This document shows positions 1 to 64,000 of a DNA stretch of 64,000 nt, piece by piece. Numbering within the stretch: the stretch's first letter is position 1; every line of letters starts with the position of its first letter. The notes under the pieces were generated by a model. It had not been told where the DNA came from, did no database searches, and saw nothing but the letters and a program-made list of their open reading frames with translations. The stretch is from Candidatus Kaiserbacteria bacterium (GTDB taxonomy: Bacteria > Patescibacteriota > Minisyncoccia > Phycocordibacterales > UBA2100). The position numbers and the translations under genes were made by a program. The DNA is taken from assembly GCA_016186695.1 (NCBI GenBank), contig JACPLC010000002.1:31335-95334 (forward strand). The letters run 5' to 3'.

Positions 1-1
1 T

Positions 2-319
2 CGGGCCGGAAAGCCCATCACGGTGACGGCTCCGGGGACGCAGAAGCGCAATTTCACCCACGTGGAAGATACAGCGCGCGCGCTCCTCATGGTCGGTGAG
101 GGCGGGCATGGCGATGAGTATGGTATAGGCTCGCCGGAGTCGTATTCAATTCTTGAGATCGCGAAGATGTTCACCGATAAGGTTGTGATGTTGCCGGAGC
201 GTAAAGGGAACCGCATGGATTCGGTGGTGGACACAACGCGCATTGAAAAAGAGTTTGGCTGGAAACCACAGCACACGGTGCGCGAATACATCGAATTACT
301 GAAAGCTACCAAGAAATGA
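2..319 (+). CDS. NAD-dependent sugar epimerase/dehydratase (SDR family), C-terminal part; 5' end lies outside the window
   Basis: The frame is open from the window edge (..RAGKPITVTAPGTQKRNFTHVEDTARAL..). The C-terminal region is typical of GalE-like epimerases: a hydrophobic substrate-domain pattern ending GWKPQHTVREYIELL. The 23-coordinate ORF start is GTG inside a longer open frame. Confidence 0.55.
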   Translation, partial: RAGKPITVTAPGTQKRNFTHVEDTARALLMVGEGGHGDEYGIGSPESYSILEIAKMFTDKVVMLPERKGNRMDSVVDTTRIEKEFGWKPQHTVREYIELLKATKK

Positions 320-1557
320 AACGCGTACTTATTTTTTCGCTCGCGTATGTGCCGTATGTGGGGGGTGCGGAACTTGCGATAAAGGAGATTACTGATCGAC
401 TCGATACTTCTGAATACTCGTTTGACATGGTTACGCTTCGTTTCGATCGCAGGCTTCCGGCTATTGAGAAGATCGGAAACGTCACGGTGCATCGGATTGG
501 ATTTACCGCACAGAATGTGAAAGTTTCCGATAGGGCACTTCCGTGGCAGTGCAGGCTCGCAAAATCTTTATTTCCGTTCACTTCATTTCTGAAGGCGCGC
601 TCTCTCCATAAAGATATAAGATTCGACCTCATCTGGGCAATGATGGCCAATCAGGCGGGTTTCGGCGCTCTCTTTTTTTCTGCTTCGCTGAAGCTTCGCA
701 GAACAGGCAAGTACGTGCCCTACTTCTTGGAGCTGCAAGATGGCAACTCACTCGAACAAATTCAGGCGCGCAGGCCAATTGTTTCGCTCCTATGGCCGCT
801 CTATAAGCGTGTTTACTTCAAAGCCGATGCCATAAAGGCGATATCACAGTTCATCGCACGTCTCGCGCGTGAAGTCGGCTACCACGGCAAAGTAGAGGTC
901 ATCCCCAATGCAGTCGATGTTGCCAAGTTCTCTGTACCAATTCCGGAAGATGAGACGGCGGGGCTGAAAGAGAAGCTTGGCAAAAAGATGGGCGATGTGT
1001 TCCTTTTTACCGCATCGCGACTCGTGCTCTCGCGAGGAGTTGAAGAGGTTATTCGCGCACTGCCACAGCTTCCATCAAACGTGAAATTTCTGGTCGCGGG
1101 AGACGGGGAGGATCGTGCAAAACTTGAGGCGATCGCAAAAGAGGCCCATGTCAGGGATAGAGTCATCTTCGCAGGGCATGTCGCGCATGCCGATATTCCA
1201 AAATATTTAAAGGTTTCCGACATCTTCGTGCGGCCTTCGATCATTGAGGGAATGGGGAGTGCATTCGTCGAAGCATTCGCGGCCGGTATTCCTGTGGTAG
1301 CAACACCGGTCGGCGGCATTCCGGATTTTCTTTTTGATCCCGACCGCGACAAAGATATGGAGCCGACAGGACTTTTTTGTGAAGTGCGAAATCCGGAATC
1401 GATCGCGCATGCCGTTAAAAAATATATGGAGAACCCGACTCTCGCGGCTCGGATAATAAAGAATGCAAAAGCTCTCGCAGAAGAGAAGTACGATTGGAAT
1501 CTGATTGCGGAAGCAATGAAAAAGCAGATATTTGATCCGCTTTCCCAAAGAGGATAA
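316..1557 (+). CDS. Glycosyltransferase family 4 (GT-B, glycosyl transferase group 1)
   Basis: 413 aa. C-terminal donor-binding half ..DVFLFTASRLVLSRGVEEVI..SIIEGMGSAFVEAFAAGIPVVATPVGGIPDFL (EX7E-like GT4 signature). ATGA start/stop overlap with the upstream epimerase gene. Confidence 0.75.
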   Translation: MKRVLIFSLAYVPYVGGAELAIKEITDRLDTSEYSFDMVTLRFDRRLPAIEKIGNVTVHRIGFTAQNVKVSDRALPWQCRLAKSLFPFTSFLKARSLHKDIRFDLIWAMMANQAGFGALFFSASLKLRRTGKYVPYFLELQDGNSLEQIQARRPIVSLLWPLYKRVYFKADAIKAISQFIARLAREVGYHGKVEVIPNAVDVAKFSVPIPEDETAGLKEKLGKKMGDVFLFTASRLVLSRGVEEVIRALPQLPSNVKFLVAGDGEDRAKLEAIAKEAHVRDRVIFAGHVAHADIPKYLKVSDIFVRPSIIEGMGSAFVEAFAAGIPVVATPVGGIPDFLFDPDRDKDMEPTGLFCEVRNPESIAHAVKKYMENPTLAARIIKNAKALAEEKYDWNLIAEAMKKQIFDPLSQRG

Positions 1558-1812
1558 ATGGTTTGGAGGTTTGCTCATTCGGGTGTTTGCTGGGCGTAGG
1601 AGGGTGTCATGACAAAAAGAGTGCATCGACACGACCCGCAATGGTCGGACGAGACCAACGCGGCAATCGCACATACGCCCGAATCGACGACGGTCATCGT
1701 ATCGATCGGGATAGGCCCGCTTCCAAGCATGAGCAAAGGAAGCAGCGCTCCCGAATGGATCTGGTTTTTTCCATCGCTGTGGTTTGTGCCACTGACGGAA
1801 GGTTGACGGTAT

Positions 1813-1838
1813 GAGGGAGCGCACGTTCGCGCTCCCTT
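1813..1838. terminator. GC-rich hairpin (gggagcgc-acgttc-gcgctccc) followed by a T-containing tract, inside a 300-bp non-coding gap
   Basis: Perfect 8-10 bp inverted repeat read directly at 1815-1836. tataaagtg lies just downstream, before the next GT gene. Confidence 0.3.
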
Positions 1839-1861
1839 CCACTTTGCTATAAAGTGTTTCA

Positions 1862-2941
1862 ATGCGTCTTCTTCTGGCGACAGGTCTCTATCCGCCTGAA
1901 ATCGGCGGGCCGGCGACGTATGCAAAATTGTTCGAGGAACAACTCCCGAACTACGGCATCGAAGTCTTGGTGCTTCCGTTTAGTCTCGTTCGACACATGC
2001 CGCCGATTGTGAGGCACGTGGCGTATGCGTGGCTGCTCGCACAGCGCATGCGCGATGTGGATCTCGTGCTCGTGCAAGACACCGTCTCCACAGGATTTCC
2101 CGTAGCCATCATAGCGGGGCTTGCGGGAAAGAAGTTTGTCGTTCGCGTACCGGGCGATTACGCATGGGAGCAGGGAACACAGCGGTTTGGCGTCAAAGAT
2201 TCTCTCGATGATTTCCAGAAGCGCTCGTACGGACTGGCCGTCGGATTTCTTCGCTCGATACAGCGATTCGTTGTGATTCGCGCACATCGTGTTATCGCGC
2301 CGAGCACATACCTTGCGAAGGTTATTTCTAGTTGGTCTCCGCGCATAAAGAGGATAGAAGTTATTTACAACGGCATCGAACTGTCGGAGGCGCTTCCGGT
2401 CGCGCGGCAGGAAAATCTCATTGTTTCCTCCGGCAGGCTCGTTCCGTGGAAAGGATTTGACGAGCTTATCGAAGTCGTCAGTGCTCATCCTGAATGGAAG
2501 CTCGAAATTCTCGGCGATGGGCCTCGACATCGCGAACTCAGGGATCAGATACAGAAGGCCGGATGTGAAGAGCGGATAACGCTTCGCGGGCGTGTCTCTC
2601 ACGCAGAGGCCCGCGAGGTCTTCGCAAGCGCGACAGTTTTTGTCCTAAACTCCCGATATGAAGGCCTCTCGCACACGCTTATCGAAGCGATGTCGGTCGG
2701 CACACCGGTCGTTGCGACACGTGCCGGGGGGAACCCCGAGGTTGTTCACGATGGAGAGGACGGCATACTTATTGCGGTCGGCGACAAAATGGCTCTAGAA
2801 GGCGCTCTTACGCATGTGCTGTCGGACGCCGGTCTGCGAAGACGCTTGGGTGCCGCCGCGTCCGGTCGGGCGAAAGACTTTTCAATTAATAAAACCGTCG
2901 AGGCAACCGCCTCGCTTTTGAAATCATGCGTGTCCTCCTAA
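1862..2941 (+). CDS. Glycosyltransferase family 4
   Basis: 359 aa; ..SSGRLVPWKGFDELIEV..NSRYEGLSHTLIEAMSVGTPVVATRAGGNPEVV (GT4 EX7E motif region). Confidence 0.8.
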   Translation: MRLLLATGLYPPEIGGPATYAKLFEEQLPNYGIEVLVLPFSLVRHMPPIVRHVAYAWLLAQRMRDVDLVLVQDTVSTGFPVAIIAGLAGKKFVVRVPGDYAWEQGTQRFGVKDSLDDFQKRSYGLAVGFLRSIQRFVVIRAHRVIAPSTYLAKVISSWSPRIKRIEVIYNGIELSEALPVARQENLIVSSGRLVPWKGFDELIEVVSAHPEWKLEILGDGPRHRELRDQIQKAGCEERITLRGRVSHAEAREVFASATVFVLNSRYEGLSHTLIEAMSVGTPVVATRAGGNPEVVHDGEDGILIAVGDKMALEGALTHVLSDAGLRRRLGAAASGRAKDFSINKTVEATASLLKSCVSS

Positions 2942-4011
2942 TAAGTACTGATAGATCGATATTCGCCGAGGAGAGTTCTACGCGGCGCCGACATCGCGCA
3001 TATGCAAAATATTTTGATGAGCTGCACGTATTATGTATTTCGGAAGGGACTCCATTCGCGGCTGTGCGAGATGGGAATCTCACGATCTACCCATCATCTC
3101 CACCAGCTCCTTTTTTTAGTAAGCTTTCACGGCGTATACGAGCCGCATACAGTATCGCCGGCATTATCAGCAGGTATGGCATTGATGTCGTATCGGTCCA
3201 AGATCCTTTTGAGACTGGAGTTGCCGCACTTATTGGCATGATGGGGTTGGGAGCAACATTTCACGTACAGGTGCATACTGATTTTCTCTCGCCCAACTAT
3301 CGTCGACTTTCACTTATAAATCGAATACGGGCACTTATTGCAGGTTTCGTGTTGCGAAGGGCTTCACGCATCCGGGTCGTCTCTGAGCACATCAAGGCAT
3401 CAATTCAGGAGCAATACCATCTCAACGTACCAATTTCAGCTCTGCCAATTTTTGCTGACGTAGAGCGGATACATAGAGCTTCTCCAGACGAAAAACTGCT
3501 CGTGCGATTTGCTGCGTACAAAACCAAACTGCTTGTCGTTTCGCGTCTCGAGCCCGAAAAAAATGTCGGCCTCGCGATACGCGCGTTCGCGCGATCAGCG
3601 CCGAGAGATGTATGTCTCATTATCGTTGGCAGCGGCAGTGAGAGATTATCATTGCAACGTTTTGCAAAACGCCTGAATGTCGCCGAGCGGGTCTTTTTTG
3701 ACGCTGATGCGGAAGCGGCACCGTACTTCAAGTTTGCGGATCTCGTGTTGGTTCCGTCGAAATACGAAGGATATGGGCTCGTTATCATTGAGGCGCTTGC
3801 GGCGGGGAAACCGGTGCTCGCAACTGATGTCGGCATTGCGCGTGAAGCGGGGGCGATCGTGACGACCGAAGAGAAGTTTGCTGATGCACTTGCGGAGTGG
3901 TTCAAGAGCGGCCCGCGGACGGGAGAGTTGAAGAACTGCCCCTACAAAAATTTTGACGAGTATGTGCGCGCATACTGTGATGACATAAAAAGATGCGCGA
4001 TCGCTCAATAA
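2926..4011 (+). CDS. Glycosyltransferase family 4
   Basis: 361 aa; ..LVVSRLEPEKNVGLAIRAF..PSKYEGYGLVIIEALAAGKPVLATDVG. Overlaps the previous GT by 16 bp, consistent with an operon. Confidence 0.75.
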   Translation: MRVLLISTDRSIFAEESSTRRRHRAYAKYFDELHVLCISEGTPFAAVRDGNLTIYPSSPPAPFFSKLSRRIRAAYSIAGIISRYGIDVVSVQDPFETGVAALIGMMGLGATFHVQVHTDFLSPNYRRLSLINRIRALIAGFVLRRASRIRVVSEHIKASIQEQYHLNVPISALPIFADVERIHRASPDEKLLVRFAAYKTKLLVVSRLEPEKNVGLAIRAFARSAPRDVCLIIVGSGSERLSLQRFAKRLNVAERVFFDADAEAAPYFKFADLVLVPSKYEGYGLVIIEALAAGKPVLATDVGIAREAGAIVTTEEKFADALAEWFKSGPRTGELKNCPYKNFDEYVRAYCDDIKRCAIAQ

Positions 4012-4032
4012 CTGCTACAATCCTATCCCTCT

Positions 4033-4923
4033 ATGGCTCAAAAAAGCAAGCAAAACAAGCCTCTTATTGGTTTTGTCGGGCAGGGCTATGTTGGCAAGAA
4101 CTACGCCGATGATTTCGAGAGTCGCGGGTATCCGGTTGTTAGGTATTCGCTCGAAGAGCCATACATCGAGAACAAGGGCCTCATAAAGGATTGCGATGTC
4201 GTTTTTATTGCCGTCCCGACGCCGTCGACGCCCAAAGGCTTCGACGCGAGCATTGTCGATAGCGCGCTTTCTTTGCTCGGAAAAGGGAAGATCGCTGTCA
4301 TCAAATCGACCATCGTGCCGGGGATGACCCGCCTCCTCCAGAAGAAGCATCCGAACATCGTCGTCATGTTCTGCCCCGAGTTCCTTTCGGTCGCGACCGC
4401 AGCGTACGATGTAGCGAACCCCTTTTTAAATGTTGTTGGTATTCCCTCGAACTCGCAAAAGCACAAGAAGGCGGCGCAGCTCGTGCTCGCAATCCTGAAA
4501 AAAGCACCGGAGAATCTCATGTGCACGAGCGAAGAAGCAGAACTCATCAAGTACGCGCACAACATCAGCGGCTACATGCAAATCCTCACTTTCAATCTCG
4601 TGTACGATCTCGCCGAGCATTTCAAGGCTGATTGGGGCCCGATACAGCGTGCCATTGAGAGCGATCCACTCATTTGCAACCGGTACGCAAATCCTGTGCA
4701 TAAGGGCGGGCGTGGCGCGGGCGGTTTCTGCTTCATCAAGGACATGGCGGCATTCGCGAGGCATTATGAAGAGACTGTTCGCGAGCCTGCCGGCTCCGCG
4801 CTTCTCGAAGCGGCGCAGCTGAAGAACGTCAGCTTGCTTGCTGCCTCGCACAAAGACCTTGATCTCTTGGAAGGAGTGTACGGGCAGAAGATGATGCAGC
4901 GGGCAAAGAAAGCCCGCCGATAG
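4033..4923 (+). CDS. UDP-glucose/GDP-mannose dehydrogenase family protein, short form lacking the C-terminal UDP-binding domain
   Basis: N-terminal Rossmann GFVGQGYVGKNYA and VFIAVPTP; central-domain motifs FCPEFLSVATAAYDVANP (cf. NPEFLREG) and catalytic-Cys motif GGFCFIKD (cf. GGSCFPKD). The ORF ends about 60 aa after the Cys, and the 80-bp downstream gap cannot encode the missing domain. Confidence 0.55.
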   Translation: MAQKSKQNKPLIGFVGQGYVGKNYADDFESRGYPVVRYSLEEPYIENKGLIKDCDVVFIAVPTPSTPKGFDASIVDSALSLLGKGKIAVIKSTIVPGMTRLLQKKHPNIVVMFCPEFLSVATAAYDVANPFLNVVGIPSNSQKHKKAAQLVLAILKKAPENLMCTSEEAELIKYAHNISGYMQILTFNLVYDLAEHFKADWGPIQRAIESDPLICNRYANPVHKGGRGAGGFCFIKDMAAFARHYEETVREPAGSALLEAAQLKNVSLLAASHKDLDLLEGVYGQKMMQRAKKARR

Positions 4924-5002
4924 CGGGCATGCGCCCCATTAGAGGCCGCGGTCGCTGATTGCCTTCGTTTTTTGTCCGCGTACGATACCCACATAGAGCT
5001 TT

Positions 5003-6070
5003 ATGGACAACGCAAGAAGTATGGGGCCGCGACCTACCTCTAACGGGGTAAATCTCCTCATCGTGACGCAGACGCTCGACCGCACCGATCCTGTTCTTGG
5101 GTTTTTTCACCGCTGGATTGAGGAACTATCGAAGCACTACGAACGCATTAACGTTATTTGTTTAAAAGAAGGAGCGCACTCGTTGCCGGAGAACGTGGAC
5201 GTGCATTCGCTCGGAAAAGAAGGGGGGGCGTCTCGGCTGAAATACGTTGCTCGTTTATTCCGCTACATTTGGAAATTGCGAAACGAGTACGACGCGGTTT
5301 TTGTGCACATGAATCAGGAGTATGTACTTCTTGCCGGCCTATTTTGGCGCTTAATCGGCAAACGCATATACCTATGGCGCAACCACTACGCCGGCTCGAT
5401 GATGACCAACCTTGCCGTCGCGCTCTCCACCAAAGTCTTCTGCACGTCGCGATTCTCCTATACCGCGAAATTCCGCAAGACCGTTCTGATGCCCGTTGGA
5501 ATCGACACGAACGTATTCAGGCCGCTGGACCTACCGAGGAAAGCGGGCTCGATACTTTCCCTCGGACGCATCGCGCCTTCGAAGCACGTCGATGTCTTGA
5601 TAGAAGCGGTTGATATCCTCAAACAAAAGTCGGTGGACATCTCGGCTCGCATTTTTGGCGATGCACTGCCAAAAGATGCCGACTATCATGCCAGCCTTTT
5701 GAAACGTATCGAGGAGCTGGGGCTCACAAATATACAGTTTCATGCCGGAGTTCCGAACTACGAGACGCCGAAGGTCTATAGCGCGCACGATATTTTTGTA
5801 AATTGCAGCGGGAGCGGCATGTACGACAAAACGATTTTTGAAGCAGCAGCGTGCGGAGCGCTTCCGCTTGCTTCGAGCCGCGATTTTTCCGAACTTGCTC
5901 CGGATTTTTCCTTCGCAGAAGGAAGTTCCGAGGAATTAGCCGCAGGGATCGAGAGGCTGATGTCAAAGTTAGATGGGGAACGGGAATCAGCGAGAGCCTC
6001 AATGCGCGCTCTCGCTGAACGTCATAGTCTGCGGGAGCTCGGAGTTCGACTCGGGAACGAGATTCGGTGA
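5003..6070 (+). CDS. Glycosyltransferase, GT-B fold (GT4-like)
   Basis: 355 aa; ..SLGRIAPSKHVDVLIEAVDIL..FVNCSGSGMYDKTIFEAAACGALPLAS. Confidence 0.55.
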   Translation: MDNARSMGPRPTSNGVNLLIVTQTLDRTDPVLGFFHRWIEELSKHYERINVICLKEGAHSLPENVDVHSLGKEGGASRLKYVARLFRYIWKLRNEYDAVFVHMNQEYVLLAGLFWRLIGKRIYLWRNHYAGSMMTNLAVALSTKVFCTSRFSYTAKFRKTVLMPVGIDTNVFRPLDLPRKAGSILSLGRIAPSKHVDVLIEAVDILKQKSVDISARIFGDALPKDADYHASLLKRIEELGLTNIQFHAGVPNYETPKVYSAHDIFVNCSGSGMYDKTIFEAAACGALPLASSRDFSELAPDFSFAEGSSEELAAGIERLMSKLDGERESARASMRALAERHSLRELGVRLGNEIR

Positions 6071-7629
6071 GTCTACACTATCCCTACATGCACTACCTTC
6101 GAGAAAATTGGCCCGTCGTCTTCGTGCTTGCGGTAGGGGTACTGCTTTCCTTTTCGTTTACGCTCGCGCCGTTTGATTTCGTTCTCGGGAATTTTCTATC
6201 GGACGATTCGTTTTACTACTTTCAGATAGCACGAAATATCGCCGAAGGGCTTGGCTCAACGTTCGACGGCGTGAACCCGACCAACGGCTACCACCCCCTT
6301 TGGCTCATCGCCGTTCTTCCTTTTTTCTCCGCCCTGTCGGATGGCAGCGCCTACGACATTGTGCCGATACAGGGAGTGCTTGCGCTCTCTGCACTTCTCT
6401 ACGTCGCAACGGGAGCGGTACTGCTTGCGATCATCAGGCGCTACACGAAGAGCGCGTGGGTGAAAGCGGGGGCACTCGGTTTCTGGTTTCTGAATCCTTT
6501 TTTGCTCTACCAGATGTTGAACGGGCTTGAGACGCCGCTCTCCGTATTTTTCATAGCGCTGCTCTTCCTTGCCGGCATCCGTGTTGCTGAATTACCGAGT
6601 ACGCGCCGCTTCATCGAAACGGGGATTGTCGGTGGTCTCATGATGCTCTCCCGCCTCGACACGGTGTTTTATTTTCTGGGTTTTCTTGCGTACCTTGTGT
6701 ATCGCAATAGAGTGCGCCGGAGTGTTCGACCTGTCCTCATTTCCGGCATCGCGGCAACGCTTGTGGTTGCGCCATGGCTATTGTGGAACGCGGTGAATTT
6801 CGGGACGGTCATAACGTCGTCCTCCGTAGCGAGCACGATGGTGAATCACGAGCTCATCGTGCAGGATCACGGCCCGAGCTGGTTCCAGACGTTTAAGGCT
6901 GCCGTGTATATGACCGATAGGGAAGCACGCGCCGTGGTGCCATTCACCGGCATCCCTGTTGTTCTTTTCGTGCTCGCCGGTCTGACGCTCGGCTGGTTTC
7001 TCTTCGGAAAGGGAAGATCTCTCGTCTCGCGTTTTCCGCGAGAAATACCCATTGAGCTTTTTATTGCGTCGGGATTCGTACTCAATTTTGTCGCGAACGC
7101 ATCGATCCGCTGGACTGCGCGGCCGTGGTACTTCATCGCAGTAAACCTTATGATTGCAATATGGCTCGCATGGTTTTTGGAGAAACTGCGCGAAGAAGGA
7201 TATATGCACCGATTCGTTGTAGTTCCTCTCATTCTTTTCTCGCTCTTCCTTTTCTACGTTGGTTGGAGTAAGGACTTGCGCAATGTCGCAGCACCACAGC
7301 GCCAAATGCTCGAGACGACACAGTGGATGAACGCCAATCTTCCGGAAGACGCTTTGCTCGGAGCGTTCAACTCCGGTATCCAAGGGTACTTCTCGACGCA
7401 TCGTGTGGTGAATCTAGACGGCCTCGTGAACAACGAGGCGCTCGCTGCGTTGCAGCGCAAAGATGTATGGGGGTATATGCAGGACGAAGGTATTCAGTAT
7501 CTTGCCGATTACGACCTATACCTCCGGTATCGCTACAAGAGCTTTTTGGGCATCGGCGACCCGTTTTCCCGTCTCGAACTGGTGTATGAGGAGCCCATCA
7601 CCAAACTTCATGTATTCAAGGTCAAATAA
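6067..7629 (+). CDS. Polytopic integral membrane protein, possibly a GT-C type glycosyltransferase or glycan polymerase
   Basis: 520 aa with about 11 hydrophobic helices (e.g. WPVVFVLAVGVLLSFSF, LIAVLPFFSAL, VVLFVLAGLTLGWFLF). ATGA overlap with the upstream GT. No catalytic motif recognised. Confidence 0.35.
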   Translation: MSLHYPYMHYLRENWPVVFVLAVGVLLSFSFTLAPFDFVLGNFLSDDSFYYFQIARNIAEGLGSTFDGVNPTNGYHPLWLIAVLPFFSALSDGSAYDIVPIQGVLALSALLYVATGAVLLAIIRRYTKSAWVKAGALGFWFLNPFLLYQMLNGLETPLSVFFIALLFLAGIRVAELPSTRRFIETGIVGGLMMLSRLDTVFYFLGFLAYLVYRNRVRRSVRPVLISGIAATLVVAPWLLWNAVNFGTVITSSSVASTMVNHELIVQDHGPSWFQTFKAAVYMTDREARAVVPFTGIPVVLFVLAGLTLGWFLFGKGRSLVSRFPREIPIELFIASGFVLNFVANASIRWTARPWYFIAVNLMIAIWLAWFLEKLREEGYMHRFVVVPLILFSLFLFYVGWSKDLRNVAAPQRQMLETTQWMNANLPEDALLGAFNSGIQGYFSTHRVVNLDGLVNNEALAALQRKDVWGYMQDEGIQYLADYDLYLRYRYKSFLGIGDPFSRLELVYEEPITKLHVFKVK

Positions 7630-7649
7630 TATAGAGATATTAGAAGGGG

Positions 7650-8111
7650 TTATCCCGTGGCAGTTAAGTATCCGGAGTAGAAAAGATATGCCGTAAATCC
7701 ACAGCCGGAGGCCAAGCAAAGCAAGACAGTGCCCATGTGCTTCTTGTCAGAATCGAACTCTTCATTTTTAGGAACGTAGTGCCAGAAAAAATTGTTAAAG
7801 GGTGGTGAAAGAAAGAGCAACAATCCTCCCGCTGTCAAAAGCATCCCCAAGCCAAGAAAATATCCGGCAATCACTAGAGTTACTACATCCCGACCCGGGA
7901 AAAATGCAGCAATGCCTAGCGGCATCATTGCAAGCCCGGCAAACACGATTTGAGGCGGCCAAAAATAACGAGCAGCGAAATAGTCTGATTTTGTCATTGG
8001 TTTTCCAATATCTTTGCCAGCACGATATTTAAATCCCGAAGGAGATTGTAAAAACAACGAGTAGAATCCCCAAATGAACATCCCTAGTCCCGCGACTGTC
8101 CACCAAAACAT
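7650..8111 (-). CDS. Small integral membrane protein, hypothetical
   Basis: 153 aa with 4 predicted TM helices (MFWWTVAGLGMFIWGFYSLFL.., VFAGLAMMPLGIAAFF.., LVIAGYFLGLGMLLTAGGLLLFL..). Confidence 0.4.
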   Translation of the reverse strand: MFWWTVAGLGMFIWGFYSLFLQSPSGFKYRAGKDIGKPMTKSDYFAARYFWPPQIVFAGLAMMPLGIAAFFPGRDVVTLVIAGYFLGLGMLLTAGGLLLFLSPPFNNFFWHYVPKNEEFDSDKKHMGTVLLCLASGCGFTAYLFYSGYLTATG

Positions 8112-8112
8112 A

Positions 8113-9231
8113 TCAACTTTTTAAGTGTATCAGGATTATCTGGGCACGGGAGGACCACGTGTATTTCCATACCTCTTCACGGGCTCGTGCGGCTTTCCCG
8201 CGTGCTTCTTCGGGGCGTGAGAGGACGTACTCGATCTGCCGCGCGAGCGCGTGCTCGTCGTCGGGAGGAAACCAAAACGTCGTATCGTCGGTGAGAATTT
8301 CGCGTATGCTCGGAAGATCTGATGCGACGATCGGTACACCAGCTGCCATGTATTGGAAGAGCTTCAAGGGGGAAGTGTAGTGAGAAGAGATTTTTGGCTT
8401 TGCGCTGTTGGGAAGCACTAAACAATCTGCCGACATGGTGACCGAGGGCAATATTTGCCGCGGCTGGTATCCGATCACGTGCACTCGATCGCTCGCGTAT
8501 GTTTTTTTGAATTCTGCAAGCTCGCGATCAACACCTCCCATCAGCACAGTCTCCACTCCATCGGGCAGATATTTTGCGGCATTCGCGAGTGTTTCTCCCC
8601 CTTTCCACCCGTAAAAGTGTCCCGTGTACAGAACAATCTTCTTGTTCGGATCGACGCCATAGCTACGCCATATGTCGCGCGAAGGTTTGATGTCGAATTC
8701 TGCGAGATCCACCGCATCAGGTGCCACGACAATTTTCTCCGGCGGCACGCCGCCTTGTATGAGCGCTTCTTTGAGACCGTTGCTTATAACGACAAGCTTT
8801 GCGGCGCGGGAGACTGCACGGAAAAAAAGAAATGTGCGCTCCGGAATGCTGTGTATTTCAAGCACGATCTCCCTTGCGCGGGCAAAGAGCGCGACTTGGT
8901 AGTCTCTTGTGTAGACCGTCCTATCGAAGCGATGCACCAGCAAGGAGAGGAGGAATGTAAGCTGATCGAGCGCAAAGACAAGGCGCGAGTTCTCGAATTT
9001 TCCCAAAAGGTCGGTCGCCGAGAGTTTGCGGATACTGAACGTCGGCTTGATGGCGTAGTACGTGAAAGGATCTTCTTTGATACCGTGGTGGCGCGTCGGG
9101 ACGTATAGCTTGACATTCGCGCCGTGCGAGGCGAATTGCTCGCACATTTTCATTATCGCGTACCCGTGGGCTCGATCCGTGGGCAGTCGCACGAGCGACA
9201 CATAGGCAATGGATAGCGGCTCATCTCTCAT
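8113..9231 (-). CDS. Glycosyltransferase family 4
   Basis: Likely start MRDEPLSIAYVSL (ATG at 9231; the maximal ORF extends to 9318). C-terminal half ..VLYTGHFYGWKGGETL.. and ..ILPSVTMSADCLVLPNSAKPKISSHYTSPLKLFQYMAAGVPIVASDLPSIREIL. Confidence 0.7.
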   Translation of the reverse strand: MRDEPLSIAYVSLVRLPTDRAHGYAIMKMCEQFASHGANVKLYVPTRHHGIKEDPFTYYAIKPTFSIRKLSATDLLGKFENSRLVFALDQLTFLLSLLVHRFDRTVYTRDYQVALFARAREIVLEIHSIPERTFLFFRAVSRAAKLVVISNGLKEALIQGGVPPEKIVVAPDAVDLAEFDIKPSRDIWRSYGVDPNKKIVLYTGHFYGWKGGETLANAAKYLPDGVETVLMGGVDRELAEFKKTYASDRVHVIGYQPRQILPSVTMSADCLVLPNSAKPKISSHYTSPLKLFQYMAAGVPIVASDLPSIREILTDDTTFWFPPDDEHALARQIEYVLSRPEEARGKAARAREEVWKYTWSSRAQIILIHLKS

Positions 9232-9253
9232 ATATAGTGACGATACTACCTCT

Positions 9254-10270
9254 ATGACGCCTAATACAGAAGTCCTCCGAGGGAAGCGCTTGCTCGTATG
9301 TGGCGGCGCCGGCTTCATGGGCTCGAACTTTATCCTCTATGCGCTTGAGCGCATTCCCGATCTTCGTATCGTCAATCTCGATCTTCTCACGTATGCGGGA
9401 AGTCTCGAGAATCTCGCAGGAGTTGATACGAGCCGGTACTCCTTCGTGAAAGGCGATATCGCTGATGCGGATCTGGCGGCCAAGCTCTTTAAAGACGCCG
9501 ACATGGTCGTTAATTTCGCGGCCGAGACACACGTAGACCGCTCCATCCATACATCTGCAGAGGCATTCGTCCGCACGAACGTGCTCGGCGTTCACTCGCT
9601 CCTTGAAGCACTTCGGCACTCGCCGAATGTCGAACGAATGGTCCACATCTCGACGGATGAAGTATGGGGCGATCTGCCGCTCGATTCAAAAGAGAGATTC
9701 ACCGAAGAGTCGCCATTCCTTCCGAATTCGCCGTACGCCGCTTCGAAGGCAGCGGGCGATCTTCTGATACGCGCGTACGTGGCGACGCACAAGCTGCCGG
9801 TTATCGTGACCCATTCGGTGAATAATTACGGTCCGCGCCAGTTTCCGGAGAAGCTCATCCCGTTCTTTACGGCGCGCGCACTTCGAGACGAGCCTCTACC
9901 TCTCTACGGTGATGGCGAGAACCGCCGCGATTGGCTCCACGTCGACGACCATTCGGAAGCGGTTTTGACGGTGCTCGCGAAAGGCGTTCCCCTCGAGGTG
10001 TATAACATCTCGCAACAAAAAGAATATTCCAACAAAGAGATAGCGCTGCGCATTTTGGAGATTCTCGGGAAGCCCGCATCGCTCATTTCATACGTCGAAG
10101 ATCGTCCTGCGCACGACCGCAAGTATGCCGTGGATTCAACGAAGCTCCGCAGCTTGGGCTGGACGCCGCGATCCTCACTCGAAGAGAAATTTCCCGATGT
10201 TGTGCGCGGGCTCGCGCAAAGCTTGTCTCATGGCGAAGTGCCTGCTACTAATACCCATATCAAATCATGA
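9254..10270 (+). CDS. rfbB: dTDP-glucose 4,6-dehydratase
   Basis: LLVCGGAGFMGSNF (Rossmann), ETHVDRSI, YAASKAAGDLLIRAY (YxxxK), NNYGPRQFPEKLIP. Likely start MTPNTEVL at 9254 (maximal ORF from 9209). Transcribed divergently from the GT4 at 9231. Confidence 0.85.
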   Translation: MTPNTEVLRGKRLLVCGGAGFMGSNFILYALERIPDLRIVNLDLLTYAGSLENLAGVDTSRYSFVKGDIADADLAAKLFKDADMVVNFAAETHVDRSIHTSAEAFVRTNVLGVHSLLEALRHSPNVERMVHISTDEVWGDLPLDSKERFTEESPFLPNSPYAASKAAGDLLIRAYVATHKLPVIVTHSVNNYGPRQFPEKLIPFFTARALRDEPLPLYGDGENRRDWLHVDDHSEAVLTVLAKGVPLEVYNISQQKEYSNKEIALRILEILGKPASLISYVEDRPAHDRKYAVDSTKLRSLGWTPRSSLEEKFPDVVRGLAQSLSHGEVPATNTHIKS

Positions 10271-11145
10271 AGGGGATCATTCTCGCCGGAGGAACCGGCA
10301 CACGGCTCTATCCCTTGACACAGGGCACGAGCAAGCAGCTCATCCCGCTCTATAACAAGCCGATGATCTACTACCCGCTCTCGACGCTGATGCTCGCGGG
10401 CGTCCGCGATATTCTCATCATCACCACACCGCACGAGAGGAATAGCTTCGAGCGGCTTTTGGGAGACGGCTCAAAGCTCGGCTGCAAATTTTCCTACGCA
10501 ATGCAGGAAAAGCCCGAGGGATTGGCACAGGCGTTTGTTATCGGCGAGAAATTTATCGGCAGGGACGATGTCGTACTCATTCTTGGCGACAATTTCTTCT
10601 ACAGCTCGGGACTGCGAAAACTCTTCGAAAGGTGCCGGAAACCGAAGGGAGGCATCATATTCGCGCATCACGTCGCGGATACGACCGGCTACGGCGTCGT
10701 GGAGTTTGACAAGAAGGGGAAAGCGATCTCCGTGGAGGAGAAGCCCAAAAAACCAAAATCGAACTACGCAGTACCGGGTCTGTATTTCTTCGATAACGCA
10801 GCTGTCAGCCATGCAAAGCGCGCAAAACAAAGCGCACGAGGCGAGTACGAGATCACCGAGGTGATCCAAGCATACCTGAAGGCAGGCAAACTGAAGGTTA
10901 TCGAGCTCGATCGCGGGACCGTGTGGCTCGATACGGGGACCTTCGCATCGCTCATGGAGGCCGCGGAATTCGTGCGTGTCATCGAAAATCGGCAGGGTTT
11001 TCTCATCGGGAGTATCGAAGAGGTCGCGTATCGCATGCGCTACATCACCAAAGAACAGCTCAAAAATATAGCGACGCCACTTCTTAAGAGCGGATACGGC
11101 TCGTATCTCATGCGTATTGTCGACGAACCGTACGTGCCCCGGTAG
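10267..11145 (+). CDS. rfbA: Glucose-1-phosphate thymidylyltransferase
   Basis: MKGIILAGGTGTRLYPLTQGTSKQLIPLYNKPMIYYPLSTLMLAGVRDILIITTP is a near-canonical RmlA N-terminus. ATGA overlap with rfbB. Confidence 0.9.
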   Translation: MKGIILAGGTGTRLYPLTQGTSKQLIPLYNKPMIYYPLSTLMLAGVRDILIITTPHERNSFERLLGDGSKLGCKFSYAMQEKPEGLAQAFVIGEKFIGRDDVVLILGDNFFYSSGLRKLFERCRKPKGGIIFAHHVADTTGYGVVEFDKKGKAISVEEKPKKPKSNYAVPGLYFFDNAAVSHAKRAKQSARGEYEITEVIQAYLKAGKLKVIELDRGTVWLDTGTFASLMEAAEFVRVIENRQGFLIGSIEEVAYRMRYITKEQLKNIATPLLKSGYGSYLMRIVDEPYVPR

Positions 11146-11286
11146 TGAAATGTGCCTTAGGCTTACACAAACTATGAAAACGACCAACGAACATATCCAA
11201 AGTGCCACAGGTGGGAATTGGTCGCTCACGCCGCGCCAAGACGGCATGCCGCTTGGCACAAAGGCGCATTCTACTAACCGGGTGCA

Positions 11287-12387
11287 ATGATTAGTATCCT
11301 CTTTGCAGTGCCGAGGATGAGCGTGGGAGGAGCAGAAAAGCTCCTCGTCCATCAGATGCAGGGCATCGATAGGTCGCGGTTTTCGCCAAAGCTCATAACG
11401 CTTTTTACCGAACAAGAGGATTCGCTCGCTGGAGAGGTCGAGATCGCACACTGCTTTGGATTTCAATCGACACTCGACATCATGCGCTTGCCGTCGCTTA
11501 TTGCGTTCCTGAAGCGTGAGCGATTCGATGTTGTGGTGACACACCTCTTCTCCGCGAATCTTCTCGTACGTATTGCGGCAATTCTCGCAGGTGTTCCGGT
11601 CATCATGAGCTACGAGCACAATATCTATCCCGAGAAGCGCCGCTGGCAAATATTCATGGATCGGCTTCTCGCTAGGTGGACGCAGGTCATCATTACGGAT
11701 TCCGAGGCAGCGAGTCGCTTCACTGCTTCGCAGGAACGTATCCCGCTCGAGAAGTTCAGGACCATGTACATTCCTCCGCTTTTGGAAGGGAAACCGAGGG
11801 ATGCACACACCGTGCGCTCCGAGCTCGGCGTGCCCGAAAAAGCACGCGTTGTTCTCACGGTAAGCCGGCTGGTGAGCGATAAGGGTCACACGCATCTCAT
11901 CGACGCGGCAAAAAGCGTTGTTGCGAAATTTCCCGATGTCATCTTTCTCATGGTCGGCTGGGGACCTCTGAAGGAGTCGCTCCTCACGCAAGCGGGCGAG
12001 CTCGGCATAGAACGCAACATTCTTCTGCCGGGGCGCCTCGATATTCAGGATGTGCTGCCTCTTGCGGATGTGTACGTTGATCCTTCGGTATCAACCGACT
12101 TGCCGGTCGCGATAATGGAAGCAATGCGCGAGGGGAAAGCGATCGTTGCAACGGCGGTAGGCGATGTGCCTGTTTTTATTGAGAACGGAAAGACCGGACT
12201 ATGCGTGTCCCCGCGCGATCCGCGCGCGCTTTCCTCTGCAATAGAGAAGTTGCTTTCCGATCGCGCTCTTACATCACGTTTCGGCGAAGCGGCAAAAACA
12301 CGCGTCGCGAAATATTCACTTGCAGAATACATGCATATATTTGAAGAGCTCATTCTTAAGCTCCATGGCACTACTGCGAAAAATTGA
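11287..12387 (+). CDS. Glycosyltransferase family 4
   Basis: 366 aa; ..LTVSRLVSDKGHTHLIDA..VDPSVSTDLPVAIMEAMREGKAIVATAVGDVPVFI. Confidence 0.75.
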   Translation: MISILFAVPRMSVGGAEKLLVHQMQGIDRSRFSPKLITLFTEQEDSLAGEVEIAHCFGFQSTLDIMRLPSLIAFLKRERFDVVVTHLFSANLLVRIAAILAGVPVIMSYEHNIYPEKRRWQIFMDRLLARWTQVIITDSEAASRFTASQERIPLEKFRTMYIPPLLEGKPRDAHTVRSELGVPEKARVVLTVSRLVSDKGHTHLIDAAKSVVAKFPDVIFLMVGWGPLKESLLTQAGELGIERNILLPGRLDIQDVLPLADVYVDPSVSTDLPVAIMEAMREGKAIVATAVGDVPVFIENGKTGLCVSPRDPRALSSAIEKLLSDRALTSRFGEAAKTRVAKYSLAEYMHIFEELILKLHGTTAKN

Positions 12388-14026
12388 ACAATTGATTCGC
12401 GCGGAGCCCGTACTTTTCGCACTTCTTGCGCTTGCGTTTCTCCTTCGGGTCGCCGGTGTCGGCTACGGTCTGCCGCTCACGGTCGTGAACGACGAGTATC
12501 CCTTTACCTACGCCGCACTGCAGATGCTCGATGCACGCACACTCATTCCAGCCCTGAATCCGGAAGCGTTCGCCAACATTCTGCCCTACCCGCCGTACCT
12601 TTCGTATGTGCTCGTGCTTCCATTTGCCGGCATTATCGGCGTGAAAATGCTCCTATGGAACGGAGCATCTGATCTTTTTACCGCATACCTTCTCTCCGAT
12701 CTGTCTGCGTTCTTCGTCACGGCGCGACTCATTCATGTGGTGCTCGGCACTGTTTCCGTCTACCTCGTCTATCGCATCGCCGAAGCACTATTTCGCTCGA
12801 AGGTAGCGGCGACCGCAGCTGGATTTCTCATTGCGACGAGTATTTTGCATCAGGCCCTCTCCATGGTCGGCCGCAACTGGCTTCCCATCTCATTTGTTTT
12901 CCTACTTGTGCTATTTATTCTCACACGTGACATCCGGAAAGAGCGACGCTACCTGTACGCATTCGTCGCGGCAGGCGTCGGCATGGGGATCTCGTCAATC
13001 TCACTCCTCGCGCTTCCGATGATAGGTTTGTATTACCTTTACTTTGACGTAAAGAACTCCAAGCAGATCATTCATGACGTGCCGCCAATGTTCTTGGGTG
13101 TCTTCGCGTTCGTAATTCTCGCGCTTATTCCTGGATTCCTCTGGCAAGGGGGGAATGCATTTCTCGGTGCGACGACGCTGTTCGAAGGAAAGTCACTCGT
13201 CGGCCTCATCGCCGCTCCATGGTCTGCGCTTTCGCTCACGCTCTTCTCGGAGCCGGTCTTCACGGTGTTTTTCTTGATCGGCGCGGCATTTCTCGTCGCG
13301 CGCGAGCGACAGGTATTCTTTTTTGTCCTCGGCTTCTTTTTTTTGTATGTCGCAGTCTTTTACACGTTCTTCAGATTCGATGCTCGCTTTCTTCTCCCGC
13401 TTCTTCCGCTCTATGCACTTCTCGGTGGCTATATCATCTCGAGACTGTGGAATCGCAGTACGGCATTGCTTATGTGTATTGTTCTTTTAGTTCCGCTCGC
13501 TGCATCAGCTCGACTCGCATATCTTTCGTTTCAGGGCGACACCCGTGAGCATGCGAGAGAGTGGGTACTCGAGAACCTCGGCCCGAACGATCGCGTACTT
13601 GTATACTCTTCCTCTCTGCATATCCCGACGCAGGCGAAAGCTGTTGAGGAACTGCGCTCAATTGATCCGAGCGCGCTGCGCAAGATTGACGAGGCCGACG
13701 AGCGTTTGAACCGAGGAGACGTTCCCCATGCGCTTAACAATCTCACGTCTCTCATCGAAACGCCGTTCATGCAAAATCTTCCAGCCTATGCGCAGGAGAA
13801 AAAGTATACACACATCGTTCTCGAGCCGCGCTCTCTAGAGGGCACAGCAGAGACGGCGGATGTTATTGCGACGCTCAGACAAGATGCCGTCGTTGCAGCG
13901 CACTTCTCCGGCATAGGAGCGAAAACTTCTGTATGGGAAAGTGCCTTTCTCGAGCCGCTGCCTGCGCTCTTTGCAGACAAGCGACTGGGACCCGAGATCG
14001 TGATATATCGACTCGCGGATCAGTAG
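12365..14026 (+). CDS. GT-C membrane glycosyltransferase, PMT/ArnT-like (GT39/GT83 family)
   Basis: About 550 aa with multiple TM helices. First periplasmic loop carries the DE motif (..LPLTVVNDEYPFTYAALQM..). Start taken at MALLRKIEQL (the maximal ORF begins at 12320). Confidence 0.55.
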   Translation: MALLRKIEQLIRAEPVLFALLALAFLLRVAGVGYGLPLTVVNDEYPFTYAALQMLDARTLIPALNPEAFANILPYPPYLSYVLVLPFAGIIGVKMLLWNGASDLFTAYLLSDLSAFFVTARLIHVVLGTVSVYLVYRIAEALFRSKVAATAAGFLIATSILHQALSMVGRNWLPISFVFLLVLFILTRDIRKERRYLYAFVAAGVGMGISSISLLALPMIGLYYLYFDVKNSKQIIHDVPPMFLGVFAFVILALIPGFLWQGGNAFLGATTLFEGKSLVGLIAAPWSALSLTLFSEPVFTVFFLIGAAFLVARERQVFFFVLGFFFLYVAVFYTFFRFDARFLLPLLPLYALLGGYIISRLWNRSTALLMCIVLLVPLAASARLAYLSFQGDTREHAREWVLENLGPNDRVLVYSSSLHIPTQAKAVEELRSIDPSALRKIDEADERLNRGDVPHALNNLTSLIETPFMQNLPAYAQEKKYTHIVLEPRSLEGTAETADVIATLRQDAVVAAHFSGIGAKTSVWESAFLEPLPALFADKRLGPEIVIYRLADQ

Positions 14027-15450
14027 GAGAGAACATCCGCGCCATTTCTGCGAAAACGGTTCCACAGCTGGGCGGTAGCTAGGTATATACCGTATATACC
14101 GAGCAAAAGAAGGAATGGCTCAAGCGGCATACGGTAGCGGGTATCATCGCTCGAAGGTCCTGTCATGAAGGCGATCGCGTGAATAAACAGGAAGGCGACT
14201 ACGATCCACACGCTTGTGGAGTCGCGGTATCGAAGAGCACGGTAGGTCGTGTAGAGCATGCCGAGATAGAGTAAGAGCCACAATAGTCGCTCAATGAGAC
14301 GCGGTACGTTCGTAAATGTTTGCACGAAGGCGTCACCCAAGCGCCCCTGCAGTATCATGCCCCACGCTCCTTCTCCGTGTGGACGCTCGCCGGGCAAGAT
14401 CCCAAGTCTGTACAGATGGTATTTTGTGTTGACGATGCTTGAGCCGATGAAAAGCTGCATCGATTTTGCCGTATGGAACGCGGCGTATTGGAACGGATGC
14501 GCGAGGATAACCTCGCGCGCGATCGCCAACTGCTCTCCGGCGTACTTGAATGAACGCAGAATATCTTCTTCCTGCGTACCAAAGTATTTCTCGTTGTATT
14601 CGCGCCGTATTTGTTCGTAGGAAACGCCGGTGCGGGCTTGCTCGAAGGTCGGCATGTTTGCGAAGTACAGGTTGAAAGCGCTGCTCGGGGAGAATGCGAA
14701 GTGTCCAGAAAGCGAGTAGTTGCGCATCATCCACGGAACGATGGTTGCCGCCGTAACGACGAGAAAAATGAGCGCGCCGCGCGCCGCGGTTTTCCACGAC
14801 ACAGCATTTGCAAATGCCAGTAGTGCCAGAAGTGGTGCGAGATAGAGTCCGACGGGCCGCATGTACACCGAAATGCCGAATAGAAGGCCGGCGAGCACAT
14901 ACGGCACCCACGCACGTCGAGCAGGCGTGCCTACGCAATAGATGCTTCCCAGGAGCGAGAGTATGAAGAGTGGTTCGGAAATGGGAACCCACGTGGAATA
15001 TATAATGACCGGATCGATGGTGTAGATTACGGCAGCTGCGATCGCGATGGGGCGGGGAAAGTAACGCACGCCGATGAGATATATGAGTGCGACAGTGCCT
15101 GCGGTGAAGATAATTTGGACAAAGGGAACAACGGTCAGCGTTCCAAAAAAAGCGAGCATGAGTGCGAGAAATGCGGGGTAGCCGGGCACGCGCAGATATT
15201 CCGGCCCGAAAGCGGAAGAGATCTCAAAACGTCCGACCGTGAGCATGTTCTCTGCAAGATGCACATATTCGGTCACGTCGGACGTTTCGGGTCCGCCGAG
15301 CGCGATCATTGTTTCGAAACTCGTGCCATTTGCGGAGCCGAGCAGGAAAAAGACCCCGAATACGATGAGATACAGAATTACGCAGAAACTCGCGAGCAGT
15401 TTCCCAACCTGCATGTCCGTGTATGCGCCGAGCGACGCGAGGCTTGCCAT
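14020..15450 (-). CDS. GT-C membrane glycosyltransferase, ArnT-like (GT83)
   Basis: 476 aa, polytopic. Loop-1 motif ..ETSDVTEYVHLAENMLTVGRFE.. resembles the ArnT DEaRYaeiarEM signature. Convergent with the previous GT-C gene (7-bp overlap). Confidence 0.55.
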   Translation of the reverse strand: MASLASLGAYTDMQVGKLLASFCVILYLIVFGVFFLLGSANGTSFETMIALGGPETSDVTEYVHLAENMLTVGRFEISSAFGPEYLRVPGYPAFLALMLAFFGTLTVVPFVQIIFTAGTVALIYLIGVRYFPRPIAIAAAVIYTIDPVIIYSTWVPISEPLFILSLLGSIYCVGTPARRAWVPYVLAGLLFGISVYMRPVGLYLAPLLALLAFANAVSWKTAARGALIFLVVTAATIVPWMMRNYSLSGHFAFSPSSAFNLYFANMPTFEQARTGVSYEQIRREYNEKYFGTQEEDILRSFKYAGEQLAIAREVILAHPFQYAAFHTAKSMQLFIGSSIVNTKYHLYRLGILPGERPHGEGAWGMILQGRLGDAFVQTFTNVPRLIERLLWLLLYLGMLYTTYRALRYRDSTSVWIVVAFLFIHAIAFMTGPSSDDTRYRMPLEPFLLLLGIYGIYLATAQLWNRFRRNGADVLSY

Positions 15451-15525
15451 ACGTACGGGGCATTGTAGCAGTCTCTTTGTTTTGCGTCATTTGCTCGGTC
15501 ACAGGTTCGCCTCTATAGTAGTGCG

Positions 15526-16671
15526 ATGCGAAAGGATTTTCTCGTATTCGGTTCTCCACTGATCGGACACGAAGAAATAGACGAAGTTGTCGCGACGCTC
15601 AAAAGTGGCTGGATCGGCACAGGCCCAAAGACCCATCACTTTGAAGAAGAGTTCAAAAAGTATGTAGGAGCGCAGTATGCGGTAGCAGTGAATTCGTGCA
15701 CGGCCGCGCTGCACCTTTCGCTCATCGCTCTCGGCGTCGGGCCGGGCGATGAAGTGATAGTGCCGAGCATTACCTTTGCCTCAAGCGCGAATGTCGTTGT
15801 GCACGCGGGAGCGCGTCCTGTGTTTGCTGATTGTGATCGGATGACTCAAAATGTCGATCCGGAAGATATACGACGAAAGATCACGAAACGCACGAAAGCG
15901 ATTATCGTCGTGCACATGGCAGGGCGACCATGCCAGATGGATGAGATCTTAAGCATAGCGAAAGAGCACGATCTCAAAGTCGTCGAGGATGCAGCGCATG
16001 CCGTGGAGACCGAATATAAGACGAGGAAGGTCGGGACAATTGGCGATCTCGGGTGCTACAGTTTTTACACGACGAAGAATCTCGTGACAGCCGAGGGTGG
16101 CATGGTCGTGACGAACGATAAGGCCTATGCAGATCGAATTCGCGTGCTTTCGCTTCACGGCATGAGTGCAGATGCATGGAAGCGCTATGGGAGTGAGGGA
16201 TACAAACACTACGACGTCGTTGAGGCCGGATACAAGTACAACATGACCGATATACAGGCGTCTCTCGGGCTTCATCAGCTTGCGCGCATCAAAAAAAATT
16301 GGTTGCGACGCGCAGAAATATGGAAGATGTACGACAAAGCACTGCAAGGTTTGCCTCTTATTCTCCCAGCTTCGGTGGAGAAAGGAGACCGACACGCACA
16401 CCACCTCTACACGATCCTCATCGACACGGACAAGACGAAGATAACCCGCGATGAGTTTCTGAATGGCATGACAAAAAGGAATATCGGCACCGGCGTGCAT
16501 TTCCGCCCGTTGCACCTGCAGCCGTACTATCGTAAGACGCTGGGGGGCAAGGTGGGTGATCTCCCGAATGCTGAATGGATAGGCGAACGGACAGCTTCGA
16601 TTCCGCTATCCGCAAAGCTCACGGACGATGATGTGCGCGACGTTATAGAAGCAATCAAGGATGTGTTCTAG
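15526..16671 (+). CDS. DegT/DnrJ/EryC1/StrS family PLP-dependent sugar aminotransferase (ArnB/perosamine-synthase-like)
   Basis: 381 aa; ..FLVFGSPLIGHEEIDEVVATLKSGWIGTGPKTHHFEEEFKKYVGAQYAVAVNSCTAALHLSL..GDEVIVPSITFASSANVV.., typical of the family. Confidence 0.85.
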   Translation: MRKDFLVFGSPLIGHEEIDEVVATLKSGWIGTGPKTHHFEEEFKKYVGAQYAVAVNSCTAALHLSLIALGVGPGDEVIVPSITFASSANVVVHAGARPVFADCDRMTQNVDPEDIRRKITKRTKAIIVVHMAGRPCQMDEILSIAKEHDLKVVEDAAHAVETEYKTRKVGTIGDLGCYSFYTTKNLVTAEGGMVVTNDKAYADRIRVLSLHGMSADAWKRYGSEGYKHYDVVEAGYKYNMTDIQASLGLHQLARIKKNWLRRAEIWKMYDKALQGLPLILPASVEKGDRHAHHLYTILIDTDKTKITRDEFLNGMTKRNIGTGVHFRPLHLQPYYRKTLGGKVGDLPNAEWIGERTASIPLSAKLTDDDVRDVIEAIKDVF

Positions 16672-17875
16672 TCGAACAGCTTTGCAGTTTCGAATGGAAT
16701 GAACTGCAGGACCGGCTTTTCGTTATAGCGGAGGTGCGTTCCGAGTCCTAAAATGTGCTTATAGACAGCGACCGTTGAGCGTGTGGACATCTCGATGGTG
16801 AAGAAGCGGCTTCTCTTATATGCGCGCTCGATAAGAGTCTTTCTCACCTCCGGCTTTTTCACGAGAGAGAAGGCATCTGCAAGTGCCTCCGGATCGTGCG
16901 CATCAACAACGATAGCTGCGTCGCCGGCTGCCTCGGGAGAAGCTGTCATGTTTGAGACGATGATGGGTACCTTGCATGCTCCTCCTTCGATGATAGGCAT
17001 GCCGAAGCCCTCGCTCAAGGTGACGAAGGATATGACCATCGCGCCTGCATAGATGGAAGGCACGTCTTCAGTTTCAATGTAGCCGATGAATTTTATGTCG
17101 GACATATATGGCGAGGAGGGAAGCTCGCCGAAGGAGCGGACGTATTCGTCTTTTGTGCTTCCTGCAAGCGCGAGTATCTCTTTTGCATTCGGATTTTTCT
17201 CGCGATAGCGGATGTAAGAGCGCACGAGGTGGCCGACGTGTTTATGGAGGCGGAAACGTCCGAGGAAGAGAACGTATTTCCCTTTTTCGAGCCCGTACTT
17301 TTTCACTGTCGTGGCAATGTGCTCGTCGCTCGGAAGCGGGTCGTACATTTGGTCGACGGCGGGCAAGACCGTGAATACTTTCTCCGGCGAGACGCGGTAT
17401 GCATAGACGACCTCACGATTCCCGTAGTTGGAGACGGCGAGAAAGGCATCGACACGGCGACTGAACCATATCAGGGTGTAGTTGAAGACGAGGCGCGGCA
17501 GCGAAAAGAAGTCGGTGGGTGAGAGCACGTCGCCTCCGGCATGCGCCATGATGACTTTCTTCTTGGCGGGGAAGAGCCAGAAGAAGGGGAAGACGCGCGG
17601 ATGGAGCCAGTGTACGATGTCGAATTGTTCTTTCGTCGTGAGGCAAAAACGAATGAACGAAACGAACCGCGACGCGAATGGCAATTCGATGCGCGGCAGG
17701 ATTATCTCACGTGTTTGCCTGTAGAGCGGCTGGTCGGGGTTTGGTTTCGCGTGAATGAGTGTGAGGTCAATCTCGGGTTCCTTTAGAAGTTGCTCGATGA
17801 GCCGCCGATAGTACGGGCAGCGCTCTTTGCCAACGTCGAGCTCATCGGTGAACATCGCCACTTTGATTTTTTGCA
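16668..17875 (-). CDS. Glycosyltransferase family 4
   Basis: Start MQKIKVAMFTDELDVG (ATG at 17875; the maximal ORF reaches 18035). C-terminal ..FLGRFRLHKHVGHLV.. and ..SFVTLSEGFGMPIIEGGACKVPIIVSNMTASPEAAG. Confidence 0.7.
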
Positions 17876-17959
17876 TGACGCGAGTGTAGCATAAAAAGAT
17901 TCGGGCCTCTCGCGTGCGAGAGGCCCAGTCAAGAATCTGCGGTCGATGTGCCGACTGCT

Positions 17960-18754
17960 CTACACGTCGACATATGCCGCAAGGGCTGCGTGTTCGGCGA
18001 TGCCGAAGACAAGCTCCACGTTGAAGACCTTGCATCCTCGCGCAAGGATGTGGCTCGTGACGCGGTCTCGGCCGTCCGTTACGCCGCGGTTCTTCCAGTC
18101 GATTGTGTTGGTGAGTGAGCGAGGAATGCAGTCTTGAAGCCCTCCCGTATTCGTGAACATCCGATAGGTATAGTCGTCACGATCAAACAGCGATGTTCCG
18201 GCCATAACGAGTGGACCGGGCAGTGACATAACGATGTCGAGTAGCCCACACATGGCACGATCGAGCTCTTCGTTGATTTCTCCTTCTCCTCGCCACGGCC
18301 CATGGGTCGTGACAACCGTGACCGGTTTTCCGTCGACGCTCAACTTAAGGGAACATGCGATTTTGCTCTCGCATGTTGCGAGTAATGCGGCATCTTTCGC
18401 ACTCGCATTCCCATTTGGCGCAAGCGTCACCGCTTGCCGCAGGAGCTTCGGAACAGGCTCCATGTTAAGGAGATACGCTTCCGACGACTTGCCAACGACG
18501 GGTAAGGTCGTGAAAACACCGATTCCGACTTTTGTGTTCTCGCTCTGACCGGTTGCGTCGAAGTGCACTGTGGTGTCAGCGAAATTGCAATGAGGCCATC
18601 GATCTCGGAAGTTTTCGCGCTCGACAACCCTTCGATATACGTCCTGAACAAGCAGAACATCTAAGCTCTTGTCGAGTGCAAAATTCATTACCTCTTCAGA
18701 GCCTGGGTTGTAGCCGCGGTGAAAGTTTACACTTCCAAAACGGAACATTGCCAT
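17960..18754 (-). CDS. Hypothetical protein, possibly endonuclease/exonuclease/phosphatase (EEP) fold
   Basis: 264 aa. N-terminal MAMFRFGSVNFHRG and LDVLLVQDV resemble EEP motifs I/II. The C-terminal ..FGIAEHAALAAYVDV resembles the terminal SDH.P motif. The match is weak. Confidence 0.35.
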   Translation of the reverse strand: MAMFRFGSVNFHRGYNPGSEEVMNFALDKSLDVLLVQDVYRRVVERENFRDRWPHCNFADTTVHFDATGQSENTKVGIGVFTTLPVVGKSSEAYLLNMEPVPKLLRQAVTLAPNGNASAKDAALLATCESKIACSLKLSVDGKPVTVVTTHGPWRGEGEINEELDRAMCGLLDIVMSLPGPLVMAGTSLFDRDDYTYRMFTNTGGLQDCIPRSLTNTIDWKNRGVTDGRDRVTSHILARGCKVFNVELVFGIAEHAALAAYVDV

Positions 18755-18836
18755 AACGCCCTCCTTCCATTAGGTTTCAAACAGCTCATAGGCCACCACG
18801 GCCTACTCGCTCGAGATAGTGCGACGGATTGCTGTT

Positions 18837-19382
18837 CTAGTCAATTTTTGACTCGAGTTCTTTGAGATATTTTTCTGCGAATGCGCGGTGAGGATGATTT
18901 TGGATCATATCTTTTGAGCCGAGGGCGAGCATTTCTTCGCAGGTGAAGAACCGTTTGCCCTCGCTCTCGGCGATTACTCCTCTCGGTTCACATGCGACGA
19001 AGACGGACAGTCCGCCGATACCGGATTCTTCGACCATCCATTTGTGGATATCGAGCGCTCCTTTGTACTCAACGTCGACTCCAAGCTCTCCTCGCGCCAC
19101 TCGCGAGCACGTTTCCTGTATGCTCTCCGACACTTTTCCGAATCCGCCCGGAATATGAAAAAGGCCTTTGTGCGCAGGAATTGTTTCGCCCTCGTAACGG
19201 GTAAGGAGAATGTGAGGTACCTTTTGCTTTTTATCAACGATAACGAGCTCGAATGCGGGCAAGGTGAGCGTGCGGTGGAGCTCCTGCCATGCCAGCAGCG
19301 GTACCCAGTAATCGTTCTCTTGAATCTTCTTGAGGAGTCGTTTCAGCTCTTCGCTCTCTGCTTCCGTAAACGTGTCAGTCAT
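18837..19382 (-). CDS. NUDIX hydrolase
   Basis: Nudix box GGFGKVSESIQETCSRVARGELGV fits GX5EX7REUXEEXGU. ATGA overlap with the upstream gene. Confidence 0.75.
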   Translation of the reverse strand: MTDTFTEAESEELKRLLKKIQENDYWVPLLAWQELHRTLTLPAFELVIVDKKQKVPHILLTRYEGETIPAHKGLFHIPGGFGKVSESIQETCSRVARGELGVDVEYKGALDIHKWMVEESGIGGLSVFVACEPRGVIAESEGKRFFTCEEMLALGSKDMIQNHPHRAFAEKYLKELESKID

Positions 19383-20170
19383 TGTTCGTGATTTGCCGGT
19401 GTCTTTATTTCATAGAACGGTGCGCCGATCTCGAACGCTACTCTATTTTTCGCCGGAATGCGCTCCTGCATCTGAATGTCGCGCAGCTCCAGCGTGCGAC
19501 GTCCCATTTCCTCGAGCCCGAATTCTTGTTCACGGCCCTGTCGTATTGCGGATTCTCTGTCCCATACACGCCCATTCGCCGCTTTCATGTCGGCGATCCA
19601 TTCGTCTTTGACATTGATGCCATCACTGCGAAATGCACCTACTACCTTCGAGTAGAACGCGTATTCACGCTCGAAGGATGGATAATTTTTATTGCCTTTG
19701 AGACGCTCTAGCTTAAGTGCGGTAATGGTGAGACGGTCGACAGTCTCATGGAGGGGCAGTTTGTATGGCGTTTCAGCCGGTATCTGTTCTCCAGTGTCGA
19801 AAAAATCAGTGCCAAGCACCTCGGCCATTTTTGCGCGCTTCACGATGCGTTCGTCGTTCAGATCACGTAGCTGAACTGCAAGTTTGCCCACGTTCTCATT
19901 TGAGAGTTTGTTCTTCTTTGCGTTGCGGATGGCCTCCTCGACGTCCCAGAGTCTTCCATTCACCTCCTTCATGGTGGCGATCCACTCATCGTTGAGCGGG
20001 ACGCCGTCTTTGCGGTATGCATCCAAAACTTTCTTCCAAAACGCGGTTTCGTTCGCGATGGATTGCCGGTTCTCGTCATTTTCGGCTCGTTCATGCTTCA
20101 GTTCGATAATGGTGAATTTGTCGATGGCATCGAGGAGAGGGACCTTGAGATCGCTGTTAAGGTATTTCAT
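19379..20170 (-). CDS. Hypothetical protein built from two tandem ~125-aa repeats
   Basis: Repeat 1: ..DKFTIIELKHERAE..ETAFWKKVLDAYRKDGVPLNDEWIATMKEVNGRLWDVEEAIRNAKKN. Repeat 2: ..DRLTITALKLERLK..EYAFYSKVVGAFRSDGINVKDEWIADMKAANGRVWDRESAIRQGRE. Charged and helical; no family recognised. Confidence 0.5.
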   Translation of the reverse strand: MKYLNSDLKVPLLDAIDKFTIIELKHERAENDENRQSIANETAFWKKVLDAYRKDGVPLNDEWIATMKEVNGRLWDVEEAIRNAKKNKLSNENVGKLAVQLRDLNDERIVKRAKMAEVLGTDFFDTGEQIPAETPYKLPLHETVDRLTITALKLERLKGNKNYPSFEREYAFYSKVVGAFRSDGINVKDEWIADMKAANGRVWDRESAIRQGREQEFGLEEMGRRTLELRDIQMQERIPAKNRVAFEIGAPFYEIKTPANHEQ

Positions 20171-20324
20171 GGAAAACCAGTGTACCCGGTTGTAGATGGT
20201 AGCGAAAGAGGTTTCTGTAACTCGGCAGATTGCTGATGCGCTGTCAATGTCGATTTTACGCCAGAGCTAGGTGATTTGCACGAAGTGCATCGCTACCATT
20301 CACAACGGGGTGTACCATAGCGTG

Positions 20325-21263
20325 ATGCTTAATCTCGAAATGTTGATCAAAGAGGAACTGCTTCCACTTCGGCTTCCCTCGTTTGTCGAAAAAACACACG
20401 AGCAGCATATAGCGTGGCGCGCATACGGATTCGGGGCATGGCGTCGCGGTGAGGTGAGTTTGCTCGAATGTGTGGAGAATCTTATGCCGGGACGTTTTAA
20501 ATCTCCGGAGCTTCAACACAAGCTCCAAGCCCTTCTCGACCGCGAGCTCGAGGGTATTTTTGAACGTGCAGGTCTCTATCAAGAGGTACCGACGCTCTTC
20601 GAAAAGCCGTTTATTGCCACGAGCCCACAGAGATTCAAGAATTGGCTTGTCGCACTTCGGCTTATCAACGAAGTAATCTTGCAGGATGAATACCGCGCGC
20701 GAGGGCGTATTACGGAAGATTCGATCGTGATAGATGCCGGAGCGAATATCGGCACGTTTAGCGTGTTTGCGGCGACGCTCGCGTCACGCGGGAAGATATA
20801 TGCGTTCGAGCCGGCGCGATCGACCTTTGATACACTCGAAAAAAATCTGGGAACCTACGCGAACGCTGTCGCGGTACAAAGTGCGCTCGGGGATCGTTTA
20901 GGCGAGACGGAGCTCCTGATCGAGAATTCCTCCGGCGAAGGAAATACGCTCACGGAATCCGGCATGAGCGGATCATATAGCGGCAAAGAAGAAGTTCCCA
21001 TCACGACCATCGACGCGTTCGTCCACGGGCAGAAACTTTCTGGTGTTGATTTCATCAAGGTTGACAGCGAAGGGTTCGAGAAGCAAATCCTCGAAGGTGC
21101 AACGGAGACGATAAAAAAATATCGTCCCGCTCTCTCACTCTCCGCATACCACAAGCAAGGGGATCCGGCGCGTCTCACGGCGCTCATCAGCAGCTATTCT
21201 CCTCACTATCGATTCGAACTTAAATCAAGCCCCGAACTCGATCTCATCTGCGACGCGAGGTAG
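20325..21263 (+). CDS. FkbM-family SAM-dependent methyltransferase
   Basis: ..VIDAGANIGTFSVFAATLASRGKIYAFEPARSTFDTLEKNL..DFIKVDSEGFEKQILEGA.. Start taken at MLNLEMLIKE (the maximal ORF starts at 20271). Confidence 0.7.
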   Translation: MLNLEMLIKEELLPLRLPSFVEKTHEQHIAWRAYGFGAWRRGEVSLLECVENLMPGRFKSPELQHKLQALLDRELEGIFERAGLYQEVPTLFEKPFIATSPQRFKNWLVALRLINEVILQDEYRARGRITEDSIVIDAGANIGTFSVFAATLASRGKIYAFEPARSTFDTLEKNLGTYANAVAVQSALGDRLGETELLIENSSGEGNTLTESGMSGSYSGKEEVPITTIDAFVHGQKLSGVDFIKVDSEGFEKQILEGATETIKKYRPALSLSAYHKQGDPARLTALISSYSPHYRFELKSSPELDLICDAR

Positions 21264-21296
21264 CTGCCCGCCTCTGTTCGCGATATCCTTTTCGTA

Positions 21297-22091
21297 ATGA
21301 CACTCGAGACACCAAAGAAGGACGACACTGAATCATTTGCTAACCCCGAGACAAAACTTCCGCGGGCTGATTGCCTTGCACTTCTTGGTAGAGGTGTCGT
21401 TAGGGTTAGCTCCGGCGAGGAGGAGCATTGGAAACTTTCACGTTACATAGAGGAAGTGGAACCTGGCAGAGAGGGTGGTTCATCCAGAACAGGAGAACAG
21501 GTTAGTGGAGCTATCTCGGAGCTCCCGCAGGAGAATCTCATTATTTCAGGCGGCACGGCGGGTGTGTTGGGAGCGCTTCAATATCTTGAAGAAGTGGAAG
21601 GAAAGAAACCGCTTGTAGTGATGGCCGCGGGACGTCCCCCGTACTTGAAAAATGCGCCAGAAGAAATGAGCGAAGGGTCAGTTATGAAAAGGGAGCTATT
21701 GCGACGGTTGGATGAGTCGCCCGAGGTGATTGTGAACGATGACAAGAATACATATGAAGGAGTTCTACACTCTTTACAGACGGCACAGGAGCGCGGACGT
21801 TCATCTATCGTTTTTACGACCATCGAGTTGCATATGCCGCGAGTAAAGGAACTACATAAGTACATTGTGCAGGAGCGCCCCGAACTTCGCGCCCTCAAAG
21901 CCTATTTCGTTACAGCTGAGGATCTGCTACGTCGGCGGTACGCGGGGTATCTTCCTCGGCTCGAAGCGTTCGAAAGGATCCAACAGGAGCTCCACGAGAG
22001 CGATGCATGGAAGCGAATGTGGGAGAGAGAGCAACGTGGCGTTCAAGATCTCAAAGAGGGAACCTACCGTCGAGATTGGAAGGATCTGTAG
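21297..22091 (+). CDS. DUF218 (YdcF/SanA/ElyC-like) domain protein
   Basis: ..LIISGGTAG.., ..SEGSVMKRELLRRLDESPEVIVNDDKNTYEGV.. and ..IELHMPRV.. parallel the DUF218 pattern (SEAevMkryL..nTyeNa..HMpRa). Confidence 0.5.
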   Translation: MTLETPKKDDTESFANPETKLPRADCLALLGRGVVRVSSGEEEHWKLSRYIEEVEPGREGGSSRTGEQVSGAISELPQENLIISGGTAGVLGALQYLEEVEGKKPLVVMAAGRPPYLKNAPEEMSEGSVMKRELLRRLDESPEVIVNDDKNTYEGVLHSLQTAQERGRSSIVFTTIELHMPRVKELHKYIVQERPELRALKAYFVTAEDLLRRRYAGYLPRLEAFERIQQELHESDAWKRMWEREQRGVQDLKEGTYRRDWKDL

Positions 22092-22095
22092 TTTT

Positions 22096-22878
22096 TCAAC
22101 GTTGGCTATTATTGCCTGTCTCAGGGATCGTTTTCGGCCTCTTTATGACCGAGACGCCCTTTCTCTTGACCACCTGCGAGGCGCAGAGGTTTGCGAAGGC
22201 GATCGCTTCTTTGATGTCTTCTGTTTCGGCAAAGCGCACGAGGAGTGCCGCAAAGAAGCTATCACCGGCACCTGTCACGTCTTTGACCTCAACAGATTTG
22301 ACGCCGTATGTCTTGCCACGGAACGAAACGCCCTCGCCGCCGCGCGTGCAGATGATCTTGCGGTCGAGATTGCGTGGGATAGGTAGTGAGTGGTCGTATT
22401 CGAATTTGTTTATCTTGATGTAGTGGGCATTATCGAGGAATCTTCCAATACGTTTTTTCGTATCCACGAACACAGAAGGGTGATTCTTGCAGATGTACCG
22501 GATGTCGTCATGGGCCAGAAACCCTTTGTTGTAATCGGAGATACCCACAAGATCGTATTTTTTCAGCGGGATTTTCTTTACGTTCACACGCGGATAAGAG
22601 TGTTTTGAGTCGACGCGGAAGAAGGCTTGCGGGGTTTTCTCGTGCATGAAGCGTGTCTTGGTGATGGCGCGCCAGTTCTTGTTCGTCGCTATGTCGCACC
22701 ACTGGCGGAGTGCTTTTACGTTCCGCTCGACATTTTTTGCCATCCCCGGATTCTGTGTTTGTTTTGTAACGTGCAGAACGGGTACAGGAATGTCCGGCGC
22801 AAGCCGTATGGTGTCGCAGTAGACGAATACATCGCGGCAGCTCTCTCCGATGATGAGTATGCGCTTTTTCTTTTTCAT
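22096..22878 (-). CDS. D-glycero-beta-D-manno-heptose-7-phosphate kinase (HldA / RfaE domain I-like PfkB kinase)
   Basis: N-terminal KRILIIGESCRDVFVYCDTIRLAPDIPVPVLHVTKQTQNPGMAKNV matches the HldE kinase vervspEAPVPVv..GGAaNVa signature. PfkB motif DVTGAGDSFFAAL. Confidence 0.65.
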   Translation of the reverse strand: MKKKKRILIIGESCRDVFVYCDTIRLAPDIPVPVLHVTKQTQNPGMAKNVERNVKALRQWCDIATNKNWRAITKTRFMHEKTPQAFFRVDSKHSYPRVNVKKIPLKKYDLVGISDYNKGFLAHDDIRYICKNHPSVFVDTKKRIGRFLDNAHYIKINKFEYDHSLPIPRNLDRKIICTRGGEGVSFRGKTYGVKSVEVKDVTGAGDSFFAALLVRFAETEDIKEAIAFANLCASQVVKRKGVSVIKRPKTIPETGNNSQR

Positions 22879-23900
22879 ACAATGGTATACGACGGCGCGA
22901 GGTGCAGTTCCGCAAAGGTAAGGGTTTTCTTGACCATTGGCTTCTTCATAGCACGAAGTATCGCGTTTGCGATATCAACCTTTGTCGGGTACCAGTTTGC
23001 GGTAAGGATCGTTGAGGTCGGGCAGGGAACATTGGGGGCTGCAAGTACCACCGGTCTTTGTTTGAGGGTACACGATTTCATAACACCTGCGACAATCTCG
23101 GACCCCACACCAAACGCCTCGCTCGTCGTATCGATGCAAAGAAGTCGTCCGGTCTTCATCACCGATTTTCTTATAGTGTCGTGATCGATCGGGTTGATAC
23201 TCACGACATCTATGAGCTCGACACTGATTTTTCTCCCGATGAGCTCGAGTGCCTGCAGAGAATCCACAAGACCGTCGCCATATGCGACTACTGTGAGGTC
23301 TTTTCCTTTGCAGAGGACTCGCGCTTTTTCGAGCGGCACCTCGAACATGCGTTTAGGCACGTCCTGCTTGGTCTGGTAAAGCCATCGCGGTTCCAGAACG
23401 AGAACAGGATTCGGGTCGCGCACCGCGGAAATAAGCAAGCCCTTCGCCATGTGCGGTGTTGAGGGGATGACTACTTTTAGGCCCCGAACCGCGCCGTACA
23501 TCGCATAGAGGGCTTGGGAGTGCTGCGGACCGTTGCCCCACTGGCGGCCCACGACGATGCGAACAGTGAGCGGTACGGGATTGCCCCCGCCGAACATGTA
23601 GTTCCATTTTGCCGCTTGCGTAAACATCTGGTCGGAGGCAAGAAGACTGAATTCAACGCGGTCGTGGTGAACGATGGGGCGCAGTCCGGACATTGCTGCG
23701 CCCACCGCGAGTCCGGTGAGAGCCGCCTCCGACGTCGGCGTATCGAGCACGCGGTGCGGATACTTTTTGGCAAGGTCCGTCGTCGTCCCGCCTGCGCCCT
23801 GCGGGACGCCTAAGCCGAGCACAAAGACGCGCTTATCACGCAGGAGTAGCTGTTCTGTTGCTTCTTTCAAAGCGTCCGCGTATTTGATTATCCGGGCCAT
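22875..23900 (-). CDS. ThDP-dependent dehydrogenase E1 component beta subunit-like (transketolase-like pyrimidine-binding plus C-terminal domains)
   Basis: ..RVLDTPTSEAALTGLAVGAAMSGLRPIV..QWGNGPQHSQALYAMYGAVRGLKVVIPSTPHMAKGLLISAVRDPNPVLVLEPRWLY.. ATGA overlap with the kinase gene. Confidence 0.8.
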   Translation of the reverse strand: MARIIKYADALKEATEQLLLRDKRVFVLGLGVPQGAGGTTTDLAKKYPHRVLDTPTSEAALTGLAVGAAMSGLRPIVHHDRVEFSLLASDQMFTQAAKWNYMFGGGNPVPLTVRIVVGRQWGNGPQHSQALYAMYGAVRGLKVVIPSTPHMAKGLLISAVRDPNPVLVLEPRWLYQTKQDVPKRMFEVPLEKARVLCKGKDLTVVAYGDGLVDSLQALELIGRKISVELIDVVSINPIDHDTIRKSVMKTGRLLCIDTTSEAFGVGSEIVAGVMKSCTLKQRPVVLAAPNVPCPTSTILTANWYPTKVDIANAILRAMKKPMVKKTLTFAELHLAPSYTIV

Positions 23901-24043
23901 AAAATTTATCGTGCGTACCCGGTTAGTACAATTTCGAATAATTCCTGCTGTGGCTCTACCTGCGAATGTTGCGCCGCCATGAGAGTGCCATTTTTTATTG
24001 CTGTCAGCTGTTGAATGTTCATACGAAGCGATTCGAAATTGTC

Positions 24044-25030
24044 CTACCGGGCGTACATATCGGTGTAGAGTTCGATTTTCTTGGGATACGGCGATTTCTC
24101 TGCAAACGCAATGTCTTTCCGGACCCTCGTGCGTAGTGTGTTCTCCAGCGAAGAAAGTCTTTTTTCTGTGACACCAATACCCAACAACTCATTGTGCAGT
24201 TTTTTCAACGAATCGCTTTCCTGCCGCTTCTCGGCCGTGTCTTCGTTGCGGTATCCTTCTTCCATGAGGGGCGTGCTATGCGCCATATGACGGTACGTCA
24301 TGCACTCAAGGACCGCCGGCTCACTCTTTTCTCTGATCGATTTGACGAGCGAGAGCGCTTTTTTGTGCACATCGTGGTAATCATTCCCGTCTGCCTGCTC
24401 GTAGCGAGCGCCCAATCCTTCGACGATCTTTTTGACGTCGTAGTTCACGGAGCGGCGGTTCTTGATGTATGAGTTGATTGAAAAGAGATTGTTCTCAATG
24501 ACGAGGAGGAGCGGCAGCTTGTAGAGTGCCGCAAGGTTGTACGTCTCGTAAACGACACCCTCTTCGGAGGCACCATCGCCGTAGAAGGCGACCGTGACGG
24601 TGCCGCGCTTATTGTATTTTTGTTCGAAGGCAACTCCTGCAGAGATCGGAACCACGCTACCGAGGAGAGGAGTCGAGCCGACGAAGTTCACCTCTTTCGC
24701 GATCATATGCATTGAGCCGCCCTTGCCGTGTGCCGAGCCGTTTGCCTTTCCGAGGAGTTCGCACACCATTTTGCGAAAGTTACCCCCCTTGGCGAGGTAA
24801 TGGCCATGGGAGCGGTGGTTGCCCATGACCTTGTCGCCCTTTTGAAGCGCGTCGCACACGCCCACGGCGACCGCTTCCTGCCCGATGTAGAAATGGACCA
24901 TGCTGAATATTTTTTTATCCATGTAGAGCTTCACGAGCTCCTCTTGCGCGACTCGGATGGAAAGCATTCTTCGATACGCCTTGAGGAGCGCGTTCTTCTC
25001 GGCGTTTTTTTTACTCTTTTTTACCGTCAT
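24044..25030 (-). CDS. ThDP-dependent dehydrogenase E1 component alpha subunit-like
   Basis: ThDP-binding motif FYGDGASEEGVVYETYNLAALYKLPLLLVIENNLFSI (GDG-X-NN) and E1alpha-type YRHMAHS loop. Confidence 0.8.
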   Translation of the reverse strand: MTVKKSKKNAEKNALLKAYRRMLSIRVAQEELVKLYMDKKIFSMVHFYIGQEAVAVGVCDALQKGDKVMGNHRSHGHYLAKGGNFRKMVCELLGKANGSAHGKGGSMHMIAKEVNFVGSTPLLGSVVPISAGVAFEQKYNKRGTVTVAFYGDGASEEGVVYETYNLAALYKLPLLLVIENNLFSINSYIKNRRSVNYDVKKIVEGLGARYEQADGNDYHDVHKKALSLVKSIREKSEPAVLECMTYRHMAHSTPLMEEGYRNEDTAEKRQESDSLKKLHNELLGIGVTEKRLSSLENTLRTRVRKDIAFAEKSPYPKKIELYTDMYAR

Positions 25031-26052
25031 AGGTCTACCATGATCCGATTCGCTTTCCCTTCGCGCATCATCGTAATCGCATCATTTATCTTGTCGAGCG
25101 CCGTACGATGTGTGATGAGGAGAGATGTATCGAGGGTCTTCGCATACTTCTGTATGTACCGCCCGATGTCTCTCGCCGGCGCAAACTGGCCTCCCTGTGT
25201 CGCTTTTATCATTTTTCCTTCGCCGCCAAAAAGGTGGACCGCATTCATTATCTCCACACTTGCCCCCGGCTTCGGTTGGCCGACCAAAATGTAGCGTCCA
25301 CTGCCCGCAAGAAGGGGAAGCGTGTCCCGAATGCTCTCAGCGCTTCCTGATGTCTCGACGATAACGTTTACATCTTTGATCCCCGCTTTCCCGAGAGCTT
25401 CTTTGATATCTTCTTTTGCGCTATTGAAGAAGTGTGTCGCACCAAGTGACTTGGCCATCGTCTCTTTATCATGAATATCGAGAGCGATGATTGGATTTGC
25501 GCCGGCGAGTGATGCCGCTTTCGTGAGAGAGGCACCGAGCCCTCCCACGCCGACCACAAGCACGCTTTCGCCCCGCTGCACGTTCGCTTCGTTTTCGATC
25601 GTCGCAAGTGCCGTCGAGAGACCGCAACCGAGAAGAGCGCAAAAGTCGTTCGGCGTATCTTTAGGTGCTACCGTGAGCCTGTTTTCAGAGACGATCGAGT
25701 ATTCGCTCAAGGTCGTTACCTTGCCACTCGACATTTTTCTGCCTTTGTACATGTATGAGGGGAAATCTGATTCGATACCTTCGCCCTTCCGCCAATGCAT
25801 CACGACCTTGTCGCCTTTTTTTACGGTCGTAACACCCTCGCCGACCTTCTCCACGATGCCGCATCCCTCATGGCCGAGAAGATGAGGCACAAATTTTGCA
25901 TTGCCCTTGTAGCCGGCGATCTCCTGCAGCTGCGAGCCGCAAACCCCGCTCACGAGGATCTTTACGAGCACCTGACCATTGCCGAGCGGACCAAGCTCCA
26001 CTTCCGAAATAACAAGGGGAGCGTCAATAGTCTCCAACACGGCGGCTTTCAT
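25027..26052 (-). CDS. Zinc-dependent alcohol dehydrogenase (MDR family)
   Basis: GHEGCGIVEKVGEGV (catalytic Zn), CGSQLQE, NAD-binding GVGGLGASLTKAASLAG. Overlaps the E1alpha start. Confidence 0.8.
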   Translation of the reverse strand: MKAAVLETIDAPLVISEVELGPLGNGQVLVKILVSGVCGSQLQEIAGYKGNAKFVPHLLGHEGCGIVEKVGEGVTTVKKGDKVVMHWRKGEGIESDFPSYMYKGRKMSSGKVTTLSEYSIVSENRLTVAPKDTPNDFCALLGCGLSTALATIENEANVQRGESVLVVGVGGLGASLTKAASLAGANPIIALDIHDKETMAKSLGATHFFNSAKEDIKEALGKAGIKDVNVIVETSGSAESIRDTLPLLAGSGRYILVGQPKPGASVEIMNAVHLFGGEGKMIKATQGGQFAPARDIGRYIQKYAKTLDTSLLITHRTALDKINDAITMMREGKANRIMVDL

Positions 26053-26116
26053 CTGGAACTGTATACCACAAAATTGTTTGCTATGCCCTTACGGGAGAGG
26101 GGGAATTGTACCGTGG

Positions 26117-26860
26117 CTATTCTGCGGAGAATGATGCTGCGGCTGCTTCCTCGGCCGGAAGCATCACTGATTTCTGCGGAGTTCCTCGTATTTTGAAAGA
26201 GTCGTATTCCTCGGGCGTAAGCGTGAACTCGTACTCTTTTCCTTGCGCGTCGTAGCACTTGGTCCACGACTGCTCGCCGATCTCCTGCGCGGCTATCATG
26301 CCCGTGGTCGAAGCAACTGCCTCGCCGAGGAAGTATCCCTCCTCCATATGTCCGGAAGTGGTGTCGTACAGAGGGGCGGTATACGACATCAGACATTGCA
26401 GCTTCACTTCGACGAGCTCGTCGGCCGAGACAGATGGGGTTGTAGATGCTTCTGTTTGAACACTCGGTGAGCTTTCTGTTGTCACGTGTACAGATTCTGC
26501 CGGAGGCTCCGCAGTGGAAGTTGCAACAGCAGGAGATGTCGTCTCTGTTGTGCTCGCAGTGTCCGCGGGTGATGTGGTGGCCGTAGCCGATGAAGTTGTC
26601 ACGACAGATTCTTCAGGGGTTGACGTTGCCGCACCAAGTACGGTTGGTTCCGGAGATATTGCGGGATCAGCCGTCGCTTGTTCGGTCGTTGATACCGGCG
26701 CAGAATCTGCGGTATCGGCGGGAGTGGTAGTTCCTAACAGCAACTCGGTGGAACTTGCCACAACCTGCGCCAAAACAGGTCGAACCACAAAAAATCCAAG
26801 CACGACCAATGCAAGAATCGCGAAACCGAGCCCTATAGAAACTACAATGTTGCTTTTCAT
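26117..26860 (-). CDS. Membrane-anchored Thr/Ser/Pro/Ala-rich (mucin-like) protein with a C-terminal globular domain
   Basis: N-terminal signal-anchor MKSNIVVSIGLGFAILALVVLGFFVV. About 130 aa of low-complexity T/S/P/A/E (..TTSSATATTSPADTASTTETTSPAVATSTAEPP..). C-terminal ~90-aa domain with Cys (..LQCLMSYTAPLYD..WTKCYDAQGKEYEF..). Confidence 0.5.
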   Translation of the reverse strand: MKSNIVVSIGLGFAILALVVLGFFVVRPVLAQVVASSTELLLGTTTPADTADSAPVSTTEQATADPAISPEPTVLGAATSTPEESVVTTSSATATTSPADTASTTETTSPAVATSTAEPPAESVHVTTESSPSVQTEASTTPSVSADELVEVKLQCLMSYTAPLYDTTSGHMEEGYFLGEAVASTTGMIAAQEIGEQSWTKCYDAQGKEYEFTLTPEEYDSFKIRGTPQKSVMLPAEEAAAASFSAE

Positions 26861-26874
26861 GTGATTAATATTGC

Positions 26875-27351
26875 CTAATAAAATGCTAATAATGATGACG
26901 ATGTCGTAAGTCGGTTGGCGTAGTCCCAGAGGTACGTCGTCGTTTGTCCATCGGTTGTCTTTTGCGCGAGGTTGCCGTTCGCATCGTACATGTACGTCGT
27001 GGTACTCACTCCGTTTGAGATTTCAGTCACCGCGTGCGGATTCGCATATCCAGTACCTCCATATGTGTACGTGCTTGAGGCTGTTCCACTTCCGCTCCAG
27101 AGCGCCAGCATGCTCCCCAGCGTGTCGTACTCATACTGCTGCTTGTATGGCAGAGAGTCCGCTGCCGTCGTGGAAGCGGAGAGGAGACGGTTCAGGGCAT
27201 CATACGAGAACACCGTCGTCGCGCTTGAGCTTGCCGCGGCGGGATTTGCGAGCTGCGTGATGTTGCCGAAGGATTTGTACAAGCGTATAGCGCGATATGC
27301 TCGCCACATCACAGCAAGAGATTCGGGGATATTTTCAGTTGATGTTTTCAT
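26875..27351 (-). pseudogene. Rhs/YD-repeat core fragment: a displaced partial duplicate of the adjacent rhs gene, lacking the DPxGL motif and a toxin tip
   Basis: About 120 aa (..NITQLANPAAASSSATTVFSYDALNRLL.ASTTAADSLPYKQQYEYDTLGSMLALW..YANPHAVTEISNGVSTTTY.YD.NGNL.QKTTD..TTTYLWDYANRLT) are near-identical to main-gene residues encoded at about 28804-29280. Both ends diverge (N-term MKTSTENIPESLAVMWRAY.., C-term ..TSSSLLAFY*). Confidence 0.55.
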
Positions 27352-27387
27352 TGTTTAAAAGTATCTGACACCATTATCCAAACTCCA

Positions 27388-27603
27388 TTATCTGAATAAC
27401 CAAGTTAATAAGATAAATATGCCAATGATCAAATTCGTCAAAGCTTGGAAGCGTGCAAATCTTATCGTGCCTTCGGTAGTTTCGCTCTGTTTCCATAGGT
27501 TGTGTCTTACCCAGTTGAAGAATTTTTTACTAAAGAGTCCGAGGGCTCCAATAATTGTGAAAAGGAGTCCAGCCAGAAGAATGACGATATCTTGATTCAT
27601 CAT
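27388..27603 (-). CDS. Small two-TM membrane protein, candidate immunity protein for the Rhs C-terminal toxin
   Basis: 71 aa; MMNQDIVILLAGLLFTIIGALGLF..(TM1)..TNLIIGIFILLTWLF (TM2). Immediately downstream of the rhs stop on the same strand, 21-bp gap, AT-richer than the surroundings. Confidence 0.45.
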   Translation of the reverse strand: MMNQDIVILLAGLLFTIIGALGLFSKKFFNWVRHNLWKQSETTEGTIRFARFQALTNLIIGIFILLTWLFR

Positions 27604-27624
27604 TTTTAGTTGCTACGTTAATAA

Positions 27625-30600
27625 TTATGGGCCAGATTTCGACTTTCCGGCTGCTCGTTGAATCAGTGCGTTGAGCTGTGCGCGTATTACATTGATTCTT
27701 GCTTGTATGGCCGCGATTTGTGCCGCAAAAGAGTTACTGGAAACAGAGCCGCCTGAACTGGAACCTCCTTGAGCAGATTGCTGAGATTCAGATGGCCGGG
27801 TCGATTGTTGTTGTGCCGGTCGGTTGTTGCCGCTTCCACCTCCCGAAGAGCTAGGTGGTGGCGAGGATAACGGCGTGCCGGAGATAACTGCCTGTGCAAT
27901 TTGTTGGGGCGTGAGGTTTCCAGAATCAAGGTTGCGACATTCATGCTTTGCACAATATACATCTATTCCTGCAAGCGTAATGCCGGCAACATTTATAAGA
28001 GCGCCATATCCCGTCCACCCATAGAGATATGATGCGGCAGATCCCACAGCAAACAATGATAAATCGACATTTCTCTGTGCTTTATCGGCTTGTATTTCAG
28101 CAGTGCTTTCGTACGAAGAAACAACCCATGCATCATCCACTGATCTCGCTGTCTGCACACCGCTTACGCCTTCGAGAATCGGATAGAAGTAAGTTTCGAT
28201 TCCGGCTCTAGTAATTGTAAGTAGACCACTCGGATCCGAATTCGATATTGGGTTGTCTCCAGCATATGAATAACTATTTAACAGTTGCGGATTTGCGAGT
28301 AGCGTCCTGGCCGGTTTGCCCATGAGTCGCTCGATGTTTGGCGTTCCGATGGCAAGATGTAGAGGGTCTTGACTAAGGAATTGTCCGCGTTCTCCGTCAT
28401 AGTACCTAGCGTTTAGGTATGACAGACCACTTCCTTCGTCGAAGAATTGTCCAATGAATTCTCTGTTGGAGATATCTGTGCCGGAGTCGATTCTTGTACT
28501 GCCATACGGATAGTAGTCGAGCGTCTGCATCACGGCAGTGTTGTTTGCATTGGAGACGATGTTCGTGCTCCCCAGATGATCTGGATGTATATACCGCACT
28601 TCCGCGGTTCCCGTTGCACTGCCGTTCGTGAAGGCCTGATCTATCGTCGAAAGCAACGTATCACTGCTGAATATATACTCGGTCGTGGTCGCGTAGTTAG
28701 TCCCACTTCTCGTGCTTGACGCCACCGAGTACCATTTACTCGCATACGTCGTTGTTGCCGTCGTCGACGCTATCTGATACACCCTCGCCCCGAAGGCGTC
28801 GTAGCCGTAGGTTGTGGTCGAATTGTTGACGCCGAGTGCTGTCAGCCTATTCGCATAGTCCCACAGATACGTTGTCGTCACATTGTCTGTGGTCTTTTGA
28901 GAAAGGTTTCCATTATTGTCATATGAATACGTTGTCGTTGAGACGCCATTTGAAATTTCAGTTACAGCATGGGGATTGGCATAGCTCGTGCCAGAGTAGG
29001 CATACGTGCTGGAGGCCGTCCCGTTCCAGAGAGCCAACATACTCCCGAGCGTGTCGTATTCATACTGCTGCTTGTATGGCAGAGAGTCCGCGGCGGTCGT
29101 CGATGCTTGCAGCAACCTATTCAACGCATCGTACGAGAACACCGTCGTCGCGCTTGAGCTCGCCGCAGCAGGATTCGCGAGCTGTGTGATGTTGCCCGCG
29201 GGATCGTACGTGTATGAGAAATCCTGGACGTTGGAGCTGTTCGCCAATGTTTTTAGGTTCGTCAATCTGTACAGGGCATCGGCGTTGTAGGTGCGCGTGG
29301 TCGAGGCGCCGCTTCCGAAGACTGTCGTGATGGATTGACTCGTCGGCGCATACGTGAGGCTGCTCACGATGTCGCTGAACGATCCGCCTGAAGGTTTGCG
29401 CTGTATTCTGCTCGGCAATCCGGCGTTGTTGTAGCCCACGGTGACGGCTGTGCTGTTCGGGTATGTCCACGAGGTAACATTGCCCTGCCGGTCATACGAG
29501 TATTGCATGTTGTATGCATTGTTTAAGATCGTGGTTGTTGCGGAAAGAATGCGGCCGAGTATGTCGTAGCTATTCGTCGACGTCGCGGACGTCGATGAGG
29601 CGGAGCAAAGGTAGCCGATGCCGTTGGTACAGCTGTCATAGACGAGGGTGACTTCGGTGCCGGAGGCTCCCGTGTAGTTCTCGGTCAGCATGCGGTTGAG
29701 GGCGTCGTATGTGCGGTTCACTGTTTGAGCCTTCGGATCAGTTTGGGACGTGAGATTGCCCTGATGATCGTAGGTGTACGACCAGATGCCGAAGGTCGTG
29801 TCGGTGGCGTTGTGCAGGTCTTGCGCCGAGAGACGCCTGCCGAGGCCATCGTACGTGAAGCCGCGGACATTGCTCCTGCTGTCGGTCGTCGTTGCGAGAT
29901 TATTCTGCACGTCGTACGAATGCGTCGTCGTGGCGAAGACCGGTACCGTTCTCACCTGATTGCCGACACGCGCTTCCACCGCTACCTCGATCCAGTCGCT
30001 GTTCGTGGTATGTGTCCAACCGAGCGATTGAGCGCTGGATGTTGACGTTTTCAGAACGCTCGCGCCATGAGAGAAGTTGTTGGAGCATTGGTTGGTCAGT
30101 TGTTGTATTTGAGGCGAGTTTGCAGTCAGAGTCTGGCTCAAGTTGTACCAGAGATTGTCATCCACGATCGAATTATCACTTTGTGTGGTAATCGAGATTG
30201 AAGGATCGCCCGTTGTGCCGGTATTGAACTTCATTGCCCCGATTGGGTTCACGGTGTCCGTTCCGGTGTACGAGACGGCCGAAACGTACCCACCGCTATT
30301 CGGAGAAAACGTGACAACAACGTTGTTTGAGCCGCTCGTGGGATTAGTTAGGTACCACGTTCCGACTCCTCCTGTTGAAGTGGCGAATGTCATGTCGACG
30401 CCGGCGTACTTCACGGTTGATACAAAGGGAGAATCTATCTGAACAAGTAGCAGCGTCGACGTGGCGCTGACAGTCTTTGAGAGCTCTACAGAGGCCACCG
30501 ATGAGCACATGACAGTATTAGCGGGGCCGTTCGTCCCGGTTTCGATCGATATCGAGGTACCCACCGCTGTCGTCGTCGCGGCGTACAACCCCCGTTCGAC

Positions 30601-33600
30601 GACAGTCGCGAGATTGCCGAATGCGTCATACCAATACACTTTTGTGTTGCCGTTCGGATCGGTCGCCGTCGTTGTCCATTTCGCGTACGAGTTGGTTTTG
30701 GTGCCGACGGCGTTTGCTTCAGACGTGAGACGCTTTAGTGGGTCGTAGAGGTAGTTCGTATAGAGAGCCGTGGTAGCAGTTGGCGTCGTATACGCCGTGC
30801 TAGAGGATGAGTATGGAAGAGTGGACGAAGCGAGAAGTCCCACCTGACTATACTTTCGATCTGTGACGAGGAAGATATTGGAGTCGGGCGATTCTTTGCG
30901 CTCTTGGAACAACCGATTGAATCCATCGAAATACTGGTATGTGTCCACTGTGTTTCCCGGAAAGAGCCAATCGCTTCGCTGAATCGAGCTGGGAGTCGTC
31001 GTGCTGTCGATGTACGTGTAGACAGTGGTCGTCGCGTACGTTGAAGGCGTCGATGTCGAAGACACGTCTACTTCTTTGAGACGCCCGACTCCATCGAATA
31101 CGTTTTTCATCAGTGACTCGTTCGGGTCGTTCTTCCATCGTACTTTTCCGTTTGCATAGTTGTATAGAAGTTGCGTCTTCTGGAGTAGCGCATTCGTGGA
31201 CGTGGCAACGTACAAGTTGTTTGCATCGTAGACATACGACGTTGCGTTGCCATTGCGATCCGTCGAGGTTGCGACAAGGCCGTACGAATTATGCGTCTTG
31301 GTGGAGCTCGCATACATGGTGCCGCTGATCCAGTCTTCCTGCTTCGTGTTGTTGCCGACGTTTACCGACCCGAACGCGAGCGAGTCGTAGTAGAACTTTT
31401 GATCCGTGCTCGTCGCACCGTTGTAGTCGAGGAGCGTCTTTTGGGTAGGTACACTCATGTTCACTGTGCTGCTCGCTGCGTATGATATGTTCGTCGTGCG
31501 TTTGTCCGTTCCACTGTCGGTGAATTCGGCACTGTCCGTATTGCCGCTGACCTCTCCGTACTCGATAGTTTGGATCAGGTCATTCGTAGTCGAGGAGTAA
31601 TGGTAGTCGATCGCTTTGTCGCGGTGGGTGCCGTCCGAGGCATAATCCAGCGTCACCTGCCTACCGAGCCCTATGAACGTGCTATCGCCGTGCTCAACCG
31701 TGTCCCACCGATAGAGCGCGCGCTGTTTGAGATTGTTGGAAGTATCGGAAACGTCTTTGCGCGTAGGTCGGCCGATGCGGGCGAGCGAGTTCTGCCCGTA
31801 GTGTGTCGTGACGATCGAATCGGGATTCGTTACTGTCACCGGTGAAAAGCCGGCGAACCGCCTGTCGCGCACCGTCGTGTTGTACCAGTGCCCGTTCGAG
31901 TATGAATACGTCGTTGTCGCATAGTTGCCGAGACCATCATGGGTCACTGTCGTACTTGCGGCAAGCACTCTGATCGCCGACCCGGGATTCCCGGCCATCT
32001 TGTATGCGATCGCGATGCCGCCGCCTTTGGGATTCGTAACGTTCGTAATCACATCCTGTTGCATTTGCCCGTTGCCATAGAAGTTCACGAACTCGTTGTA
32101 TGCGATCGTGCTCGTTCCCGCGTTGCAGGTTGCTATGTACGCGGGCAATGTGTACCTCGTGCTTGTCGCCCAACCGCTGCCGGTATTGAGGTATACGGCC
32201 TTTACGTCCGCGACTTCGGTGCCGACGCATCCTCCGCCTGATGCGCCGAGGTACGAGCGGACGAGATCCGTGAGACCGTCACCATTCATATCCATGAAGC
32301 GGATACCACGGTCGTAGTAATTGCCGTTCGATAGGTACGTTGTTGATGTGGCGAATGTCCAGTGCGAATCGGGGACGCTGTTCCACCCGCTGCCATTGTT
32401 CAGTAACACATACGTACTGCTTGCGGCGGAATAGACCCAGTCGTCGAGGTTGTCGCCGTTGATATCAACGAGTTGCGACGCGGTTTCCGTGGGCGCAGTC
32501 GAGGGGAACGATTTCGCTGCGGGAAATACCGTTACCGTGCGGTCCCACGCGGATCCGTTGCCGAGGTACGTGGACGTGGCGAGTTCATTGGTGAGCGCCG
32601 TGAGGTAGTCGGGCAAGCCATCGCCGTTCACGTCTCCGAAGAGGCCGCCAGTGAGGTAGAGGCCGCCACTCGTCTTTTTCGCGAAGGTGGGAATGTTTCC
32701 CGTGTAGCTCGTTGACGTTGCCGACCAGCCATACGTGTCAGTGGTAGTCGAATATTGGTTGTTGTAGATGGCGTAATCAGAGGTGCCGGCAGAATCGTCG
32801 ATCCATCCACGCACCGCGTCTGCTTTTCCGTCGCCGTTGATGTCGAGATAGCGCACGCCACGCTCCAGAGGCACCTGATTCGGATATCCCGTACTTGCCC
32901 AGTACTCGGGAGGCGCGTGGCTCGCGTCCGGCACGGCAATAGCGCTTGCCTCGTTGTCGTGCCACATGAAGCCATTGCCCGTCCCGGGCATGAAGAGATT
33001 CACGTCGTTGATCCCGTTGCCGTCGGTGTCTGCGACTGCGTAGTCTGCTCCGTCCACGTTCTGTATCGCCGGTCCGAAGTATTGGGTGGATGAGCTCGCA
33101 TAACTGAATGTCATCGCAGGGAGCGTAACGAGTGTATTGTTGTCGTCGTAGCCCTGCTGCACGATGCTTGTGAGGAGAGAACGAAGGCTGTTGTTTCCAG
33201 TCCCATACCCCAGGAGATACTTTCTGACTGTCGATCCGTTCACTGAAGCATCGATTTCATAAATTCTTTTAGTTGTGGTCGCGGAAAATCCGGATGCGTA
33301 GCTGATGCGAGCGTCGGGCCGCGTCGTCGTTGCAAACGTGATCGTGAACGGCCCGTCGGTCGAGCCCTTACCTGTGTATGTGATCGTATCGGGGTATAGA
33401 GTATTATTATCTCTTAAATATGTGTACTCGATGTAGTTGTCGTTTGTGTCGCGGATCTCTTGGAGCATCCAGCGGTAGGTGTTCGTCGACGTGCCGGTGC
33501 CCGTGTCGTACATCCTGCCGGAATCATCGGAGCCGAACGTGTATCGCGTTCCTCTTTTGTCGTACATCGTCCACGAGGTGGTGGCGAAGGTGTACACGTT

Positions 33601-34707
33601 GAACGACCCGTCATCGACCTTTGCGAGGTACGTACCGGCACTTCCCGAGCTCGCGCTTGGCGCCTTCACCTCTACCGCTATCTCGATCCAAGCGCCGTCA
33701 CCAGCCGAATGTGTCCATCCGAGCGATTGAAGGCCGGAGGATGTCGTCTTCAAGACGCTCGCGCCATGGGAGAAGTTGCCCGAGCAGCTGTCGGTGAGCT
33801 GCTGTATCTGGGGCGAGTTCGCAGTCAATGTTTGAGTCCCATCGTAAAAGACTTGGTCGTCCACTGCCGAGTAGTTGCTCTCCGTCGTGATCAGTACCGA
33901 CGTATTGCCGGTGGAGCCTGTGTTGTACGCCATCGCGCCGATCGGATCCGACGTGTCGGTTCCAGTGTACGAGACGGCAGAAACGTACCCGCCGCTGCTT
34001 TGCGAAAGGTTGACAACCAGATCATTCGTTCCACTCGTCGGGTTTGCGAGATACCATGTCTCAACTCCGCCAGTTGAAGTGGCACGCGTCGTGTTTACAC
34101 CGGCGTACGTCACGCTGGAAATGAAAGGGGTGTCGATGTGCGCAATTAGAAGAGTCGAGGTTGAACTTACAGACTTTGATAGTGAAAATGGGTCCGATGA
34201 CGGCGTGCATCGCATAACTTTCGTCGGTCCATTTGAGTTGGTTTCGATCGAGATGGTTGCCGTTGTCGTTGCTCCGCTTGACGTTGAGCTTGCAACGAGC
34301 TCGCCATCAATCGACGAGGTGAAGTATGGAATCGTGCCGTATAGTTCCTGCGAACCAATCTTGTTGAGGCGTTCGATGTATGGAATGGAAAGCTCCCACC
34401 CGTAGCCGACGATTCCATCTCTCGTGCGCTGGCTGTTGTAATCGAGTGCGATATCCGGTTGGAGGCCGTTACGGCCGGGAAGAATGTCGAGAGGGACGCG
34501 CTGCGTAAATGCTCCGGTGGACCCGTCTATCTTCGGATCCTCCGTTACTGCTGAAAATACCGACGCATTCGGGACTGTTGGCGATCCGTCGCCGAATGCC
34601 GCGAATGCGAGACCAGCCGGTGATATCGAAAAAAGGGAAACAACAAAAACCGCCAGTACGCGGGTGATGCGCCGCAATTCCGCGCCAACGAGATTTCGGC
34701 TTTTCAT
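27625..34707 (-). CDS. Giant Rhs-family polymorphic toxin with TcB-TcC-fusion-like architecture (SpvB-like N-domain, FG-GAP/VCBS repeats, YD/RHS repeats, RHS core, variable C-terminal toxin)
   Basis: About 2360 aa from MKSRNLVG.. (ATG 34707, signal peptide follows; the maximal ORF runs to 34776). SpvB-like ..VPLDILPGRNGLQPDIALDYNSQRTRDGIVGYGWELSIPYIER. FG-GAP/VCBS motifs (DTDGNGINDV, LDINGDGKADAV, GDVNGDGLPDYL, VDINGDNLDDWV, MDMNGDGLTDLV). Dozens of YD repeats (YxYDxxGNL..). Core end ..YYDGERGQFLSQDPLHL..(41 aa)..DPSGL, followed by a 198-aa tail. Confidence 0.85.
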   Translation of the reverse strand: MKSRNLVGAELRRITRVLAVFVVSLFSISPAGLAFAAFGDGSPTVPNASVFSAVTEDPKIDGSTGAFTQRVPLDILPGRNGLQPDIALDYNSQRTRDGIVGYGWELSIPYIERLNKIGSQELYGTIPYFTSSIDGELVASSTSSGATTTATISIETNSNGPTKVMRCTPSSDPFSLSKSVSSTSTLLIAHIDTPFISSVTYAGVNTTRATSTGGVETWYLANPTSGTNDLVVNLSQSSGGYVSAVSYTGTDTSDPIGAMAYNTGSTGNTSVLITTESNYSAVDDQVFYDGTQTLTANSPQIQQLTDSCSGNFSHGASVLKTTSSGLQSLGWTHSAGDGAWIEIAVEVKAPSASSGSAGTYLAKVDDGSFNVYTFATTSWTMYDKRGTRYTFGSDDSGRMYDTGTGTSTNTYRWMLQEIRDTNDNYIEYTYLRDNNTLYPDTITYTGKGSTDGPFTITFATTTRPDARISYASGFSATTTKRIYEIDASVNGSTVRKYLLGYGTGNNSLRSLLTSIVQQGYDDNNTLVTLPAMTFSYASSSTQYFGPAIQNVDGADYAVADTDGNGINDVNLFMPGTGNGFMWHDNEASAIAVPDASHAPPEYWASTGYPNQVPLERGVRYLDINGDGKADAVRGWIDDSAGTSDYAIYNNQYSTTTDTYGWSATSTSYTGNIPTFAKKTSGGLYLTGGLFGDVNGDGLPDYLTALTNELATSTYLGNGSAWDRTVTVFPAAKSFPSTAPTETASQLVDINGDNLDDWVYSAASSTYVLLNNGSGWNSVPDSHWTFATSTTYLSNGNYYDRGIRFMDMNGDGLTDLVRSYLGASGGGCVGTEVADVKAVYLNTGSGWATSTRYTLPAYIATCNAGTSTIAYNEFVNFYGNGQMQQDVITNVTNPKGGGIAIAYKMAGNPGSAIRVLAASTTVTHDGLGNYATTTYSYSNGHWYNTTVRDRRFAGFSPVTVTNPDSIVTTHYGQNSLARIGRPTRKDVSDTSNNLKQRALYRWDTVEHGDSTFIGLGRQVTLDYASDGTHRDKAIDYHYSSTTNDLIQTIEYGEVSGNTDSAEFTDSGTDKRTTNISYAASSTVNMSVPTQKTLLDYNGATSTDQKFYYDSLAFGSVNVGNNTKQEDWISGTMYASSTKTHNSYGLVATSTDRNGNATSYVYDANNLYVATSTNALLQKTQLLYNYANGKVRWKNDPNESLMKNVFDGVGRLKEVDVSSTSTPSTYATTTVYTYIDSTTTPSSIQRSDWLFPGNTVDTYQYFDGFNRLFQERKESPDSNIFLVTDRKYSQVGLLASSTLPYSSSSTAYTTPTATTALYTNYLYDPLKRLTSEANAVGTKTNSYAKWTTTATDPNGNTKVYWYDAFGNLATVVERGLYAATTTAVGTSISIETGTNGPANTVMCSSVASVELSKTVSATSTLLLVQIDSPFVSTVKYAGVDMTFATSTGGVGTWYLTNPTSGSNNVVVTFSPNSGGYVSAVSYTGTDTVNPIGAMKFNTGTTGDPSISITTQSDNSIVDDNLWYNLSQTLTANSPQIQQLTNQCSNNFSHGASVLKTSTSSAQSLGWTHTTNSDWIEVAVEARVGNQVRTVPVFATTTHSYDVQNNLATTTDSRSNVRGFTYDGLGRRLSAQDLHNATDTTFGIWSYTYDHQGNLTSQTDPKAQTVNRTYDALNRMLTENYTGASGTEVTLVYDSCTNGIGYLCSASSTSATSTNSYDILGRILSATTTILNNAYNMQYSYDRQGNVTSWTYPNSTAVTVGYNNAGLPSRIQRKPSGGSFSDIVSSLTYAPTSQSITTVFGSGASTTRTYNADALYRLTNLKTLANSSNVQDFSYTYDPAGNITQLANPAAASSSATTVFSYDALNRLLQASTTAADSLPYKQQYEYDTLGSMLALWNGTASSTYAYSGTSYANPHAVTEISNGVSTTTYSYDNNGNLSQKTTDNVTTTYLWDYANRLTALGVNNSTTTYGYDAFGARVYQIASTTATTTYASKWYSVASSTRSGTNYATTTEYIFSSDTLLSTIDQAFTNGSATGTAEVRYIHPDHLGSTNIVSNANNTAVMQTLDYYPYGSTRIDSGTDISNREFIGQFFDEGSGLSYLNARYYDGERGQFLSQDPLHLAIGTPNIERLMGKPARTLLANPQLLNSYSYAGDNPISNSDPSGLLTITRAGIETYFYPILEGVSGVQTARSVDDAWVVSSYESTAEIQADKAQRNVDLSLFAVGSAASYLYGWTGYGALINVAGITLAGIDVYCAKHECRNLDSGNLTPQQIAQAVISGTPLSSPPPSSSGGGSGNNRPAQQQSTRPSESQQSAQGGSSSGGSVSSNSFAAQIAAIQARINVIRAQLNALIQRAAGKSKSGP
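28804..29280 (-). repeat. Segment of the main rhs gene that is duplicated as the displaced fragment at 26875-27351
   Basis: Shared protein stretch on the sense strand. Shared antisense ORF peptides (..LPSVSYSYCCLYGRESAAVV.., ..RIHTAACMAESP..) appear at both loci with a 1929-bp offset. Confidence 0.55.
29953..30555 (-). repeat. Intragenic duplicated ~200-aa domain, copy 2 (inserted within the RHS-repeat region)
   Basis: ..ISIETGTNGPANTVMCSSVASVELSKTVSATSTLLLVQIDSPFVSTVKYAGV..SGGYVSAVSYTGTDTVNPIGAM..TLTANSPQIQQLTNQCSNNFSHGASVLKT..SLGWTH..WIEVAVEA. About 65% identical to copy 1, offset 3708 bp. Confidence 0.6.
33661..34263 (-). repeat. Intragenic duplicated ~200-aa domain, copy 1 (rhs N-terminal region)
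   Basis: ..ISIETNSNGPTKVMRCTPSSDPFSLSKSVSSTSTLLIAHIDTPFISSVTYAGV..SGGYVSAVSYTGTDTSDPIGAM..TLTANSPQIQQLTDSCSGNFSHGASVLKT..SLGWTH..WIEIAVEV. Mirrored by homologous antisense ORFs at 33875-34405 and 30143-30442. Confidence 0.6.
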
Positions 34708-34776
34708 GAAAGATCTTTCTACGCGCGCGAGTATATAACGACTTCTCGAGCCGTGATTTGAGAAAATCGAGCCCAT

Positions 34777-35054
34777 TTTCTTTATTTCTGTTAATTACCT
34801 GTGAATTGCAAATTCAGAACTTGGCGAGAGCAAAATCGGGCAATTTGGAATTCTTCCAGATCGTGTGCGACGAGATGAAGTCTCGGCTGGCCGAGATGTA
34901 CTTAGGGTGCAAAAACTGAAATGAGACAAAGTTGCTGTGCATAGGCGCGCTGGTTTTCCACAGGACTTGCCTTAGCGGTATTTCAATGTTTTGTCTGGAA
35001 AAACAACATTCTATAAAGCGGGCTTCGGTCTACGTGCTATCATTCGCCCGTTTT
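34777..35054. promoter_or_regulatory. AT-rich divergent intergenic region between rhs (minus) and the methyltransferase gene (plus)
   Basis: Markedly lower GC than the flanks. ttatatact lies about 20 nt upstream of the rhs ATG on the minus strand. No coding potential with homology. Confidence 0.3.
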
Positions 35055-36005
35055 ATGGACAAGCCCGCTGTGTGCTCATTGTGTAAAGCAGCAAGCCCGC
35101 GTGCGACCGGTCGCACGCATACAGATGGTCTGCAGTACACGCAATATAGTTGTGCCTCGTGCGGCGTGCAGTTTTGGTGGCCCCTGAAAAATCCGGGCTC
35201 CGCGTGGTATAGCGCGCACGCGACGTATGGCGCACGCAACCACGATCCGGTTTGGGGGCCGACGTGGAACCATAAGAAGACGCTTCGATTATTGAGCGAT
35301 CAGCAGGGAAGGGTGCTCGATGTGGGCTGCGGCATCGGCAACTTTCTCGAGCTTGCTGTGAGCCGCGGATGGGAGTGTGCAGGCATCGACATCGATCCTG
35401 ATGCCATCGAAGCCACAAGACAAAAGACGGGCATAGCCGATCTCGAAGTCGTCGACGTCGTATCGTACGCCAAACAACATCCGGAAAAGAAATTTGATCT
35501 CGTGACCTTTTTCGATGTGCTCGAGCACATCGACAATCACAACGAATTTATCGAGTCGGTTAAGAGTCTTTTAAAACCGGACGGATACGTCGCGATGAGC
35601 ATGCCCTACCGTGAACACGCGCCATGGCTCATGAAGGGCGATCTTCCTCCCGCGCACCTGACGAATTGGGACCGCACATCGCTCAAGCGTTTTCTGGAAG
35701 CGCGCGGCTTCGAGGTCGTCTACCTCCGGCGCGGCGCGGCCGAGCTCTGGACGCTCGTTATGAAAATGCGCTTCAAGTATGGAAAGAATCTTTCGTTCGA
35801 TGCGGTGCGCGCGGTACGAAGATCTGTCGGCGATACACAAGTGCGGCAAGGCAAGCGGCCGCTCCTTGTGCGTATCGTCCACGCGCTTGCGAAGGTGAAA
35901 GACGCGGTGCTCTTTGGCATTCCTGCAATAGTTGTCTGGCTCTACATGCTTCCGTCGCGCCGTCGCTACTACGACCTCTTTGCCGTTGCTCGCAAACGTT
36001 CGTAG
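35055..36005 (+). CDS. Class I SAM-dependent methyltransferase with an N-terminal zinc-ribbon (CxxC..CxxC)
   Basis: MDKPAVCSLCK..YSCASCGV (zinc ribbon); ..RVLDVGCGIGNFLELAV.. (motif I); ..FDLVTFFDVLEHIDNHNEFIESVKSLLKPDGYVAMSMP.. The maximal ORF starts at 34932. Confidence 0.65.
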   Translation: MDKPAVCSLCKAASPRATGRTHTDGLQYTQYSCASCGVQFWWPLKNPGSAWYSAHATYGARNHDPVWGPTWNHKKTLRLLSDQQGRVLDVGCGIGNFLELAVSRGWECAGIDIDPDAIEATRQKTGIADLEVVDVVSYAKQHPEKKFDLVTFFDVLEHIDNHNEFIESVKSLLKPDGYVAMSMPYREHAPWLMKGDLPPAHLTNWDRTSLKRFLEARGFEVVYLRRGAAELWTLVMKMRFKYGKNLSFDAVRAVRRSVGDTQVRQGKRPLLVRIVHALAKVKDAVLFGIPAIVVWLYMLPSRRRYYDLFAVARKRS

Positions 36006-36023
36006 GGTAGAGTAATCATATTC

Positions 36024-37268
36024 ATGCACTACGCGCCTTGGATGCGTTTGGTCGAGCGGTATGTGGGCTCACTGACGTGCTTTTTCTTTACGCTCATCCA
36101 CAGGCTCCGACCGACGCCGAAAGATAAGACGGTGAGGAAAATCCTTGTGATCGAGCTTGTCGAAATGGGGGCAGCGGTGATGGCATATTCCTCGCTCCGA
36201 TATATAAAAGACAAAATTCCCGACGCCGAGATCCACGCACTCTGTCTCGCGAGCAAAAAGGATTCGTGGCAGATGCTCGACCTGATCGGGGAGGGGAATG
36301 TGCACGTCATCGACGATACGAGCCTTCGCGCGCTGTTTTTTTCTATCGTCGCACAGACGCAAGCGCTCTCCAAAAAGAAGTTCGATCTCATCATCGATTT
36401 TGAACTCTTCTTGCGCATCTCGGCCATCATCGCATTCCTCATTCGCGCAAAGTTTCGTGCAGGCTACTTTCGCTACACGATGGAAGGAATGTACCGCGGC
36501 GATTTTTATGACATCCGCTGCAATTTCAACCAAAACATGCATATCGCCAAGAATCACCTCGCGCTCACCAAGTCCGCCGTCGGCTTGAGTGGGGGTTACT
36601 ACAACTATGCAGGCAGGATCGAGAAAAGTGAGATCGTGGTGCCGTCGTACAAGTCTGATGCCAGTTTGAGGCAACTCGTTCGTGAGCGTCTCAAAGCGCT
36701 CGGACATAGAGGTGAGCCTTTAATCGTCGTCGCGCCGACAGTAGGAAGAGCGCTCTCGATACGCGACTATCCAAAGGAGTTGTATGTGGAGGCCATACGC
36801 AAACTTCTTGCGGCGTTTCCGGTGCACACGGTGGTTCTCGCAGGCACTGAAGAGCATCGCGCCACGTGTGAGTACGTGCGGAGCAGCGTGGGCGGGCGAT
36901 GTCTCAATATGGTGGGAGAGACTCGCACGCTTGCCGAACTTATCGAACTCTTCGGCATGGCAGAGCTTCTCATAAGCAACGACAGCGGAAACCCACACTT
37001 TGCTGCGATGGTGGGGCTTCCGACGCTCGCCATCTTCGGACCCGAAACGCCGTTCTTATACGGCCCCTTAGGAAAAGCAGTGTGTCTCTACGAATTTTTC
37101 CACACGAGCCCGAGCATCACCGCGTACAACCACAAAAATCCGCCTGTCTTGGTAGACCCCTCGCTTCGGCGTATTTCTCCGGAGCGGATCGCCGACATGG
37201 CACGGATCCTTCTTTCCGGCAAAGCGAAATATGGAACTGTTAACAACGAGATACCATACCTTGTATGA
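36024..37268 (+). CDS. Glycosyltransferase family 9 (ADP-heptose:acceptor heptosyltransferase, RfaF/RfaC-like)
   Basis: 414 aa; ..KILVIELVEMGAAVMAYSSL.. N-terminal GT9 pattern and C-terminal ..LISNDSGNPHFAAMVGLPTLAIFGPETP.. (cf. DSGPMHLAAAlg.P.vaLFGpt.P). Confidence 0.7.
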   Translation: MHYAPWMRLVERYVGSLTCFFFTLIHRLRPTPKDKTVRKILVIELVEMGAAVMAYSSLRYIKDKIPDAEIHALCLASKKDSWQMLDLIGEGNVHVIDDTSLRALFFSIVAQTQALSKKKFDLIIDFELFLRISAIIAFLIRAKFRAGYFRYTMEGMYRGDFYDIRCNFNQNMHIAKNHLALTKSAVGLSGGYYNYAGRIEKSEIVVPSYKSDASLRQLVRERLKALGHRGEPLIVVAPTVGRALSIRDYPKELYVEAIRKLLAAFPVHTVVLAGTEEHRATCEYVRSSVGGRCLNMVGETRTLAELIELFGMAELLISNDSGNPHFAAMVGLPTLAIFGPETPFLYGPLGKAVCLYEFFHTSPSITAYNHKNPPVLVDPSLRRISPERIADMARILLSGKAKYGTVNNEIPYLV

Positions 37269-38164
37269 GAATCTTGGTGACAGGCGGTACAGGGTTCATC
37301 GGCTCGAATATCGTGCGAAAGCTCATTGAGCTCGGGCATGAGGTGCTCATCACGGGCACAGATGACGAGCAGACGATACAGGATCCGAGGGTTACACTTC
37401 TCGATCTTGCGGCTCTCGGGAAAGAGCCGAAGACGCTCGGACATGTTGATGCGGTCTTCCACGAAGCAGCCGATAACGATACGACATCACTCGATCGCAA
37501 TGGAATGATGCGCGCGAACGTTGACCTATCGCTTCTTGTTTTCGAACGCGCTGTCGAAAACGGATGTCGTAACATCGTCTACGCCTCCTCGACCGCCGTG
37601 TACGGCAACGGCCCCGCGCCGTACAAAGAGGATCAGCCGCTTCAGCCGCTGAATCCGTACGCAGAATCGAAGAAACTGCTCGAAGAGGAAGCGAGTGCAT
37701 TCGGCAAAGCTCACACGGATGTCACCATGGTCGGCCTTCGCTACTGCAACGTCTACGGGCCGGGGGAGTCGCACAAGGGGAAGCGCGCGAGCATGATCTA
37801 CCAGTTGGCGCAGCAGATGAAGACAGGAAACCCGAGAATCTTTCGCGACGGCACGCAGAAGCGCGACTACATATACGTCAAAGATGTTGTACGGGCAAAC
37901 CTTCTGGGGCTCGAAGCTAAGGAAAGCTGCGTCGTGAACTGCGGCTCGGGAAGCGCGACATCCTTCAATGATCTCGTGAAAATTCTTAATGCAACGCTCG
38001 GCACGTCGAGAATTCCCGCATATGTAGATAACCCGTATGAAGGGCGCTACCAAAACCACACTGAATGCGATATGACACTTGCCAAAGAAAAACTCGGCTT
38101 CATCCCCGAATTCGACATCCAAAAAGGCATCGCTAATTACTTCGCCAGCGGTAGGCTTCTCTAG
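37265..38164 (+). CDS. hldD: ADP-L-glycero-D-manno-heptose 6-epimerase
   Basis: MRILVTGGTGFIGSNIV, YASSTAVYG, NPYAESK, RYCNVYGPGESHKGKRASMIYQ (cf. HldD fNVYGPrE.hKG.MASv). ATGA overlap with the GT9 gene. Confidence 0.8.
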   Translation: MRILVTGGTGFIGSNIVRKLIELGHEVLITGTDDEQTIQDPRVTLLDLAALGKEPKTLGHVDAVFHEAADNDTTSLDRNGMMRANVDLSLLVFERAVENGCRNIVYASSTAVYGNGPAPYKEDQPLQPLNPYAESKKLLEEEASAFGKAHTDVTMVGLRYCNVYGPGESHKGKRASMIYQLAQQMKTGNPRIFRDGTQKRDYIYVKDVVRANLLGLEAKESCVVNCGSGSATSFNDLVKILNATLGTSRIPAYVDNPYEGRYQNHTECDMTLAKEKLGFIPEFDIQKGIANYFASGRLL

Positions 38165-38167
38165 CGG

Positions 38168-38767
38168 CTACCTTCGGCGTGGGGAAGGGTTTTGCACCTG
38201 CGAGGTGTAGATGCAGTTTACCTGCTGGCTCGGGTCAATTTTCAGAGGTGGGATTCCATGTGCGGTTGCGAGGGCTGCATACTCCTCGGCAGAAATCCTG
38301 ACAGCAATTTCTTGTTCGTCGAGCATACACGATTGATAGTAGCTATTTTCAATCTGGTGAACCTCTCTCATGCCGGTCGGTTTTGTCGAACTCTCTACAT
38401 AATGCGGACTGACGCACTTTGGAGCCGCAGGTGTTGATGTTGCGGTTATCCCGGCGCCTACGTATGCGACGTACTTATTTGTTGATGCTTGGAAGTAGTA
38501 GTCGCCGATGTGGAGTAGTCCGTCAGGGGTGTCGAATCCGGTCGTACCGAATGCTGAAGGGCAGGGAACGGTTACTGCACGGCGAGAGGATGGAGCCTGA
38601 TTGAAAACTGGCCGCCAGCAAAACATTTCATTTGTACACATAGCCCTCGCACTCGTTCGCACCCCGATCGAGCGATCTGCATCGGTGAATGAGAACAACG
38701 AAAGACTAATCAGTAATGCGGCCGCAATTATAGATAAAGCACCAAGGAGACTGGAGCTAACTCTCAT
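38168..38767 (-). CDS. Secreted hypothetical protein (signal peptide, 8 Cys)
   Basis: MRVSSSLLGALSIIAAALLISLSLFSF signal; mature part Cys-containing; no recognised domain. Confidence 0.45.
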   Translation of the reverse strand: MRVSSSLLGALSIIAAALLISLSLFSFTDADRSIGVRTSARAMCTNEMFCWRPVFNQAPSSRRAVTVPCPSAFGTTGFDTPDGLLHIGDYYFQASTNKYVAYVGAGITATSTPAAPKCVSPHYVESSTKPTGMREVHQIENSYYQSCMLDEQEIAVRISAEEYAALATAHGIPPLKIDPSQQVNCIYTSQVQNPSPRRR

Positions 38768-38874
38768 AATAGAGTCAGCGTACGCCCACCGCTTTCTCGC
38801 GCAAGGCTGACGTCAGAGCGCGCTTCACGCAGACTCGGCTGTCAAATTCTGCCCGTTAGCGCTACTGCTACTTA

Positions 38875-39150
38875 GTGCGTTCGAGGAGCGAGGTTGTGAA
38901 GAGGCCTTTGATGCGAGGAGCAAGAACGGCTCAATGTGCTATACTGCTCGCCATGGTTTCTGTAATCGCAACAATACCCAAGAAAGTGAGCGGCGGGGAT
39001 GACCTCGTGGTCATTCGGCGTGAAGATTTCGAGGCGTTTCAGAAGTGGCAGGTGGAGGTGGATGACGCTCTTGCAAAGATTGAGCGCGGTCGCACCGAAT
39101 ACCGACGCGGAAAAGCGGTTCGCGCCTCATCTCCCCGAAAATTCCGGTAA
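38875..39150 (+). CDS. Putative type II antitoxin (Phd/YefM-like)
   Basis: ..GGDDLVVIRREDFEAFQKWQ.. resembles the YefM pattern (pvvItrrg..avllsaeeyesl). A 12-bp gap separates it from the downstream RelE/ParE toxin gene. The start is uncertain (M1, M13 or M27). Confidence 0.4.
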   Translation: MRSRSEVVKRPLMRGARTAQCAILLAMVSVIATIPKKVSGGDDLVVIRREDFEAFQKWQVEVDDALAKIERGRTEYRRGKAVRASSPRKFR

Positions 39151-39161
39151 GCTGTTGAAAT

Positions 39162-39425
39162 ATGGCAATCGGGCGCGTGTACTACTCGTCCGACTTTCGG
39201 AAAGCGTATCGCGCTTTACCGAAGCGGCTGCAGAACATCATCGATAGGAAGGACGCTCTTTTTCGCACCGATCCGTTCAGTCCCTCTCTCCGTACACACA
39301 AGCTGCATGGCCCGCTTCAGGGATTATGGTCGTTTAGCATCAACCGCGAGTATCGTGTGCTCTTCGAGTTCGTGAAAGATGGAGCACTCTTTTTAGATGT
39401 TGGAACACATCGGATTTACCAATGA
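39162..39425 (+). CDS. Type II toxin, RelE/ParE superfamily
   Basis: 87 aa; ..LHGPLQGLWSFSINREYRVLFEFVKDGALFLDVGTHRIYQ fits the RelE/ParE C-terminal pattern (l.g.wr.rvgdyRiiye...v.vl.ighRkd.Y). Confidence 0.6.
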   Translation: MAIGRVYYSSDFRKAYRALPKRLQNIIDRKDALFRTDPFSPSLRTHKLHGPLQGLWSFSINREYRVLFEFVKDGALFLDVGTHRIYQ

Positions 39426-39494
39426 TGCTTTGATCCTATCTCCGTTCGATGCGATTGAGCAACAAAGTTGTTGAACGGGCTTTGAAGTGAGGCG

Positions 39495-40073
39495 CTACGT
39501 CAGCAGGGAATGGTAATGCGTGACGGTTCTGATGACGGCGCTCGTAGAGCGGCCCTTGTGGAACGGAGCGAGCACGACGCGGCCTCCATATGATCGAACA
39601 GCTTTTCTTTCGACGATCTCGCGCATCGAGCGGTCGGCGCCTTTGACATGCACGTCAGGTTTTAAGATCTTGAGCCAGCGCATCGGCGTCGTGTCGTCGA
39701 AGATAAAGACGGCGTCGACAGAGCGAAGTGAGGCCACGACTTCAGCACGCTCGCGCTCAGGGCAGATGGGGCGTCCGACACCTTTGAGTTTTCGCACCGA
39801 ATCGTCGGAGTTCACGCCGACGATAAGCAGATCGCCAAGCTTTTTGGCGTAGGAAAGGTACCGCACATGGCCAACGTGCAGAATATCGAAGCAGCCGTTC
39901 GTTGTGACAATTTTCGAGCCCCTTTCTTTCGCGCGTTGCACGAGTCGCACTATTTTCGGAAACGGAAGGATGCGCGCTTTCCTGCCCGCGCTTTTTGAGG
40001 TACGCTGCAAGCGCGAAGTCTTCACACGTGTATGGGGAGAACCACTATTTTTACCTCGGCGTTTTCGCGTCAT
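39495..40073 (-). CDS. D-glycero-beta-D-manno-heptose 1-phosphate adenylyltransferase (HldC / RfaE domain II-like cytidylyltransferase fold)
   Basis: ..GSKIVTTNGCFDILHVGHVRYLSYAKKLGDLLIVGVNSDDSVRKLKG..RPICPERERAEVVASLRSVDAVFIFDDTTP... The start is ambiguous (the maximal ORF reaches 40103). Confidence 0.7.
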   Translation of the reverse strand: MTRKRRGKNSGSPHTRVKTSRLQRTSKSAGRKARILPFPKIVRLVQRAKERGSKIVTTNGCFDILHVGHVRYLSYAKKLGDLLIVGVNSDDSVRKLKGVGRPICPERERAEVVASLRSVDAVFIFDDTTPMRWLKILKPDVHVKGADRSMREIVERKAVRSYGGRVVLAPFHKGRSTSAVIRTVTHYHSLLT

Positions 40074-40094
40074 AGAGATGTGGTGGAGGCAAGT

Positions 40095-40610
40095 ATGCAG
40101 CACATCTTGCCCGATGTCGAACGCGCCGGCGCTCTCTTACTACGCGCGCTCAAGGCCAAGAAGAAAGTACTCGTGTGCGGCAACGGCGGCTCCGCCGCCG
40201 ATAGCCAGCATTTTGCTGCCGAATTGGTCGGGCGCTACAAAAATGAGCGCGAAGCGCTTCCCGCTATCGCGCTTACCGTTGATTCCTCTATGCTCACATC
40301 AATTGGCAACGACTATGGATTCGAACAGATTTTTTCGCGACAAACAGAGGCACTTGGCTCGAAAGGAGATGTGCTTGTAGCAATTTCCACTAGTGGCGCC
40401 TCGAGGAACGTGCTCGAAGCAATCAGTGCCGCGCGAAAGAAAAAGATGCGCGTTGTCGTGCTTACGGGCGAGAAGGGGAAGGCCTTGTGGCGGAAGGTGA
40501 ATGTCGCGATTGTCGTTCCCTCGCGCGAGACGGCTCGGATTCAGGAAATGCACGAGCTCATTTTTCATGCATGGTGTGAATTCATTGATGCGAATTTTTT
40601 GAAGGCATGA
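40095..40610 (+). CDS. gmhA: Phosphoheptose isomerase (SIS domain)
   Basis: ..KKKVLVCGNGGSAADSQHFAAELVGRY.. (cf. GmhA GNGGSasdAqHfaaEl) and ..DVLVAISTSGASRNVLEAI.. Start MQHILPDVERA (the maximal ORF begins at 40032). Confidence 0.8.
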   Translation: MQHILPDVERAGALLLRALKAKKKVLVCGNGGSAADSQHFAAELVGRYKNEREALPAIALTVDSSMLTSIGNDYGFEQIFSRQTEALGSKGDVLVAISTSGASRNVLEAISAARKKKMRVVVLTGEKGKALWRKVNVAIVVPSRETARIQEMHELIFHAWCEFIDANFLKA

Positions 40611-41167
40611 AGTTGAGCGCAGTATTTTTGGACCGCGACGGCGTCATCAATGAGGATGTGGGCTTTGCGAGCCGGCGGAAAGAGGCGCCGCTTCTCTCCG
40701 GTGTTGCTTCTGCCATCCGCCTGCTCAACGAGCAGGACATTCCCGTGTTCGTCGTTTCGAATCAGGCCGGCATTGCGCGCGGCCATCACACTGAAGATGA
40801 TGCACATCACTTCAATGAATCGCTCGCTGCGCAACTGAAAGATGAGGGTGCGCATATCGAAGACTGGTACTTTTGTCCGCACCATCCCGAAGGTTCGATA
40901 GAAGAGTATGCGATCGACTGCGATTGCCGGAAGCCAAAGACAGGACTCCTCGAGAGGGCGGCGAAAGAACACGGCGTTGAACTTTCCCGCTCTGTCATGA
41001 TTGGAGACAAGATGATCGACATCGAAGCAGGCAGGGCCGTTGGTGCGCGGACGATACTCGTGCTGACGGGGCAGGGCAAGCGCGAGTGGACGGCGTGGAA
41101 GGCGGATTTCAAACCCGCGTATGTTGCAAAAGACCTCACAGGGGCGATGGCGTGGCTCCTCGCATAA
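40607..41167 (+). CDS. gmhB: D-glycero-D-manno-heptose 1,7-bisphosphate phosphatase (HAD family)
   Basis: AVFLDRDGVIN (HAD motif I), ..VVSNQAGIARG.., CDCRKPKTG (GmhB zinc/Cys motif), ..IGDKMIDIEAG.. ATGA overlap with gmhA. Confidence 0.75.
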   Translation: MKLSAVFLDRDGVINEDVGFASRRKEAPLLSGVASAIRLLNEQDIPVFVVSNQAGIARGHHTEDDAHHFNESLAAQLKDEGAHIEDWYFCPHHPEGSIEEYAIDCDCRKPKTGLLERAAKEHGVELSRSVMIGDKMIDIEAGRAVGARTILVLTGQGKREWTAWKADFKPAYVAKDLTGAMAWLLA

Positions 41168-41206
41168 GAGGGGTAAATATGCCCATACTGTGCTAGGTTT
41201 ATCGCA

Positions 41207-43009
41207 ATGGAGGGTATCGAGAAGTTCCACATCTACCGCCAGCTCATAGCCGTCGCGCGCCTCGCGCGGAAAGCCTATGCGCCGTACCGCGCGCAGATCC
41301 TCGCACTCACAGGCTTGGGATTCATCGGCGGCATTCTTGAAGGCATTGGCATCAACGCCATCATTCCGCTCCTTACCTCTGCGCTCGGGCTCCAATCGCC
41401 GGCGACCGACATGATCTCGCAGGTGATACAAACCGTGTTCACGTGGGCGCATGTGCCGTTCGTCCCGCGTTACCTGCTTGCATTCATCGTTATTCTTTTT
41501 ATCGGCAAGGCAACGATGTCGCTTTGGATCAGCTACATTCAAATCCGCATCACGAACGAGTATGAACGCGCAACACGCGCAAAACTATTTTCCATGGTCT
41601 TGGATGCCTCGTGGCCGTATCTCCTTCGCCAGAAGCTCGGCAACCTCGAAACGCTTCTCATGATAGATACGCCGGCCGCGACCTCGCTCCTCTCGAAGCT
41701 TAGCTTCACCATCACGCTCCTCACGGGGCTTTTGATGTATCTTGCGGTCGCATTCTCGATCTCGCCCATTGTCACGTTCTGGACGCTCGTTATCGGGGCG
41801 TTGGTGTTCGTCTCTCTCCGCTCCCTCATCGATCGGGTGCATGGCATATCGCGATCGCGCACCGAAAGCTATCGGGACACGATGCATCATGTCACCGAGC
41901 ACGTGGGGGGCCTGAAGAGCGTGAAGGCATACGGTGTTGAGCGCTCCGCGATCGCGCTGGGGAACAGCCTTTTTGAACGCATCAAGAAACTCACGATGCG
42001 CATCGCGATGTTTCAGGCTACCGCGACACAGGTCGTTGCGCCGATCGGCGTTATCTACATAGCCGTGATCCTTTCGCTCGCGTTCAAGACCGAGTTCATT
42101 TCGGTCGCTGCACTGCCGGCGATACTCTACCTTATCTATCGGATCTTCACGTATGTGCAGCAACTGCAGAACAACGTGCAATATATTTCGGAACTTTCGC
42201 CGCACCTCGAACGCGTCATTCTCTATGAGAGCGATGCCGCGGGGGGTGTGCCACCTGTTTCCGGCGATAAGCCCTTTGTGTTCAACGAGAAGCTTCTGTT
42301 CGACAAGGTCACGTTCGCATACCTGCAGGGGAAGGATGTGCTGAAAAATGTCTCATTCACGATACGAAAAGGCTCGATGGTAGGCATTGTGGGTCCATCG
42401 GGAGCGGGTAAGACGACGACGGTTGATCTCATCCTGCGGCTACTTCTGCCGACCAAAGGCGCGATCTCGCTTGACGGTGTCGATTGCCGCGATATTTCTT
42501 TATCGGAATGGCGCGAGAACGTCGCGTATGTCTCGCAAGACCTCTTTCTCCTCCACGACACGATCCGCAACAACATCCGCTTCTACGATGATTCCATCTC
42601 GGAGAGCCAGGTATGGGATGCCGCAAAGAAGGCACACATTGACGGATTCATCAAGGCCTCTCCGGAGGGTCTCGATACGCTCGTGGGCGAACGCGGCATT
42701 CGCTTGAGCGCCGGTGAGCGTCAGCGCATCGTTATCGCTCGCGCTCTTGCCAGGAAGCCCGAGCTTCTCATTCTCGATGAGGCGACAAGCGCTCTCGACA
42801 ACGAATCGGAGGCGCACATAAAGAAAGTTATCGAGGAGTTGAAAGGACACATCACCATCGTCGCGATCGCGCACCGCCTCTCGACGATCATGGGCTCCGA
42901 CTCACTCATCGTGCTCTCCGATGGTGTGCTCGTGGAGGAAGGCCCGCCGCGCAAACTGCTCGCGGATACGAGCTCGTATTTCTACAAAGTCTATACCATC
43001 AATCAATGA
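41207..43009 (+). CDS. ABC transporter, fused permease/ATP-binding protein (MsbA-like exporter)
   Basis: Six-TM N-terminal domain, then Walker A GPSGAGKTT, signature LSAGERQRIVIARAL, Walker B LLILDEATSALD, and H-loop IAHRLST. Confidence 0.85.
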   Translation: MEGIEKFHIYRQLIAVARLARKAYAPYRAQILALTGLGFIGGILEGIGINAIIPLLTSALGLQSPATDMISQVIQTVFTWAHVPFVPRYLLAFIVILFIGKATMSLWISYIQIRITNEYERATRAKLFSMVLDASWPYLLRQKLGNLETLLMIDTPAATSLLSKLSFTITLLTGLLMYLAVAFSISPIVTFWTLVIGALVFVSLRSLIDRVHGISRSRTESYRDTMHHVTEHVGGLKSVKAYGVERSAIALGNSLFERIKKLTMRIAMFQATATQVVAPIGVIYIAVILSLAFKTEFISVAALPAILYLIYRIFTYVQQLQNNVQYISELSPHLERVILYESDAAGGVPPVSGDKPFVFNEKLLFDKVTFAYLQGKDVLKNVSFTIRKGSMVGIVGPSGAGKTTTVDLILRLLLPTKGAISLDGVDCRDISLSEWRENVAYVSQDLFLLHDTIRNNIRFYDDSISESQVWDAAKKAHIDGFIKASPEGLDTLVGERGIRLSAGERQRIVIARALARKPELLILDEATSALDNESEAHIKKVIEELKGHITIVAIAHRLSTIMGSDSLIVLSDGVLVEEGPPRKLLADTSSYFYKVYTINQ

Positions 43010-44436
43010 CTATGCGGGTGATGCTCATCTGGCCGTCGGGCGATCCTGAAATCAACATACTGCTGGACCGTTTGCACAATGAGGGACATAGAATCGCCTA
43101 CTGGGTGGGCGAACATCCGGTCGCGCATCTTGTGCCGCGAGGCTGCATTTTCCACGACCACTACGATGCGTGGGATGCGAAGCGGGCGGAATCGCTCCGC
43201 GACGCGGAGATTCCGCCGGCGAGTCCCGCACTCATTGAGTCGATGATAGCGAGCGAGTCGCTCATCCTCACGATGATGAACAAGCGCTACGATAGAGCGC
43301 CTGTTGATGAACGTAAACATGTCTATTACACGATGCTCGCATACTGGGACCACGTGCTCGAAATGGTGAAGCCCGACGTCGTCATCTACAATACCGTTCC
43401 GCACAGTATTTACAGCAATATTGTCTACGAGCTTGCAAAAAAACGCGGCATTCATACGCTCACCTTTGAAGAAACGTGGGTCGGAGGGCGCCTCATGTTC
43501 TACCGCGATTTTTGGAAGGGGAGCGATGGGTTTCGCGAGGCGCTCAAGAATATTCGCAAAAATAATGTCGAACTCTCCGAATTGCATCCCGAATTGCGCG
43601 AGTACTACGAGCGTCAAACAGGTAGAGAGAGCCAACGGAGCCCGTGGTACATGCATCGACAACGATCGGTAGGGGCAGGATTCGGGCTCTGGGCACATCG
43701 TGCGCGCATTGCCTTTCGCGCGCCGCACCTGATCTTTTCGAGAGCGTTTGGCCTCCTTGTACGATCGCTCCGCGCTGATCTACGCAGCGAATACGAGGCT
43801 CTTGTGCAAAGAGCAGAGGTCTCACGTCCATTTGTCTATTTTCCCCTCAACTTCCAGCCGGAGCGTACCACGAGCCCGCAGGGAGGAATATTTCACGATC
43901 AGATTCTTGCCGTAGAGACGCTCGCGGCGGCTCTTCCCGAGGGATGGGAGATACTCGTGAAGGAACATCCTTCGCAATGGTGGCTGCGGGGTAAAACCCG
44001 CTTCTCAAGTGCTCGCTACTCCGGATACTACGCACGACTCGCGGGCATCCCGAACGTAAAGCTCGTGCCCATTCATACGGACACGTTTGCTCTGACCGAC
44101 AACGCAAAAGTAGTTGCGACGATAACCGGTACCGCAGGATGGGAGGCACTTCTGCGCGGGAAATACGCGCTCGTATTCGGCATACCGTGGTATCGGGATT
44201 GTCCCGGCGTCTTACAAGTCCGTACTGTTGAAGAATGTAAAAAAGCGCTTGCGCTCGTACAAAAAAACCAGACGGTGCCTGCTACTGATGTTCTCTCTTT
44301 TCTCAAGGTCCTCGGTCAAGAGGGTACGCGGGCGTATCTCGTTTCTGCGCCGAATGCCCAGCCGGGAATACCGCTCGAGGAAAGCATGCGGGCGATTGCA
44401 GGCCGTCTGATTCGTGAATTGAGCACTCTTTCCTAG
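43006..44436 (+). CDS. Capsule-polysaccharide-biosynthesis-type protein (KpsS/KpsC-like, Capsule_synth-like), putative glycosyl/nonulosonate transferase
   Basis: 476 aa; ..EGWEILVKEHPSQW.. (HP motif) ..KLVPIHTDTFALTDNAKVVATITGTAGWEALLRGKYALVFGIPWY.. Paralogous to 59841-61346 (VKEHPQM.., TITGAAGWEAALLGRPVLTFG). ATGA overlap with the ABC exporter. Confidence 0.4.
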   Translation: MTMRVMLIWPSGDPEINILLDRLHNEGHRIAYWVGEHPVAHLVPRGCIFHDHYDAWDAKRAESLRDAEIPPASPALIESMIASESLILTMMNKRYDRAPVDERKHVYYTMLAYWDHVLEMVKPDVVIYNTVPHSIYSNIVYELAKKRGIHTLTFEETWVGGRLMFYRDFWKGSDGFREALKNIRKNNVELSELHPELREYYERQTGRESQRSPWYMHRQRSVGAGFGLWAHRARIAFRAPHLIFSRAFGLLVRSLRADLRSEYEALVQRAEVSRPFVYFPLNFQPERTTSPQGGIFHDQILAVETLAAALPEGWEILVKEHPSQWWLRGKTRFSSARYSGYYARLAGIPNVKLVPIHTDTFALTDNAKVVATITGTAGWEALLRGKYALVFGIPWYRDCPGVLQVRTVEECKKALALVQKNQTVPATDVLSFLKVLGQEGTRAYLVSAPNAQPGIPLEESMRAIAGRLIRELSTLS

Positions 44437-44467
44437 GCACTTTTATGGCCGAGCGAGGCGTGGTACT

Positions 44468-45514
44468 GTGCGATGCATGCGAAAAAGGAATACACGTAAC
44501 GTGACCTCTGGCAGCCTTTCAAGGCTCTTCAAAGGCAAGGTAATCCTCATAACGGGAGGCACGGGCTCGTTCGGTCGCGCGTGCGCGGAAGTACTTCTAA
44601 AAAAATACAATCCCAAAGTCGTGCGCATATACAGTCGCGATGAGCTGAAGCAATGGGAGATGGAGCGTGCATTCGGCGGATCAGTGAAACTACGCTTTCT
44701 CATCGGCGATGTGCGCGATGCCGGCCGCCTGAAGCGGGCGACCGAAGGTGTCGATATCCTCATTCACGCTGCCGCTCTCAAACACGTACCTGCATGCGAA
44801 TACAATCCGGTAGACGCTGTGCGCACCAACGTTGATGGCACTATCAACGTCATCAATGCCGCGCTCGACAACAACATCCCGCACGTCATCATGCTTTCGA
44901 CCGACAAAGCCGTGAACCCGACGAATATCTACGGCGCGACAAAGCTGTGCGCGGAGCGGCTCATCATCCAATCCAACAGCTACCGCGGCCCCTCACGGGC
45001 AACCCGTTTTTCCGTCGTGCGCTATGGCAATGTCTTGGGAAGTCGCGGCAGCGTGATCCCGCTTTTTCGCGAGCAGCGCGAGCGCGGCGAGGTAACGATC
45101 ACCGACGAACGTATGACGCGCTTTTGGATCACGCTGCCGCAGGCAGTTGATTTTGTTCTCTCAAGCCTCGGGTCAATGCAGGGCGGCGAGATATTCGTTC
45201 CGAAACTGCCTTCGATGCGTATTACCGACCTTGCATATGTTGTGGCACCAAAAGCAAAGCACAAGGTGATCGGGATCCGTGCCGGTGAGCGTTTGGATGA
45301 ATACCTCATGACACGGGAGGAAAGCCGCCGTGCATATGAAGATTCCGATCGTTACGTGATTGCTCCGGGCATGCATCCATGGCACTGGGATCAAAGCAGA
45401 CTGCGGGCTCTCAAGCAGGTAAAAAGGGATTTTGAATACAATTCGCGGGATAATCCGGAGGTGCTGAACAAAAGAGAATTGCAGAAGATCATCACAGACA
45501 ACCGGCTTGCATGA
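44468..45514 (+). CDS. UDP-GlcNAc 4,6-dehydratase (PseB/FlaA1/CapD family)
   Basis: ..KVILITGGTGSFGRACAEVLLKKYNPKVVRIYSRDELKQ.., ..IHAAALKHVPACEYNPVDAVRTNVDGTINV.., ..LSTDKAVNPTNIYGATK... The IYSRDE.KQ motif is typical of PseB/LegB. Confidence 0.8.
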   Translation: MRCMRKRNTRNVTSGSLSRLFKGKVILITGGTGSFGRACAEVLLKKYNPKVVRIYSRDELKQWEMERAFGGSVKLRFLIGDVRDAGRLKRATEGVDILIHAAALKHVPACEYNPVDAVRTNVDGTINVINAALDNNIPHVIMLSTDKAVNPTNIYGATKLCAERLIIQSNSYRGPSRATRFSVVRYGNVLGSRGSVIPLFREQRERGEVTITDERMTRFWITLPQAVDFVLSSLGSMQGGEIFVPKLPSMRITDLAYVVAPKAKHKVIGIRAGERLDEYLMTREESRRAYEDSDRYVIAPGMHPWHWDQSRLRALKQVKRDFEYNSRDNPEVLNKRELQKIITDNRLA

Positions 45515-46626
45515 TCCCTTATTCGAGGCAGGACATTGATGAACGTGACATAAAAGCTGTATCGCGGACGATGCGATCAGATTGGCTCACACAGGGTCCC
45601 GAGACAGAGAAGTTCGAGCGCTCTCTTGCAGGTTATTGCGGGGCGAAGTATGCAATCGCTGTGGCAAACGGAACGGCCGCGCTGCATGCAGCGTATGTTG
45701 CAGCTGGCATCAAAAAGGGCGATGAAGTGATTACGACCCCGCTGACTTTTTCTGCGACTTCGAACATGGCGCTCGCAGTAGGGGCAAAGGTAATTTTTGC
45801 AGACATCGATGAGAAAACGGGTAATCTCAATCCGGCTGAAGTGGCGCGAAAGATAACGAAACGAACGAAAGCTATCGTCGTGGTCGACTATGGAGGGAAT
45901 CCCGTAGATCTGCGTGCATTTCGCGCGCTTGCAAAAAAGCACTCACTCGTTCTTATCGAGGATGCCGCGCAGGCACTCGGCGCAACCTATCGTGGCAGGA
46001 AGATTGGCTCTGTCGCCGACATGACGACGTTCAGTTTTCATCCCGTGAAATCCATCACCACGGGCGAAGGTGGCGCAATTCTTACGGATCGAAAGGATTA
46101 TGCCGATACGCTCCGGCTTTTCCGCACGCACGGCATTCGGAAGGGAAATCCGAAACACCCCGCGTGGCATCAGGAAATGTTGCTACTCGGATTCAATTAT
46201 CGCCTTACCGATATGCAAGCGGCGCTCGGAAGTTCACAATTACGCCGGCTGAATACGTTCATCACAAAGCGTCGTGCTGCGGCATCGCGCTACTTCAAGC
46301 TTCTTAAAGGTAGTCGGCTGATTCTGCCGCCGGAGGATTCGCTTCGCTCGTCTGCTTGGCACCTTTTTCCCATACGGATTTCGAGAGGGCAGGTGAAGCG
46401 ACGCGATGAGGTGTTCGCAGGCATGCGGAGGCGCGGCATCGGCGTGCAAGTGCACCATGTGCCGGTTCACCTCCATCCATACTACCGGTCACTCGGATAC
46501 AAAAAGGGGCTGTGTCCGAAAGCGGAACAGTTTGCCGCCTCGGAGATCTCGCTCCCACTGTATCCCTCGATAACCGAGAGAGAGCAGCGATTCATCGTCA
46601 AGACGCTTTTACAATTACTCGGCTAA
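45511..46626 (+). CDS. DegT-family PLP-dependent sugar aminotransferase (PseC/LegC-like)
   Basis: ..GPETEKFERSLAGYCGAKYAIAVANGTAALHAAYVAAGIKKGDEVITTPLTFSATSN.. and ..SFHPVKSITTGEGGAILT.. (Lys-containing motif). ATGA overlap with the dehydratase. Confidence 0.8.
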   Translation: MIPYSRQDIDERDIKAVSRTMRSDWLTQGPETEKFERSLAGYCGAKYAIAVANGTAALHAAYVAAGIKKGDEVITTPLTFSATSNMALAVGAKVIFADIDEKTGNLNPAEVARKITKRTKAIVVVDYGGNPVDLRAFRALAKKHSLVLIEDAAQALGATYRGRKIGSVADMTTFSFHPVKSITTGEGGAILTDRKDYADTLRLFRTHGIRKGNPKHPAWHQEMLLLGFNYRLTDMQAALGSSQLRRLNTFITKRRAAASRYFKLLKGSRLILPPEDSLRSSAWHLFPIRISRGQVKRRDEVFAGMRRRGIGVQVHHVPVHLHPYYRSLGYKKGLCPKAEQFAASEISLPLYPSITEREQRFIVKTLLQLLG

Positions 46627-46642
46627 AGCGTACTGTGAGTCT

Positions 46643-47980
46643 ATGGGAAAAAAGTTTCAAAAAGCGTTGCGCGATGGGCGTGGCCAGCGTCTCTGGAGAA
46701 AAGCAAAGACACTGATCCCAGGGGGCAATCAGCTTCTCTCAAAACGTGCAGAAATGTTCCTTCCGGAGCATTGGCCGGCGTATTATTCGAGAGCAAAAGG
46801 CGCGTACATCTGGGATCTCGATGGACGCCGATATACCGATATGTCCATCATGGGTGTCGGCGCGAATATTCTCGGGTATGGCGATCCGGACGTTGATCGC
46901 GCAGCGATAGACGCAGTGAAGCGCAGTCCGATGAGCACCCTGAATGCTCCCGAAGAAGTTGAGCTTGCGGAAGAACTCTGCAGGATACATCCGTGGGCGG
47001 ACATGGTGCGGTATGCGCGAACCGGTGGGGAATCCATGGCTGTCGCAGTACGCATTGCGCGCGCTCACACAAGACGTGACATCATCGCATTCTGCGGATA
47101 TCACGGATGGAGCGATTGGTATCTGGCCACGAATCTCGAGCGGAAGAATGCACTGGCCGGGCACCTTCTAGCAGGGCTTGAACCAAAAGGCGTACCGCAC
47201 GGACTTACCGGCACGATACTTCCGTTCCGCTATAACAGGCTCGAAGAACTGGAACGGATAGTGAAAAAGCACCCGACACTTGCGGCTATTGTCATGGAGC
47301 CGATACGCAATGTCGAGCCGGAAAAAGGGTTTCTGCAGAAGGTGCGGAAGATCGCGGACAAGGCGGGTGCCGTTCTCATTTTTGATGAAATAACCATCGG
47401 GTGGCGTCTTGTACACGGCGGTGCTCATCTCAAATACGGGGTCAACCCTGATATCGCAGTCTTCGGCAAAGCGCTCTCGAATGGCTATCCAATGGCTGCC
47501 ATCATCGGTCGCCGAAAGATCATGCAGTCGGCGCAGGATTCTTTTATCTCGAGTACCTATTGGACCGATCGTATCGGGCCCGCAACGACTCTCGCGGCGC
47601 TCCGTAAAATGAGAAAGGTCAAACTGCCGCAACAGCTTGCGCGAGTGGGGAAAGAGGTGCGACGCATCTGGCTAAGAGCTGCGAAAAAGCATGGACTCCC
47701 GATACATATAAACGGTGTTCTTCCGCTTTCGCACTTCTCATTTGAAGGAGCTGACGCGCAGGCAGCAAAAACACTTTTTACGCAGGAGATGCTGAGGCGT
47801 GGGTTTCTTGCAACCGACTCGCTGTATGCTTCGCTCGCACATACGCCGGCAATACTCACGCAATACGCGAAAGCCGTTGATACGGTCTTTGGCGTAATTG
47901 CGGCGGCAAGAAAGAAAGGTGGAGTCAAAAAGGCACTCAAGGGCCCCGTTGCCCACACCGGTTTTCAACGTCTCAATTAG
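46643..47980 (+). CDS. Class-III aminotransferase (glutamate-1-semialdehyde 2,1-aminomutase-like)
   Basis: 445 aa; ..LIFDEITIGWRLVHGGAHLKYGVNPDIAVFGKALSNGYPMAAIIGRR.. (PLP-Lys motif of HemL-like enzymes). Confidence 0.75.
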   Translation: MGKKFQKALRDGRGQRLWRKAKTLIPGGNQLLSKRAEMFLPEHWPAYYSRAKGAYIWDLDGRRYTDMSIMGVGANILGYGDPDVDRAAIDAVKRSPMSTLNAPEEVELAEELCRIHPWADMVRYARTGGESMAVAVRIARAHTRRDIIAFCGYHGWSDWYLATNLERKNALAGHLLAGLEPKGVPHGLTGTILPFRYNRLEELERIVKKHPTLAAIVMEPIRNVEPEKGFLQKVRKIADKAGAVLIFDEITIGWRLVHGGAHLKYGVNPDIAVFGKALSNGYPMAAIIGRRKIMQSAQDSFISSTYWTDRIGPATTLAALRKMRKVKLPQQLARVGKEVRRIWLRAAKKHGLPIHINGVLPLSHFSFEGADAQAAKTLFTQEMLRRGFLATDSLYASLAHTPAILTQYAKAVDTVFGVIAAARKKGGVKKALKGPVAHTGFQRLN

Positions 47981-48132
47981 GCTTGTTTTAAGGCCTTTGC
48001 TCGGAGGTGTCACACGCTGAGGGTCGCGTCCGCATGTGCTCACGCGGCGCTCCCGCTCGGCGCCTTCGCGCCTCCGCGAAGACCCTCACGACGCAATACC
48101 TCCTCGCTGCCGGAACGAGTTTCAAACGTGTG
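47981..48132. terminator. GC-rich structured intergenic region between convergent genes (nested inverted repeats); candidate bidirectional terminator or small structured RNA
   Basis: Inverted repeats read directly: tgagggtc (48018-25) / gaccctca (48081-88); cggaggtg (48002-09) / cgcctccg (48069-76, one G-U); ggcgc (48046-50) / gcgcc (48060-64). Confidence 0.3.
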
Positions 48133-48975
48133 CTAGCGTGGAATGAGCATGACGAGTCCGCCGACAATGAGGAGGAGAAGGCCGGCTTTCAGCCAGAAAT
48201 ACCGCTCGTGGAAATAGAGTTTGCCGGAGAGAAGCGCAAAGAGAACCGCGAAACTGCGCATCGCTGCCGCGATGACTGATGGGGGCGCGAATAGGTAGGC
48301 GAACGAATTGGCAATGTGCGCCAAGCCGGAGCTGAAGCTTTGTGCAAAGAACACGCTTCGTGCAAGAAAACGTAAAGGATTCTCGCGGGCGATGAATCGG
48401 GCGGCTACGAAGAAATACACGAGAAGGATCATCATGATAATGCCCTGTTCAGCCTCCACGGAATTGAAGTGCGAGATATCGTATTTGTAGAGGGAAATGG
48501 TCACCGAAGCATTTACTGCGCCGATGAGAAGGAACGAGAGGCCGCGCACCGTGTGTCTCTCATAGAAGAGCAGTGTCGAGACGGCGGCGAGTATGAGAGC
48601 CATACCGAGTACCTGCAGAGACGAGAGCGGATAGCCGAGCATGAGGTCAATGACAAGAAGCAGGGGGATCGTCAGTGATTTTACGAATCCAAAGTCAGCT
48701 CGGGAGGCTTCGATGATGCCGCGTGTCGTTACATACGCCTGCAGTATCTCGAGGATCGCGCGGGGGATAAATGTCGGAAGTGACGCGAGCGAAAAGACAA
48801 AACTGTCCCGAGCCATACCCAGGATGACGATAAAGAGCGTTCCGAAGAAAAGGCTGACGAAGCTAAGCGTGTAGACACTTGCCACTCTGTCGTGCCCTTC
48901 CTTTTTCCCGATCGACTCCGAGATCTCGGCAAAGAAGTTGCCAACGCCTGCGAGAAGAATACCGAACATAATCAA
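48133..48975 (-). CDS. DMT-superfamily (EamA-like) membrane transporter
   Basis: 280 aa with about 10 TM helices in two similar halves (..LSFVSLFFGTLFIVILG.. / ..ALILAAVSTLLFYE..; ..GIIMMILLVYFFVAARF.. / ..LLLLIVGGLVMLIP..). Confidence 0.5.
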   Translation of the reverse strand: MIMFGILLAGVGNFFAEISESIGKKEGHDRVASVYTLSFVSLFFGTLFIVILGMARDSFVFSLASLPTFIPRAILEILQAYVTTRGIIEASRADFGFVKSLTIPLLLVIDLMLGYPLSSLQVLGMALILAAVSTLLFYERHTVRGLSFLLIGAVNASVTISLYKYDISHFNSVEAEQGIIMMILLVYFFVAARFIARENPLRFLARSVFFAQSFSSGLAHIANSFAYLFAPPSVIAAAMRSFAVLFALLSGKLYFHERYFWLKAGLLLLIVGGLVMLIPR

Positions 48976-49047
48976 GCTGAAATTCTACTACCGGGCATAG
49001 GTATTACTGTAGCAGAGTTTCTTTAGCGGGCCCCCACGATATATAGT

Positions 49048-49812
49048 GTGACGATGACCGGCGCTATCATTCAGGCCCGTATGAGCTCGACCCGACTTCC
49101 CGGCAAAGTCATGCTGCCGCTTTCGGGTGAGCCGGTCTTGTACCATGTGGTCGAGCGGACGAAGCGCTCGCGAGGCGCTGATGAGGTCATTGTTGCAACG
49201 ACGGTTGAACGTGAGGACGATACGATTGCCGAATTTTGCCAGAAACGCGGCTATGTATGCTTTCGCGGTTCGCGTGACGATGTGCTTGGCCGCTTTCTCG
49301 AGGCCGCACGAGCGTCGAAGCTCGACACGATCGTGCGGATCACGAGCGACTGCCCGTTGATCGATCCGGACATCATCGATGAGACTATTCGCGCATATGA
49401 GCGGGAGTCTTGCGACTACCTGAGCAACGTCGGTCCGGGCGAACGTACATTTCCCCGCGGCCTCGATTGCGAAGTCTTTTCATTCGAGGCACTCTCGCGC
49501 GCGAACACTGAAGCTCGCGAGGAGTACGAGCGGGAGCACGTGACACCCTTTATGCACGAGAACAAAAAAGGTTCGTTCCGGATCGGTCCTCAAATTATGG
49601 CGTCGGGACCGTACGCGCGGCCGCAGTACAGGCTTACACTTGATTATCCGGAGGATTATCAGCTTTTCCAGCACCTCTTCGAGCGTTTTTATCGCGCCGG
49701 CGAAATCATATCCGTGCCGGAGGTCATAGCGTATCTCGACGAGCACCCCGAGATTGTTTCTATCAACGCGGCATACGAGGCAGAGTATCCACGACAGGGA
49801 ATACGCAGGTAA
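49048..49812 (+). CDS. Nonulosonic-acid cytidylyltransferase (PseF/SpsF-type acylneuraminate cytidylyltransferase family)
   Basis: MTMTGAIIQARMSSTRLPGKVMLPLSGEPVLYHVVER.. (cf. aiIqARmgStRLPgKvl); ..IVRITSDCPLIDPDIID.. Confidence 0.75.
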   Translation: MTMTGAIIQARMSSTRLPGKVMLPLSGEPVLYHVVERTKRSRGADEVIVATTVEREDDTIAEFCQKRGYVCFRGSRDDVLGRFLEAARASKLDTIVRITSDCPLIDPDIIDETIRAYERESCDYLSNVGPGERTFPRGLDCEVFSFEALSRANTEAREEYEREHVTPFMHENKKGSFRIGPQIMASGPYARPQYRLTLDYPEDYQLFQHLFERFYRAGEIISVPEVIAYLDEHPEIVSINAAYEAEYPRQGIRR

Positions 49813-49815
49813 CTT

Positions 49816-50499
49816 ATGGTGCAAGCATCGATCATCATACGCGCATACAATGCCGAAGCGACGATCGCCCGCGCACTTGAGAGCGTGTTAAAACAAGACG
49901 TTTCGTATACATACGAGATCGTCGTTGTTGATGATGGATCTCAAGACCGCACTGTGTCTATTGCGAATGAGTTCCTGCGCGAGAACGTGCGCTTGATAGA
50001 GCAGGGCAATCATGGAGTCTCATCTGCCGCGAACACGGGATTCTCCGCTGCGAGAGGAAAAGCCATACTCCTTCTCGATGCCGATGATGAGTTATTGCCG
50101 TCCGTAGCTCTAGGACTTGAGGCTCTTATATCATCACCCGCGGATTATGTGTATGGTGATTACATCGAAGAGTATCGCGGAGAAACGAGCCGCGTCCATG
50201 CGTCGGATCCCTTTAAGGTGCCGGCGGGTGCCGTCATCTGGCGTCGCGAGCGCCTTGTCGATGCAGGAGGATTCAAGAGCGAAACAGTGTTCCCTGAATA
50301 CGAGGTCTTACTCAAGATGTGGGATATCTGGAAAGGAATACACGTACCGGAGCCGTTTTTCGTCTATCATCGAACGGACACCTCTATCACGGCAGATAAG
50401 GAGCGTATTGCGGAGTCTATCCGGCTCTTGAAGCAAAAATTTCCGGCGCGGAGCAAAGAGATCGACCTGATACGAAACTACGATCCGCTCGCGCTATAA
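49816..50499 (+). CDS. Glycosyltransferase family 2
   Basis: MVQASIIIRAYNAEATIARALESVLKQDVSYTYEIVVVDDGSQDRTVSIANEF..LDADDEL (GT-A DxD-type). Confidence 0.7.
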   Translation: MVQASIIIRAYNAEATIARALESVLKQDVSYTYEIVVVDDGSQDRTVSIANEFLRENVRLIEQGNHGVSSAANTGFSAARGKAILLLDADDELLPSVALGLEALISSPADYVYGDYIEEYRGETSRVHASDPFKVPAGAVIWRRERLVDAGGFKSETVFPEYEVLLKMWDIWKGIHVPEPFFVYHRTDTSITADKERIAESIRLLKQKFPARSKEIDLIRNYDPLAL

Positions 50500-50527
50500 G
50501 ACGTGATGTGTATATACTGCAAGCGCC

Positions 50528-51187
50528 ATGAAAAAGAAACGACTGGTCATCACCGTTCTCATCGATAACCCGAAGAGCTGGTTTGTGCCACACGGGCGGG
50601 AGCTTGTCCGACGGCTGCAAAAACGAGGGCATCGAGCGTATTTGGTGCATGCCATGAACGGTCTCAAAAAAGGCGACTGCGCTTTTTTTCTAAGCTGCGA
50701 GAAAATCGTTCCTGCCCGTGTGCGCTCGCGCAACGCGCACAATATCGTCATTCACGGGAGCGCGCTGCCCAAAGGCAAGGGTATGTCGCCACTCACATGG
50801 CAGGTCGTGGAAGGGAAGAAGAAGATCCCGCACACAGTATTCGAGGCGGCCGACACGATCGACAGCGGCGTCGTCTACCACAGAGGTACACTGAAACTCG
50901 AAGGGCACGAGCTTCTCGATGAAATGCACGACAAACAGGGCGCTCTCATCATCTCACTCGCCCTGCATTTCATAGACTCATATCCGCCAAAAAAAGGAAC
51001 GCCGCAGCGAGGGCATCAAACACTGTATCGCCGCCGCCGGCCCGAAGACAGCGAGCTTGATCCCTCGCGGCCACTATCAGAGCAGTTCAACCTACTGCGC
51101 GTAGTCGATAACGAGAAGTACCCAGCATTCTTCAGGCACAGGGGTCACACGTATGTCCTAAAGATATACAAGAGAACACAACTATGA
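50528..51187 (+). CDS. Formyltransferase catalytic domain protein (Fmt/ArnA-N/PurN-like), probable sugar N-formyltransferase
   Basis: ..NIVIHGSALPKGKGMSPLTWQVVEG.. (SLLPxxRG motif with catalytic His) ..FEAADTIDSGVVYH.. (Asp of the N/H/D triad). 219 aa, only the N-terminal catalytic domain. Confidence 0.7.
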   Translation: MKKKRLVITVLIDNPKSWFVPHGRELVRRLQKRGHRAYLVHAMNGLKKGDCAFFLSCEKIVPARVRSRNAHNIVIHGSALPKGKGMSPLTWQVVEGKKKIPHTVFEAADTIDSGVVYHRGTLKLEGHELLDEMHDKQGALIISLALHFIDSYPPKKGTPQRGHQTLYRRRRPEDSELDPSRPLSEQFNLLRVVDNEKYPAFFRHRGHTYVLKIYKRTQL

Positions 51188-52239
51188 AGAGAGAAATACG
51201 TATTGGGAAACGCGCGATCGGTTCGCGACACCCTGTTTTTGTCGTTGCCGAACTCTCTGGCAATCACAAGGGCGATATCAAACGGGCACTGAAGATTATC
51301 GACGTGGCAGCAGAGGCCGGAGCAGACGCGGTCAAGCTCCAAACCTATACGCCTGACACGATGACAATAAACTCCCGCGGCCCGCTCTTTGTTGTGAAGA
51401 CGAATCCGGCGTGGAAAGGGAAAACACTCTATGAGCTCTACAAGGAGGCCCATACGCCGTGGTCGTGGCACAAGAGACTCTTCGCGCATGCCAAAAAGCG
51501 CGGCCTTATCTGTTTTTCAACGCCATTTGATGAGACCGCAGTCGACTTTCTCGAGACACTGAAAGCACCCATCTACAAAGTTGCATCGTTTGAGATCGTC
51601 GATATTCCGCTTCTAAAACGCATCGGGCGGACGAAAAAACCGGTCATTCTCTCTCGCGGCATGGCGAGCAGGGAAGAAATCGCACGTGCCGTCCGTACGT
51701 TGAGAAAAAGCGGCACAAAGGACATCGTCCTCTTGCATTGTGTCAGTGCGTATCCCGCGAAGCCAAAGGACATGAATCTGAAAACCATTCCCGATCTGAA
51801 GAGGCGTTTTCACGTAGAGATCGGGCTCTCCGATCACACATTGGGAAACGATGTCGCGATCACGGCGGTTGCGCTCGGTGCCACCGTGGTAGAGAAGCAC
51901 GTGACACTGAAGCGATCCGAGGGCGGACCCGACGCCGCCTTCTCGCTCGAGCCGCGCGAGCTGAAAGCACTCGTGAAATCGATCCGCACCGCGGAAGCAG
52001 CGCTCGGCAAACCCACCTATGCGCGCAATCCCGATGAGAAACAAAATATCGTGTTCCGCCGGTCACTGTTCGTCGTTCAGGATGTGAAAAGGGGGGAGAG
52101 ATTCACCAAGAAAAACCTCCGTTCTATCCGGCCCGGATACGGTCTCGCGCCGAGATTCTATGATGTCGTTCTCGGCAAGCGAGCCACGCGCAATATTGCC
52201 CGTGGCACGCCGCTCTCGTGGACGTTGATACGGAAGTAG
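51184..52239 (+). CDS. Nonulosonic acid synthase (NeuB/PseI family) with C-terminal SAF domain
   Basis: ..RHPVFVVAELSGNHKGDIKRALKIIDVAAEAGADAVKLQTYT.. (cf. NeuB AEiG.NHnGdl..A..mI.aA..aGadavKfQ); ..GLSDHTLG... ATGA overlap with the formyltransferase. Confidence 0.85.
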   Translation: MKREIRIGKRAIGSRHPVFVVAELSGNHKGDIKRALKIIDVAAEAGADAVKLQTYTPDTMTINSRGPLFVVKTNPAWKGKTLYELYKEAHTPWSWHKRLFAHAKKRGLICFSTPFDETAVDFLETLKAPIYKVASFEIVDIPLLKRIGRTKKPVILSRGMASREEIARAVRTLRKSGTKDIVLLHCVSAYPAKPKDMNLKTIPDLKRRFHVEIGLSDHTLGNDVAITAVALGATVVEKHVTLKRSEGGPDAAFSLEPRELKALVKSIRTAEAALGKPTYARNPDEKQNIVFRRSLFVVQDVKRGERFTKKNLRSIRPGYGLAPRFYDVVLGKRATRNIARGTPLSWTLIRK

Positions 52240-52374
52240 GAGACAGCGCGTAACAACGGGGAGAGACGGGGGCACGCACAGTGAACTGAACGCGAGTTAA
52301 ACTGTGTCCGTCCCTAAATCCCCATAGTTGTGGAAGACTCGTCTTGATCAAGCTGCACCATATATAATGATTTC

Positions 52375-53586
52375 ATGCGCTCTGGACATCTCCGTCTTCT
52401 AACGCTCGCATTGGCCATCGCACTATTCGGCTCGTTGCAAGCGTCTATCGTTTTTGCGCAAGACGTGAGCACCACTACCGCGTCGAACACGGAGCTCCAA
52501 GCGATTATTCGGCAGCTGCAGGCACAAATCAGCTCACTGCAGGAACAGTTGCTCGCATTGCGCCGCGAGGTAGCCGTTGTGAAAGCCGAAGTCGCACTCA
52601 CGAAAACACTGCGAAGGGGCAACACCGGAGAGGAAGTGAAGAGGTTGCAAGAACTCTTGGCTTCAGATCCCGATGTGTATCCAGAGCAATTGATCACCGG
52701 CTATTTCGGTGCCCGTACCGAATTCGCAGTCAAAAGATTTCAAGAAAAGTATCAACAAGATATCCTGGCACCCTTCGGTCTGACCGAGGGCACTGGTATT
52801 GTGGGAGAAGTGACACGGCAGAAGCTGAATGCCGCCGCAGCGCCCGCGAGTTCATCGGAGCTGGCGATTACTGCAAGGGCGATCGCAGGAAATGAAATCT
52901 CGGCAACACCCCCAAGTGCTGCGATACCCACTTCCTCCACGACCGTAACGACCTCTGAAACGGTCGCGGTCTCTCCTGTCGCGACTCAATCACAGTCGTC
53001 CACGCCTCCACCGGGTACCGCCCTTCCACCTCCCGTGACGACGCCAGCGCCGTCTCCAGCGCCTGCACCAGCTCCGACACCAACGCCTGAACCGGTGCCA
53101 CCACCACCTCCTCCACCACCCGCCTTGCCCACCTCCTCTTGTAGCGGCGGAAGCGAACGCATACCAGGGTTACCAAATTGTCTAATGCCGGAAAATCTTC
53201 CAGGAACATCATGGAATGAGGTCGACAACGCAACAGGCGCGGTCATAAACGGCGCCATATGCAGCGCCTCGGTGTGCGGGCGAAACGGCGAATGGAGAAC
53301 GCAGCTCAATTTCCCGAGCGGTTCTACATACATTCAGACGCCGTACAATGTCGCATATTGGGGGCGATACTTCGTTAACGGCGTTTGGGAAACCGCTGCC
53401 GGAGTCATACTCCAACCCGGAGAAATTCCTCCACCACCTCCTTCTGACACATCCGATTCGGGAGCAGACACGGCAACAGGTACACAAAGTACTCGGACAT
53501 CTTCGTTCGCTTCAACGAGTCAAGTCGCGAGTGTGCTCGAAGCTATTCGGCAGCTCCTGAACCAATTGCTTCAGCTTCTCCGGTGA
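52375..53586 (+). CDS. Secreted protein: coiled coil, peptidoglycan-binding (PG_binding_1-like) domain, poly-Pro/Thr linker and a Cys-containing C-terminal domain
   Basis: Signal MRSGHLRLLTLALAIALFGSLQASIVFA; ..LRRGNTGEEVKRLQELLASDPDVYPEQLITGYFGARTEFAVKRFQEKY.. (PGBD pattern); ..PPVTTPAPSPAPAPAPTPTPEPVPPPPPPPPALP.. Confidence 0.55.
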   Translation: MRSGHLRLLTLALAIALFGSLQASIVFAQDVSTTTASNTELQAIIRQLQAQISSLQEQLLALRREVAVVKAEVALTKTLRRGNTGEEVKRLQELLASDPDVYPEQLITGYFGARTEFAVKRFQEKYQQDILAPFGLTEGTGIVGEVTRQKLNAAAAPASSSELAITARAIAGNEISATPPSAAIPTSSTTVTTSETVAVSPVATQSQSSTPPPGTALPPPVTTPAPSPAPAPAPTPTPEPVPPPPPPPPALPTSSCSGGSERIPGLPNCLMPENLPGTSWNEVDNATGAVINGAICSASVCGRNGEWRTQLNFPSGSTYIQTPYNVAYWGRYFVNGVWETAAGVILQPGEIPPPPPSDTSDSGADTATGTQSTRTSSFASTSQVASVLEAIRQLLNQLLQLLR

Positions 53587-53626
53587 TAGTTGGACTTATT
53601 AATATTCTGGGTTGAGGTTTTTCGCG

Positions 53627-54580
53627 CTACGCGGATCGGTAGGCGCCGCGCGGGGCCTTTTTGGCTCCCTTGTATCCGGTGAGTTTGGGCATATCGACAC
53701 CTCGTGCGAGTGGAAGGATCACGAACATATCCTTGAGCTCCACCGCACTCGCAGATTCGTCTTCGGTCATTAAGGTCTCGTGCAATTTCTCGCCGGCTCT
53801 CAAGCCGATCATTTTGATGCTCATGCGCTTTCCCTTCCCGTGCTTCCTGATGAATTCTTTGGCAACATCGATAACACGCTTCGACGGTTTCATCTTCAAC
53901 ACGAATATTTCTCCGCCCTGCATATGTTCGAGCGCCCTGAAAACGAGTTCGACTGCCTCAGACAGTTCCATAAAGAAACGTGTCGCCTTCGCGTCGGTCA
54001 CCGTCACCGCTTTGTCTTCCCGGATCTGTTTTTCCCAGAGTTCGATGACAGAGCCGCGCGAGCCAAGCACGTTCCCAAACCGAACTGAAGCAAAGCGCGT
54101 GCGATGCGGCCCGACTGTCGCGTTTGCGGCTGTCATGAGGCGCTCCATCATCAACTTCGAGGCGCCCAAGACCGAGCCAGGATCGGCAGCTTTGTCGGTC
54201 GAGATGGCGAGCACTTTTTCGAGATCGTTGCGGAGTGCGACTTCGATAATATTCTGCGTGCCGACAATGTTCGTTTTTACCGCCTCGAAGGGATTGTACT
54301 CGCACACCGGCACGTGCTTGAGGGCAGCGGCGTGGAAGCAAATGTCAACGCCCTGAAAGGCAAGGTCGGTGCGCTCCTTGTCGCGAATGTCGCCGATGAG
54401 GTATCGCAGTCGTTTGTCTTCGGGCAGCTCATTTTTGAGCTCATGCTGCTTGTGCTCGTCCCTGCTGTAGATGCGAATTTGTTTTGCTTTCGTTTTCAAT
54501 AATTGCCGTACGATCTCTGAGCCGATCGAGCCGGTCCCGCCTGTCACGATAACGATCTTGCCGTCCGCCGTGTGCTTCAT
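53627..54580 (-). CDS. NDP-HexNAc 4,6-dehydratase (PseB/LegB/CapD family), second copy
   Basis: ..KIVIVTGGTGSIGSEIVRQLLKTKAKQIRIYSRDEHKQ..FHAAALKHVPVCEYNPFEAVKTNIVGTQNI..ISTDKAADPGSVLGASK.. Start MKHTADGK at 54580 (the maximal ORF reaches 54697). Confidence 0.8.
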   Translation of the reverse strand: MKHTADGKIVIVTGGTGSIGSEIVRQLLKTKAKQIRIYSRDEHKQHELKNELPEDKRLRYLIGDIRDKERTDLAFQGVDICFHAAALKHVPVCEYNPFEAVKTNIVGTQNIIEVALRNDLEKVLAISTDKAADPGSVLGASKLMMERLMTAANATVGPHRTRFASVRFGNVLGSRGSVIELWEKQIREDKAVTVTDAKATRFFMELSEAVELVFRALEHMQGGEIFVLKMKPSKRVIDVAKEFIRKHGKGKRMSIKMIGLRAGEKLHETLMTEDESASAVELKDMFVILPLARGVDMPKLTGYKGAKKAPRGAYRSA

Positions 54581-55692
54581 AGGTTGGTAAGGGCATCTTT
54601 CAGTATTTTCGCGATGTATGCAACGTCTCGCTTCGTGAGACCGAGGTAGAAGGGGAGCGCCAGAGTCTTCCCGCTCACGTCTTCGGAAATCGGACATTCG
54701 CCTGCACGGTGTCCGCGAGAGCGGTAGAACTCGAAGAGATGGATGGAAGGCAGGTAGGGTTTCGCGTGGACGCCCCGCTTCTTGAGTGTCTCTATCAGCC
54801 TGTTGCGGTCCACGCGCTTGTCTTTAAGGGCGACAACGTACACGAACCACGTGTGTGTCGCGTTCTTTGCAGGAGTGGGAAGCTCGAGGAGATCGCTGAG
54901 CGGCGCAAGCGCTTCAGCATACGTGTGTGCAAGTTCTTTCCGCTTTCGAATGAGGAAGCGGATATTCTCAAGCTGGGCAAGGCCAAGCGCGGCACTCATC
55001 TCATCAAGCCGGTAATTGTAGCCGAGGTATTTGTGATCGAGCCACTGCATATTCGGTGCGCGTCCTTGGTTGCGCAGCGAGCGACAAAGTTCTGTGACAC
55101 GGTCATCGTCGGTCACGATCATGCCTCCTTCGCCGGTCGTCATCTGCTTGTTGGCGTAGAACGCAAACACTGCGGATTGCCCGAAGGTACCGGCCTTTTT
55201 CCCTTTGTACGTGGAAAGAAGCGACTCACAAGCGTCTTCGACAACGACGAGGTTGTGCTTGTTCGCAATCGCCAAGACCTCATCCATCTTCGCGGGCTGC
55301 CCAAAAATGTGCACCGGCATTATGGCGCGTGTTTTCGGCGTGATCTTCCTCTCGATATTTTTCGGGTCGATGTTGTAGCTCTTCGGATCAATATCGGCGA
55401 ATACGGGCGTTGCGCCCACATACAGAATGGCATTTGCCGATGCGACGAAGGAAAAGGGGGAGGTAATCACTTCGTCGCCGGGCTTTATGCCCGCGGCGAT
55501 AAGCGCGATGTGAAGGCCCGCCGTGCCGCTCGATACGGCAACGGCGTGTTTTGTACCGAGTGTTTTTGCGAACTTCTTTTCGAATTTCTCGATGAACGGC
55601 CCGATGGAGAGTCTGCCGGAGCGAAGCGCCTGCAATACGTAGCGCTCCTCCTTTTTCCCAATGTATGGCCGCGCCGTGGGGTAGAACTTCAT
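54577..55692 (-). CDS. DegT-family PLP-dependent sugar aminotransferase (LegC/PseC-like), second copy
   Basis: MKFYPTARPYIGKKEERYVLQALRSGRLSIGPFIEKFEKKFAKTLGTKHAVAVSSGTAGLHIAL..FSFVASAN... ATGA overlap with the dehydratase start. Confidence 0.8.
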   Translation of the reverse strand: MKFYPTARPYIGKKEERYVLQALRSGRLSIGPFIEKFEKKFAKTLGTKHAVAVSSGTAGLHIALIAAGIKPGDEVITSPFSFVASANAILYVGATPVFADIDPKSYNIDPKNIERKITPKTRAIMPVHIFGQPAKMDEVLAIANKHNLVVVEDACESLLSTYKGKKAGTFGQSAVFAFYANKQMTTGEGGMIVTDDDRVTELCRSLRNQGRAPNMQWLDHKYLGYNYRLDEMSAALGLAQLENIRFLIRKRKELAHTYAEALAPLSDLLELPTPAKNATHTWFVYVVALKDKRVDRNRLIETLKKRGVHAKPYLPSIHLFEFYRSRGHRAGECPISEDVSGKTLALPFYLGLTKRDVAYIAKILKDALTNL

Positions 55693-55699
55693 TGTTAAA

Positions 55700-56110
55700 T
55701 CATTTCTGTTCAAGTTTTTTAACAACTTTTGCAGGAACTCCAAAAGCGACGGTGAACGCCGGAATGTCACTCTTTACATAACTATGTGCGCCGATCAACG
55801 CGCCCTCGCCAATGGTGACACTGGGCATGATGCTGCAATGCGTACCGATCTTCGCCCCCTTACCGATGACGACGCGTCCATGGGTTCCGTCTATCGTGCT
55901 CACGCTGTAAATGGCGCAGTGAGAGCCTATCTGTACCTCATCGTGGATCTCTACGCCATACTGCGGTTGAATATATGTCCCATAACCGATATCGGTGCGT
56001 ACCCCAAGCTTCAATTTATCAATGTGTTTCGGATGCACCTGCCAGCCATACATGGTCGAGCCATCGGCTCGGATTTCCGGCGCTTCCCAGTGCTCAAATC
56101 GATCGCTCAT
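55700..56110 (-). CDS. Hexapeptide-repeat (LbH) sugar N-acetyltransferase (PglD/LegH/PseH-like)
   Basis: 136 aa; tandem hexapeptide repeats ..IGSHCAIYSVSTIDGTHGRVVIGKGAKIGTHCSIMPSVTIGEGALIGAHSYV.. Confidence 0.75.
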   Translation of the reverse strand: MSDRFEHWEAPEIRADGSTMYGWQVHPKHIDKLKLGVRTDIGYGTYIQPQYGVEIHDEVQIGSHCAIYSVSTIDGTHGRVVIGKGAKIGTHCSIMPSVTIGEGALIGAHSYVKSDIPAFTVAFGVPAKVVKKLEQK

Positions 56111-56125
56111 ACGGAAGGGAGTCTA

Positions 56126-57283
56126 TCAAACTCGGAAGCGTTTATCGAGAAGGTCGCGTTTCCGAAGCTGCCGTGCAAGGGTAGTGGCTATGCGTTTTCC
56201 GGCGCCGGCTTTTCCGTAGGGCGAGCGGAAGGGTCGTCCTTTTTGTTTTTTCTTTAGTGCGATCCCGCGAGAGATTGCGGCAGTGATTTTTACGGGGTCA
56301 TAGGGTGTGTCGATAATGCCTGCTCCGCGTTCACGGCCGCGCTCTCGGTTGCCGATATTCACTGTTGGCGTGCCAAGGTAACCCGTCTCGATAATGCCGG
56401 CGGAGGAATTGCCGACGAGCACGTCGCTTCCCGCAATTGCGCTCATAAAGAGGAGTCGCGGGAGTGATTTGAAGACGTGGTACCCTTTTTTCCTCAAATC
56501 GCGGATGGTGCGTACGAAAATAGCACTCCCCGTGTCCGTATTTGGATAGATGGCGACCTTTTCGTGGTGAGGAAATGCATTGAGTGCTTGTATGGTCGAG
56601 GAGAGCTGTTTTTGCAGTGGCTCTTTGTCGAAGGAGCTCGGATGCTGAAGTACCGTTAGCCATGGTCGATTCCGATCAAGCCGGAGGACTTTCGCCACCT
56701 CGGCTCGCGGAAAACGAGTGCTGCGGAGGACCATGTCCACGACGACGCTCCCGAGGGAAAAAATTCTGCGGCGTTCTTCTCCGAGGGCGCTTATGCGTGC
56801 GGCACTCTTTTTCGTTCCGGGGAAGTGGAGGTGGGCAAGTTTTGTTATTGCGTGGCGGATGCCCTCATCAACGCCGGGGCCCGTGACGTCGCCGCCATGA
56901 ATATGCGCAAGGGGAATATTCAAGTGATTTGCAACGATCGCCGCGGCAAGCGGCTCATCTCGATCTCCAAGCACGAGGATGCAGTCAGGGCGATGTTTAA
57001 GACAGTACGCCCGGATCCCCGCGATCTCTTTTGTAAGAGCCTCAAGCATGTCACTCTCCTCTCTGACAGGCACCACGCAGTCGATCTTGTAGCCGTCACG
57101 GACAATCTCTCTTTTTGTCAGCCCGTACGATTTTAGCGTGTGCATACCCGTCACGAGGAGACGGAGCACGAGAGCCGGATGAGCGGCAATGGCATCCATG
57201 GTTGAGCGCAAAAGACCGTATTCGGCACGTGTTCCTGTCACTACCAGTATGTTTTTTCGTTTGTTCATTCGATCATGTCCCAT
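56126..57283 (-). CDS. UDP-N-acetylglucosamine 2-epimerase, hydrolysing (NeuC/LegG-like)
   Basis: ..KNILVVTGTRAEYGLLRSTMDAIAAHPALVLRLLVTGMHT..; ..LAHIHGGDVTGPGVDEGIRHAITKLAHLHF.. The probable start MNKRKNIL at 57268 abuts the NeuB stop. Confidence 0.8.
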   Translation of the reverse strand: MGHDRMNKRKNILVVTGTRAEYGLLRSTMDAIAAHPALVLRLLVTGMHTLKSYGLTKREIVRDGYKIDCVVPVREESDMLEALTKEIAGIRAYCLKHRPDCILVLGDRDEPLAAAIVANHLNIPLAHIHGGDVTGPGVDEGIRHAITKLAHLHFPGTKKSAARISALGEERRRIFSLGSVVVDMVLRSTRFPRAEVAKVLRLDRNRPWLTVLQHPSSFDKEPLQKQLSSTIQALNAFPHHEKVAIYPNTDTGSAIFVRTIRDLRKKGYHVFKSLPRLLFMSAIAGSDVLVGNSSAGIIETGYLGTPTVNIGNRERGRERGAGIIDTPYDPVKITAAISRGIALKKKQKGRPFRSPYGKAGAGKRIATTLARQLRKRDLLDKRFRV

Positions 57284-58335
57284 GAAAGGCTGCTACCCTG
57301 CAGGATACCCACCTTTGCGTGTTTGCCGAGTACATTGTTCCATTCTTTTGGCAAAAGCAAGCCTTCGGGCCGTGCGATGAAAATGTTTGCGTCACTGAGT
57401 GTTTCGCCTTTCCTGATGTCTCTTCGTGCTGCGATGCCTTTTCGTACGAGCCGCTTCGTGGCGAGTTCGTCAGCCGTTGGCTCCTTTTTGGCATTTCCCA
57501 GTATTTCTTCGGGAACGGTGAGCGAGCTGGGGATGGTTTCGCGTACGCGTCTTATAAGCTTAGTGAGTTCAGCGGGCTCGAGTGAGGCATTATGGTCGGG
57601 GCCGGGAAGCGTCTTATCCATCGTGAAGTGCTTCTCGATGAGCACGGCACCGAGCGAGACGGCATAGATGCTCGCGTCCACGCCCTCGGTATGGTCGGAA
57701 AAGCCGACGGGCACGTTGAATGTATCGCGCAACGTTTCAATAGCACGGAGGTTGGCATGCGCCGGTGGACACGGGTACTCCGACGTGCACTGCAGAAGGA
57801 CTACCTCTTTTTTTACCGGGATCGACGCGAGCGTTTCGCGTATTTCCTCGAGCGTTGCCATTCCCGTGGAGAGCAGGATGGGCTTCCCAAATCCGGCGAT
57901 ATGTTCGAGAAGGGGGATGTTGGTGAGGTCGCCCGAGGAGATTTTGTATGCAGGGAGGTCGAGCGAGTGTAAAAAATCGGCATCGGGAATGCTGAAAGGT
58001 GTTGCGAGGAATTCGATGCCTCTTTCGTCGGCATATGCTTTCAGCGTCCTGAACTCGTCGTGCGAAAGCGCGAGCTTGCGAAGCATTGCAGCCTGCGACT
58101 CGGAGATACCCGTATTCTTTGCCTGATAGGCGGCCTGCGGAGCTTCTTCGGTAATGATCTCGTCGACGGTGAACGCCTGAAACTTTACCGCATCCGCACC
58201 GGCCTCCCGTGCGGCATCGATCAACAGCTTGCCGAGCTCGACGTCGCCGTTGTGATTCACGCCCGCTTCGGCGATAACGTATGGGCTGCCCGGTTCGAGC
58301 GCGCGTTGCCCAATTCGCATACTCAAAGAGTCCAA
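57265..58335 (-). CDS. Nonulosonic acid synthase (NeuB/LegI family), second copy
   Basis: ..PYVIAEAGVNHNGDVELGKLLIDAAREAGADAVKFQAF.. and ..GFSDHTEG... C-terminal SAF-like domain. Confidence 0.85.
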   Translation of the reverse strand: MDSLSMRIGQRALEPGSPYVIAEAGVNHNGDVELGKLLIDAAREAGADAVKFQAFTVDEIITEEAPQAAYQAKNTGISESQAAMLRKLALSHDEFRTLKAYADERGIEFLATPFSIPDADFLHSLDLPAYKISSGDLTNIPLLEHIAGFGKPILLSTGMATLEEIRETLASIPVKKEVVLLQCTSEYPCPPAHANLRAIETLRDTFNVPVGFSDHTEGVDASIYAVSLGAVLIEKHFTMDKTLPGPDHNASLEPAELTKLIRRVRETIPSSLTVPEEILGNAKKEPTADELATKRLVRKGIAARRDIRKGETLSDANIFIARPEGLLLPKEWNNVLGKHAKVGILQGSSLSWDMIE

Positions 58336-59069
58336 CCGCCGTCGACGACGATGTTCTGGCCCGTTATGTGTTTCGCGGTGTCGGAGAGAAGGAACACGAC
58401 GGCTCCTGATACGTCGCTTGGCTTGAGCAGTCCGTTGCCAATGGCGAGGTGCTGTGAATATTTCTCCACGAACGCCGCTGGTTGTCCGTCGGCAACCCCG
58501 CCCGGAGATACGGCATTGAAGCGGACATTACGACTGCCGTACATTCGCGCGAAATAGCGTGCAAGTGCGATGACGGCGGCTTTTGCGGCGGCATACTCGG
58601 GGGGGACCCCGATCATTTTCGTGTTCTCGTAAAGTTCCGCGCGCGGCGCAGCAAGTCCATAGATGGAGCCGAGAAATACGATGGAGCCGGCCTTCATCCG
58701 TGGCGCGAAATATTTTGCGGTGCTCATACAGCCGCCGACGTGCATGTCGAGATTTTGGAGCATGTCCTCGACGGTCCCGTCTTCGAATTTCGCGCCAAAC
58801 GTTTTTGTTTTTGGATATGCTGCGTTCACGACGCCGTCTACGGAGCCGACCCGCTTCACGAGCTCTTCTACCGACGAGGGGGAGGTGATGTCGACATGCT
58901 CGAAACGTGCCGACAACGTGTCGGCAAGCGCGCCTCCTCTCTTTTTATCCACATCTGCAATGACGACCGAGGCGTTCTCTGCGGCGCATGCGCGGGCGAA
59001 TTCGCTTCCGAGGAGCCCGGCGCCGATGATGACGATCGTTTTTCCTTCGAGGAGAGCCATGGTGGACAC
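58323..59069 (-). CDS. Short-chain dehydrogenase/reductase (SDR)
   Basis: GKTIVIIGAGLLGSEF (Rossmann TGxxxGxG-like), ..YAAAKAAVIALARY.. (YxxxK). Confidence 0.75.
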   Translation of the reverse strand: MSTMALLEGKTIVIIGAGLLGSEFARACAAENASVVIADVDKKRGGALADTLSARFEHVDITSPSSVEELVKRVGSVDGVVNAAYPKTKTFGAKFEDGTVEDMLQNLDMHVGGCMSTAKYFAPRMKAGSIVFLGSIYGLAAPRAELYENTKMIGVPPEYAAAKAAVIALARYFARMYGSRNVRFNAVSPGGVADGQPAAFVEKYSQHLAIGNGLLKPSDVSGAVVFLLSDTAKHITGQNIVVDGGWTL

Positions 59070-59080
59070 GATAGTATACT

Positions 59081-59809
59081 TTAGGAGAAACCGCGAATTC
59101 GCTTCTCCACCTCTTTGCGATTCCCGAAAATAACCTCTCCAACGACAAAATCCTCCGGCTCGTCGAGATCGATCGCGCGCCAGCGCGGGATCTCGTAGCC
59201 CACGAGTTTTCCGGGGAAGAATGTTTTTTCAGCGATAAGCTTTTTGGCGTCGACAAGGTAGAGCATAGAGCCGTCGAACCGGAAGTATGCGGGAAGCTGC
59301 TGCCTGTTGGGCGAGGTGAGCATCTCGGGATTCTCGAAGTGAATAACATTGCCTTTGTCTTTCGTCATCAGCACGTTCTCACTCCGGCATACGGAGACGA
59401 GTGAGTCCGCCCGCGAATCGTTAAACAATCTCACTGCACTCTCGATATCCTCCGACGTCCGCAATGGGCTCGTTGGCTGCAGCAAGAGGATGTGTGTCGG
59501 TTCATATCCATCTTTTCGTAATTGTTCAAGGAGATGAATAACAGCATCGACAACTGTGCTCGCATCCGTAGCAAGTTCCGCGGGACGCAGGAATGGAACT
59601 TCGGCTCCATATTTTTGGGCTATCCCCGCTATTTCTTGGGAATCAGTAGAAACTACGATCCGATCAAGCGAAGGGGCAGCTTTCGCAACTTCGATCGTGT
59701 ACGCGATGAGTGGTTTACCGGCGAACATCCGGATGTTTTTGTTCGGAATACCGCGGGAACCGGCACGTGCAGGAATTATTGCAAGTATGTTCGCGTCTTT
59801 TCGGGCCAT
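59081..59809 (-). CDS. CMP-nonulosonic acid synthetase (NeuA/LegF acylneuraminate cytidylyltransferase family)
   Basis: ..ILAIIPARAGSRGIPNKNIRMFAGKPLIAYTIE.. (cf. NeuA aiIpARgGSKgi.gKNi). Start MARKDAN at 59809 (the maximal ORF reaches 59881). Confidence 0.8.
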   Translation of the reverse strand: MARKDANILAIIPARAGSRGIPNKNIRMFAGKPLIAYTIEVAKAAPSLDRIVVSTDSQEIAGIAQKYGAEVPFLRPAELATDASTVVDAVIHLLEQLRKDGYEPTHILLLQPTSPLRTSEDIESAVRLFNDSRADSLVSVCRSENVLMTKDKGNVIHFENPEMLTSPNRQQLPAYFRFDGSMLYLVDAKKLIAEKTFFPGKLVGYEIPRWRAIDLDEPEDFVVGEVIFGNRKEVEKRIRGFS

Positions 59810-59840
59810 TGTGTTCCATTGTATAGTGGCATCTATCACT

Positions 59841-61346
59841 ATGAAAGGCTGCCTCGTTCTCCAACGGCGCTTCGCATACATCGGACATGAACTGGGGAAG
59901 CTCTTGAAAGAAAGACATGGGATCGACGAGTTTTGTGCATTTGTATCGCTGCGGGAGAGTTACGAATTCCTGAAAAATCAGAAAGACATTCGCTATACGG
60001 ATATTTTGCTCGACGAGGATGTACAGAAGCGATACGTAGATGAACCGCTCGATATGGAGTACATCCGGAAGTTCGAGAGCACCTACGGCAATGTCCGCGA
60101 CATGATAAAAGTGGATCGTGTCATTGCGCTCGGGCAATTAGTGCGAGAGTACCCGCATGCACGCTCCCCATACACTGAAGGTGAGCGTCTACGGATCGCT
60201 CAGGTATATGCGAAAAGTGTCGAGGCGTTTCTCGCGAAAGAAAGGCCCGATTTTATTCTCACCTACCAGCCCGGTGCACTCTGGATGCTGATGATGTACA
60301 AAATAGCGAAGCAGAAAGGCATCCCTGTGCTTACGATCGTCCTGCCAACCACGAAGAATCGTGTCGCGCTCTCCGAAGAGTACGGATCTCTCTCGTGGGT
60401 GGATGAGTGCTTCAAGCGGGATCTTGCCAAACCGCTTTCCGATGTGGAAGGGTACGAGGAAGCTCGGAAATTTATCGAGGAATTCCGCACGCGCCCTGTT
60501 GTATATTCTGATGTGTACACGAAACTCATCCAGCACGGCACATTGAAGCAATTCCGGTTCCTCGTGCCTCTCAATATGCTTTCTACACTGCGCTCTATCT
60601 TCTTTCTACTCTACAATTGGCTCCGGTCTTCTGCGCTTCGTACAGACTACAACGCACTCAAGCCTCATTGGTACCTATATGACCGTGTACGAAGAAAGTT
60701 GCGCAATCTTGTCGGCGTGAACGATCTCTATGACCCCTATGACTCAAAAAAATCGTTTGCGTTTTACGCGCTCCATTTCGAACCAGAGTTGTCTGTGCTT
60801 TTGCTCTCAGAGGAAACCGATCAGCGGGTCATAATTGCCAAGCTCGCGGCTGCTCTTCCCGAAGAGATGCTTCTCTACGTGAAGGAACATCCGCAGATGA
60901 CCCCCTATCGCACGCGTGCCTATTATAAGCAGCTAAAAAAAATACCGAATGTGCGGCTCGTTCGGCCCGAGCTTTCAAGCTTCGATATCATGCGCTCTGC
61001 TCGTCTCGTCTCAACAATCACCGGCGCTGCGGGCTGGGAAGCCGCACTTTTGGGTCGACCGGTGCTCACCTTCGGCAATGTTTTCTACAATGCGCTTCCC
61101 TCAGTGGGGCACGTTACGGATATGAGCGAGTTACCCCGTGTGGTGCGGCAAACGCTCGAAAGACCCGTTCCCCGTGAAGAAGCGGAGCGGTATCTTGCAG
61201 CGCTTCTTAGAGAGAGTGCCGAGTGTGACATCCTTTCGGTCTGGGAATCGGAAATCGGAAGCCCGGATGCATCTGAAAAGCTCGCCGGCTTTGCAACTCT
61301 TCTTGCCCGCAAGATCAAACTCGTGACGACTCGTGATAGAAGGTAA
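59841..61346 (+). CDS. Capsule-polysaccharide-biosynthesis-type protein (KpsS/KpsC-like), paralog of 43006-44436
   Basis: ..EEMLLYVKEHPQMTPYRTRAYYKQLKKIPNVRLVRPELSSFDIMRSARLVSTITGAAGWEAALLGRPVLTFGNVFY.. Start MKGCLVLQRR (ATG 59841). The N-terminal 285-nt extension of the ORF overlaps the divergent cytidylyltransferase and was discarded. Confidence 0.4.
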   Translation: MKGCLVLQRRFAYIGHELGKLLKERHGIDEFCAFVSLRESYEFLKNQKDIRYTDILLDEDVQKRYVDEPLDMEYIRKFESTYGNVRDMIKVDRVIALGQLVREYPHARSPYTEGERLRIAQVYAKSVEAFLAKERPDFILTYQPGALWMLMMYKIAKQKGIPVLTIVLPTTKNRVALSEEYGSLSWVDECFKRDLAKPLSDVEGYEEARKFIEEFRTRPVVYSDVYTKLIQHGTLKQFRFLVPLNMLSTLRSIFFLLYNWLRSSALRTDYNALKPHWYLYDRVRRKLRNLVGVNDLYDPYDSKKSFAFYALHFEPELSVLLLSEETDQRVIIAKLAAALPEEMLLYVKEHPQMTPYRTRAYYKQLKKIPNVRLVRPELSSFDIMRSARLVSTITGAAGWEAALLGRPVLTFGNVFYNALPSVGHVTDMSELPRVVRQTLERPVPREEAERYLAALLRESAECDILSVWESEIGSPDASEKLAGFATLLARKIKLVTTRDRR

Positions 61347-61356
61347 TCCAATATAG

Positions 61357-62388
61357 TCAAAGCGACTTTTGAATGCGCTCGTAATCTGCCTTTGCCATCA
61401 TACGCACTAATTCTTTGAAGGTTACGTTCGGTTTCCATCCCAATCTTTTCTTTGCTTTTGCCGGATCTCCACGAAGCGAGTTGACCTCCCGCGGTCGGTA
61501 GAATTTCTTATCGACGGTGACTATCGTGTTGCCGGCAGCGTCGACACCGACCTCTTTCACTCCGGTGCCTTTCCACGTGATCTTCATATCGAAGGCGCGA
61601 ATAGTCTCTTCGACGAATTCGCGCACGGAATGAGCGACGCCTGTCGCGATCACACAGTCTTCCGGTTTCTCCCGCTGCAGCATGCGATGCATGGCCCGCA
61701 CGTAGTCGCCCGCAAAACCCCAGTCGCGTTTCGCATCGAGGTTGCCGAGCGCGAAGCTTTTTTGCAGGCCCAATTTGATTTTCGCAAGGGAAATCGATAT
61801 TTTGCGGGTGACGAAATGTTCTCCCCGGCGCGGCGATTCGTGATTGAAAAGGATACCGGAACAGATAAAAAGGCCGTGCCGCTCTCGGTATCCAACGACG
61901 AAATCTTCGTGCGCTTTTACTTTCGACTCGCCGTAGGGGGATACCGGACGAAACGGCGAGCGCTCATTCTGCGGTGGTTTTGTCGTGCCGAACATCTCGC
62001 TCGTGGACGCCTGATAGACTCGCGCTTTGGGGCAGATGTGCTGCACTTCATTGATCAATCGTCCGAGGCCGAAGTAGTTGATCTCGAACGTCTCCTCGGG
62101 GCATTTGAATGATATTCCTACGTCGGATTGCGCGGCGAGGTTGTAAATTTCGTCCGGCTGTGCTTCGGCGAGCGCACGCCCGATTGAGGCGCTGTCACGG
62201 AGGTTCCCGTATACGAGATGAACACGCGGATCCGGTGCGATTCCCTGCAAGCGCATAAGGGGATCGAGGCTCGTGCGTCGCACTAGTCCCCAGACCTCGT
62301 AGCGTAAGGTGAGGAGGTATTCCGCGAGGTACGAACCGTCCTGCCCCGTGATGCCTGTAATCAGGGCGCGCTTCTTCTTCTTCGCCAT
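61357..62388 (-). CDS. gmd: GDP-mannose 4,6-dehydratase
   Basis: MAKKKKRALITGITGQDGSYLAEYLL (classic Gmd N-terminus), ..YQASTSEMFG.., ..PYGESKVKAH.. Start at 62388 (the maximal ORF reaches 62451). Confidence 0.9.
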   Translation of the reverse strand: MAKKKKRALITGITGQDGSYLAEYLLTLRYEVWGLVRRTSLDPLMRLQGIAPDPRVHLVYGNLRDSASIGRALAEAQPDEIYNLAAQSDVGISFKCPEETFEINYFGLGRLINEVQHICPKARVYQASTSEMFGTTKPPQNERSPFRPVSPYGESKVKAHEDFVVGYRERHGLFICSGILFNHESPRRGEHFVTRKISISLAKIKLGLQKSFALGNLDAKRDWGFAGDYVRAMHRMLQREKPEDCVIATGVAHSVREFVEETIRAFDMKITWKGTGVKEVGVDAAGNTIVTVDKKFYRPREVNSLRGDPAKAKKRLGWKPNVTFKELVRMMAKADYERIQKSL

Positions 62389-62411
62389 GTCGCGCGATTC
62401 TAGCTCGACCT

Positions 62412-63584
62412 TCAGCCCTTCGCAATGAGCTGTTGATAGAAATTCAGCCATTTCAACGTGCCCGCATCGCTCTCCATTTCAGCGCGCGTCCTCACTCCGC
62501 CATCAATGATGCGCGTACGCAGTTTCTCGTCGAGAGCGAGCTGCACGATGCACTCGGCAAGCCTCTCGGGATCGTCCGGTGGTACGAGGAGTACGTTCTC
62601 CTCATGCACGAGGTAGTCCGTCAGTGCCTCCACGCGCGAGGCGATGACCGGCTTTCCGGTCTCGAAAGCCTCAAGGGGAACGAGCCCGAACCCCTCGTAG
62701 CGCGAGGGAACGACGACCAGCGAGGCGCGCTCAAATGCGCTCTGAAGTTCCGCATTCGATGCCTGCCCGAGAAACTGAATGCGGTCGCGTACCCCGAGTG
62801 TATCGACGAGTTTTGCAAATGCGTCCGGTTCTGTTGCAGCAGACGAGCTGACGAAAACAAACTTCGGCACGGTTTCGCGAGGAGTGAGCGCAATAGCGCG
62901 CAACAGTACATCCCATCCCTTCCGCTCCTTCATCTGGCCGACGAAAAGCCCGAATGGTTCTTCGGGGAGCGGGCGACTCCCGCGGTCGCGCACCTCCGAA
63001 GCTCTCTGGCGTGCGTCGTCGACGATGAGCGGAATGTAGTGCACATTGCGCGCACCGAGTCTTTTGGCGATTGGTACGTTGTGTTTCGAGTAAAAAACCG
63101 CTGTATCAGCGTGGGTAAACGCGAAATGGAAAAGGTAGCTGCGGATACCCTGCCACGGGTGGCGCGCGACCCGCTCATAGTGGACTGGTTTTCCGAGCGG
63201 ATCGTCTCGGTCATCGACGAGGTAGTGATCGTGTAAGAGGCCGGCTTCGGAAAAGACGAGCGCGATGCGGAAGATTTTTGAAAGAAGCGCCGCGAGCGCA
63301 CCGACGCGATTGTTGCGAAGCATGTGCACGTGGATGATGTCGGGCCGCTCAAAGAGGAGCAGCTGTAGGAGACGGAGTGTGCCGCGTAGCGTCGCGCCGT
63401 ATCGGTATACGTCTATGCCGTGCGTCGTTTCGTATAGCGATTCTCCATCTTCCCGTCTCGTGAGTCCGCGCACATGCCAGTCGTGCTTCGCAAGCAGCCG
63501 CGAGAGCGTGAATTCGGGAAAGTTGATGAGACGGTCATTGAAGCCGTAGGGTACGACAACGAGGATACTCGGTTTCTTGGTCAT
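62412..63584 (-). CDS. Glycosyltransferase family 4
   Basis: ..FGLFVGQMKERKGWDVLLRAI.. and ..VVPSRYEGFGLVPLEAFETGKPVIASRVEALTDYL.. Confidence 0.75.
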   Translation of the reverse strand: MTKKPSILVVVPYGFNDRLINFPEFTLSRLLAKHDWHVRGLTRREDGESLYETTHGIDVYRYGATLRGTLRLLQLLLFERPDIIHVHMLRNNRVGALAALLSKIFRIALVFSEAGLLHDHYLVDDRDDPLGKPVHYERVARHPWQGIRSYLFHFAFTHADTAVFYSKHNVPIAKRLGARNVHYIPLIVDDARQRASEVRDRGSRPLPEEPFGLFVGQMKERKGWDVLLRAIALTPRETVPKFVFVSSSAATEPDAFAKLVDTLGVRDRIQFLGQASNAELQSAFERASLVVVPSRYEGFGLVPLEAFETGKPVIASRVEALTDYLVHEENVLLVPPDDPERLAECIVQLALDEKLRTRIIDGGVRTRAEMESDAGTLKWLNFYQQLIAKG

Positions 63585-64000
63585 ATGGGCATGCAGTATA
63601 CGTTGACCGAACCTTTCTCGAGGTAGGACTCGAGCGTTAGCGAGAAGGGTGCGGCGAGAGGGATAGGGCCGCTTCGCGTGATTGCGTGAAGCTTGAAGCC
63701 GTGTGCGGCGAGGGAATCGGGAAGCGTTTCCGGCGCATTGCCGGCGCGCACGAGCGCTTCTGGATTGTATTCAATGATGAGCCGGGGTTTTAAGGCGAGC
63801 GTTCTTTCCATACCGCGTAGGGCGTTCAATTCACCGCCCTCGATATCCATTTTAATGACATCAGCGTGTCCGGTTCCCGTTTCCTGCATGAACGCATCAA
63901 GCGTTATCGACGGCACTTCTAAACGCTCTGCATGCTCCTGAGCGATCGTGCTGTGGCAGCCGGTGCTTCCCTCCACGTGGTAGAAGGGGGCGCGTCCTTC
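63581..64000 (-). CDS. FkbM-family methyltransferase, C-terminal part (gene start lies beyond the window end)
   Basis: ..GHADVIKMDIEGGELNALRGM.. (FkbM IK.DvEGaE motif). The frame is open to the window edge. ATGA overlap with the GT4. Confidence 0.6.
   Translation of the reverse strand, partial: EGRAPFYHVEGSTGCHSTIAQEHAERLEVPSITLDAFMQETGTGHADVIKMDIEGGELNALRGMERTLALKPRLIIEYNPEALVRAGNAPETLPDSLAAHGFKLHAITRSGPIPLAAPFSLTLESYLEKGSVNVYCMPI

Follow-up and report, generated by a model that had tools for sequence, protein, structure and literature searches.

Several free-standing E1alpha/E1beta pairs, namely AviB1/B2, Pau11/12, the aldgamycin pair and KbDH, transfer a pyruvate-derived acetyl group onto keto-sugars, and the resulting ketone is often subsequently reduced (PMC4753412, PMC12247030). 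The module described here, from the ultra-small Patescibacteria (CPR) bacterium Candidatus Kaiserbacteria, is read as a variant of these AviB1/B2-type sugar-branching enzymes. A second point of comparison is the acoABCL-type operon of C. difficile, accompanied by a sigma-54 activator gene; the E1 pair considered here separates from it in both the alpha and the beta tree. The interpretation that we tentatively put forward, and regard as quite possible, is that an E2/E3-independent E1 carboligase and a partner alcohol dehydrogenase (ADH) attach two carbons to a carbonyl derived from heptose, for a cell-surface glycan.

A four-gene operon in a glycan-biosynthesis island

The window, by which we mean the whole 64-kb stretch of DNA that was analysed, contains four minus-strand ORFs encoding an ADH, E1alpha, E1beta and a PfkB kinase, with 22 kb of flanking sequence on one side and 38 kb on the other. 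The original prediction of these four genes within a sugar cluster is borne out, as each ORF is present at its position and the genes around the set form a very large glycan-biosynthesis island. That all four genes are translationally coupled is not accurate: the ADH/E1alpha and E1beta/kinase junctions are both 4-bp ATGA overlaps, but a 143-bp spacer lies between E1alpha and E1beta. The spacer holds a 38-codon ORF (23906..24022, minus strand), read from sequence, and a search of this region for Rfam matches returned none. In a relative with an E1alpha 86% identical to that of the window (locus L007) the two E1 genes abut and the spacer is absent; the 38-codon ORF probably lies outside the ADH/E1/kinase system.

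The E1 pair

E1alpha (24044..25030, minus strand) is a ThDP-binding protein of 328 aa that matches the E1_dh family (PF00676) with 197 bits, as against 23.5 bits for Transketolase_N. Its GDG-x26-NN motif can be read directly in ...FYGDGASEEGVVYETYNLAALYKLPLLLVIENN..., as can the active-site loop YRHMAHS, in which the loop His is kept. E1beta (22875..23900, minus strand, 341 aa) combines Transket_pyr (PF02779) and Transketolase_C (PF02780) domains; the motifs DTPTSE, with the cofactor-activating Glu, and QHSQ, with its His, are likewise read directly, and the top PDB match is a PDH E1beta (192 bits). The catalytic motifs are intact in both subunits, which score 291 against TIGR03182 (E1alpha, cutoff 394) and 240 against NF006667 (E1beta, cutoff 321). 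As had been proposed from the operon itself, E2/E3 partners are absent: no homologs turned up in the 64-kb window in phmmer searches whose E2/E3 queries came from four annotated operons and which recovered the positive controls, and the surroundings of 80 related E1 pairs, out to 10 kb, contain none either. The pair is a 2-oxoacid dehydrogenase E1 fold standing alone, with no E2/E3 partners nearby.

The reference set for phylogeny comprised eight E1 pairs from annotated plasmid records, six of them with adjacent E2 and/or E3, and included the C. difficile acoABCL-type operon, a true PDH operon and two acoA-annotated pairs. In neighbour-joining trees with bootstraps only, built with these eight reference sequences and leaving out AviB1-type sequences, the glycan-linked clade stands apart from the reference set in 95/100 replicates for E1alpha and 100/100 for E1beta, so that the pair does not cluster with the acoABCL-type or PDH references. 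The E1alpha of the window falls within a CPR clade (100/100). A second, heptose-linked clade (alpha tree 96/100, beta tree 36/100) has members in Planctomycetota, Verrucomicrobiota, Omnitrophota, Proteobacteria, Clostridia and Woesearchaeota, where the E1 genes are found together with GmhA, a fused HldC/HldA protein and 4,6-dehydratase-like SDRs. The sister relationship of these two clades is weak (57/100 and 40/100). Heptose genes are missing from a sister clade linked to DegT, to which the LPS plasmid of Azospirillum lipoferum belongs.

Conservation of the module and its link to heptose genes

The order ADH-E1alpha-E1beta(-PfkB) is repeated in species-level genomes in which E1alpha is only 55-86% identical to that of the window, a recurrence far beyond chance. 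Neighbours were counted in 24 well-flanked CPR loci, with ADH, PfkB and RmlB-like SDR genes scored within 3.5 kb. An ADH is adjacent to E1alpha in 22 of the 24 and a PfkB gene lies within this distance of E1alpha in 18. HldC homologs occur in 12/24, whereas GmhA and GmhB are found within 10 kb in only 8/24 and 3/24 respectively, and the heptose link of the module is therefore frequent but not universal. In four loci (L007, L008, L027 and L101) the genes form one block, GmhB-GmhA-HldC-HldD-(GT9-MT)-ADH-E1alpha-E1beta-PfkB, and in two others (L098 and L100) GT9 genes flank the ADH.

The window itself contains several heptose-type genes. An HldC-like heptose-1-phosphate adenylyltransferase (39495..40103, minus strand) scores 190.1 against TIGR02199, above the cutoff of 181.5. 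On the plus strand are a GmhA-like sedoheptulose-7-phosphate isomerase (40032..40610, SIS_2; TIGR00441 205.4, cutoff 209.45), a GmhB-like heptose-1,7-bisphosphate 7-phosphatase (40607..41167, HAD-IIIA; NF006506 159.8 vs 178, TIGR00213 138.8 vs 149.6), an HldD-like SDR resembling ADP-heptose 6-epimerase (37265..38164; TIGR02197 235.6, cutoff 274.6) and a heptosyltransferase-like GT9 family glycosyltransferase (36024..37268; PF01075 69 bits, with weak heptosyltransferase I/II matches). A class I SAM methyltransferase (34932..36005, plus strand, Methyltransf_23) divergently adjoins the ADH in close relatives, and the order MT357-GT9-HldD lies beside the ADH in L007 and L101. In the window a minus-strand block (26117..34776, Pfam), comprising a 247-aa unknown protein, an orphan RHS fragment and a 2383-aa SpvB/FG-GAP/RHS protein, stands between the ADH and the methyltransferase; it is absent from this place in L007 and L101. 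This block is an insertion outside the ADH/E1/heptose system that splits the cassette, and the heptose genes lie 9-15 kb away in the window because of the inserted giant RHS/SpvB gene. The linkage to heptose metabolism, first proposed on the strength of the kinase, is stronger than it had appeared, as HldC, GmhA, GmhB, HldD-like and GT9 genes are all in the window and directly adjoin the ADH in the four block-forming loci.

Routes to dTDP-, GDP-, UDP- and CMP-sugars are encoded in the island as well and are possible sources of other keto-sugars. It is conceivable, if rather unlikely, that the E1 pair carries out AviB1/B2-type branching on one of these, such as dTDP-4-keto-6-deoxyglucose from RmlA/RmlB, with the ADH reducing the acetyl branch to a 1-hydroxyethyl group and the heptose genes being mere neighbours. 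RmlB (9209-10270), RmlA (10267-11145), DegT, Gmd and two PseB-like dehydratases are all encoded in the window, all characterised E1alpha/beta branching enzymes use an NDP-keto-hexose or NDP-keto-pentose (PMC4753412, PMC12247030), and the DegT-linked clade shows that related pairs occur apart from heptose genes. Across the CPR loci, however, RmlA and DegT are each found in only 2/24 and an RmlB-like SDR in only 3/24; the sugar genes that do recur are PfkB, HldC and GmhA, and in four loci the module is embedded in a heptose operon.

The alcohol dehydrogenase

The ADH (25027..26052, minus strand, 341 aa; Pfam ADH_N + ADH_zinc_N) has class I/III ADH as its closest families and structures. It keeps the catalytic ligands equivalent to C46, H67 and C174 of horse-liver ADH, together with the NAD-type Asp, D223, while a 24-residue deletion takes out C97-C111 and with it the structural-zinc lobe. 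The deletion, the catalytic zinc ligands and Asp223 recur in the ADHs of heptose clusters both within and outside the CPR. The enzyme is an NAD-type zinc alcohol dehydrogenase of a distinct subfamily without the structural-zinc lobe, and a partner of a ThDP enzyme: in L012, L021 and L041, whose mutual identity is only 59-65%, ADH and E1alpha form a single ORF, and in P0184 an ADH of the same subfamily is fused to a split-transketolase subunit.

CPR bacteria are fermenters, and the E1 pair could be imagined as a pyruvate or acetoin decarboxylase whose product, acetaldehyde, the ADH would reduce to ethanol, or as handling 2,3-butanediol/acetoin, without any relation to glycans. Such a role would suit this lifestyle, the NAD-type Asp and the ADH::E1alpha fusions, which would channel a volatile aldehyde, and relatives of the pair bear the database names ‘pyruvate/acetoin dehydrogenase’ and ‘acetoin:DCPIP oxidoreductase’. 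We nevertheless consider it improbable. The E1 pair is apart from the acoABCL-type and PDH operons in both trees, the ADH is closer to large-substrate class I/III enzymes than to small tetrameric ethanol dehydrogenases, the same ADH occurs in NDP-heptose tailoring clusters of other phyla, and the kinase is translationally coupled to E1beta in many loci. Moreover, the Pfam-annotated CPR loci all lie in glycan clusters (GT4, GT2, GT9, FkbM methyltransferases, Wzx/Wzy or Wzm/Wzt), one subclade excepted. The exception (L029/L030/L036/L040) is nested in the CPR clade and has a non-glycan context, without ADH or kinase; the Pfam-annotated neighbours in L030 are an aminotransferase, ATP-grasp ligases and a 2-hydroxyacid dehydrogenase.

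The PfkB kinase

The kinase (22096..22878, minus strand, 260 aa) is a short HldA-like PfkB protein and the single PfkB gene product of the whole window. Its top NCBIfam match, rfaE_dom_I (TIGR02198), and its top PDB match, B. cenocepacia HldA (4E84), are both heptose-7-phosphate kinases, and the N-terminal lid and GAGD motif are conserved. An internal deletion shortens it relative to HldA, and it scores 118 bits against a cutoff of 345. The earlier assignment as heptose-7-phosphate kinase agrees with these top matches but has to be softened to HldA-like; going by its sequence, the protein is presumed to act as heptose-7-phosphate 1-kinase or else to phosphorylate a modified heptose.

No other gene is coupled to the module as tightly as that of the kinase, a coupling that no model explains well.

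The shortened kinase, together with this tight coupling, would also be in keeping with a pathway to a non-sugar product, in which pyruvate and a small aldehyde would give a hydroxyketone, the ADH would reduce this to a diol, and the short PfkB protein would phosphorylate it and the HldC-like protein would couple it to a nucleotide, for a phosphodiester-linked decoration. In L098, L099 and L100 the order is ADH-E1alpha-E1beta-(MT)-short PfkB-HldC-like, without GmhA/GmhB within 10 kb, although these genes may simply sit further off, as they do in the window. We attach little weight to such a pathway, as the N-terminal lid of the kinase specifically matches HldA, the HldC-like protein of the window is above the heptose-1-phosphate adenylyltransferase cutoff, and the same ADH/E1 module is present in other loci whose HldA is long and more canonical (267 bits).

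Proposed function

We infer the function of the module, and with it the donor, acceptor, order of steps and product, from the intact catalytic motifs, the absence of E2/E3 genes and the genomic context. Judged by family membership, GmhA, the short HldA-like kinase, GmhB, HldC and the HldD-like epimerase would produce a nucleotide-activated heptose, which the GT9 enzyme would transfer. ADH-E1alpha-E1beta(-kinase) would form a conserved accessory module of this ADP-heptose-type pathway feeding a cell-surface glycan. Lacking a lipoyl-E2 acceptor, the E1 heterotetramer may carry out a ThDP-dependent decarboxylation of a 2-oxo acid, with pyruvate the most likely one, and add the hydroxyethyl carbanion to the carbonyl of a heptose intermediate. 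The predicted product is a nine-carbon sugar with an acetyl or 1-hydroxyethyl substituent, its carbon chain being branched or else extended. A coupled redox step would fall to the lobe-less NAD-type ADH, probably in complex with E1. In our preferred version the ADH oxidises a sugar hydroxyl to the acceptor carbonyl, most simply a primary CH2OH to an aldehyde that would pass straight to E1; alternatively, the ADH may reduce the new acetyl ketone, as butanediol dehydrogenase does. If this is correct, a conserved CPR module makes a two-carbon-extended or branched heptose. Several points weigh against this reading: the CPR core lacks a conserved 4,6-dehydratase, the usual source of a 4-keto acceptor; GmhA and GmhB are near the module in a minority of loci; the kinase scores well under the HldA cutoff; the island has other sugar routes; the two heptose-linked clades are weakly joined; and one nested subclade has a non-glycan context.

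The original prediction had offered a second possibility, that a transketolase-like E1 pair supplies the precursor, for example by joining hydroxypyruvate or another C2 donor to ribose-5-phosphate to give sedoheptulose-7-phosphate for GmhA in CPR cells of reduced metabolism, where the ADH would prepare the donor or the acceptor. The module is in close linkage with genes for the first committed steps of heptose synthesis, several heptose clusters contain split transketolase genes, and the ADH subfamily itself also occurs in fusion with a split-transketolase subunit. Ligation onto sugar-phosphate aldehydes is within the capacity of E1 enzymes; E. coli aceE mutants can replace DXP synthase (PMC3424233). 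Against this, the alpha subunit is of the E1_dh and not the Transketolase_N type, GmhA is linked to the module less tightly than the kinase, and, on chemical reasoning, a pyruvate donor would give a 1-deoxyketose that GmhA could not isomerise. Proteobacteria, Planctomycetota and other phyla also have E1 pairs of sister clades and ADHs of this subfamily, encoded amid NDP-sugar tailoring enzymes, including NDP-heptose clusters with 4,6-dehydratase-like SDRs. A complete pentose-phosphate pathway is expected in these phyla, and for this reason a supply of sedoheptulose-7-phosphate is disfavoured and appears doubtful.

Accessory genes

Alongside the proposed heptose-extending module, three further genes accompany the cassette in its closest relatives and are taken as accessory. 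In the window these encode a NUDIX hydrolase (18837-19382, minus strand, Pfam), a 263-aa unknown protein (19379-20170, minus strand) and an FkbM methyltransferase (20271-21263, plus strand, Pfam). The order PfkB-(FkbM)-unk263-NUDIX is repeated in L007, L008 and L027, and in L003, L098 and L100 FkbM methyltransferase genes lie between E1beta and PfkB.

The four-gene module

The module consists of four minus-strand open reading frames, found exactly where the original prediction had placed them: a Zn-dependent alcohol dehydrogenase (ADH; 26052-25027, 341 aa, ADH_N and ADH_zinc_N domains), E1alpha (25030-24044, 328 aa, PF00676 at 197 bits), E1beta (23900-22875, 341 aa, Transket_pyr (PF02779) at 95 bits and Transketolase_C (PF02780) at 81 bits) and a PfkB kinase (22878-22096, 260 aa, PF00294). 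The proposal that all four are translationally coupled holds for two junctions, ADH/E1alpha and E1beta/kinase, where the genes overlap by ATGA, but the E1alpha and E1beta genes are parted by a 143-bp spacer. This spacer, absent from the close relative L007 and about 120 bp long in the relatives L003 and L024, is filled by a 38-codon ORF (MNIQQLTAIKNGTLMAAQHSQVEPQQELFEIVLTGYAR, 23906-24022, minus strand), the end of which, TGYAR, resembles the C-terminus of E1alpha, DMYAR. No Rfam family matches the region from 21.5 to 27.7 kb, spacer included, and promoter-like sites (3 observed against 4.7±1.8 expected) and terminator-like sites (11 against 6.3±2.4) both occur at or near chance level.

By domains and motifs the pair belongs to the heterotetrameric (alpha plus beta) E1 components of 2-oxoacid dehydrogenases. 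E1alpha reads directly as GDGASEE...ENN, the GDG-x26-NN motif for ThDP, followed by the loop YRHMAHS with its histidine, while E1beta contains DTPTSE, with the cofactor-activating glutamate, and QHSQ, with a histidine. These catalytic motifs are kept across all clades compared, and the sequence of the E1alpha active-site loop is clade-specific. A protein identical to the window E1alpha is annotated in Candidatus Kaiserbacteria. The best 120 relatives of the window E1alpha are at least 61% identical to it, and those matches with a named source are mostly from Patescibacteria/Parcubacteria.

Absence of E2 and E3 and position of the E1 pair

Database names for these relatives are pyruvate/acetoin dehydrogenase and acetoin:DCPIP oxidoreductase. 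PdhA/PdhB provide the best-scoring family and structures for the window pair (human PDH E1, 156 and 192 bits) and have in common with it a ThDP motif as well as the catalytic His and Glu residues, but the pair falls below the PDH equivalog cutoffs (TIGR03182, 291.3 against 393.85; NF006667, 239.6 against 321). The true PdhA proteins of Azospirillum and Sinorhizobium, 38-40% identical to the window E1alpha, are encoded beside E2/E3, unlike the window pair. Percent identity was rejected as a discriminator, the true PdhA of A. brasilense, beside E2/E3, lying at 39.5%, the level of the heptose-linked clade described below.

Searches with E2 and E3 sequences from annotated operons of S. meliloti, C. 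difficile, S. epidermidis and R. lusitanum recovered all control loci (L088, L091-L094) but matched nothing in the 64-kb window or among the fetched loci L001-L086. Nor is there an AcoR-type sigma-54 activator among the scanned window ORFs of at least 150 aa. Neighbour-joining trees (100 bootstraps) were built with eight reference E1 sequences from annotated plasmid records, most of them beside E2 and/or E3, and left out AviB1-type sequences; within this set all glycan-linked pairs stand apart from the reference pairs (95/100 for alpha, 100/100 for beta). The original prediction had described the pair as lacking E2/E3 partners, and would have been undermined by a canonical E2/E3 operon immediately outside the window or by tight clustering with AcoAB; in the loci searched and the trees built, neither is seen.

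Three clades make up the glycan-linked pairs. The Patescibacteria (CPR) form one (100/100 for both subunits), and a heptose-linked clade from other phyla (96/100 alpha, 36/100 beta), comprising Planctomycetota, Verrucomicrobiota, Omnitrophota, Proteobacteria, Clostridia and Woesearchaeota, is associated with GmhA and fused HldC/HldA. The CPR clade appears as sister to this second clade with bootstraps of 57/100 (alpha) and 40/100 (beta). The third adjoins DegT aminotransferases and is recovered at 85/100 (alpha) and 100/100 (beta) when L087, a locus on an Azospirillum lipoferum LPS plasmid, is excluded; L087 has a like DegT context and joins weakly, at 42/100 and 3/100. In this cultivated bacterium (strain 4B, plasmid AZO_p6, 45.5-43.1 kb) the gene order oxidoreductase-E1alpha-E1beta-DegT lies inside an LPS/glycan cluster, which suggests that a Gram-negative surface polysaccharide contains a transaminated sugar with an acetyl branch; its carrier could serve as an experimental entry point. 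Two Streptomycetaceae plasmid matches were also examined, one in an NRPS cluster and the other in an unannotated record, neither of use as an AviB1-type reference.

A close catabolic parallel is the acetoin system, in which AcoA/AcoB (acetoin:DCPIP oxidoreductase) and 2,3-butanediol dehydrogenase likewise bring together a ThDP-dependent E1 heterotetramer and a Zn-dependent ADH, and in which hydroxyethyl-ThDP chemistry acts on an alpha-hydroxyketone. We regard a role of the module in fermentation or acetoin metabolism as very unlikely, as both phylogeny and the recurrent glycan context speak against it. No AcoC (E2), AcoL (E3) or AcoR-type gene lies near the window pair, the trees part it from the aco-type operon of C. 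difficile (with E2, E3 and a sigma-54 activator) and from the E1-E2-E3 operon of S. epidermidis, and the module is set in glycan biosynthesis rather than catabolism, with the exception of one subclade (L029/L030) considered below. Given the lack of E2/E3 nearby and this separate position, the pyruvate/acetoin dehydrogenase label would mislead metabolic reconstructions of CPR bacteria.

The heptose pathway and its kinase

The window encodes all five enzyme types of the ADP-L-glycero-beta-D-manno-heptose pathway together with a heptosyltransferase-like GT9 protein. HldC (39495-40103) lies above its equivalog cutoff (TIGR02199, 190.1 against 181.5), and GmhA (40032-40610; TIGR00441, 205.4 against 209.45), GmhB (40607-41167; NF006506, 159.8 against 178) and an HldD-like SDR (37265-38164; TIGR02197, 235.6 against 274.6) lie just below theirs; the GT9 transferase (36024-37268) scores 69 on PF01075 against a cutoff of 22. 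The system differs from the canonical pathway in three respects: its kinase is a 260-aa deleted variant, it carries an additional ADH-E1alpha/beta module that has no place in the canonical pathway, and its host belongs to a group, the CPR bacteria, that is not known to possess an outer membrane or LPS.

The kinase, the sole PfkB gene of the window, had been predicted to be HldA-like. It has the PfkB fold, with the motif DVTGAGDSF (GAGD anion hole and catalytic Asp) read directly, and its closest similarity is indeed to HldA, the best PDB match being Burkholderia HldA (4E84), to which the N-terminal lid aligns at 27 bits; as a full equivalog the assignment does not stand, since on TIGR02198 (rfaE_dom_I) the kinase reaches 117.8 bits against a cutoff of 345. 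Two HldA-like kinase forms accompany the module (window 22096-22878 and loci L097-L100). The short form (246-260 aa, 107-118 bits on rfaE_dom_I) has an internal deletion and usually overlaps E1beta, and the long form (306-333 aa) lies one gene away, an example in L005 scoring 267 bits. A module of ADH, ThDP enzyme and shortened kinase might instead make a non-sugar diol phosphate, although this is hardly probable in view of the similarities specific to HldA and HldC. No model accounts for the kinase being the heptose gene most tightly coupled to the module, or for its shortening.

Conservation among relatives

Alignment to E1alpha yielded 80 loci from species-representative genomes, with further contigs obtained by exact protein look-up; relative loci were annotated by phmmer with the window proteins, and neighbours were counted over the 24 Patescibacteria loci whose flanks were long enough. 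ADH lies at most 3.5 kb from E1alpha in 22 of the 24 and the PfkB kinase in 18, while anywhere in the locus an HldC-like gene is found in 12, GmhA in 8, and RmlA and DegT in 2 each. An RmlB-like SDR lies no further than 3.5 kb away in 3/24 CPR loci, compared with 12/21 loci of the non-CPR heptose clade. The relatives L007, L008, L027 and L101 share the contiguous order GmhB-GmhA-HldC-HldD-(GT9-methyltransferase)-ADH-E1alpha-E1beta-PfkB, the E1alpha of L007 being 86% identical to that of the window. A scan of metagenome contigs with GmhA returned nearly exclusively high-GC non-CPR bacteria and a single useful match, L101; GmhA is too conserved for such a scan to inform on CPR heptose loci.

Over its whole length the window forms an island for glycan biosynthesis with many GT4 glycosyltransferases and PMT_2 enzymes, and it also encodes RmlA/RmlB, several DegT aminotransferases, Gmd, an ABC exporter and FkbM methyltransferases. 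Dehydratases are among its genes, at least 13 kb from the module. The E1 pair might act on another keto-sugar of the island, which we consider unlikely, since the genes that recur beside the module disfavour it.

Pfam-annotated CPR loci are likewise glycan clusters (GT2, GT4, GT9, FkbM methyltransferases, Wzx/Wzy or Wzm/Wzt), except for one subclade nested in the CPR clade (L029, L030, L036, L040), which has no ADH or kinase within the sequence covered. L030 (6203-17117) contains a class I/II aminotransferase, two ATP-grasp/L-amino-acid-ligase genes, NUDIX hydrolases and a D-2-hydroxyacid dehydrogenase, and L029 (5805-13216), judged by matching ORF order, has the same context. Such neighbours look more like those of a route to a small molecule (an amino alcohol or peptide) than of glycan synthesis, and together with the lack of ADH and kinase they indicate that the enzyme family is not restricted to heptose.

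Outside the CPR, L079 (201-16036, a Clostridia MAG) contains GmhA and a fused HldC-HldA with the domain order swapped relative to HldE, a 4,6-dehydratase-like SDR (225 bits), a GDP-fucose-synthase-like SDR and several further SDRs, in addition to E1alpha/beta, a split transketolase, a lobe-less ADH of the type described below and a C-methyltransferase-like protein with a Methyltransf_13 zinc-binding domain. Similar NDP-heptose tailoring clusters are found in L049, L053, L062 and L073.

The ADH partner

The nearest families of the ADH are class I/III ADH, mycothiol-dependent formaldehyde dehydrogenase and NDMA-dependent ADH. Aligned to horse-liver ADH (a reference sequence with its marker residues checked), all 35 ADHs compared, from CPR and non-CPR heptose clusters, keep C46, H67 and C174 together with the NAD-type D223, and all 35 share one 24-residue deletion that removes the four cysteines of the structural zinc site (97-111). 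They are zinc-dependent medium-chain ADHs that keep the catalytic zinc ligands and the Rossmann NAD(P) site and lack the structural-zinc lobe, and the lobe-less subfamily counts 436 representatives at the 50% cluster level (E <=1e-30).

In three diverged Patescibacteria, ADH and E1alpha form a single ORF of 661-690 aa (L012:8322-10307, L021:8957-10942 and L041:8888-10960; 59-65% mutual identity). A comparable arrangement is seen in the metagenomic protein P0184 (658 aa), where a split-transketolase C-subunit (aa 1-303) is fused to a lobe-less ADH (aa 316-657) whose closest relatives are the ADHs of non-CPR heptose clusters, and split transketolase genes recur in heptose clusters. Together these mark the lobe-less ADH as a partner of ThDP two-carbon-transfer enzymes generally, and in the module as a dedicated partner of the ThDP enzyme. 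The two E1 subunits are themselves fused in a Planctomycetales MAG, as a single E1alpha::E1beta ORF of 711 aa (L074:9947-12082).

Proposed mechanism and related systems

Free-standing E1alpha/E1beta pairs in sugar-biosynthetic clusters with no E2/E3 include AviB1/AviB2, Pau11/Pau12, the aldgamycin pair and KbDH-alpha/beta; in enzymes of the AviB1/AviB2 type a pyruvate-derived acetyl group is transferred to a keto-sugar, as proposed or shown, and the ketone is often reduced afterwards (PMC4753412, PMC12247030). Compared by description, the window pair and its relatives are likewise free of E2/E3 within sugar clusters. With no lipoyl acceptor encoded nearby, hydroxyethyl-ThDP must be either released or captured by a carbonyl, and on the precedent of the sugar-branching enzymes we propose that the module would add a C2 unit to a heptose-derived carbonyl. 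The two systems nevertheless differ. AviB1/AviB2-type enzymes come from antibiotic clusters of actinomycetes, where their substrates are NDP-deoxyhexoses or pentoses delivered by a 4,6-dehydratase, whereas the module belongs to cell-surface glycan clusters of Patescibacteria, is linked to ADP-heptose and has no conserved dehydratase, and its dedicated, sometimes fused, lobe-less Zn-ADH stands where those systems have a reductase of the AKR or SDR type. A keto-sugar acceptor of the usual kind would be plausible in the non-CPR clade, where L079 encodes its 4,6-dehydratase-like SDR.

Functional analogues are the YerE/YerF and ErwE systems for yersiniose and erwiniose of LPS, where the acyl branch is placed on a nucleotide keto-sugar by a ThDP enzyme, with a reductase acting next (PMC12247030, PMC9306805). 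YerE, however, is a single-chain member of the decarboxylase/acetolactate-synthase superfamily rather than an E1alpha/beta enzyme, and its substrate is a CDP-3,6-dideoxy-4-keto-hexose.

Since no dehydratase is conserved in the core, and the ADH is the only redox enzyme steadily beside E1 and at times fused to it, we favour the ADH as the enzyme that would generate the acceptor carbonyl, possibly an aldehyde from a primary alcohol, leading to chain extension to a nonose. Alternatively it may reduce the acetyl group, in the manner of butanediol dehydrogenase. A more specific version, which we hold to be rather doubtful, is that the lobe-less ADH and its ThDP enzyme (E1alpha/beta in Patescibacteria, split transketolase elsewhere) form a channelling pair: a (nucleotide-)heptose would be oxidized at its terminal CH2OH group, and the resulting aldehyde extended immediately by two carbons. 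If true, C9 higher-carbon sugars would be reached from C7 sugars by a route not known before, one with a wide distribution among CPR surface glycans and an occurrence in several further phyla, and the E1 family would gain a new type of reaction, in which the chain is extended at a sugar aldehyde instead of branched at a ketone.

Transketolase and DXP synthase are also ThDP enzymes that add two carbons to a sugar (phosphate) aldehyde, and the fusion in P0184 ties a split transketolase subunit to the same ADH subfamily; the module differs in having an alpha subunit of the E1_dh type, and its donor is probably a 2-oxo acid and not a ketose. The kindred idea that the module supplies sedoheptulose-7-phosphate is quite improbable, both because of this E1_dh-type subunit and because the same genes occur in tailoring clusters of phyla in which a full pentose-phosphate pathway is expected.

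Significance for CPR surface glycans

Most Patescibacteria have not been cultivated, and for many a life attached to host cells is assumed; their surface glycans are essentially unknown and likely to mediate attachment. A conserved heptose-tailoring module points to an unusual CPR surface sugar that is open to direct search. Our literature search on heptose or CPR with E1, ThDP or acetoin-dehydrogenase enzymes returned no account in which an E1 pair is tied to heptose genes or to glycans of CPR bacteria. A 2025 review places the alphaKADH2 (E1alpha/beta) branching enzymes mainly in specialised antibiotic pathways, with about 120 clusters known and no solved structure, and attributes sugar branching in LPS to YerE-like enzymes (PMC12247030). 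The module would extend the E1alpha/beta sugar-branching type to cell-envelope glycans across many phyla, adding to it the heptose context and the dedicated, sometimes fused, ADH partner, and its hundreds of diverse sequences could be drawn on for biocatalysis, to make tertiary alcohols or chain-extended sugars.

The inserted block and other genes of the island

In the window, the ADH is parted from the methyltransferase-GT9-HldD genes, which adjoin it directly in L007 and L101, by a minus-strand block (26117-34776) encoding a 2383-aa SpvB/FG-GAP/RHS-repeat protein, an orphan RHS fragment (26875-27351) and a 247-aa protein without assignment. As the cassette is contiguous in L007, L008, L027 and L101, the block at 26.1-34.8 kb is an insertion that split it; in layout it is reminiscent of a polymorphic-toxin locus placed within a glycan operon.

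At 18837-20170 the window encodes a NUDIX hydrolase and a 263-aa protein, which follow the kinase in the closest relatives L007, L008 and L027. The 263-aa and a 264-aa neighbour protein have no NCBIfam or PDB match, and the Pfam matches of the former are limited to weak, sub-threshold hits to DUF4254 and DUF6165. The 263-aa protein and the NUDIX hydrolase may form part of the pathway, for example in sugar-nucleotide editing.

Further along the island (44468-59881), genes for nonulosonic acids occur in two separate sets, an unusual wealth for a reduced CPR genome; each set has a PseB/FlaA1-like dehydratase, a DegT aminotransferase, a NeuB synthase (51184-52239 and 57265-58335, one per set) and a CMP-transferase (49048-49812 and 59081-59881, one per set). 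A UDP-GlcNAc 2-epimerase gene lies within the same region.

Follow-up and report, generated by a model that had tools for sequence, protein, structure and literature searches.

The window, by which we mean the whole stretch of 64,000 nucleotides of Candidatus Kaiserbacteria DNA that was analysed, contains on its minus strand an rhs locus with the gene order main rhs, a 71-aa gene with two transmembrane (2-TM) helices, a 158-aa open reading frame, and a gene for a 247-aa protein which we call G247 (Table 1). The main gene (27625-34776) fits the pattern of the Rhs polymorphic toxins, in which shell domains are followed by a DPxGL motif, a variable tip, and a small putative immunity gene. Its product has the Pfam domains SpvB, FG-GAP, and RHS_repeat and a signal-peptide-like N-terminus of the Sec type, and a motif search locates the end of the core at NPISNSDPSGL, with DPSGL at aa 2181. 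The core end is followed by a C-terminal tip of ∼200 aa, which includes a hydrophobic Gly-rich stretch and for which Pfam gave no match. From the position of its gene the 71-aa protein is the putative immunity protein. It is homologous to a 78-aa 2-TM protein of the related locus L003 described below (36% identity, E 8e-19), where small 2-TM homologues precede or come after Rhs tips. G247 is recorded in NCBI as hypothetical protein HYW59_01780 and consists of an N-terminal transmembrane or signal segment, a linker rich in Ser, Thr, Ala, and Pro, and a conserved C-terminal domain. A search for G247 across the genome contigs found nothing, and a scan of the region 25500-29500 against Rfam gave no match.

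Table 1. Features of the rhs locus, with positions given as those of the window.
Feature	Position	Strand	Remarks
Main rhs, 2383 aa	27625..34776	-	SpvB, FG-GAP, RHS repeats
Main-gene copy of the repeated core segment, aa 1857-1979	28840..29208	-	∼200 aa upstream of DPSGL
32-nt exact repeat, main copy	29060..29091	-	k=31 contigs break here
Putative immunity gene, 71 aa, two predicted TM helices	27388..27603	-	starts 21 nt past the rhs stop
158-aa ORF ("stump")	26875..27351	-	36 nt past the 71-aa gene
Orphan leader, 28 codons (MKTSTENIPESLAVMWRAYRAIRLYKSF)	27268..27351	-	first ∼17 codons non-Rhs, last ∼10 a degenerate YD motif
5′ half of the core-homologous segment (NITQ...LALW), 56 codons	27097..27264	-	85% nt, 98% aa identical to main
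32-nt exact repeat, fragment copy	27131..27162	-	L006-L008 start at 27160
3′ half of the core-homologous segment (...ANRL), ∼61 codons	26908..27096	-	66% nt, 85% aa identical to main
Putative deletion joint	26875..26907	-	∼10 nt more of core with a 2-nt loss, tail TSSSLLAFY and stop, then the G247 upstream motif
G247 upstream motif (ATCATTATTAGCATTTTATTAGGCAATATTAATCAC; consensus ATAATTATYAGCATTTATTAGCTAAC)	26861..26898	-	in all five G247 copies examined, including that of the distant L013
G247, 247 aa	26117..26860	-	14 nt past the 158-aa ORF; closes the rhs locus in every relative

A preliminary description of this DNA had drawn attention to the 158-aa reading frame, which indeed appears in the list of open reading frames and is annotated by NCBI as 'RHS repeat protein [Candidatus Kaiserbacteria bacterium]' (P0001, on a contig of 105.6 kb). 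Exact look-ups with the 158-aa and the 71-aa reading frames returned no record, but the latter is on record in a 70-aa version that begins with its second Met. Residues 25-149 of the fragment (26905-27279) align with aa 1857-1979 of the main protein (28840-29208), with 110/123 identical residues and one insertion of two codons, and a repeat search reports the same relationship as a direct repeat of 27092-27280 and 29021-29209 (83% identical, spacing 1929 nt). When the whole window was searched by tblastn, the 158-aa sequence matched one site with E 2e-62 and all other YD repeats with E ≥ 0.002. The fragment is therefore a specific copy, and the similarity is neither a generic resemblance among repeats nor the short low-complexity match that the description wished to see excluded by alignment. 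The description had spoken of near-identity over ∼120 aa to a stretch ∼1.93 kb upstream, at 28804-29280. The distance is right, but these bounds are those of the reading frame shifted by 1929, whereas the homology really covers 28840-29208. Likewise, near-identity holds for the protein (89-91%) but not for the DNA, which is ∼75% identical with a longest perfect match of 32 nt. The reported divergence at both ends is also seen; as set out below, the 5′ end is a conserved orphan leader and the 3′ end probably a deletion joint. Mirrored antisense reading frames, which the description had also mentioned, do exist at both copies (26955-27260 and 26972-27358 vs 28836-29189 and 29006-29290). However, similar plus-strand reading frames occur all along rhs and, as the substitutions are biased to the third positions of the sense frame, the antisense frames are by-products and not meaningful.

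The only Pfam family found in the fragment is PF05593 RHS_repeat (aa 122-150, E 1.4e-9, 38.5 bits at a cut-off of 22), and P0001 carries a precomputed match to PF25023 TEN_YD-shell. In agreement with the preliminary description, a regex search for DP.G[LI] gave no match in the fragment, against DPSGL at aa 2181 in the main protein, and Pfam revealed no toxin domain. A complete beta-cocoon shell takes hundreds of residues, and the fragment has ∼125 that are Rhs-like. When compared with an orphan rhs-CT/immunity module, the fragment is core-homologous and lies in the expected place, that is on the same strand downstream of the main rhs/immunity pair. The other parts of such a module are missing: beyond ANRLT there is just a frameshifted tail of 9 aa with no DPxGL, and the gene that follows after 14 nt is not a cognate immunity gene but G247. 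In fact G247 is not a cassette-specific immunity gene at all, since it is present without any orphan in the relative L013, and in the relatives L001 and L003 it comes after the immunity genes that belong to the cassettes.

Two copies in the same orientation, 1929 nt apart and 89-91% identical in protein, could be taken for the result of a recent duplication, in which part of the main gene was copied locally, or for an artefact of assembly, i.e. a collapsed repeat or a chimera. This explanation is already contradicted by the data and we give it next to no credence. As to the assembly, with a longest exact match of 32 nt the copies are too divergent to collapse, and both junctions are exact in k=31 assemblies of five other runs, so that the repeat-collapse artefact by which the preliminary description would have been refuted is not borne out. 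The k=31 Logan contigs of these runs (SRR12113430, SRR12113424, SRR12113420, SRR12113383, and SRR12113385), which were retrieved by exact-protein look-ups, are 100% identical to the window. Three of them (L006-L008) begin at window position 27160, cross the 3′ part of the fragment into G247 and continue beyond it, up to 11 kb, and a further one (L010) spans 29089 to 27133 exactly, with the main 32-mer, the tip, the 2-TM gene, the leader, and the fragment 32-mer. Such breaks are expected in a k=31 graph from a real two-copy repeat of 32 nt, and both fragment junctions have been assembled independently. Furthermore, the same immunity-leader-core junction is present in an independent JGI metagenome. 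Thus, the fragment is not an assembly artefact.

A recent duplication is contradicted by the pattern of codon divergence. The differences between main gene and fragment are distributed over the three codon positions as 18/9/68, with dN at 0.11 and dS saturated, which means that most of the divergence of both copies arose under strong protein-level selection. The core-homologous segment is moreover a mosaic of two halves (Table 1). In the 5′ half 32 synonymous codons are identical where 24.6 are expected (P=0.004, within-sequence permutation), which is above the saturation level. In the 3′ half the respective numbers are 15 and 16.4 (P=0.35), i.e. the synonymous sites are fully saturated, and consequently the fragment was neither copied nor displaced from the present main gene in recent times. 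What the preliminary description had taken as a sign of past duplication or recombination at this locus therefore does not stand as a recent copy of the present main gene, but it does stand as a footprint of recombination between cassettes. With the codon usage of the main gene as the null model, identical synonymous codons are slightly rarer in adjacent copies than expected (P 0.10, 0.07, and 0.02). Recoding against homology, that is selection against recombination, was nevertheless rejected as a cause, since permutation within each sequence's own composition abolishes the effect for the window pair, as the figures for its 3′ half show.

Relatives of the locus were found by look-ups and by one metagenome scan, and three of them (L001, L003, and L013) are informative. 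The contig L001 (JGI 3300025323, 12 kb) carries a main rhs gene that is 81% identical in DNA to that of the window up to window position 28502, after which the tip is different. The main gene is followed by a DUF4279 gene and, after a gap of 36 nt such as that in the window, by a first orphan with leader. This orphan 1 begins with MRTAVDIESELAAVWRAYIAALTRDAF-GNITQ... and continues, after a frameshift, with the core end, its own tip, a 194-aa membrane protein, and a copy of G247 (G247a). Behind G247a there is a second orphan with an Ntox44 tip, a DUF5412 gene, and a further copy, G247b. The contig L003 (7 kb) comes from the same metagenome and opens with the 3′ part of an rhs gene, including the tip, and a gene for a 79-aa 2-TM protein. 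Next is orphan A, which has the leader MKLRANIDPSFSEMWHAYRAARSYDPF and is cut off at ∼2372, with a gene for an IS200-like Y1 transposase (PF01797) just downstream. Then follow a 78-aa 2-TM gene and, after 16 nt, orphan B (3569-5221), which has the leader MKAIVNIDSELTEMWSAYHAARSRGPI and a complete core end and tip and is followed by a 232-aa gene and G247. The toxin tips of L001 and L003 gave no match in the Pfam tip search. In L013, whose G247 is 55% identical to that of the window, SpvB/RHS genes and an 80-aa 2-TM gene are directly followed by G247. The orphan slot is thus the interval between immunity gene and G247, with G247 as its right edge; it is filled with complete cassettes in L001 and L003 and empty in L013.

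These comparisons agree with the preliminary description in placing the fragment where orphan pairs accumulate, as full orphan cassettes with the same leader are located exactly there in L001 and L003, and the synteny of the sibling loci supports its reading of the fragment as a footprint of recombination and not a functional orphan toxin. The same leader is preceded by different immunity genes, either 2-TM or DUF4279. A relative with an undeleted version of the window's own cassette was not found among these loci, and the cassettes used for comparison are just 72-75% identical in DNA. In one further protein, P0051, the leader corresponds to that of L001 orphan 1, the core to that of L001 orphan 2, and the truncated end to that of L003 orphan A. 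P0051 may record shuffling of cassettes or may be a metagenome chimera, since the sibling loci are metagenome contigs from mixed populations and mosaics of this kind could arise in assembly.

When the main genes of the window and of L001 are compared in a sliding window, the identity is 80-90% up to ∼29100, drops to 64-73% between ∼29040 and ∼28500, and is ∼50% in the tips, which are unrelated. The step at ∼29040-29100 coincides with the mosaic boundary found within the comparison of main gene and fragment. From this breakpoint, which is based on two main genes and five orphans, it seems that a moving toxin tip takes along the last ∼180 residues of the core. The 5′ half of the fragment, i.e. 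the ∼170 nt after the leader that are kept in every orphan, was probably a homology arm that formerly served the exchange of tips with main genes. The window's arm is a poor substrate for recombination, as it is 85% identical to the main gene and has a single perfect run of 32 nt.

The leader is joined to the Rhs core at ...GNITQ in each orphan cassette. A profile of four leaders, searched against 1.84 billion representative proteins, gave four matches from position 1, always at the N-terminus, and long Rhs proteins match the profile solely from position ∼17-23 on, that is in the YD-like part. The first ∼17 codons are limited to the N-termini of orphan cassettes of this Kaiserbacteria clade; according to the profile search at least four orphan cassettes have the leader, and no full-length Rhs protein has it. 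Homology of the four leaders is also seen at the nucleotide level (z 5-18 relative to shuffled sequences), and they evolve fast, with a dN of 0.33-0.72 over 26 aligned codons as compared to 0.08-0.19 in the adjoining core. Their mean pairwise differences at the three codon positions (0.40/0.36/0.54) have little third-position bias, and what is conserved in the four orphans is the start codon together with a few leader residues (M1, I, W, A, Y, and A). As judged from these alignments the 5′ junction is old and inherited. We infer that the leader is a fossil junction which would have formed once in an ancestor and would then have been spread by recombination within the core, and that it drifts because it was never part of an expressed full-length gene.

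Other origins of the leader were considered and rejected. It does not derive from the 5′ region of G247, as the comparison of the four leaders with five G247 starts is not above shuffles (z ≤ 3.2, mostly ∼0). It is not decayed or frameshifted core either, as the window DNA upstream of NITQ is unlike the main core (z 0.1), although in two relatives just the last ∼15 nt of the leader DNA are core-like, so that this idea is partly true for the last ∼10 codons. A derivation of the leader of L001 orphan 2 from a frameshifted leader 1 could not be demonstrated (z 1.5). Short Rhs reading frames that begin with 'MRAIV...' (P0009-P0025) were discarded as leader carriers; these are solitary stumps in unrelated contexts (L002, L005) and have a different entry point into the core.

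At the other end of the fragment the core homology ceases at ...CGTCA, and a few nucleotides further on the G247 upstream motif starts, which in its consensus form ATAATTATYAGCATTTATTAGCTAAC is followed by ∼10 nt and the ATG of G247. The stop codon of the 158-aa reading frame sits within this motif. Just past ANRLT two nucleotides are lost, which gives rise to the frameshifted tail. In comparison with L003 orphan B the window lacks ∼1.9 kb, and in comparison with L001 orphan 1 ∼1.7 kb, in which the remaining core would lie together with tip and immunity gene. At the joint there are at most a few nucleotides of possible microhomology (TCAA..AATT), which is weak evidence. Parsimony suggests that the fragment arose by deletion and not by insertion of a stump.

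The 158-aa reading frame might instead be a genuine small YD-repeat gene that is translated from the leader ATG and has a function of its own. It is intact and begins with ATG, its RHS_repeat match is significant, and the start codon and a few residues of the leader are conserved in the four orphans. It has no Shine-Dalgarno sequence and no signal-peptide-like N-terminus; the former is uninformative about translation, as such sites are rare and only 3/53 genes of the window have one. Tips of Salmonella Rhs proteins can, in addition, be internally expressed (PMC7043789). On the other hand, a scan for promoters and terminators gave no such site on the minus strand between the genes, and protein searches did not find the truncated architecture outside this population. 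More importantly, ∼125 shell residues would be unable to close an Rhs cocoon, the leader is under little coding constraint, and the C-terminal tail results from a frameshift of 2 nt, through which the reading frame enters the upstream motif of G247. For the latter three reasons a functional protein is unlikely, and we regard a small gene in its own right as highly improbable.

Thus, we suggest that the 158-aa reading frame is very probably the 5′ stump of an orphan rhs-CT/immunity cassette, left over from the shuffling of toxin tips. In this Kaiserbacteria group the locus is composed of the main rhs gene with its tip, the immunity gene, zero to several orphan cassettes, and G247. An orphan cassette normally leads from the leader via GNITQ through the final ∼330 residues of the core and the DPxG cleavage motif to a tip and an immunity gene of its own. 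In the window all that came after ...ANRLT and ∼10 further nucleotides would have been deleted, and the stump would have been joined to the left edge of the G247 upstream motif. The internal mosaic would record the exchange of tips, with the first ∼170 nt as the homology arm and the downstream part of the core being linked to the tip and having a much older, independent divergence. The stump, which has no Rhs shell, no protease motif, and no toxin, most likely does nothing and would be a pseudogene remnant that is perhaps still transcribed together with its neighbours. We infer this inertness in spite of an intact reading frame of 149 codons with an ATG start and of a core that is under strong purifying selection in the comparisons. 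The identity of just ∼75% to the attached core, in turn, does not accord with the classic picture of a recent displacement.

It is also conceivable that the stump has been kept as a right-hand homology arm or landing pad, such that tips are excised as circles or replaced by homologous recombination. Direct repeats do bracket the tip and the immunity gene, the 5′ half retains similarity at the DNA level including the perfect match of 32 nt, and the breakpoint coincides with the step in divergence between the main genes. The occurrence of the same leader after 2-TM and DUF4279 immunity genes would fit as well, the k=31 graph X-R-Y-R-Z also allows a circle Y-R, and Jackson et al. have put forward a model with circular intermediates (PMC2935791). 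However, 85% identity over ∼170 nt with one run of 32 nt makes a poor RecA substrate when compared with the homology arm that works in Salmonella (522 bp, 95% identical; PMC3967940). If the two copies recombined, moreover, the product would be a truncated Rhs protein devoid of a toxin and the immunity gene would be lost, L013 does without any stump, and for selection to keep the stump there is no evidence. We therefore consider a landing pad unlikely. A wider version of this thought, to which we assign a low probability, is that the leader-bearing cassettes are self-starting, autonomously translated orphan Rhs modules of a small Kaiserbacteria clade, comparable to the internally expressed Rhs toxin-antitoxin pairs of Salmonella, and that the stump is kept because it is translated or serves as a landing pad. 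As such a landing pad, the stump would allow new tip-immunity cassettes to be captured between two diverged direct repeats.

The interpretation as the stump of an orphan cassette matches the published models of orphan and displaced Rhs tips (PMC2935791, PMC3967940). The orphan rhs-CT/rhsI module of the Enterobacteriaceae is exemplified by STM0292 of Salmonella Typhimurium LT2 (PMC3150448, PMC3967940). Like the stump, the enterobacterial modules are located downstream of the main pair in the same orientation, and start with core sequence homologous to the main gene; they share with it the apparent lack of an export signal, and intact cassettes of this type are seen in L001 and L003. In the window copy, by contrast, neither the DPxGL motif nor the tip nor the immunity gene has survived. 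The core that is left is ∼75% identical in DNA, and 85% in the best 170 nt, against 95% over the 522 bp of the Salmonella arm. The stump has an ATG and a leader specific for this group of Kaiserbacteria, while orphans of enterobacteria 'usually lack translation initiation signals' (PMC3967940). The host differs too, being a member of the CPR; no T6SS genes were noticed in the window, and the main Rhs protein has a Sec-type N-terminus.

In enterobacteria the core fragments of displaced tips match the attached core either completely or at ∼95% (PMC2935791, PMC3967940), and Jackson et al. (2009, PMC2935791) found attached and dissociated core fragments within one locus to be identical. The loci of that study resemble the present one in having arrays of core fragments with tips behind a single intact gene, and in the evolutionary decoupling of core and tip. 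Their model, like ours, also has a fixed 5′ junction that is propagated by homologous recombination, and from such a junction the presence of one leader and one entry point (GNITQ) in all orphans would follow. The near-identical core by which displaced tips are recognized in that work contrasts with 75% nucleotide identity overall and 66% in the saturated 3′ half found here, and the fragment in the window, unlike the dissociated tips, has no tip.

The locus also bears comparison with the cassette arrays of other polymorphic toxin systems. In the orphan cdiA-CT/cdiI and mafB-CT arrays, silent 3′ cassettes lie downstream of an expressed gene and have at their start a short homology capable of recombination. 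The orphans of cdiA have been treated elsewhere (PMC3150448). These cassettes differ from the stump in that they belong to other families of delivery proteins and retain toxin and immunity genes.

If our reading is correct, the architecture of orphan cassettes and the shuffling of tips, which are known from Proteobacteria, would also operate in an ultra-small bacterium of the CPR, at its Rhs locus. Here the locus has a fixed slot between immunity gene and G247 and a single inherited leader junction that is common to cassettes with different toxins. For annotation it follows that the deposited 'RHS repeat protein' is best regarded as a probable pseudogene remnant and should be left out of any count of toxins or orphan effectors. 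Finally, the fast evolution of the leader next to a strongly conserved core may illustrate how the cores of orphans are kept 'protein-fit' while they are silent.

The rhs locus ends with the same gene in all relatives found, here G247. Its product, a conserved protein of 247 aa, comprises an N-terminal transmembrane or signal segment, a linker rich in Ser, Thr, Ala and Pro, and a conserved C-terminal domain of ~90 aa with two cysteines. Only 13 homologs were found among 5.8 billion proteins, and none of these 13 has a Pfam match. A conserved motif that includes a tandem TTATTAGC(A/T) element lies upstream of the gene. In the sibling metagenome locus L001, G247 is present twice, once behind each orphan Rhs cassette. 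Thus, the duplication or insertion in this locus took in the downstream gene besides the toxin and immunity genes.

In a second sibling locus, L003, an IS200-like transposase gene lies within the orphan array (see table), and downstream of it there is a gene for a 78-aa protein with two transmembrane segments which is not accompanied by a toxin tip. The point at which orphan A of L003 is truncated (...RKYIGQFADTSDNG) recurs in P0051, a 291-aa protein of the representative protein library. P0051 is a mosaic orphan: its leader is that of L001 orphan 1, its core comes from L001 orphan 2 and its 3′ end from L003 orphan A. It reflects either real recombination among the cassettes of the population or a chimera of metagenome assembly.

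ENA metagenome contigs also contain short Rhs ORFs of a second class (L002 and L005; proteins P0007 and P0009–P0025). These ORFs share the start ...YNS(L/F)MRAIVxxxxGxYSYAGTGYANPHAV and therefore enter the core ~60 residues deeper than the leader-bearing class of the window. Several have frameshifts, and all are solitary stumps in unrelated neighbourhoods: the L002 stump adjoins an E1-E2 ATPase and SecDF, and DDE transposases and a Replic_Relax gene are near the stump of L005.

Features of the rhs locus and of related metagenome loci
Feature	Position	Remarks
Repeated domain, copy 1	window 33709–34008	wider: ~aa 170–375 of main Rhs; near N-terminus, after SpvB start
Repeated domain, copy 2	window 30010–30309	wider: ~aa 1400–1600 of main Rhs; inserted within repeat region
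Toxin tip	window 27625–28275	
Motif upstream of G247	window 26861–26898	
G247	window 26117–26860	
G247 copies	L001 8233–8982, 11234–11977	
Tip	L003 503–1240	upstream of 79-aa 2-TM gene
IS200-like Y1 transposase gene	L003 2412–3080	PF01797, E 3e-14; just downstream of orphan A truncation point
Second-class stump	L002 1998–2282	
Second-class stump	L005 10001–10669	

The main Rhs protein itself carries a domain of ~200 aa in two copies, which are 71% identical at the DNA level. The main gene of L001 also encodes this domain (L001 2733–3153 matches window 34178–33758). Its sole Pfam match is weak (DDR1-2, discoidin-like, E 0.014). A duplicated binding domain is one possibility.

The toxin tip of the window and the tabulated L003 tip are weakly similar (27% over 112 aa; pairwise E 0.003). 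Hydrophobic, glycine-rich stretches occur in each tip, and each is followed by a small protein with two transmembrane segments; these small proteins are homologous. The two tips may belong to a single family that acts on membranes and is paired with membrane immunity proteins.

When the starts of the 53 long ORFs of the whole window were inspected, a GGAG, GAGG or AGGA motif at −20 to −4 was present in only three genes. Instead, many genes have TATAAT-like boxes (TACAAT, TATAGT, TATACT, TATAAT) within ~8–15 nt of the start codon, which suggests that mRNAs in this Kaiserbacteria genome are leaderless or have very short leaders.

Follow-up and report, generated by a model that had tools for sequence, protein, structure and literature searches.

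The 3′ end of a large rhs gene and the small gene that follows it in the analyzed window (the whole 64,000-nucleotide stretch of DNA) are best explained as a swapped cassette on an Rhs cocoon with a membrane-acting toxin, a reading to which we assign a probability of about 0.6. The gene architecture, the compositional break, the conservation of a tail family and the strict synteny of toxin and immunity genes were all directly observed. Coordinates of the distinguished features are given in Table 1.

Table 1. Features distinguished at the rhs locus (positions within the window)
Feature	Coordinates	Strand	Basis or remark
rhs gene, 2383 aa	27625..34776	minus	ORF list and translation
Main rhs core stretch repeated in the orphan remnant	28850..29196	minus	blastn
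Rhs-associated core (TIGR03696 Rhs_assc_core), aa 2088-2185	28222..28515	minus	ends in NSDPSGL
C-terminal tail, 198 aa, directly after DPSGL	27628..28221	minus	contains the peptides quoted in the first-pass annotation
Tail core, residues 1-114	27880..28221	minus	alignments A3/A7, AlphaFold2
Gly/Ala/Ser-rich, moderately hydrophobic stretch LSLFAVGSAASYLYGWTGYGALINVAGITLAGIDVYCA, tail residues 54-91	27949..28062	minus	Kyte-Doolittle
Motif D-x-Y-C-x-x-H-x-C-(R/K)-(N/D)-(F/L), tail residues 87-98	27928..27963	minus	family alignments
Ser/Gly/Pro/Gln low-complexity linker, tail residues 115-163	27733..27879	minus	composition, AlphaFold2
Basic terminal heptad helix SFAAQIAAIQARINVIRAQLNALIQRAAG, tail residues 164-192	27646..27732	minus	heptad spacing
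Candidate immunity gene, 71 aa (70 aa from second ATG at 27600)	27388..27603	minus	ORF, Kyte-Doolittle, synteny
Truncated orphan Rhs module	26875..27351	minus	Pfam RHS_repeat, blastn

Architecture of the Rhs protein

Annotation of the rhs product revealed, in order, a signal-peptide-like N-terminus, an SpvB-like region, FG-GAP-like repeats, YD/RHS repeats, an Rhs-associated core and a C-terminal tail. The protein matches Pfam RHS_repeat (PF05593, E = 2e-22) and SpvB (E = 3.7e-13, above the family cut-off), as well as NCBIfam TIGR03696 and TIGR01643; FG-GAP_3 scored 26.0 bits, just under its Pfam cut-off of 26.9. Its PDB matches are Rhs shells, Tse5 among them. A domain of ~200 aa, not assigned to any family, is inserted twice in the protein.

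TIGR03696 was aligned over its full length (1-76/76, E = 2.9e-15) and its end falls exactly at DPSGL. The end of the core is predicted to form an aspartyl autoprotease plug with a cleavage site after L2185; in Tse5, cleavage was demonstrated after the equivalent leucine (PMC10684867). The best-related Rhs, a Kaiserbacteria protein sharing 49% identity, carries another tail, and cores akin to that of the window protein bear differing C-terminal tails. The neighbouring genes scanned within the window include none for a T6SS, a T7SS or TcA, and scanning the window for Rfam families and tRNAs gave no matches. The best explanation of the rhs product is a Sec-exported, Tc-BC-like Rhs cocoon carrying a polymorphic-toxin cassette, probably from a Patescibacteria (CPR) bacterium, as judged by the closest relatives of this single gene.

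The C-terminal tail and its relatives

An exhaustive HMMER search of 1.84 billion representative proteins yielded eight true relatives of the tail, six of which directly follow an Rhs core-end (DPxG) motif, while two are predicted proteins without core sequence. A word-index search contributed four further relatives (about 12 in all), although the same kind of search with the window tail itself gave no match, and tail pattern scans of GTDB representative genomes and viral contigs recovered no relatives. Only sub-threshold noise was obtained when the tail, its 12 relatives and the small proteins were searched against Pfam and NCBIfam, and the tail-family profile (A3) matched only coiled coils in the PDB. 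The initial impression that the tail belongs to no nameable toxin family is thus upheld by these three libraries. Hydrophobic tails of two other loci with related small genes (L006 and L015) were not significantly similar to the family profile in hhalign.

AlphaFold2 predicted an all-helical tail core (residues 5-32, 40-66, 70-92 and 105-114), with low confidence (pLDDT 53 for the whole tail and 60 for the core). Fold searches with these low-confidence models (pLDDT 53-60) returned generic helical bundles only, and neither these nor the PDB profile searches detected a sequence or fold link to known pore formers.

The core is acidic (pI 4.5) and contains a Gly/Ala/Ser-rich stretch in which the first-pass annotation had seen a glycine-zipper, membrane-inserting center. 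The glycine-zipper reading was rejected: the motif (G/A/S)xxxGxxx(G/A/S) is missing from the stretch in the window tail and is not conserved in the family, being present in only one of 12 relatives. The Kyte-Doolittle maximum of the stretch is 1.53, under the usual 1.6 and so a borderline membrane span; it includes a conserved Asp, and members of one subfamily (P0004/P0008/P0010) have polar residues in its place.

The Ser/Gly/Gln-rich linker described at first pass was recovered, and the quoted peptides lie within the 198-aa tail. Its 49 residues include S16, G9, P6 and Q6, and it is predicted to be disordered (pLDDT <50); a linker occurs in every full-length relative, but it cannot be aligned. 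The terminal helix had been called amphipathic, which does not fit a hydrophobic moment of only 0.03-0.27. Its F/I/L residues are instead spaced 4-3-4-3, which indicates a coiled-coil heptad. Relatives keep QIASIQAQINxIxAQ in this helix, and in the PDB profile search it matched the designed coiled-coil Alphabody 5mj3 (E = 8.8e-5).

Residues D53, D87, C90 and C95 of the tail core are invariant, and H93 is present in 11 of 12 sequences (alignments A3/A7). From the alignments, this D, D, C, H, C set resembles a catalytic or metal/disulfide site more closely than it does a plain pore former. The same cassette may accordingly carry a small enzyme or metal-dependent toxin that uses these residues on a membrane-bound substrate (e.g. 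a lipid-linked cell-wall precursor) or on a cytoplasmic target, in which case the two-transmembrane (two-TM) protein would block entry or a receptor rather than a pore. We regard this alternative as unlikely, but it is the strongest one. Four of the five (near-)invariant polar residues lie within nine positions (D-x-Y-C-x-x-H-x-C), the hydrophobic stretch is not kept as a membrane span across the family, and a role in preventing uptake was suggested for two-TM immunity proteins by Zhang et al. 2012 (PMC3482391). However, Pfam, NCBIfam and PDB searches gave no enzyme-family match to the tail, the core comprises merely about 110 aa and is predicted to be all-helical, and the Cys pair may be a plain disulfide of an exported protein.

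The candidate immunity gene

The small ORF begins 21 nt past the rhs stop. As originally reported, it encodes a 71-aa protein with two TM segments; both are strongly hydrophobic, with Kyte-Doolittle maxima of 2.75 and 1.97 over 19 residues. Public gene calls use the second Met (P0017, 70 aa). Between its two TM helices lies a basic loop for which a cytoplasmic location is predicted; the K+R/D+E ratio of this loop is 6/2 in the window and ranges over 6-9/2-4 in the seven family members analyzed. Since all seven combine two TM helices with a net-positive loop, the immunity protein would leave almost nothing exposed outside.

The pairing of tail and small gene proposed at first pass extends to homologous loci: a homologue of the small ORF was present downstream of the tail family in 9/9 loci examined, although in two of these an IS element or a group II intron has moved it away or cut it short. 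This is the opposite of the absence from such loci that the first-pass annotation had named as a refutation. Neither the tail nor the small protein was found in any of 77 other Rhs loci. The small proteins of the window and of L001 match in pairwise comparison (E = 2e-19), and tail-core and immunity identities co-vary among seven members (Mantel r = 0.89, 7/5040 permutations), a co-variation that could reflect co-inheritance alone. In Pfam, the small proteins gave no match to Imm17, and the best DUF6199 score (14.9 bits, E = 0.023) was under the gathering threshold of 27.7, with weak full-length alignments for two family members; a literature search on DUF6199 yielded nothing relevant. On the basis of its sequence and position, the small protein is a candidate cognate immunity protein.

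These data also bear on the idea that the tail is not a toxin, but serves a surface Rhs protein as a structural, anchoring or adhesion element, its coiled coil mediating oligomerization or attachment, with the small ORF encoding an unrelated membrane protein. The tail helix does resemble generic coiled coils, and some relatives stand as orphans in decayed loci with many IS elements. Nevertheless, the tail starts exactly past the autoproteolytic core end, is polymorphic among related Rhs proteins, travels with the small gene as an orphan cassette in arrays and shows strict synteny and co-varying divergence with it, and we consider this explanation very unlikely.

Compositional break and probable cassette exchange

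The tail and the small gene had been described as an AT-rich cassette within surroundings of ~60% GC. The lower GC was reproduced, while the surroundings proved to be at 54-55%: GC content is 0.38 in the small ORF and 0.49 in the tail, versus 0.55 in the remainder of rhs and 0.539 in the whole 64-kb window. Window-wide minima for 216-, 600- and 1113-nt windows are all located at about 27190-27410. The break also affects third-codon positions (GC3), with values of 0.676 for rhs aa 1-2000, 0.54 for aa 2012-2185, 0.379 for the tail and 0.444 for the small ORF, against a background of 0.604 +/- 0.058 (minimum 0.486) in 15 other genes. GC3 begins to fall at about aa 2070-2130 (roughly 28400-28560), i.e. 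within the conserved core. An assembly artefact is excluded, since the segment 27133..29089 recurs with 100% identity in three independent Logan assemblies (L093-L095).

The small gene is followed downstream by a truncated orphan Rhs module, which consists of the leader MK..NIxxSLxxMWRAYRAIR and about 120 aa of core and breaks off after ANRLTT. Its segment 26915..27267 shares 75% nucleotide identity with 28850..29196 of the main rhs gene (blastn). The leader is common to full orphan cassettes of L015, and both L006 and L015 contain arrays of orphan core-fragment/tail/immunity modules.

The GC3 gradient, the orphan remnant and the polymorphic tails agree with the earlier proposal of an Rhs-CT/immunity swap with a junction inside the core end, and sequence evidence makes such a swapped cassette highly probable. 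The final roughly 300-900 nt of rhs and the small gene would have been gained jointly by recombination in the conserved core end, an earlier orphan module being left behind downstream at acquisition. That the shift is a mere by-product of amino-acid and low-complexity content, without foreign origin or swap, is most improbable and was rejected: a Ser/Gly/Gln linker and a hydrophobic small protein do bias base composition, but the fall is in third-codon GC (0.38-0.44 versus 0.60 +/- 0.06 in the background and 0.68 in the rest of rhs), starts already inside the conserved core and is accompanied by a displaced core fragment downstream of the cassette.

Comparison with known systems

In the Tse5 (RhsP1)/Tsi5 pair of Pseudomonas aeruginosa, the Rhs shell surrounds a C-terminal fragment that is severed after a conserved core Leu; this fragment, Tse5-CT, is helical, lacks an enzymatic signature and forms ion-selective pores that depolarize cells, while Tsi5, for which two TM segments are predicted, is recovered in the cytoplasmic membrane fraction (PMC9637101, PMC10684867). 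The window locus likewise has an Rhs shell, a predicted cleavage site at the core-end Leu, a tail predicted to be helical and a candidate two-TM immunity protein. However, its match to Tse5 is limited to the Rhs shell, with no sequence similarity detected in the tail. The A3 profile gave no Tse5 match in the PDB at E <= 10, where Tse5 stands as a 1121-aa shell chain and the CT may be unrepresented; the tail models are too uncertain for their folds to be compared with it. Tse5 is delivered by T6SS/VgrG and has a PAAR-like N-terminus, whereas the N-terminus of the window Rhs is signal-peptide-like and SpvB-like, and its neighbourhood has no T6SS genes. The window tail combines a low-complexity linker with a coiled-coil tail, which the cited text does not show for Tse5-CT.

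The EsxX C-terminus is an example of the glycine-zipper membrane-depolarizing effectors, small hydrophobic Gly-rich C-terminal toxins of polymorphic systems with membrane-associated immunity. Tse4 and Ssp6 are further effectors of this kind. Their repeated GxxxG-type zipper is missing from the window tail and unconserved in its family, and they are delivered in another way.

Rhs/YD toxins of the WapA type, which are Sec-exported and occur in bacteria that have no outer membrane, share the signal peptide, YD shell, variable tail and adjacent immunity gene; their known tails are nucleases. The order SpvB, FG-GAP, RHS resembles a fused TcB-TcC of Tc-toxin BC cocoons, but the gene for the TcA partner is missing among the window neighbours scanned. 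From both WapA and Tc cocoons the window Rhs differs by its two inserted domain copies. Imm17, Imm-CdiI and Pfam DUF6199 proteins similarly have about 70-85 aa, two TM helices and conserved loop aromatic and Arg residues (PMC3482391), although the small proteins of the window family all score under the Pfam gathering thresholds.

Proposed mechanism and implications

We infer cleavage of the tail, its toxicity, a membrane target and oligomerization. The aspartyl-protease plug of the core would cleave after DPSGL, freeing a 198-aa helical toxin held within the shell. Once released at a target cell, the toxin may act on the cytoplasmic membrane, disrupting its barrier or potential. Oligomerization or first membrane contact is probably driven by the basic heptad helix at the C-terminus, which the flexible linker tethers, and the two-TM protein would shield the producer through contact with the toxin, either within the membrane or on its inner side.

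Membrane attack is our best guess because the immunity protein is almost wholly membrane-embedded and Tse5/Tsi5 provides a precedent. The predicted all-helical tail without an enzyme-family match is in favour of this reading; the borderline hydrophobicity (1.53), the conserved Asp and the polar character in one subfamily are against it. The odds that the membrane is the site of action are about even, and an oligomeric pore is a doubtful, though possible, form of the toxin. Taken together, the features could mark the tail as the first of a new class of alpha-helical membrane toxins delivered by Rhs proteins, in which an acidic three-helix core with a D/D/C-H-C site is followed by a disordered linker and a basic Ile/Gln heptad helix that oligomerizes (probably into trimers) to give an ion-conducting assembly. 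CPR bacteria, which have no T6SS, would then turn their Sec-exported cocoons directly on exposed membranes of neighbour or host cells, a two-TM immunity family would neutralize the toxin in the bilayer, and core, linker and tail would be shuffled as modules. This combined picture is speculative and, as a whole, improbable.

Rhs toxin/immunity cassettes are already well known as a kind, and the pair described here is a new member: a toxin family with a cognate two-TM immunity family, both unnamed in curated libraries. Its carrier appears to be a Sec-exported Rhs cocoon of an ultra-small CPR-type bacterium; a literature search on Rhs toxins in CPR yielded nothing relevant. The conserved coiled-coil tail and flexible linker provide a concrete idea of how a toxin leaving its cocoon may assemble. 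If the membrane mechanism is true, this would be the second, unrelated Rhs-encapsulated pore former after Tse5, and a small tractable pair for studying how membrane-embedded immunity blocks a membrane toxin.

Organization of the rhs locus

The predicted product of the rhs gene contains RHS repeats (Pfam, E 2e-22) and an SpvB-like N-terminal segment (4e-13), with a borderline match only to the FG-GAP repeat. The Rhs-associated core TIGR03696 (NCBIfam) was matched over its full length (1-76/76) by residues 2088-2185, so the conserved core stops exactly at ...NSDPSGL. Both peptides quoted in the first-pass annotation are present in the tail that follows (residues numbered 1-198), and the adjacent gene, described there as two-TM, does encode two strongly hydrophobic segments. 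Public gene calls start this small ORF at the second ATG, giving a 70-aa protein (P0017). Three independent Logan assemblies show 100% identity to the window over 27133..29089, and the arrangement of tail and small ORF is therefore no assembly artefact.

Features of the rhs locus
Feature	Coordinates	Strand	Description
rhs ORF	27625..34776	minus	2383 aa
Tail	27628..28221	minus	last 198 residues of the rhs product
Small ORF	27388..27603	minus	71 aa; starts 21 nt past the rhs stop codon
Orphan Rhs remnant	26875..27351	minus	158-aa ORF with RHS repeat, directly downstream of the small ORF
247-aa protein gene	26117..26860	minus	after the orphan remnant; signal/TM N-terminus, long Ser/Thr/Pro/Ala-rich region
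Duplicated Rhs domain, first copy	33709..34008		residues ~175-372, SpvB-like N-terminal part
Duplicated Rhs domain, second copy	30010..30309		residues ~1405-1600, inside the YD-repeat shell

The Rhs protein contains two copies of a ~200-aa domain, which share 71% nt identity over 300 nt. Neither copy matches a Pfam family, and both may be surface or receptor-binding insertions. The genes flanking rhs are concerned with sugars and polysaccharides; none of those scanned in the window belongs to a T6SS or T7SS or encodes TcA. Most scanned genes encode glycosyltransferases, sugar-nucleotide enzymes, methyltransferases and an MsbA-like ABC exporter. The whole window (1-64000) contains neither tRNA genes nor any Rfam family at gathering score. 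The Rhs N-terminus resembles a signal peptide (MKSRNLVGAELRRITRVLAVFVVSLFSISPAGLAFA), and a BC-like Rhs cocoon would be exported by the Sec pathway.

Evidence for cassette exchange

The GC content is 53.9% in the whole window, 55% in the rest of rhs, 49% in the tail and 38% in the small ORF; the minimum-GC windows of 216, 600 and 1113 nt across all 64 kb each lie at about 27190-27410. Separate support for a compositional shift comes from third-codon GC (GC3), as this is independent of amino acid content: it equals 0.676 for rhs residues 1-2000, 0.54 for residues 2012-2185, 0.379 for the tail and 0.444 for the small ORF (0.604 +/- 0.058 in fifteen other genes). At about 28400-28560, still inside the conserved core, GC3 starts to drop. 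The boundary of the AT-richer rhs end had thus been placed about right, but its surroundings, put at ~60% GC, were overstated.

Part of the orphan remnant (26915..27267) shares 75% identity with rhs DNA at 28850..29196. Its leader, MK..NI.xSLxxMWRAYRAIR, is absent from the main rhs gene and common to complete orphan Rhs cassettes in the related metagenomic contig L015, and the remnant stops abruptly after ANRLTT. Taken together, these features identify a truncated orphan module, a relic of the kind expected from recombination of a new tail/immunity unit into the end of the core. In the orphan modules (the window remnant; L015 1428-2372 and 3569-5221) the leader MK..NI.xSLxxMWxAYRAxR replaces main-gene sequence just before GNITQ, which suggests a fixed junction for such cassettes in this lineage.

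Among GTDB representative genomes, the nearest Rhs core (49% identity) belongs to a Candidatus Kaiserbacteria genome, in which both the tail and the downstream gene differ from those of the window; the next-best matches are mostly from other Patescibacteria, plus a few Gammaproteobacteria and others. Neither the window tail nor the small protein was found in related Rhs loci (0/77). Contigs L006 and L015 carry arrays of orphan core-fragment/tail/small-gene cassettes. The GC3 drop, the orphan relic and the different tails on related cores uphold the first-pass view of a swapped Rhs-CT/immunity cassette with recombination inside the core end, and we consider this interpretation well supported.

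Mobile elements (IS200/RayT-like, DDE and rve transposases, and a group II intron reverse transcriptase) lie in or beside cassettes of four contigs (L015 2412-3080; L016 5974-6645; L007 1413-3545; L012 2911-3576). Two separate Patescibacteria-like contigs have the same transposase type next to Rhs loci.

The tail family

A word-index protein search with the tail gave zero matches. Exhaustive HMMER comparison yielded nine among 1.84 billion representatives; eight of these are true relatives (E 6.5e-23 to 2e-6), and the ninth was rejected as a repeat-protein artefact. The Rhs core-end motif (DPxG) directly precedes the tail in six of the eight; the other two, P0003 and P0009, are predicted as short proteins without core sequence. 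A profile search added four relatives (P0010-P0013), of which P0010-P0012 were included in a 12-sequence alignment. In this alignment D53, D87, C90 and C95 are invariant and H93 is kept in 11 sequences, within the motif D-x-Y-C-x-x-H-x-C-(R/K)-(N/D)-(F/L). In every full-length member there follow an unalignable Ser/Gly/Asn/Gln/Pro-rich stretch and a terminal helix, either of type I (QIASIQAQINxIxAQ), as in the window, or of type II (LYQSLVxxLxAYVSxL). The latter also ends a different tail in contig L096, indicating that the tail itself is modular.

No Pfam or NCBIfam family was matched by the window tail protein or any relative, and a profile search of PDB sequences returned coiled coils only, the best being a designed Alphabody aligned to the terminal helix (E 8.8e-5); as anticipated, the tail belongs to no toxin family that can be named. 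The terminal helix, previously described as amphipathic, has a low hydrophobic moment. Its F/I/I/I/I/L/L residues are spaced 4-3-4-3, which identifies a heptad coiled coil; Ile occupies both core positions, an arrangement that generally favours trimers.

The genes around orphan copies of the P0007-type tail (L008-L011) are characteristic of Gram-negative bacteria (an outer-membrane efflux protein, an AraC regulator and an MFS transporter), and from these neighbours the tail cassette appears to extend beyond Patescibacteria.

Association of the small gene with the tail

Absence of the small ORF from homologous loci with the same tail had been named as a refuting result. The opposite was found, favouring a cassette: a homologue lies downstream of the tail in 9/9 loci examined, a count that leaves out the contexts of P0003, P0005, P0009, P0011 and P0012. 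It is present in the window, L006, L008-L011 and L098, as two tandem copies in L001/L013, and cut by the contig end in L002-L005/L014 (full-length relatives P0024 and P0025). It is displaced by IS elements in L007 and truncated by a group II intron in L012; in L015 it is retained, with most of the tail destroyed by an IS200-like transposase. The window and L001 small proteins aligned at E 2e-19. Tail-core and small-protein identities co-vary over seven pairs (Mantel r 0.89, reached by 7/5040 permutations), which fits inheritance and divergence of the two genes as a unit, although this alone does not separate co-evolution from co-inheritance.

Other hydrophobic Rhs tails (L006 2586-3945; L015 503-1512; L096 4330-6258), none significantly similar to the window tail (hhalign), likewise precede two-TM small proteins of this family. 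In L096, next after the different tail with a type II helix come a 98-aa membrane protein and a two-TM homologue. Tail modules and immunity genes both seem to be shuffled. The 247-aa protein encoded after the orphan remnant matched no family; in L013 the immunity genes are followed by one for a 213-aa protein broadly of this type.

Putative mode of action

The glycine-zipper core proposed in the first-pass annotation was not borne out. Together with the GC level of the surroundings and the amphipathic helix, it is one of three points corrected in an observation that otherwise holds. The (G/A/S)xxxGxxx(G/A/S) motif is absent from the hydrophobic stretch of the window tail, matching only in the low-complexity linker, and occurs at the equivalent place in only one relative. 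The best 19-residue Kyte-Doolittle mean of the stretch is 1.53, conserved Asp residues lie within it, and the equivalent segment is charged (GVAREAKDVEN) in the P0004/P0008/P0010 subfamily.

On the mode of action, the candidate immunity protein says more than the tail does. All seven immunity candidates analysed have two TM helices joined by a loop of 26-37 residues with 6-9 Lys/Arg versus 2-4 Asp/Glu, and termini of 1-16 residues (1-8 in five of them). By the positive-inside rule this basic loop should be cytoplasmic, leaving almost nothing exposed outside, and protection would consequently take place inside the bilayer or on its inner face, or else rely on a block to entry.

Tse5 is the one Rhs-encapsulated pore former to have been characterised: two catalytic Asp residues release Tse5-CT by cleavage after the core Leu, and it then forms cation-preferring channels and depolarises the cell. 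Tsi5, a protein with two predicted TM segments that is recovered in the cytoplasmic membrane fraction, counters it (PMC9637101; PMC10684867). In having two TM helices, the immunity candidate of the window family resembles Tsi5. Only the Rhs shells match Tse5 in sequence, and no sequence link of the window tail to Tse5-CT was found; the resemblance is therefore one of functional analogy, not family membership. Membrane attack is the most likely action of the candidate toxin (probability about 0.5), a mechanism that is plausible but unproven. Its main rival, in which the D/D/C-H-C site would make the tail an enzyme or a metal-dependent toxin, is rather unlikely. This rare putative toxin/immunity family is new, while the kind of system to which it belongs is very well known.
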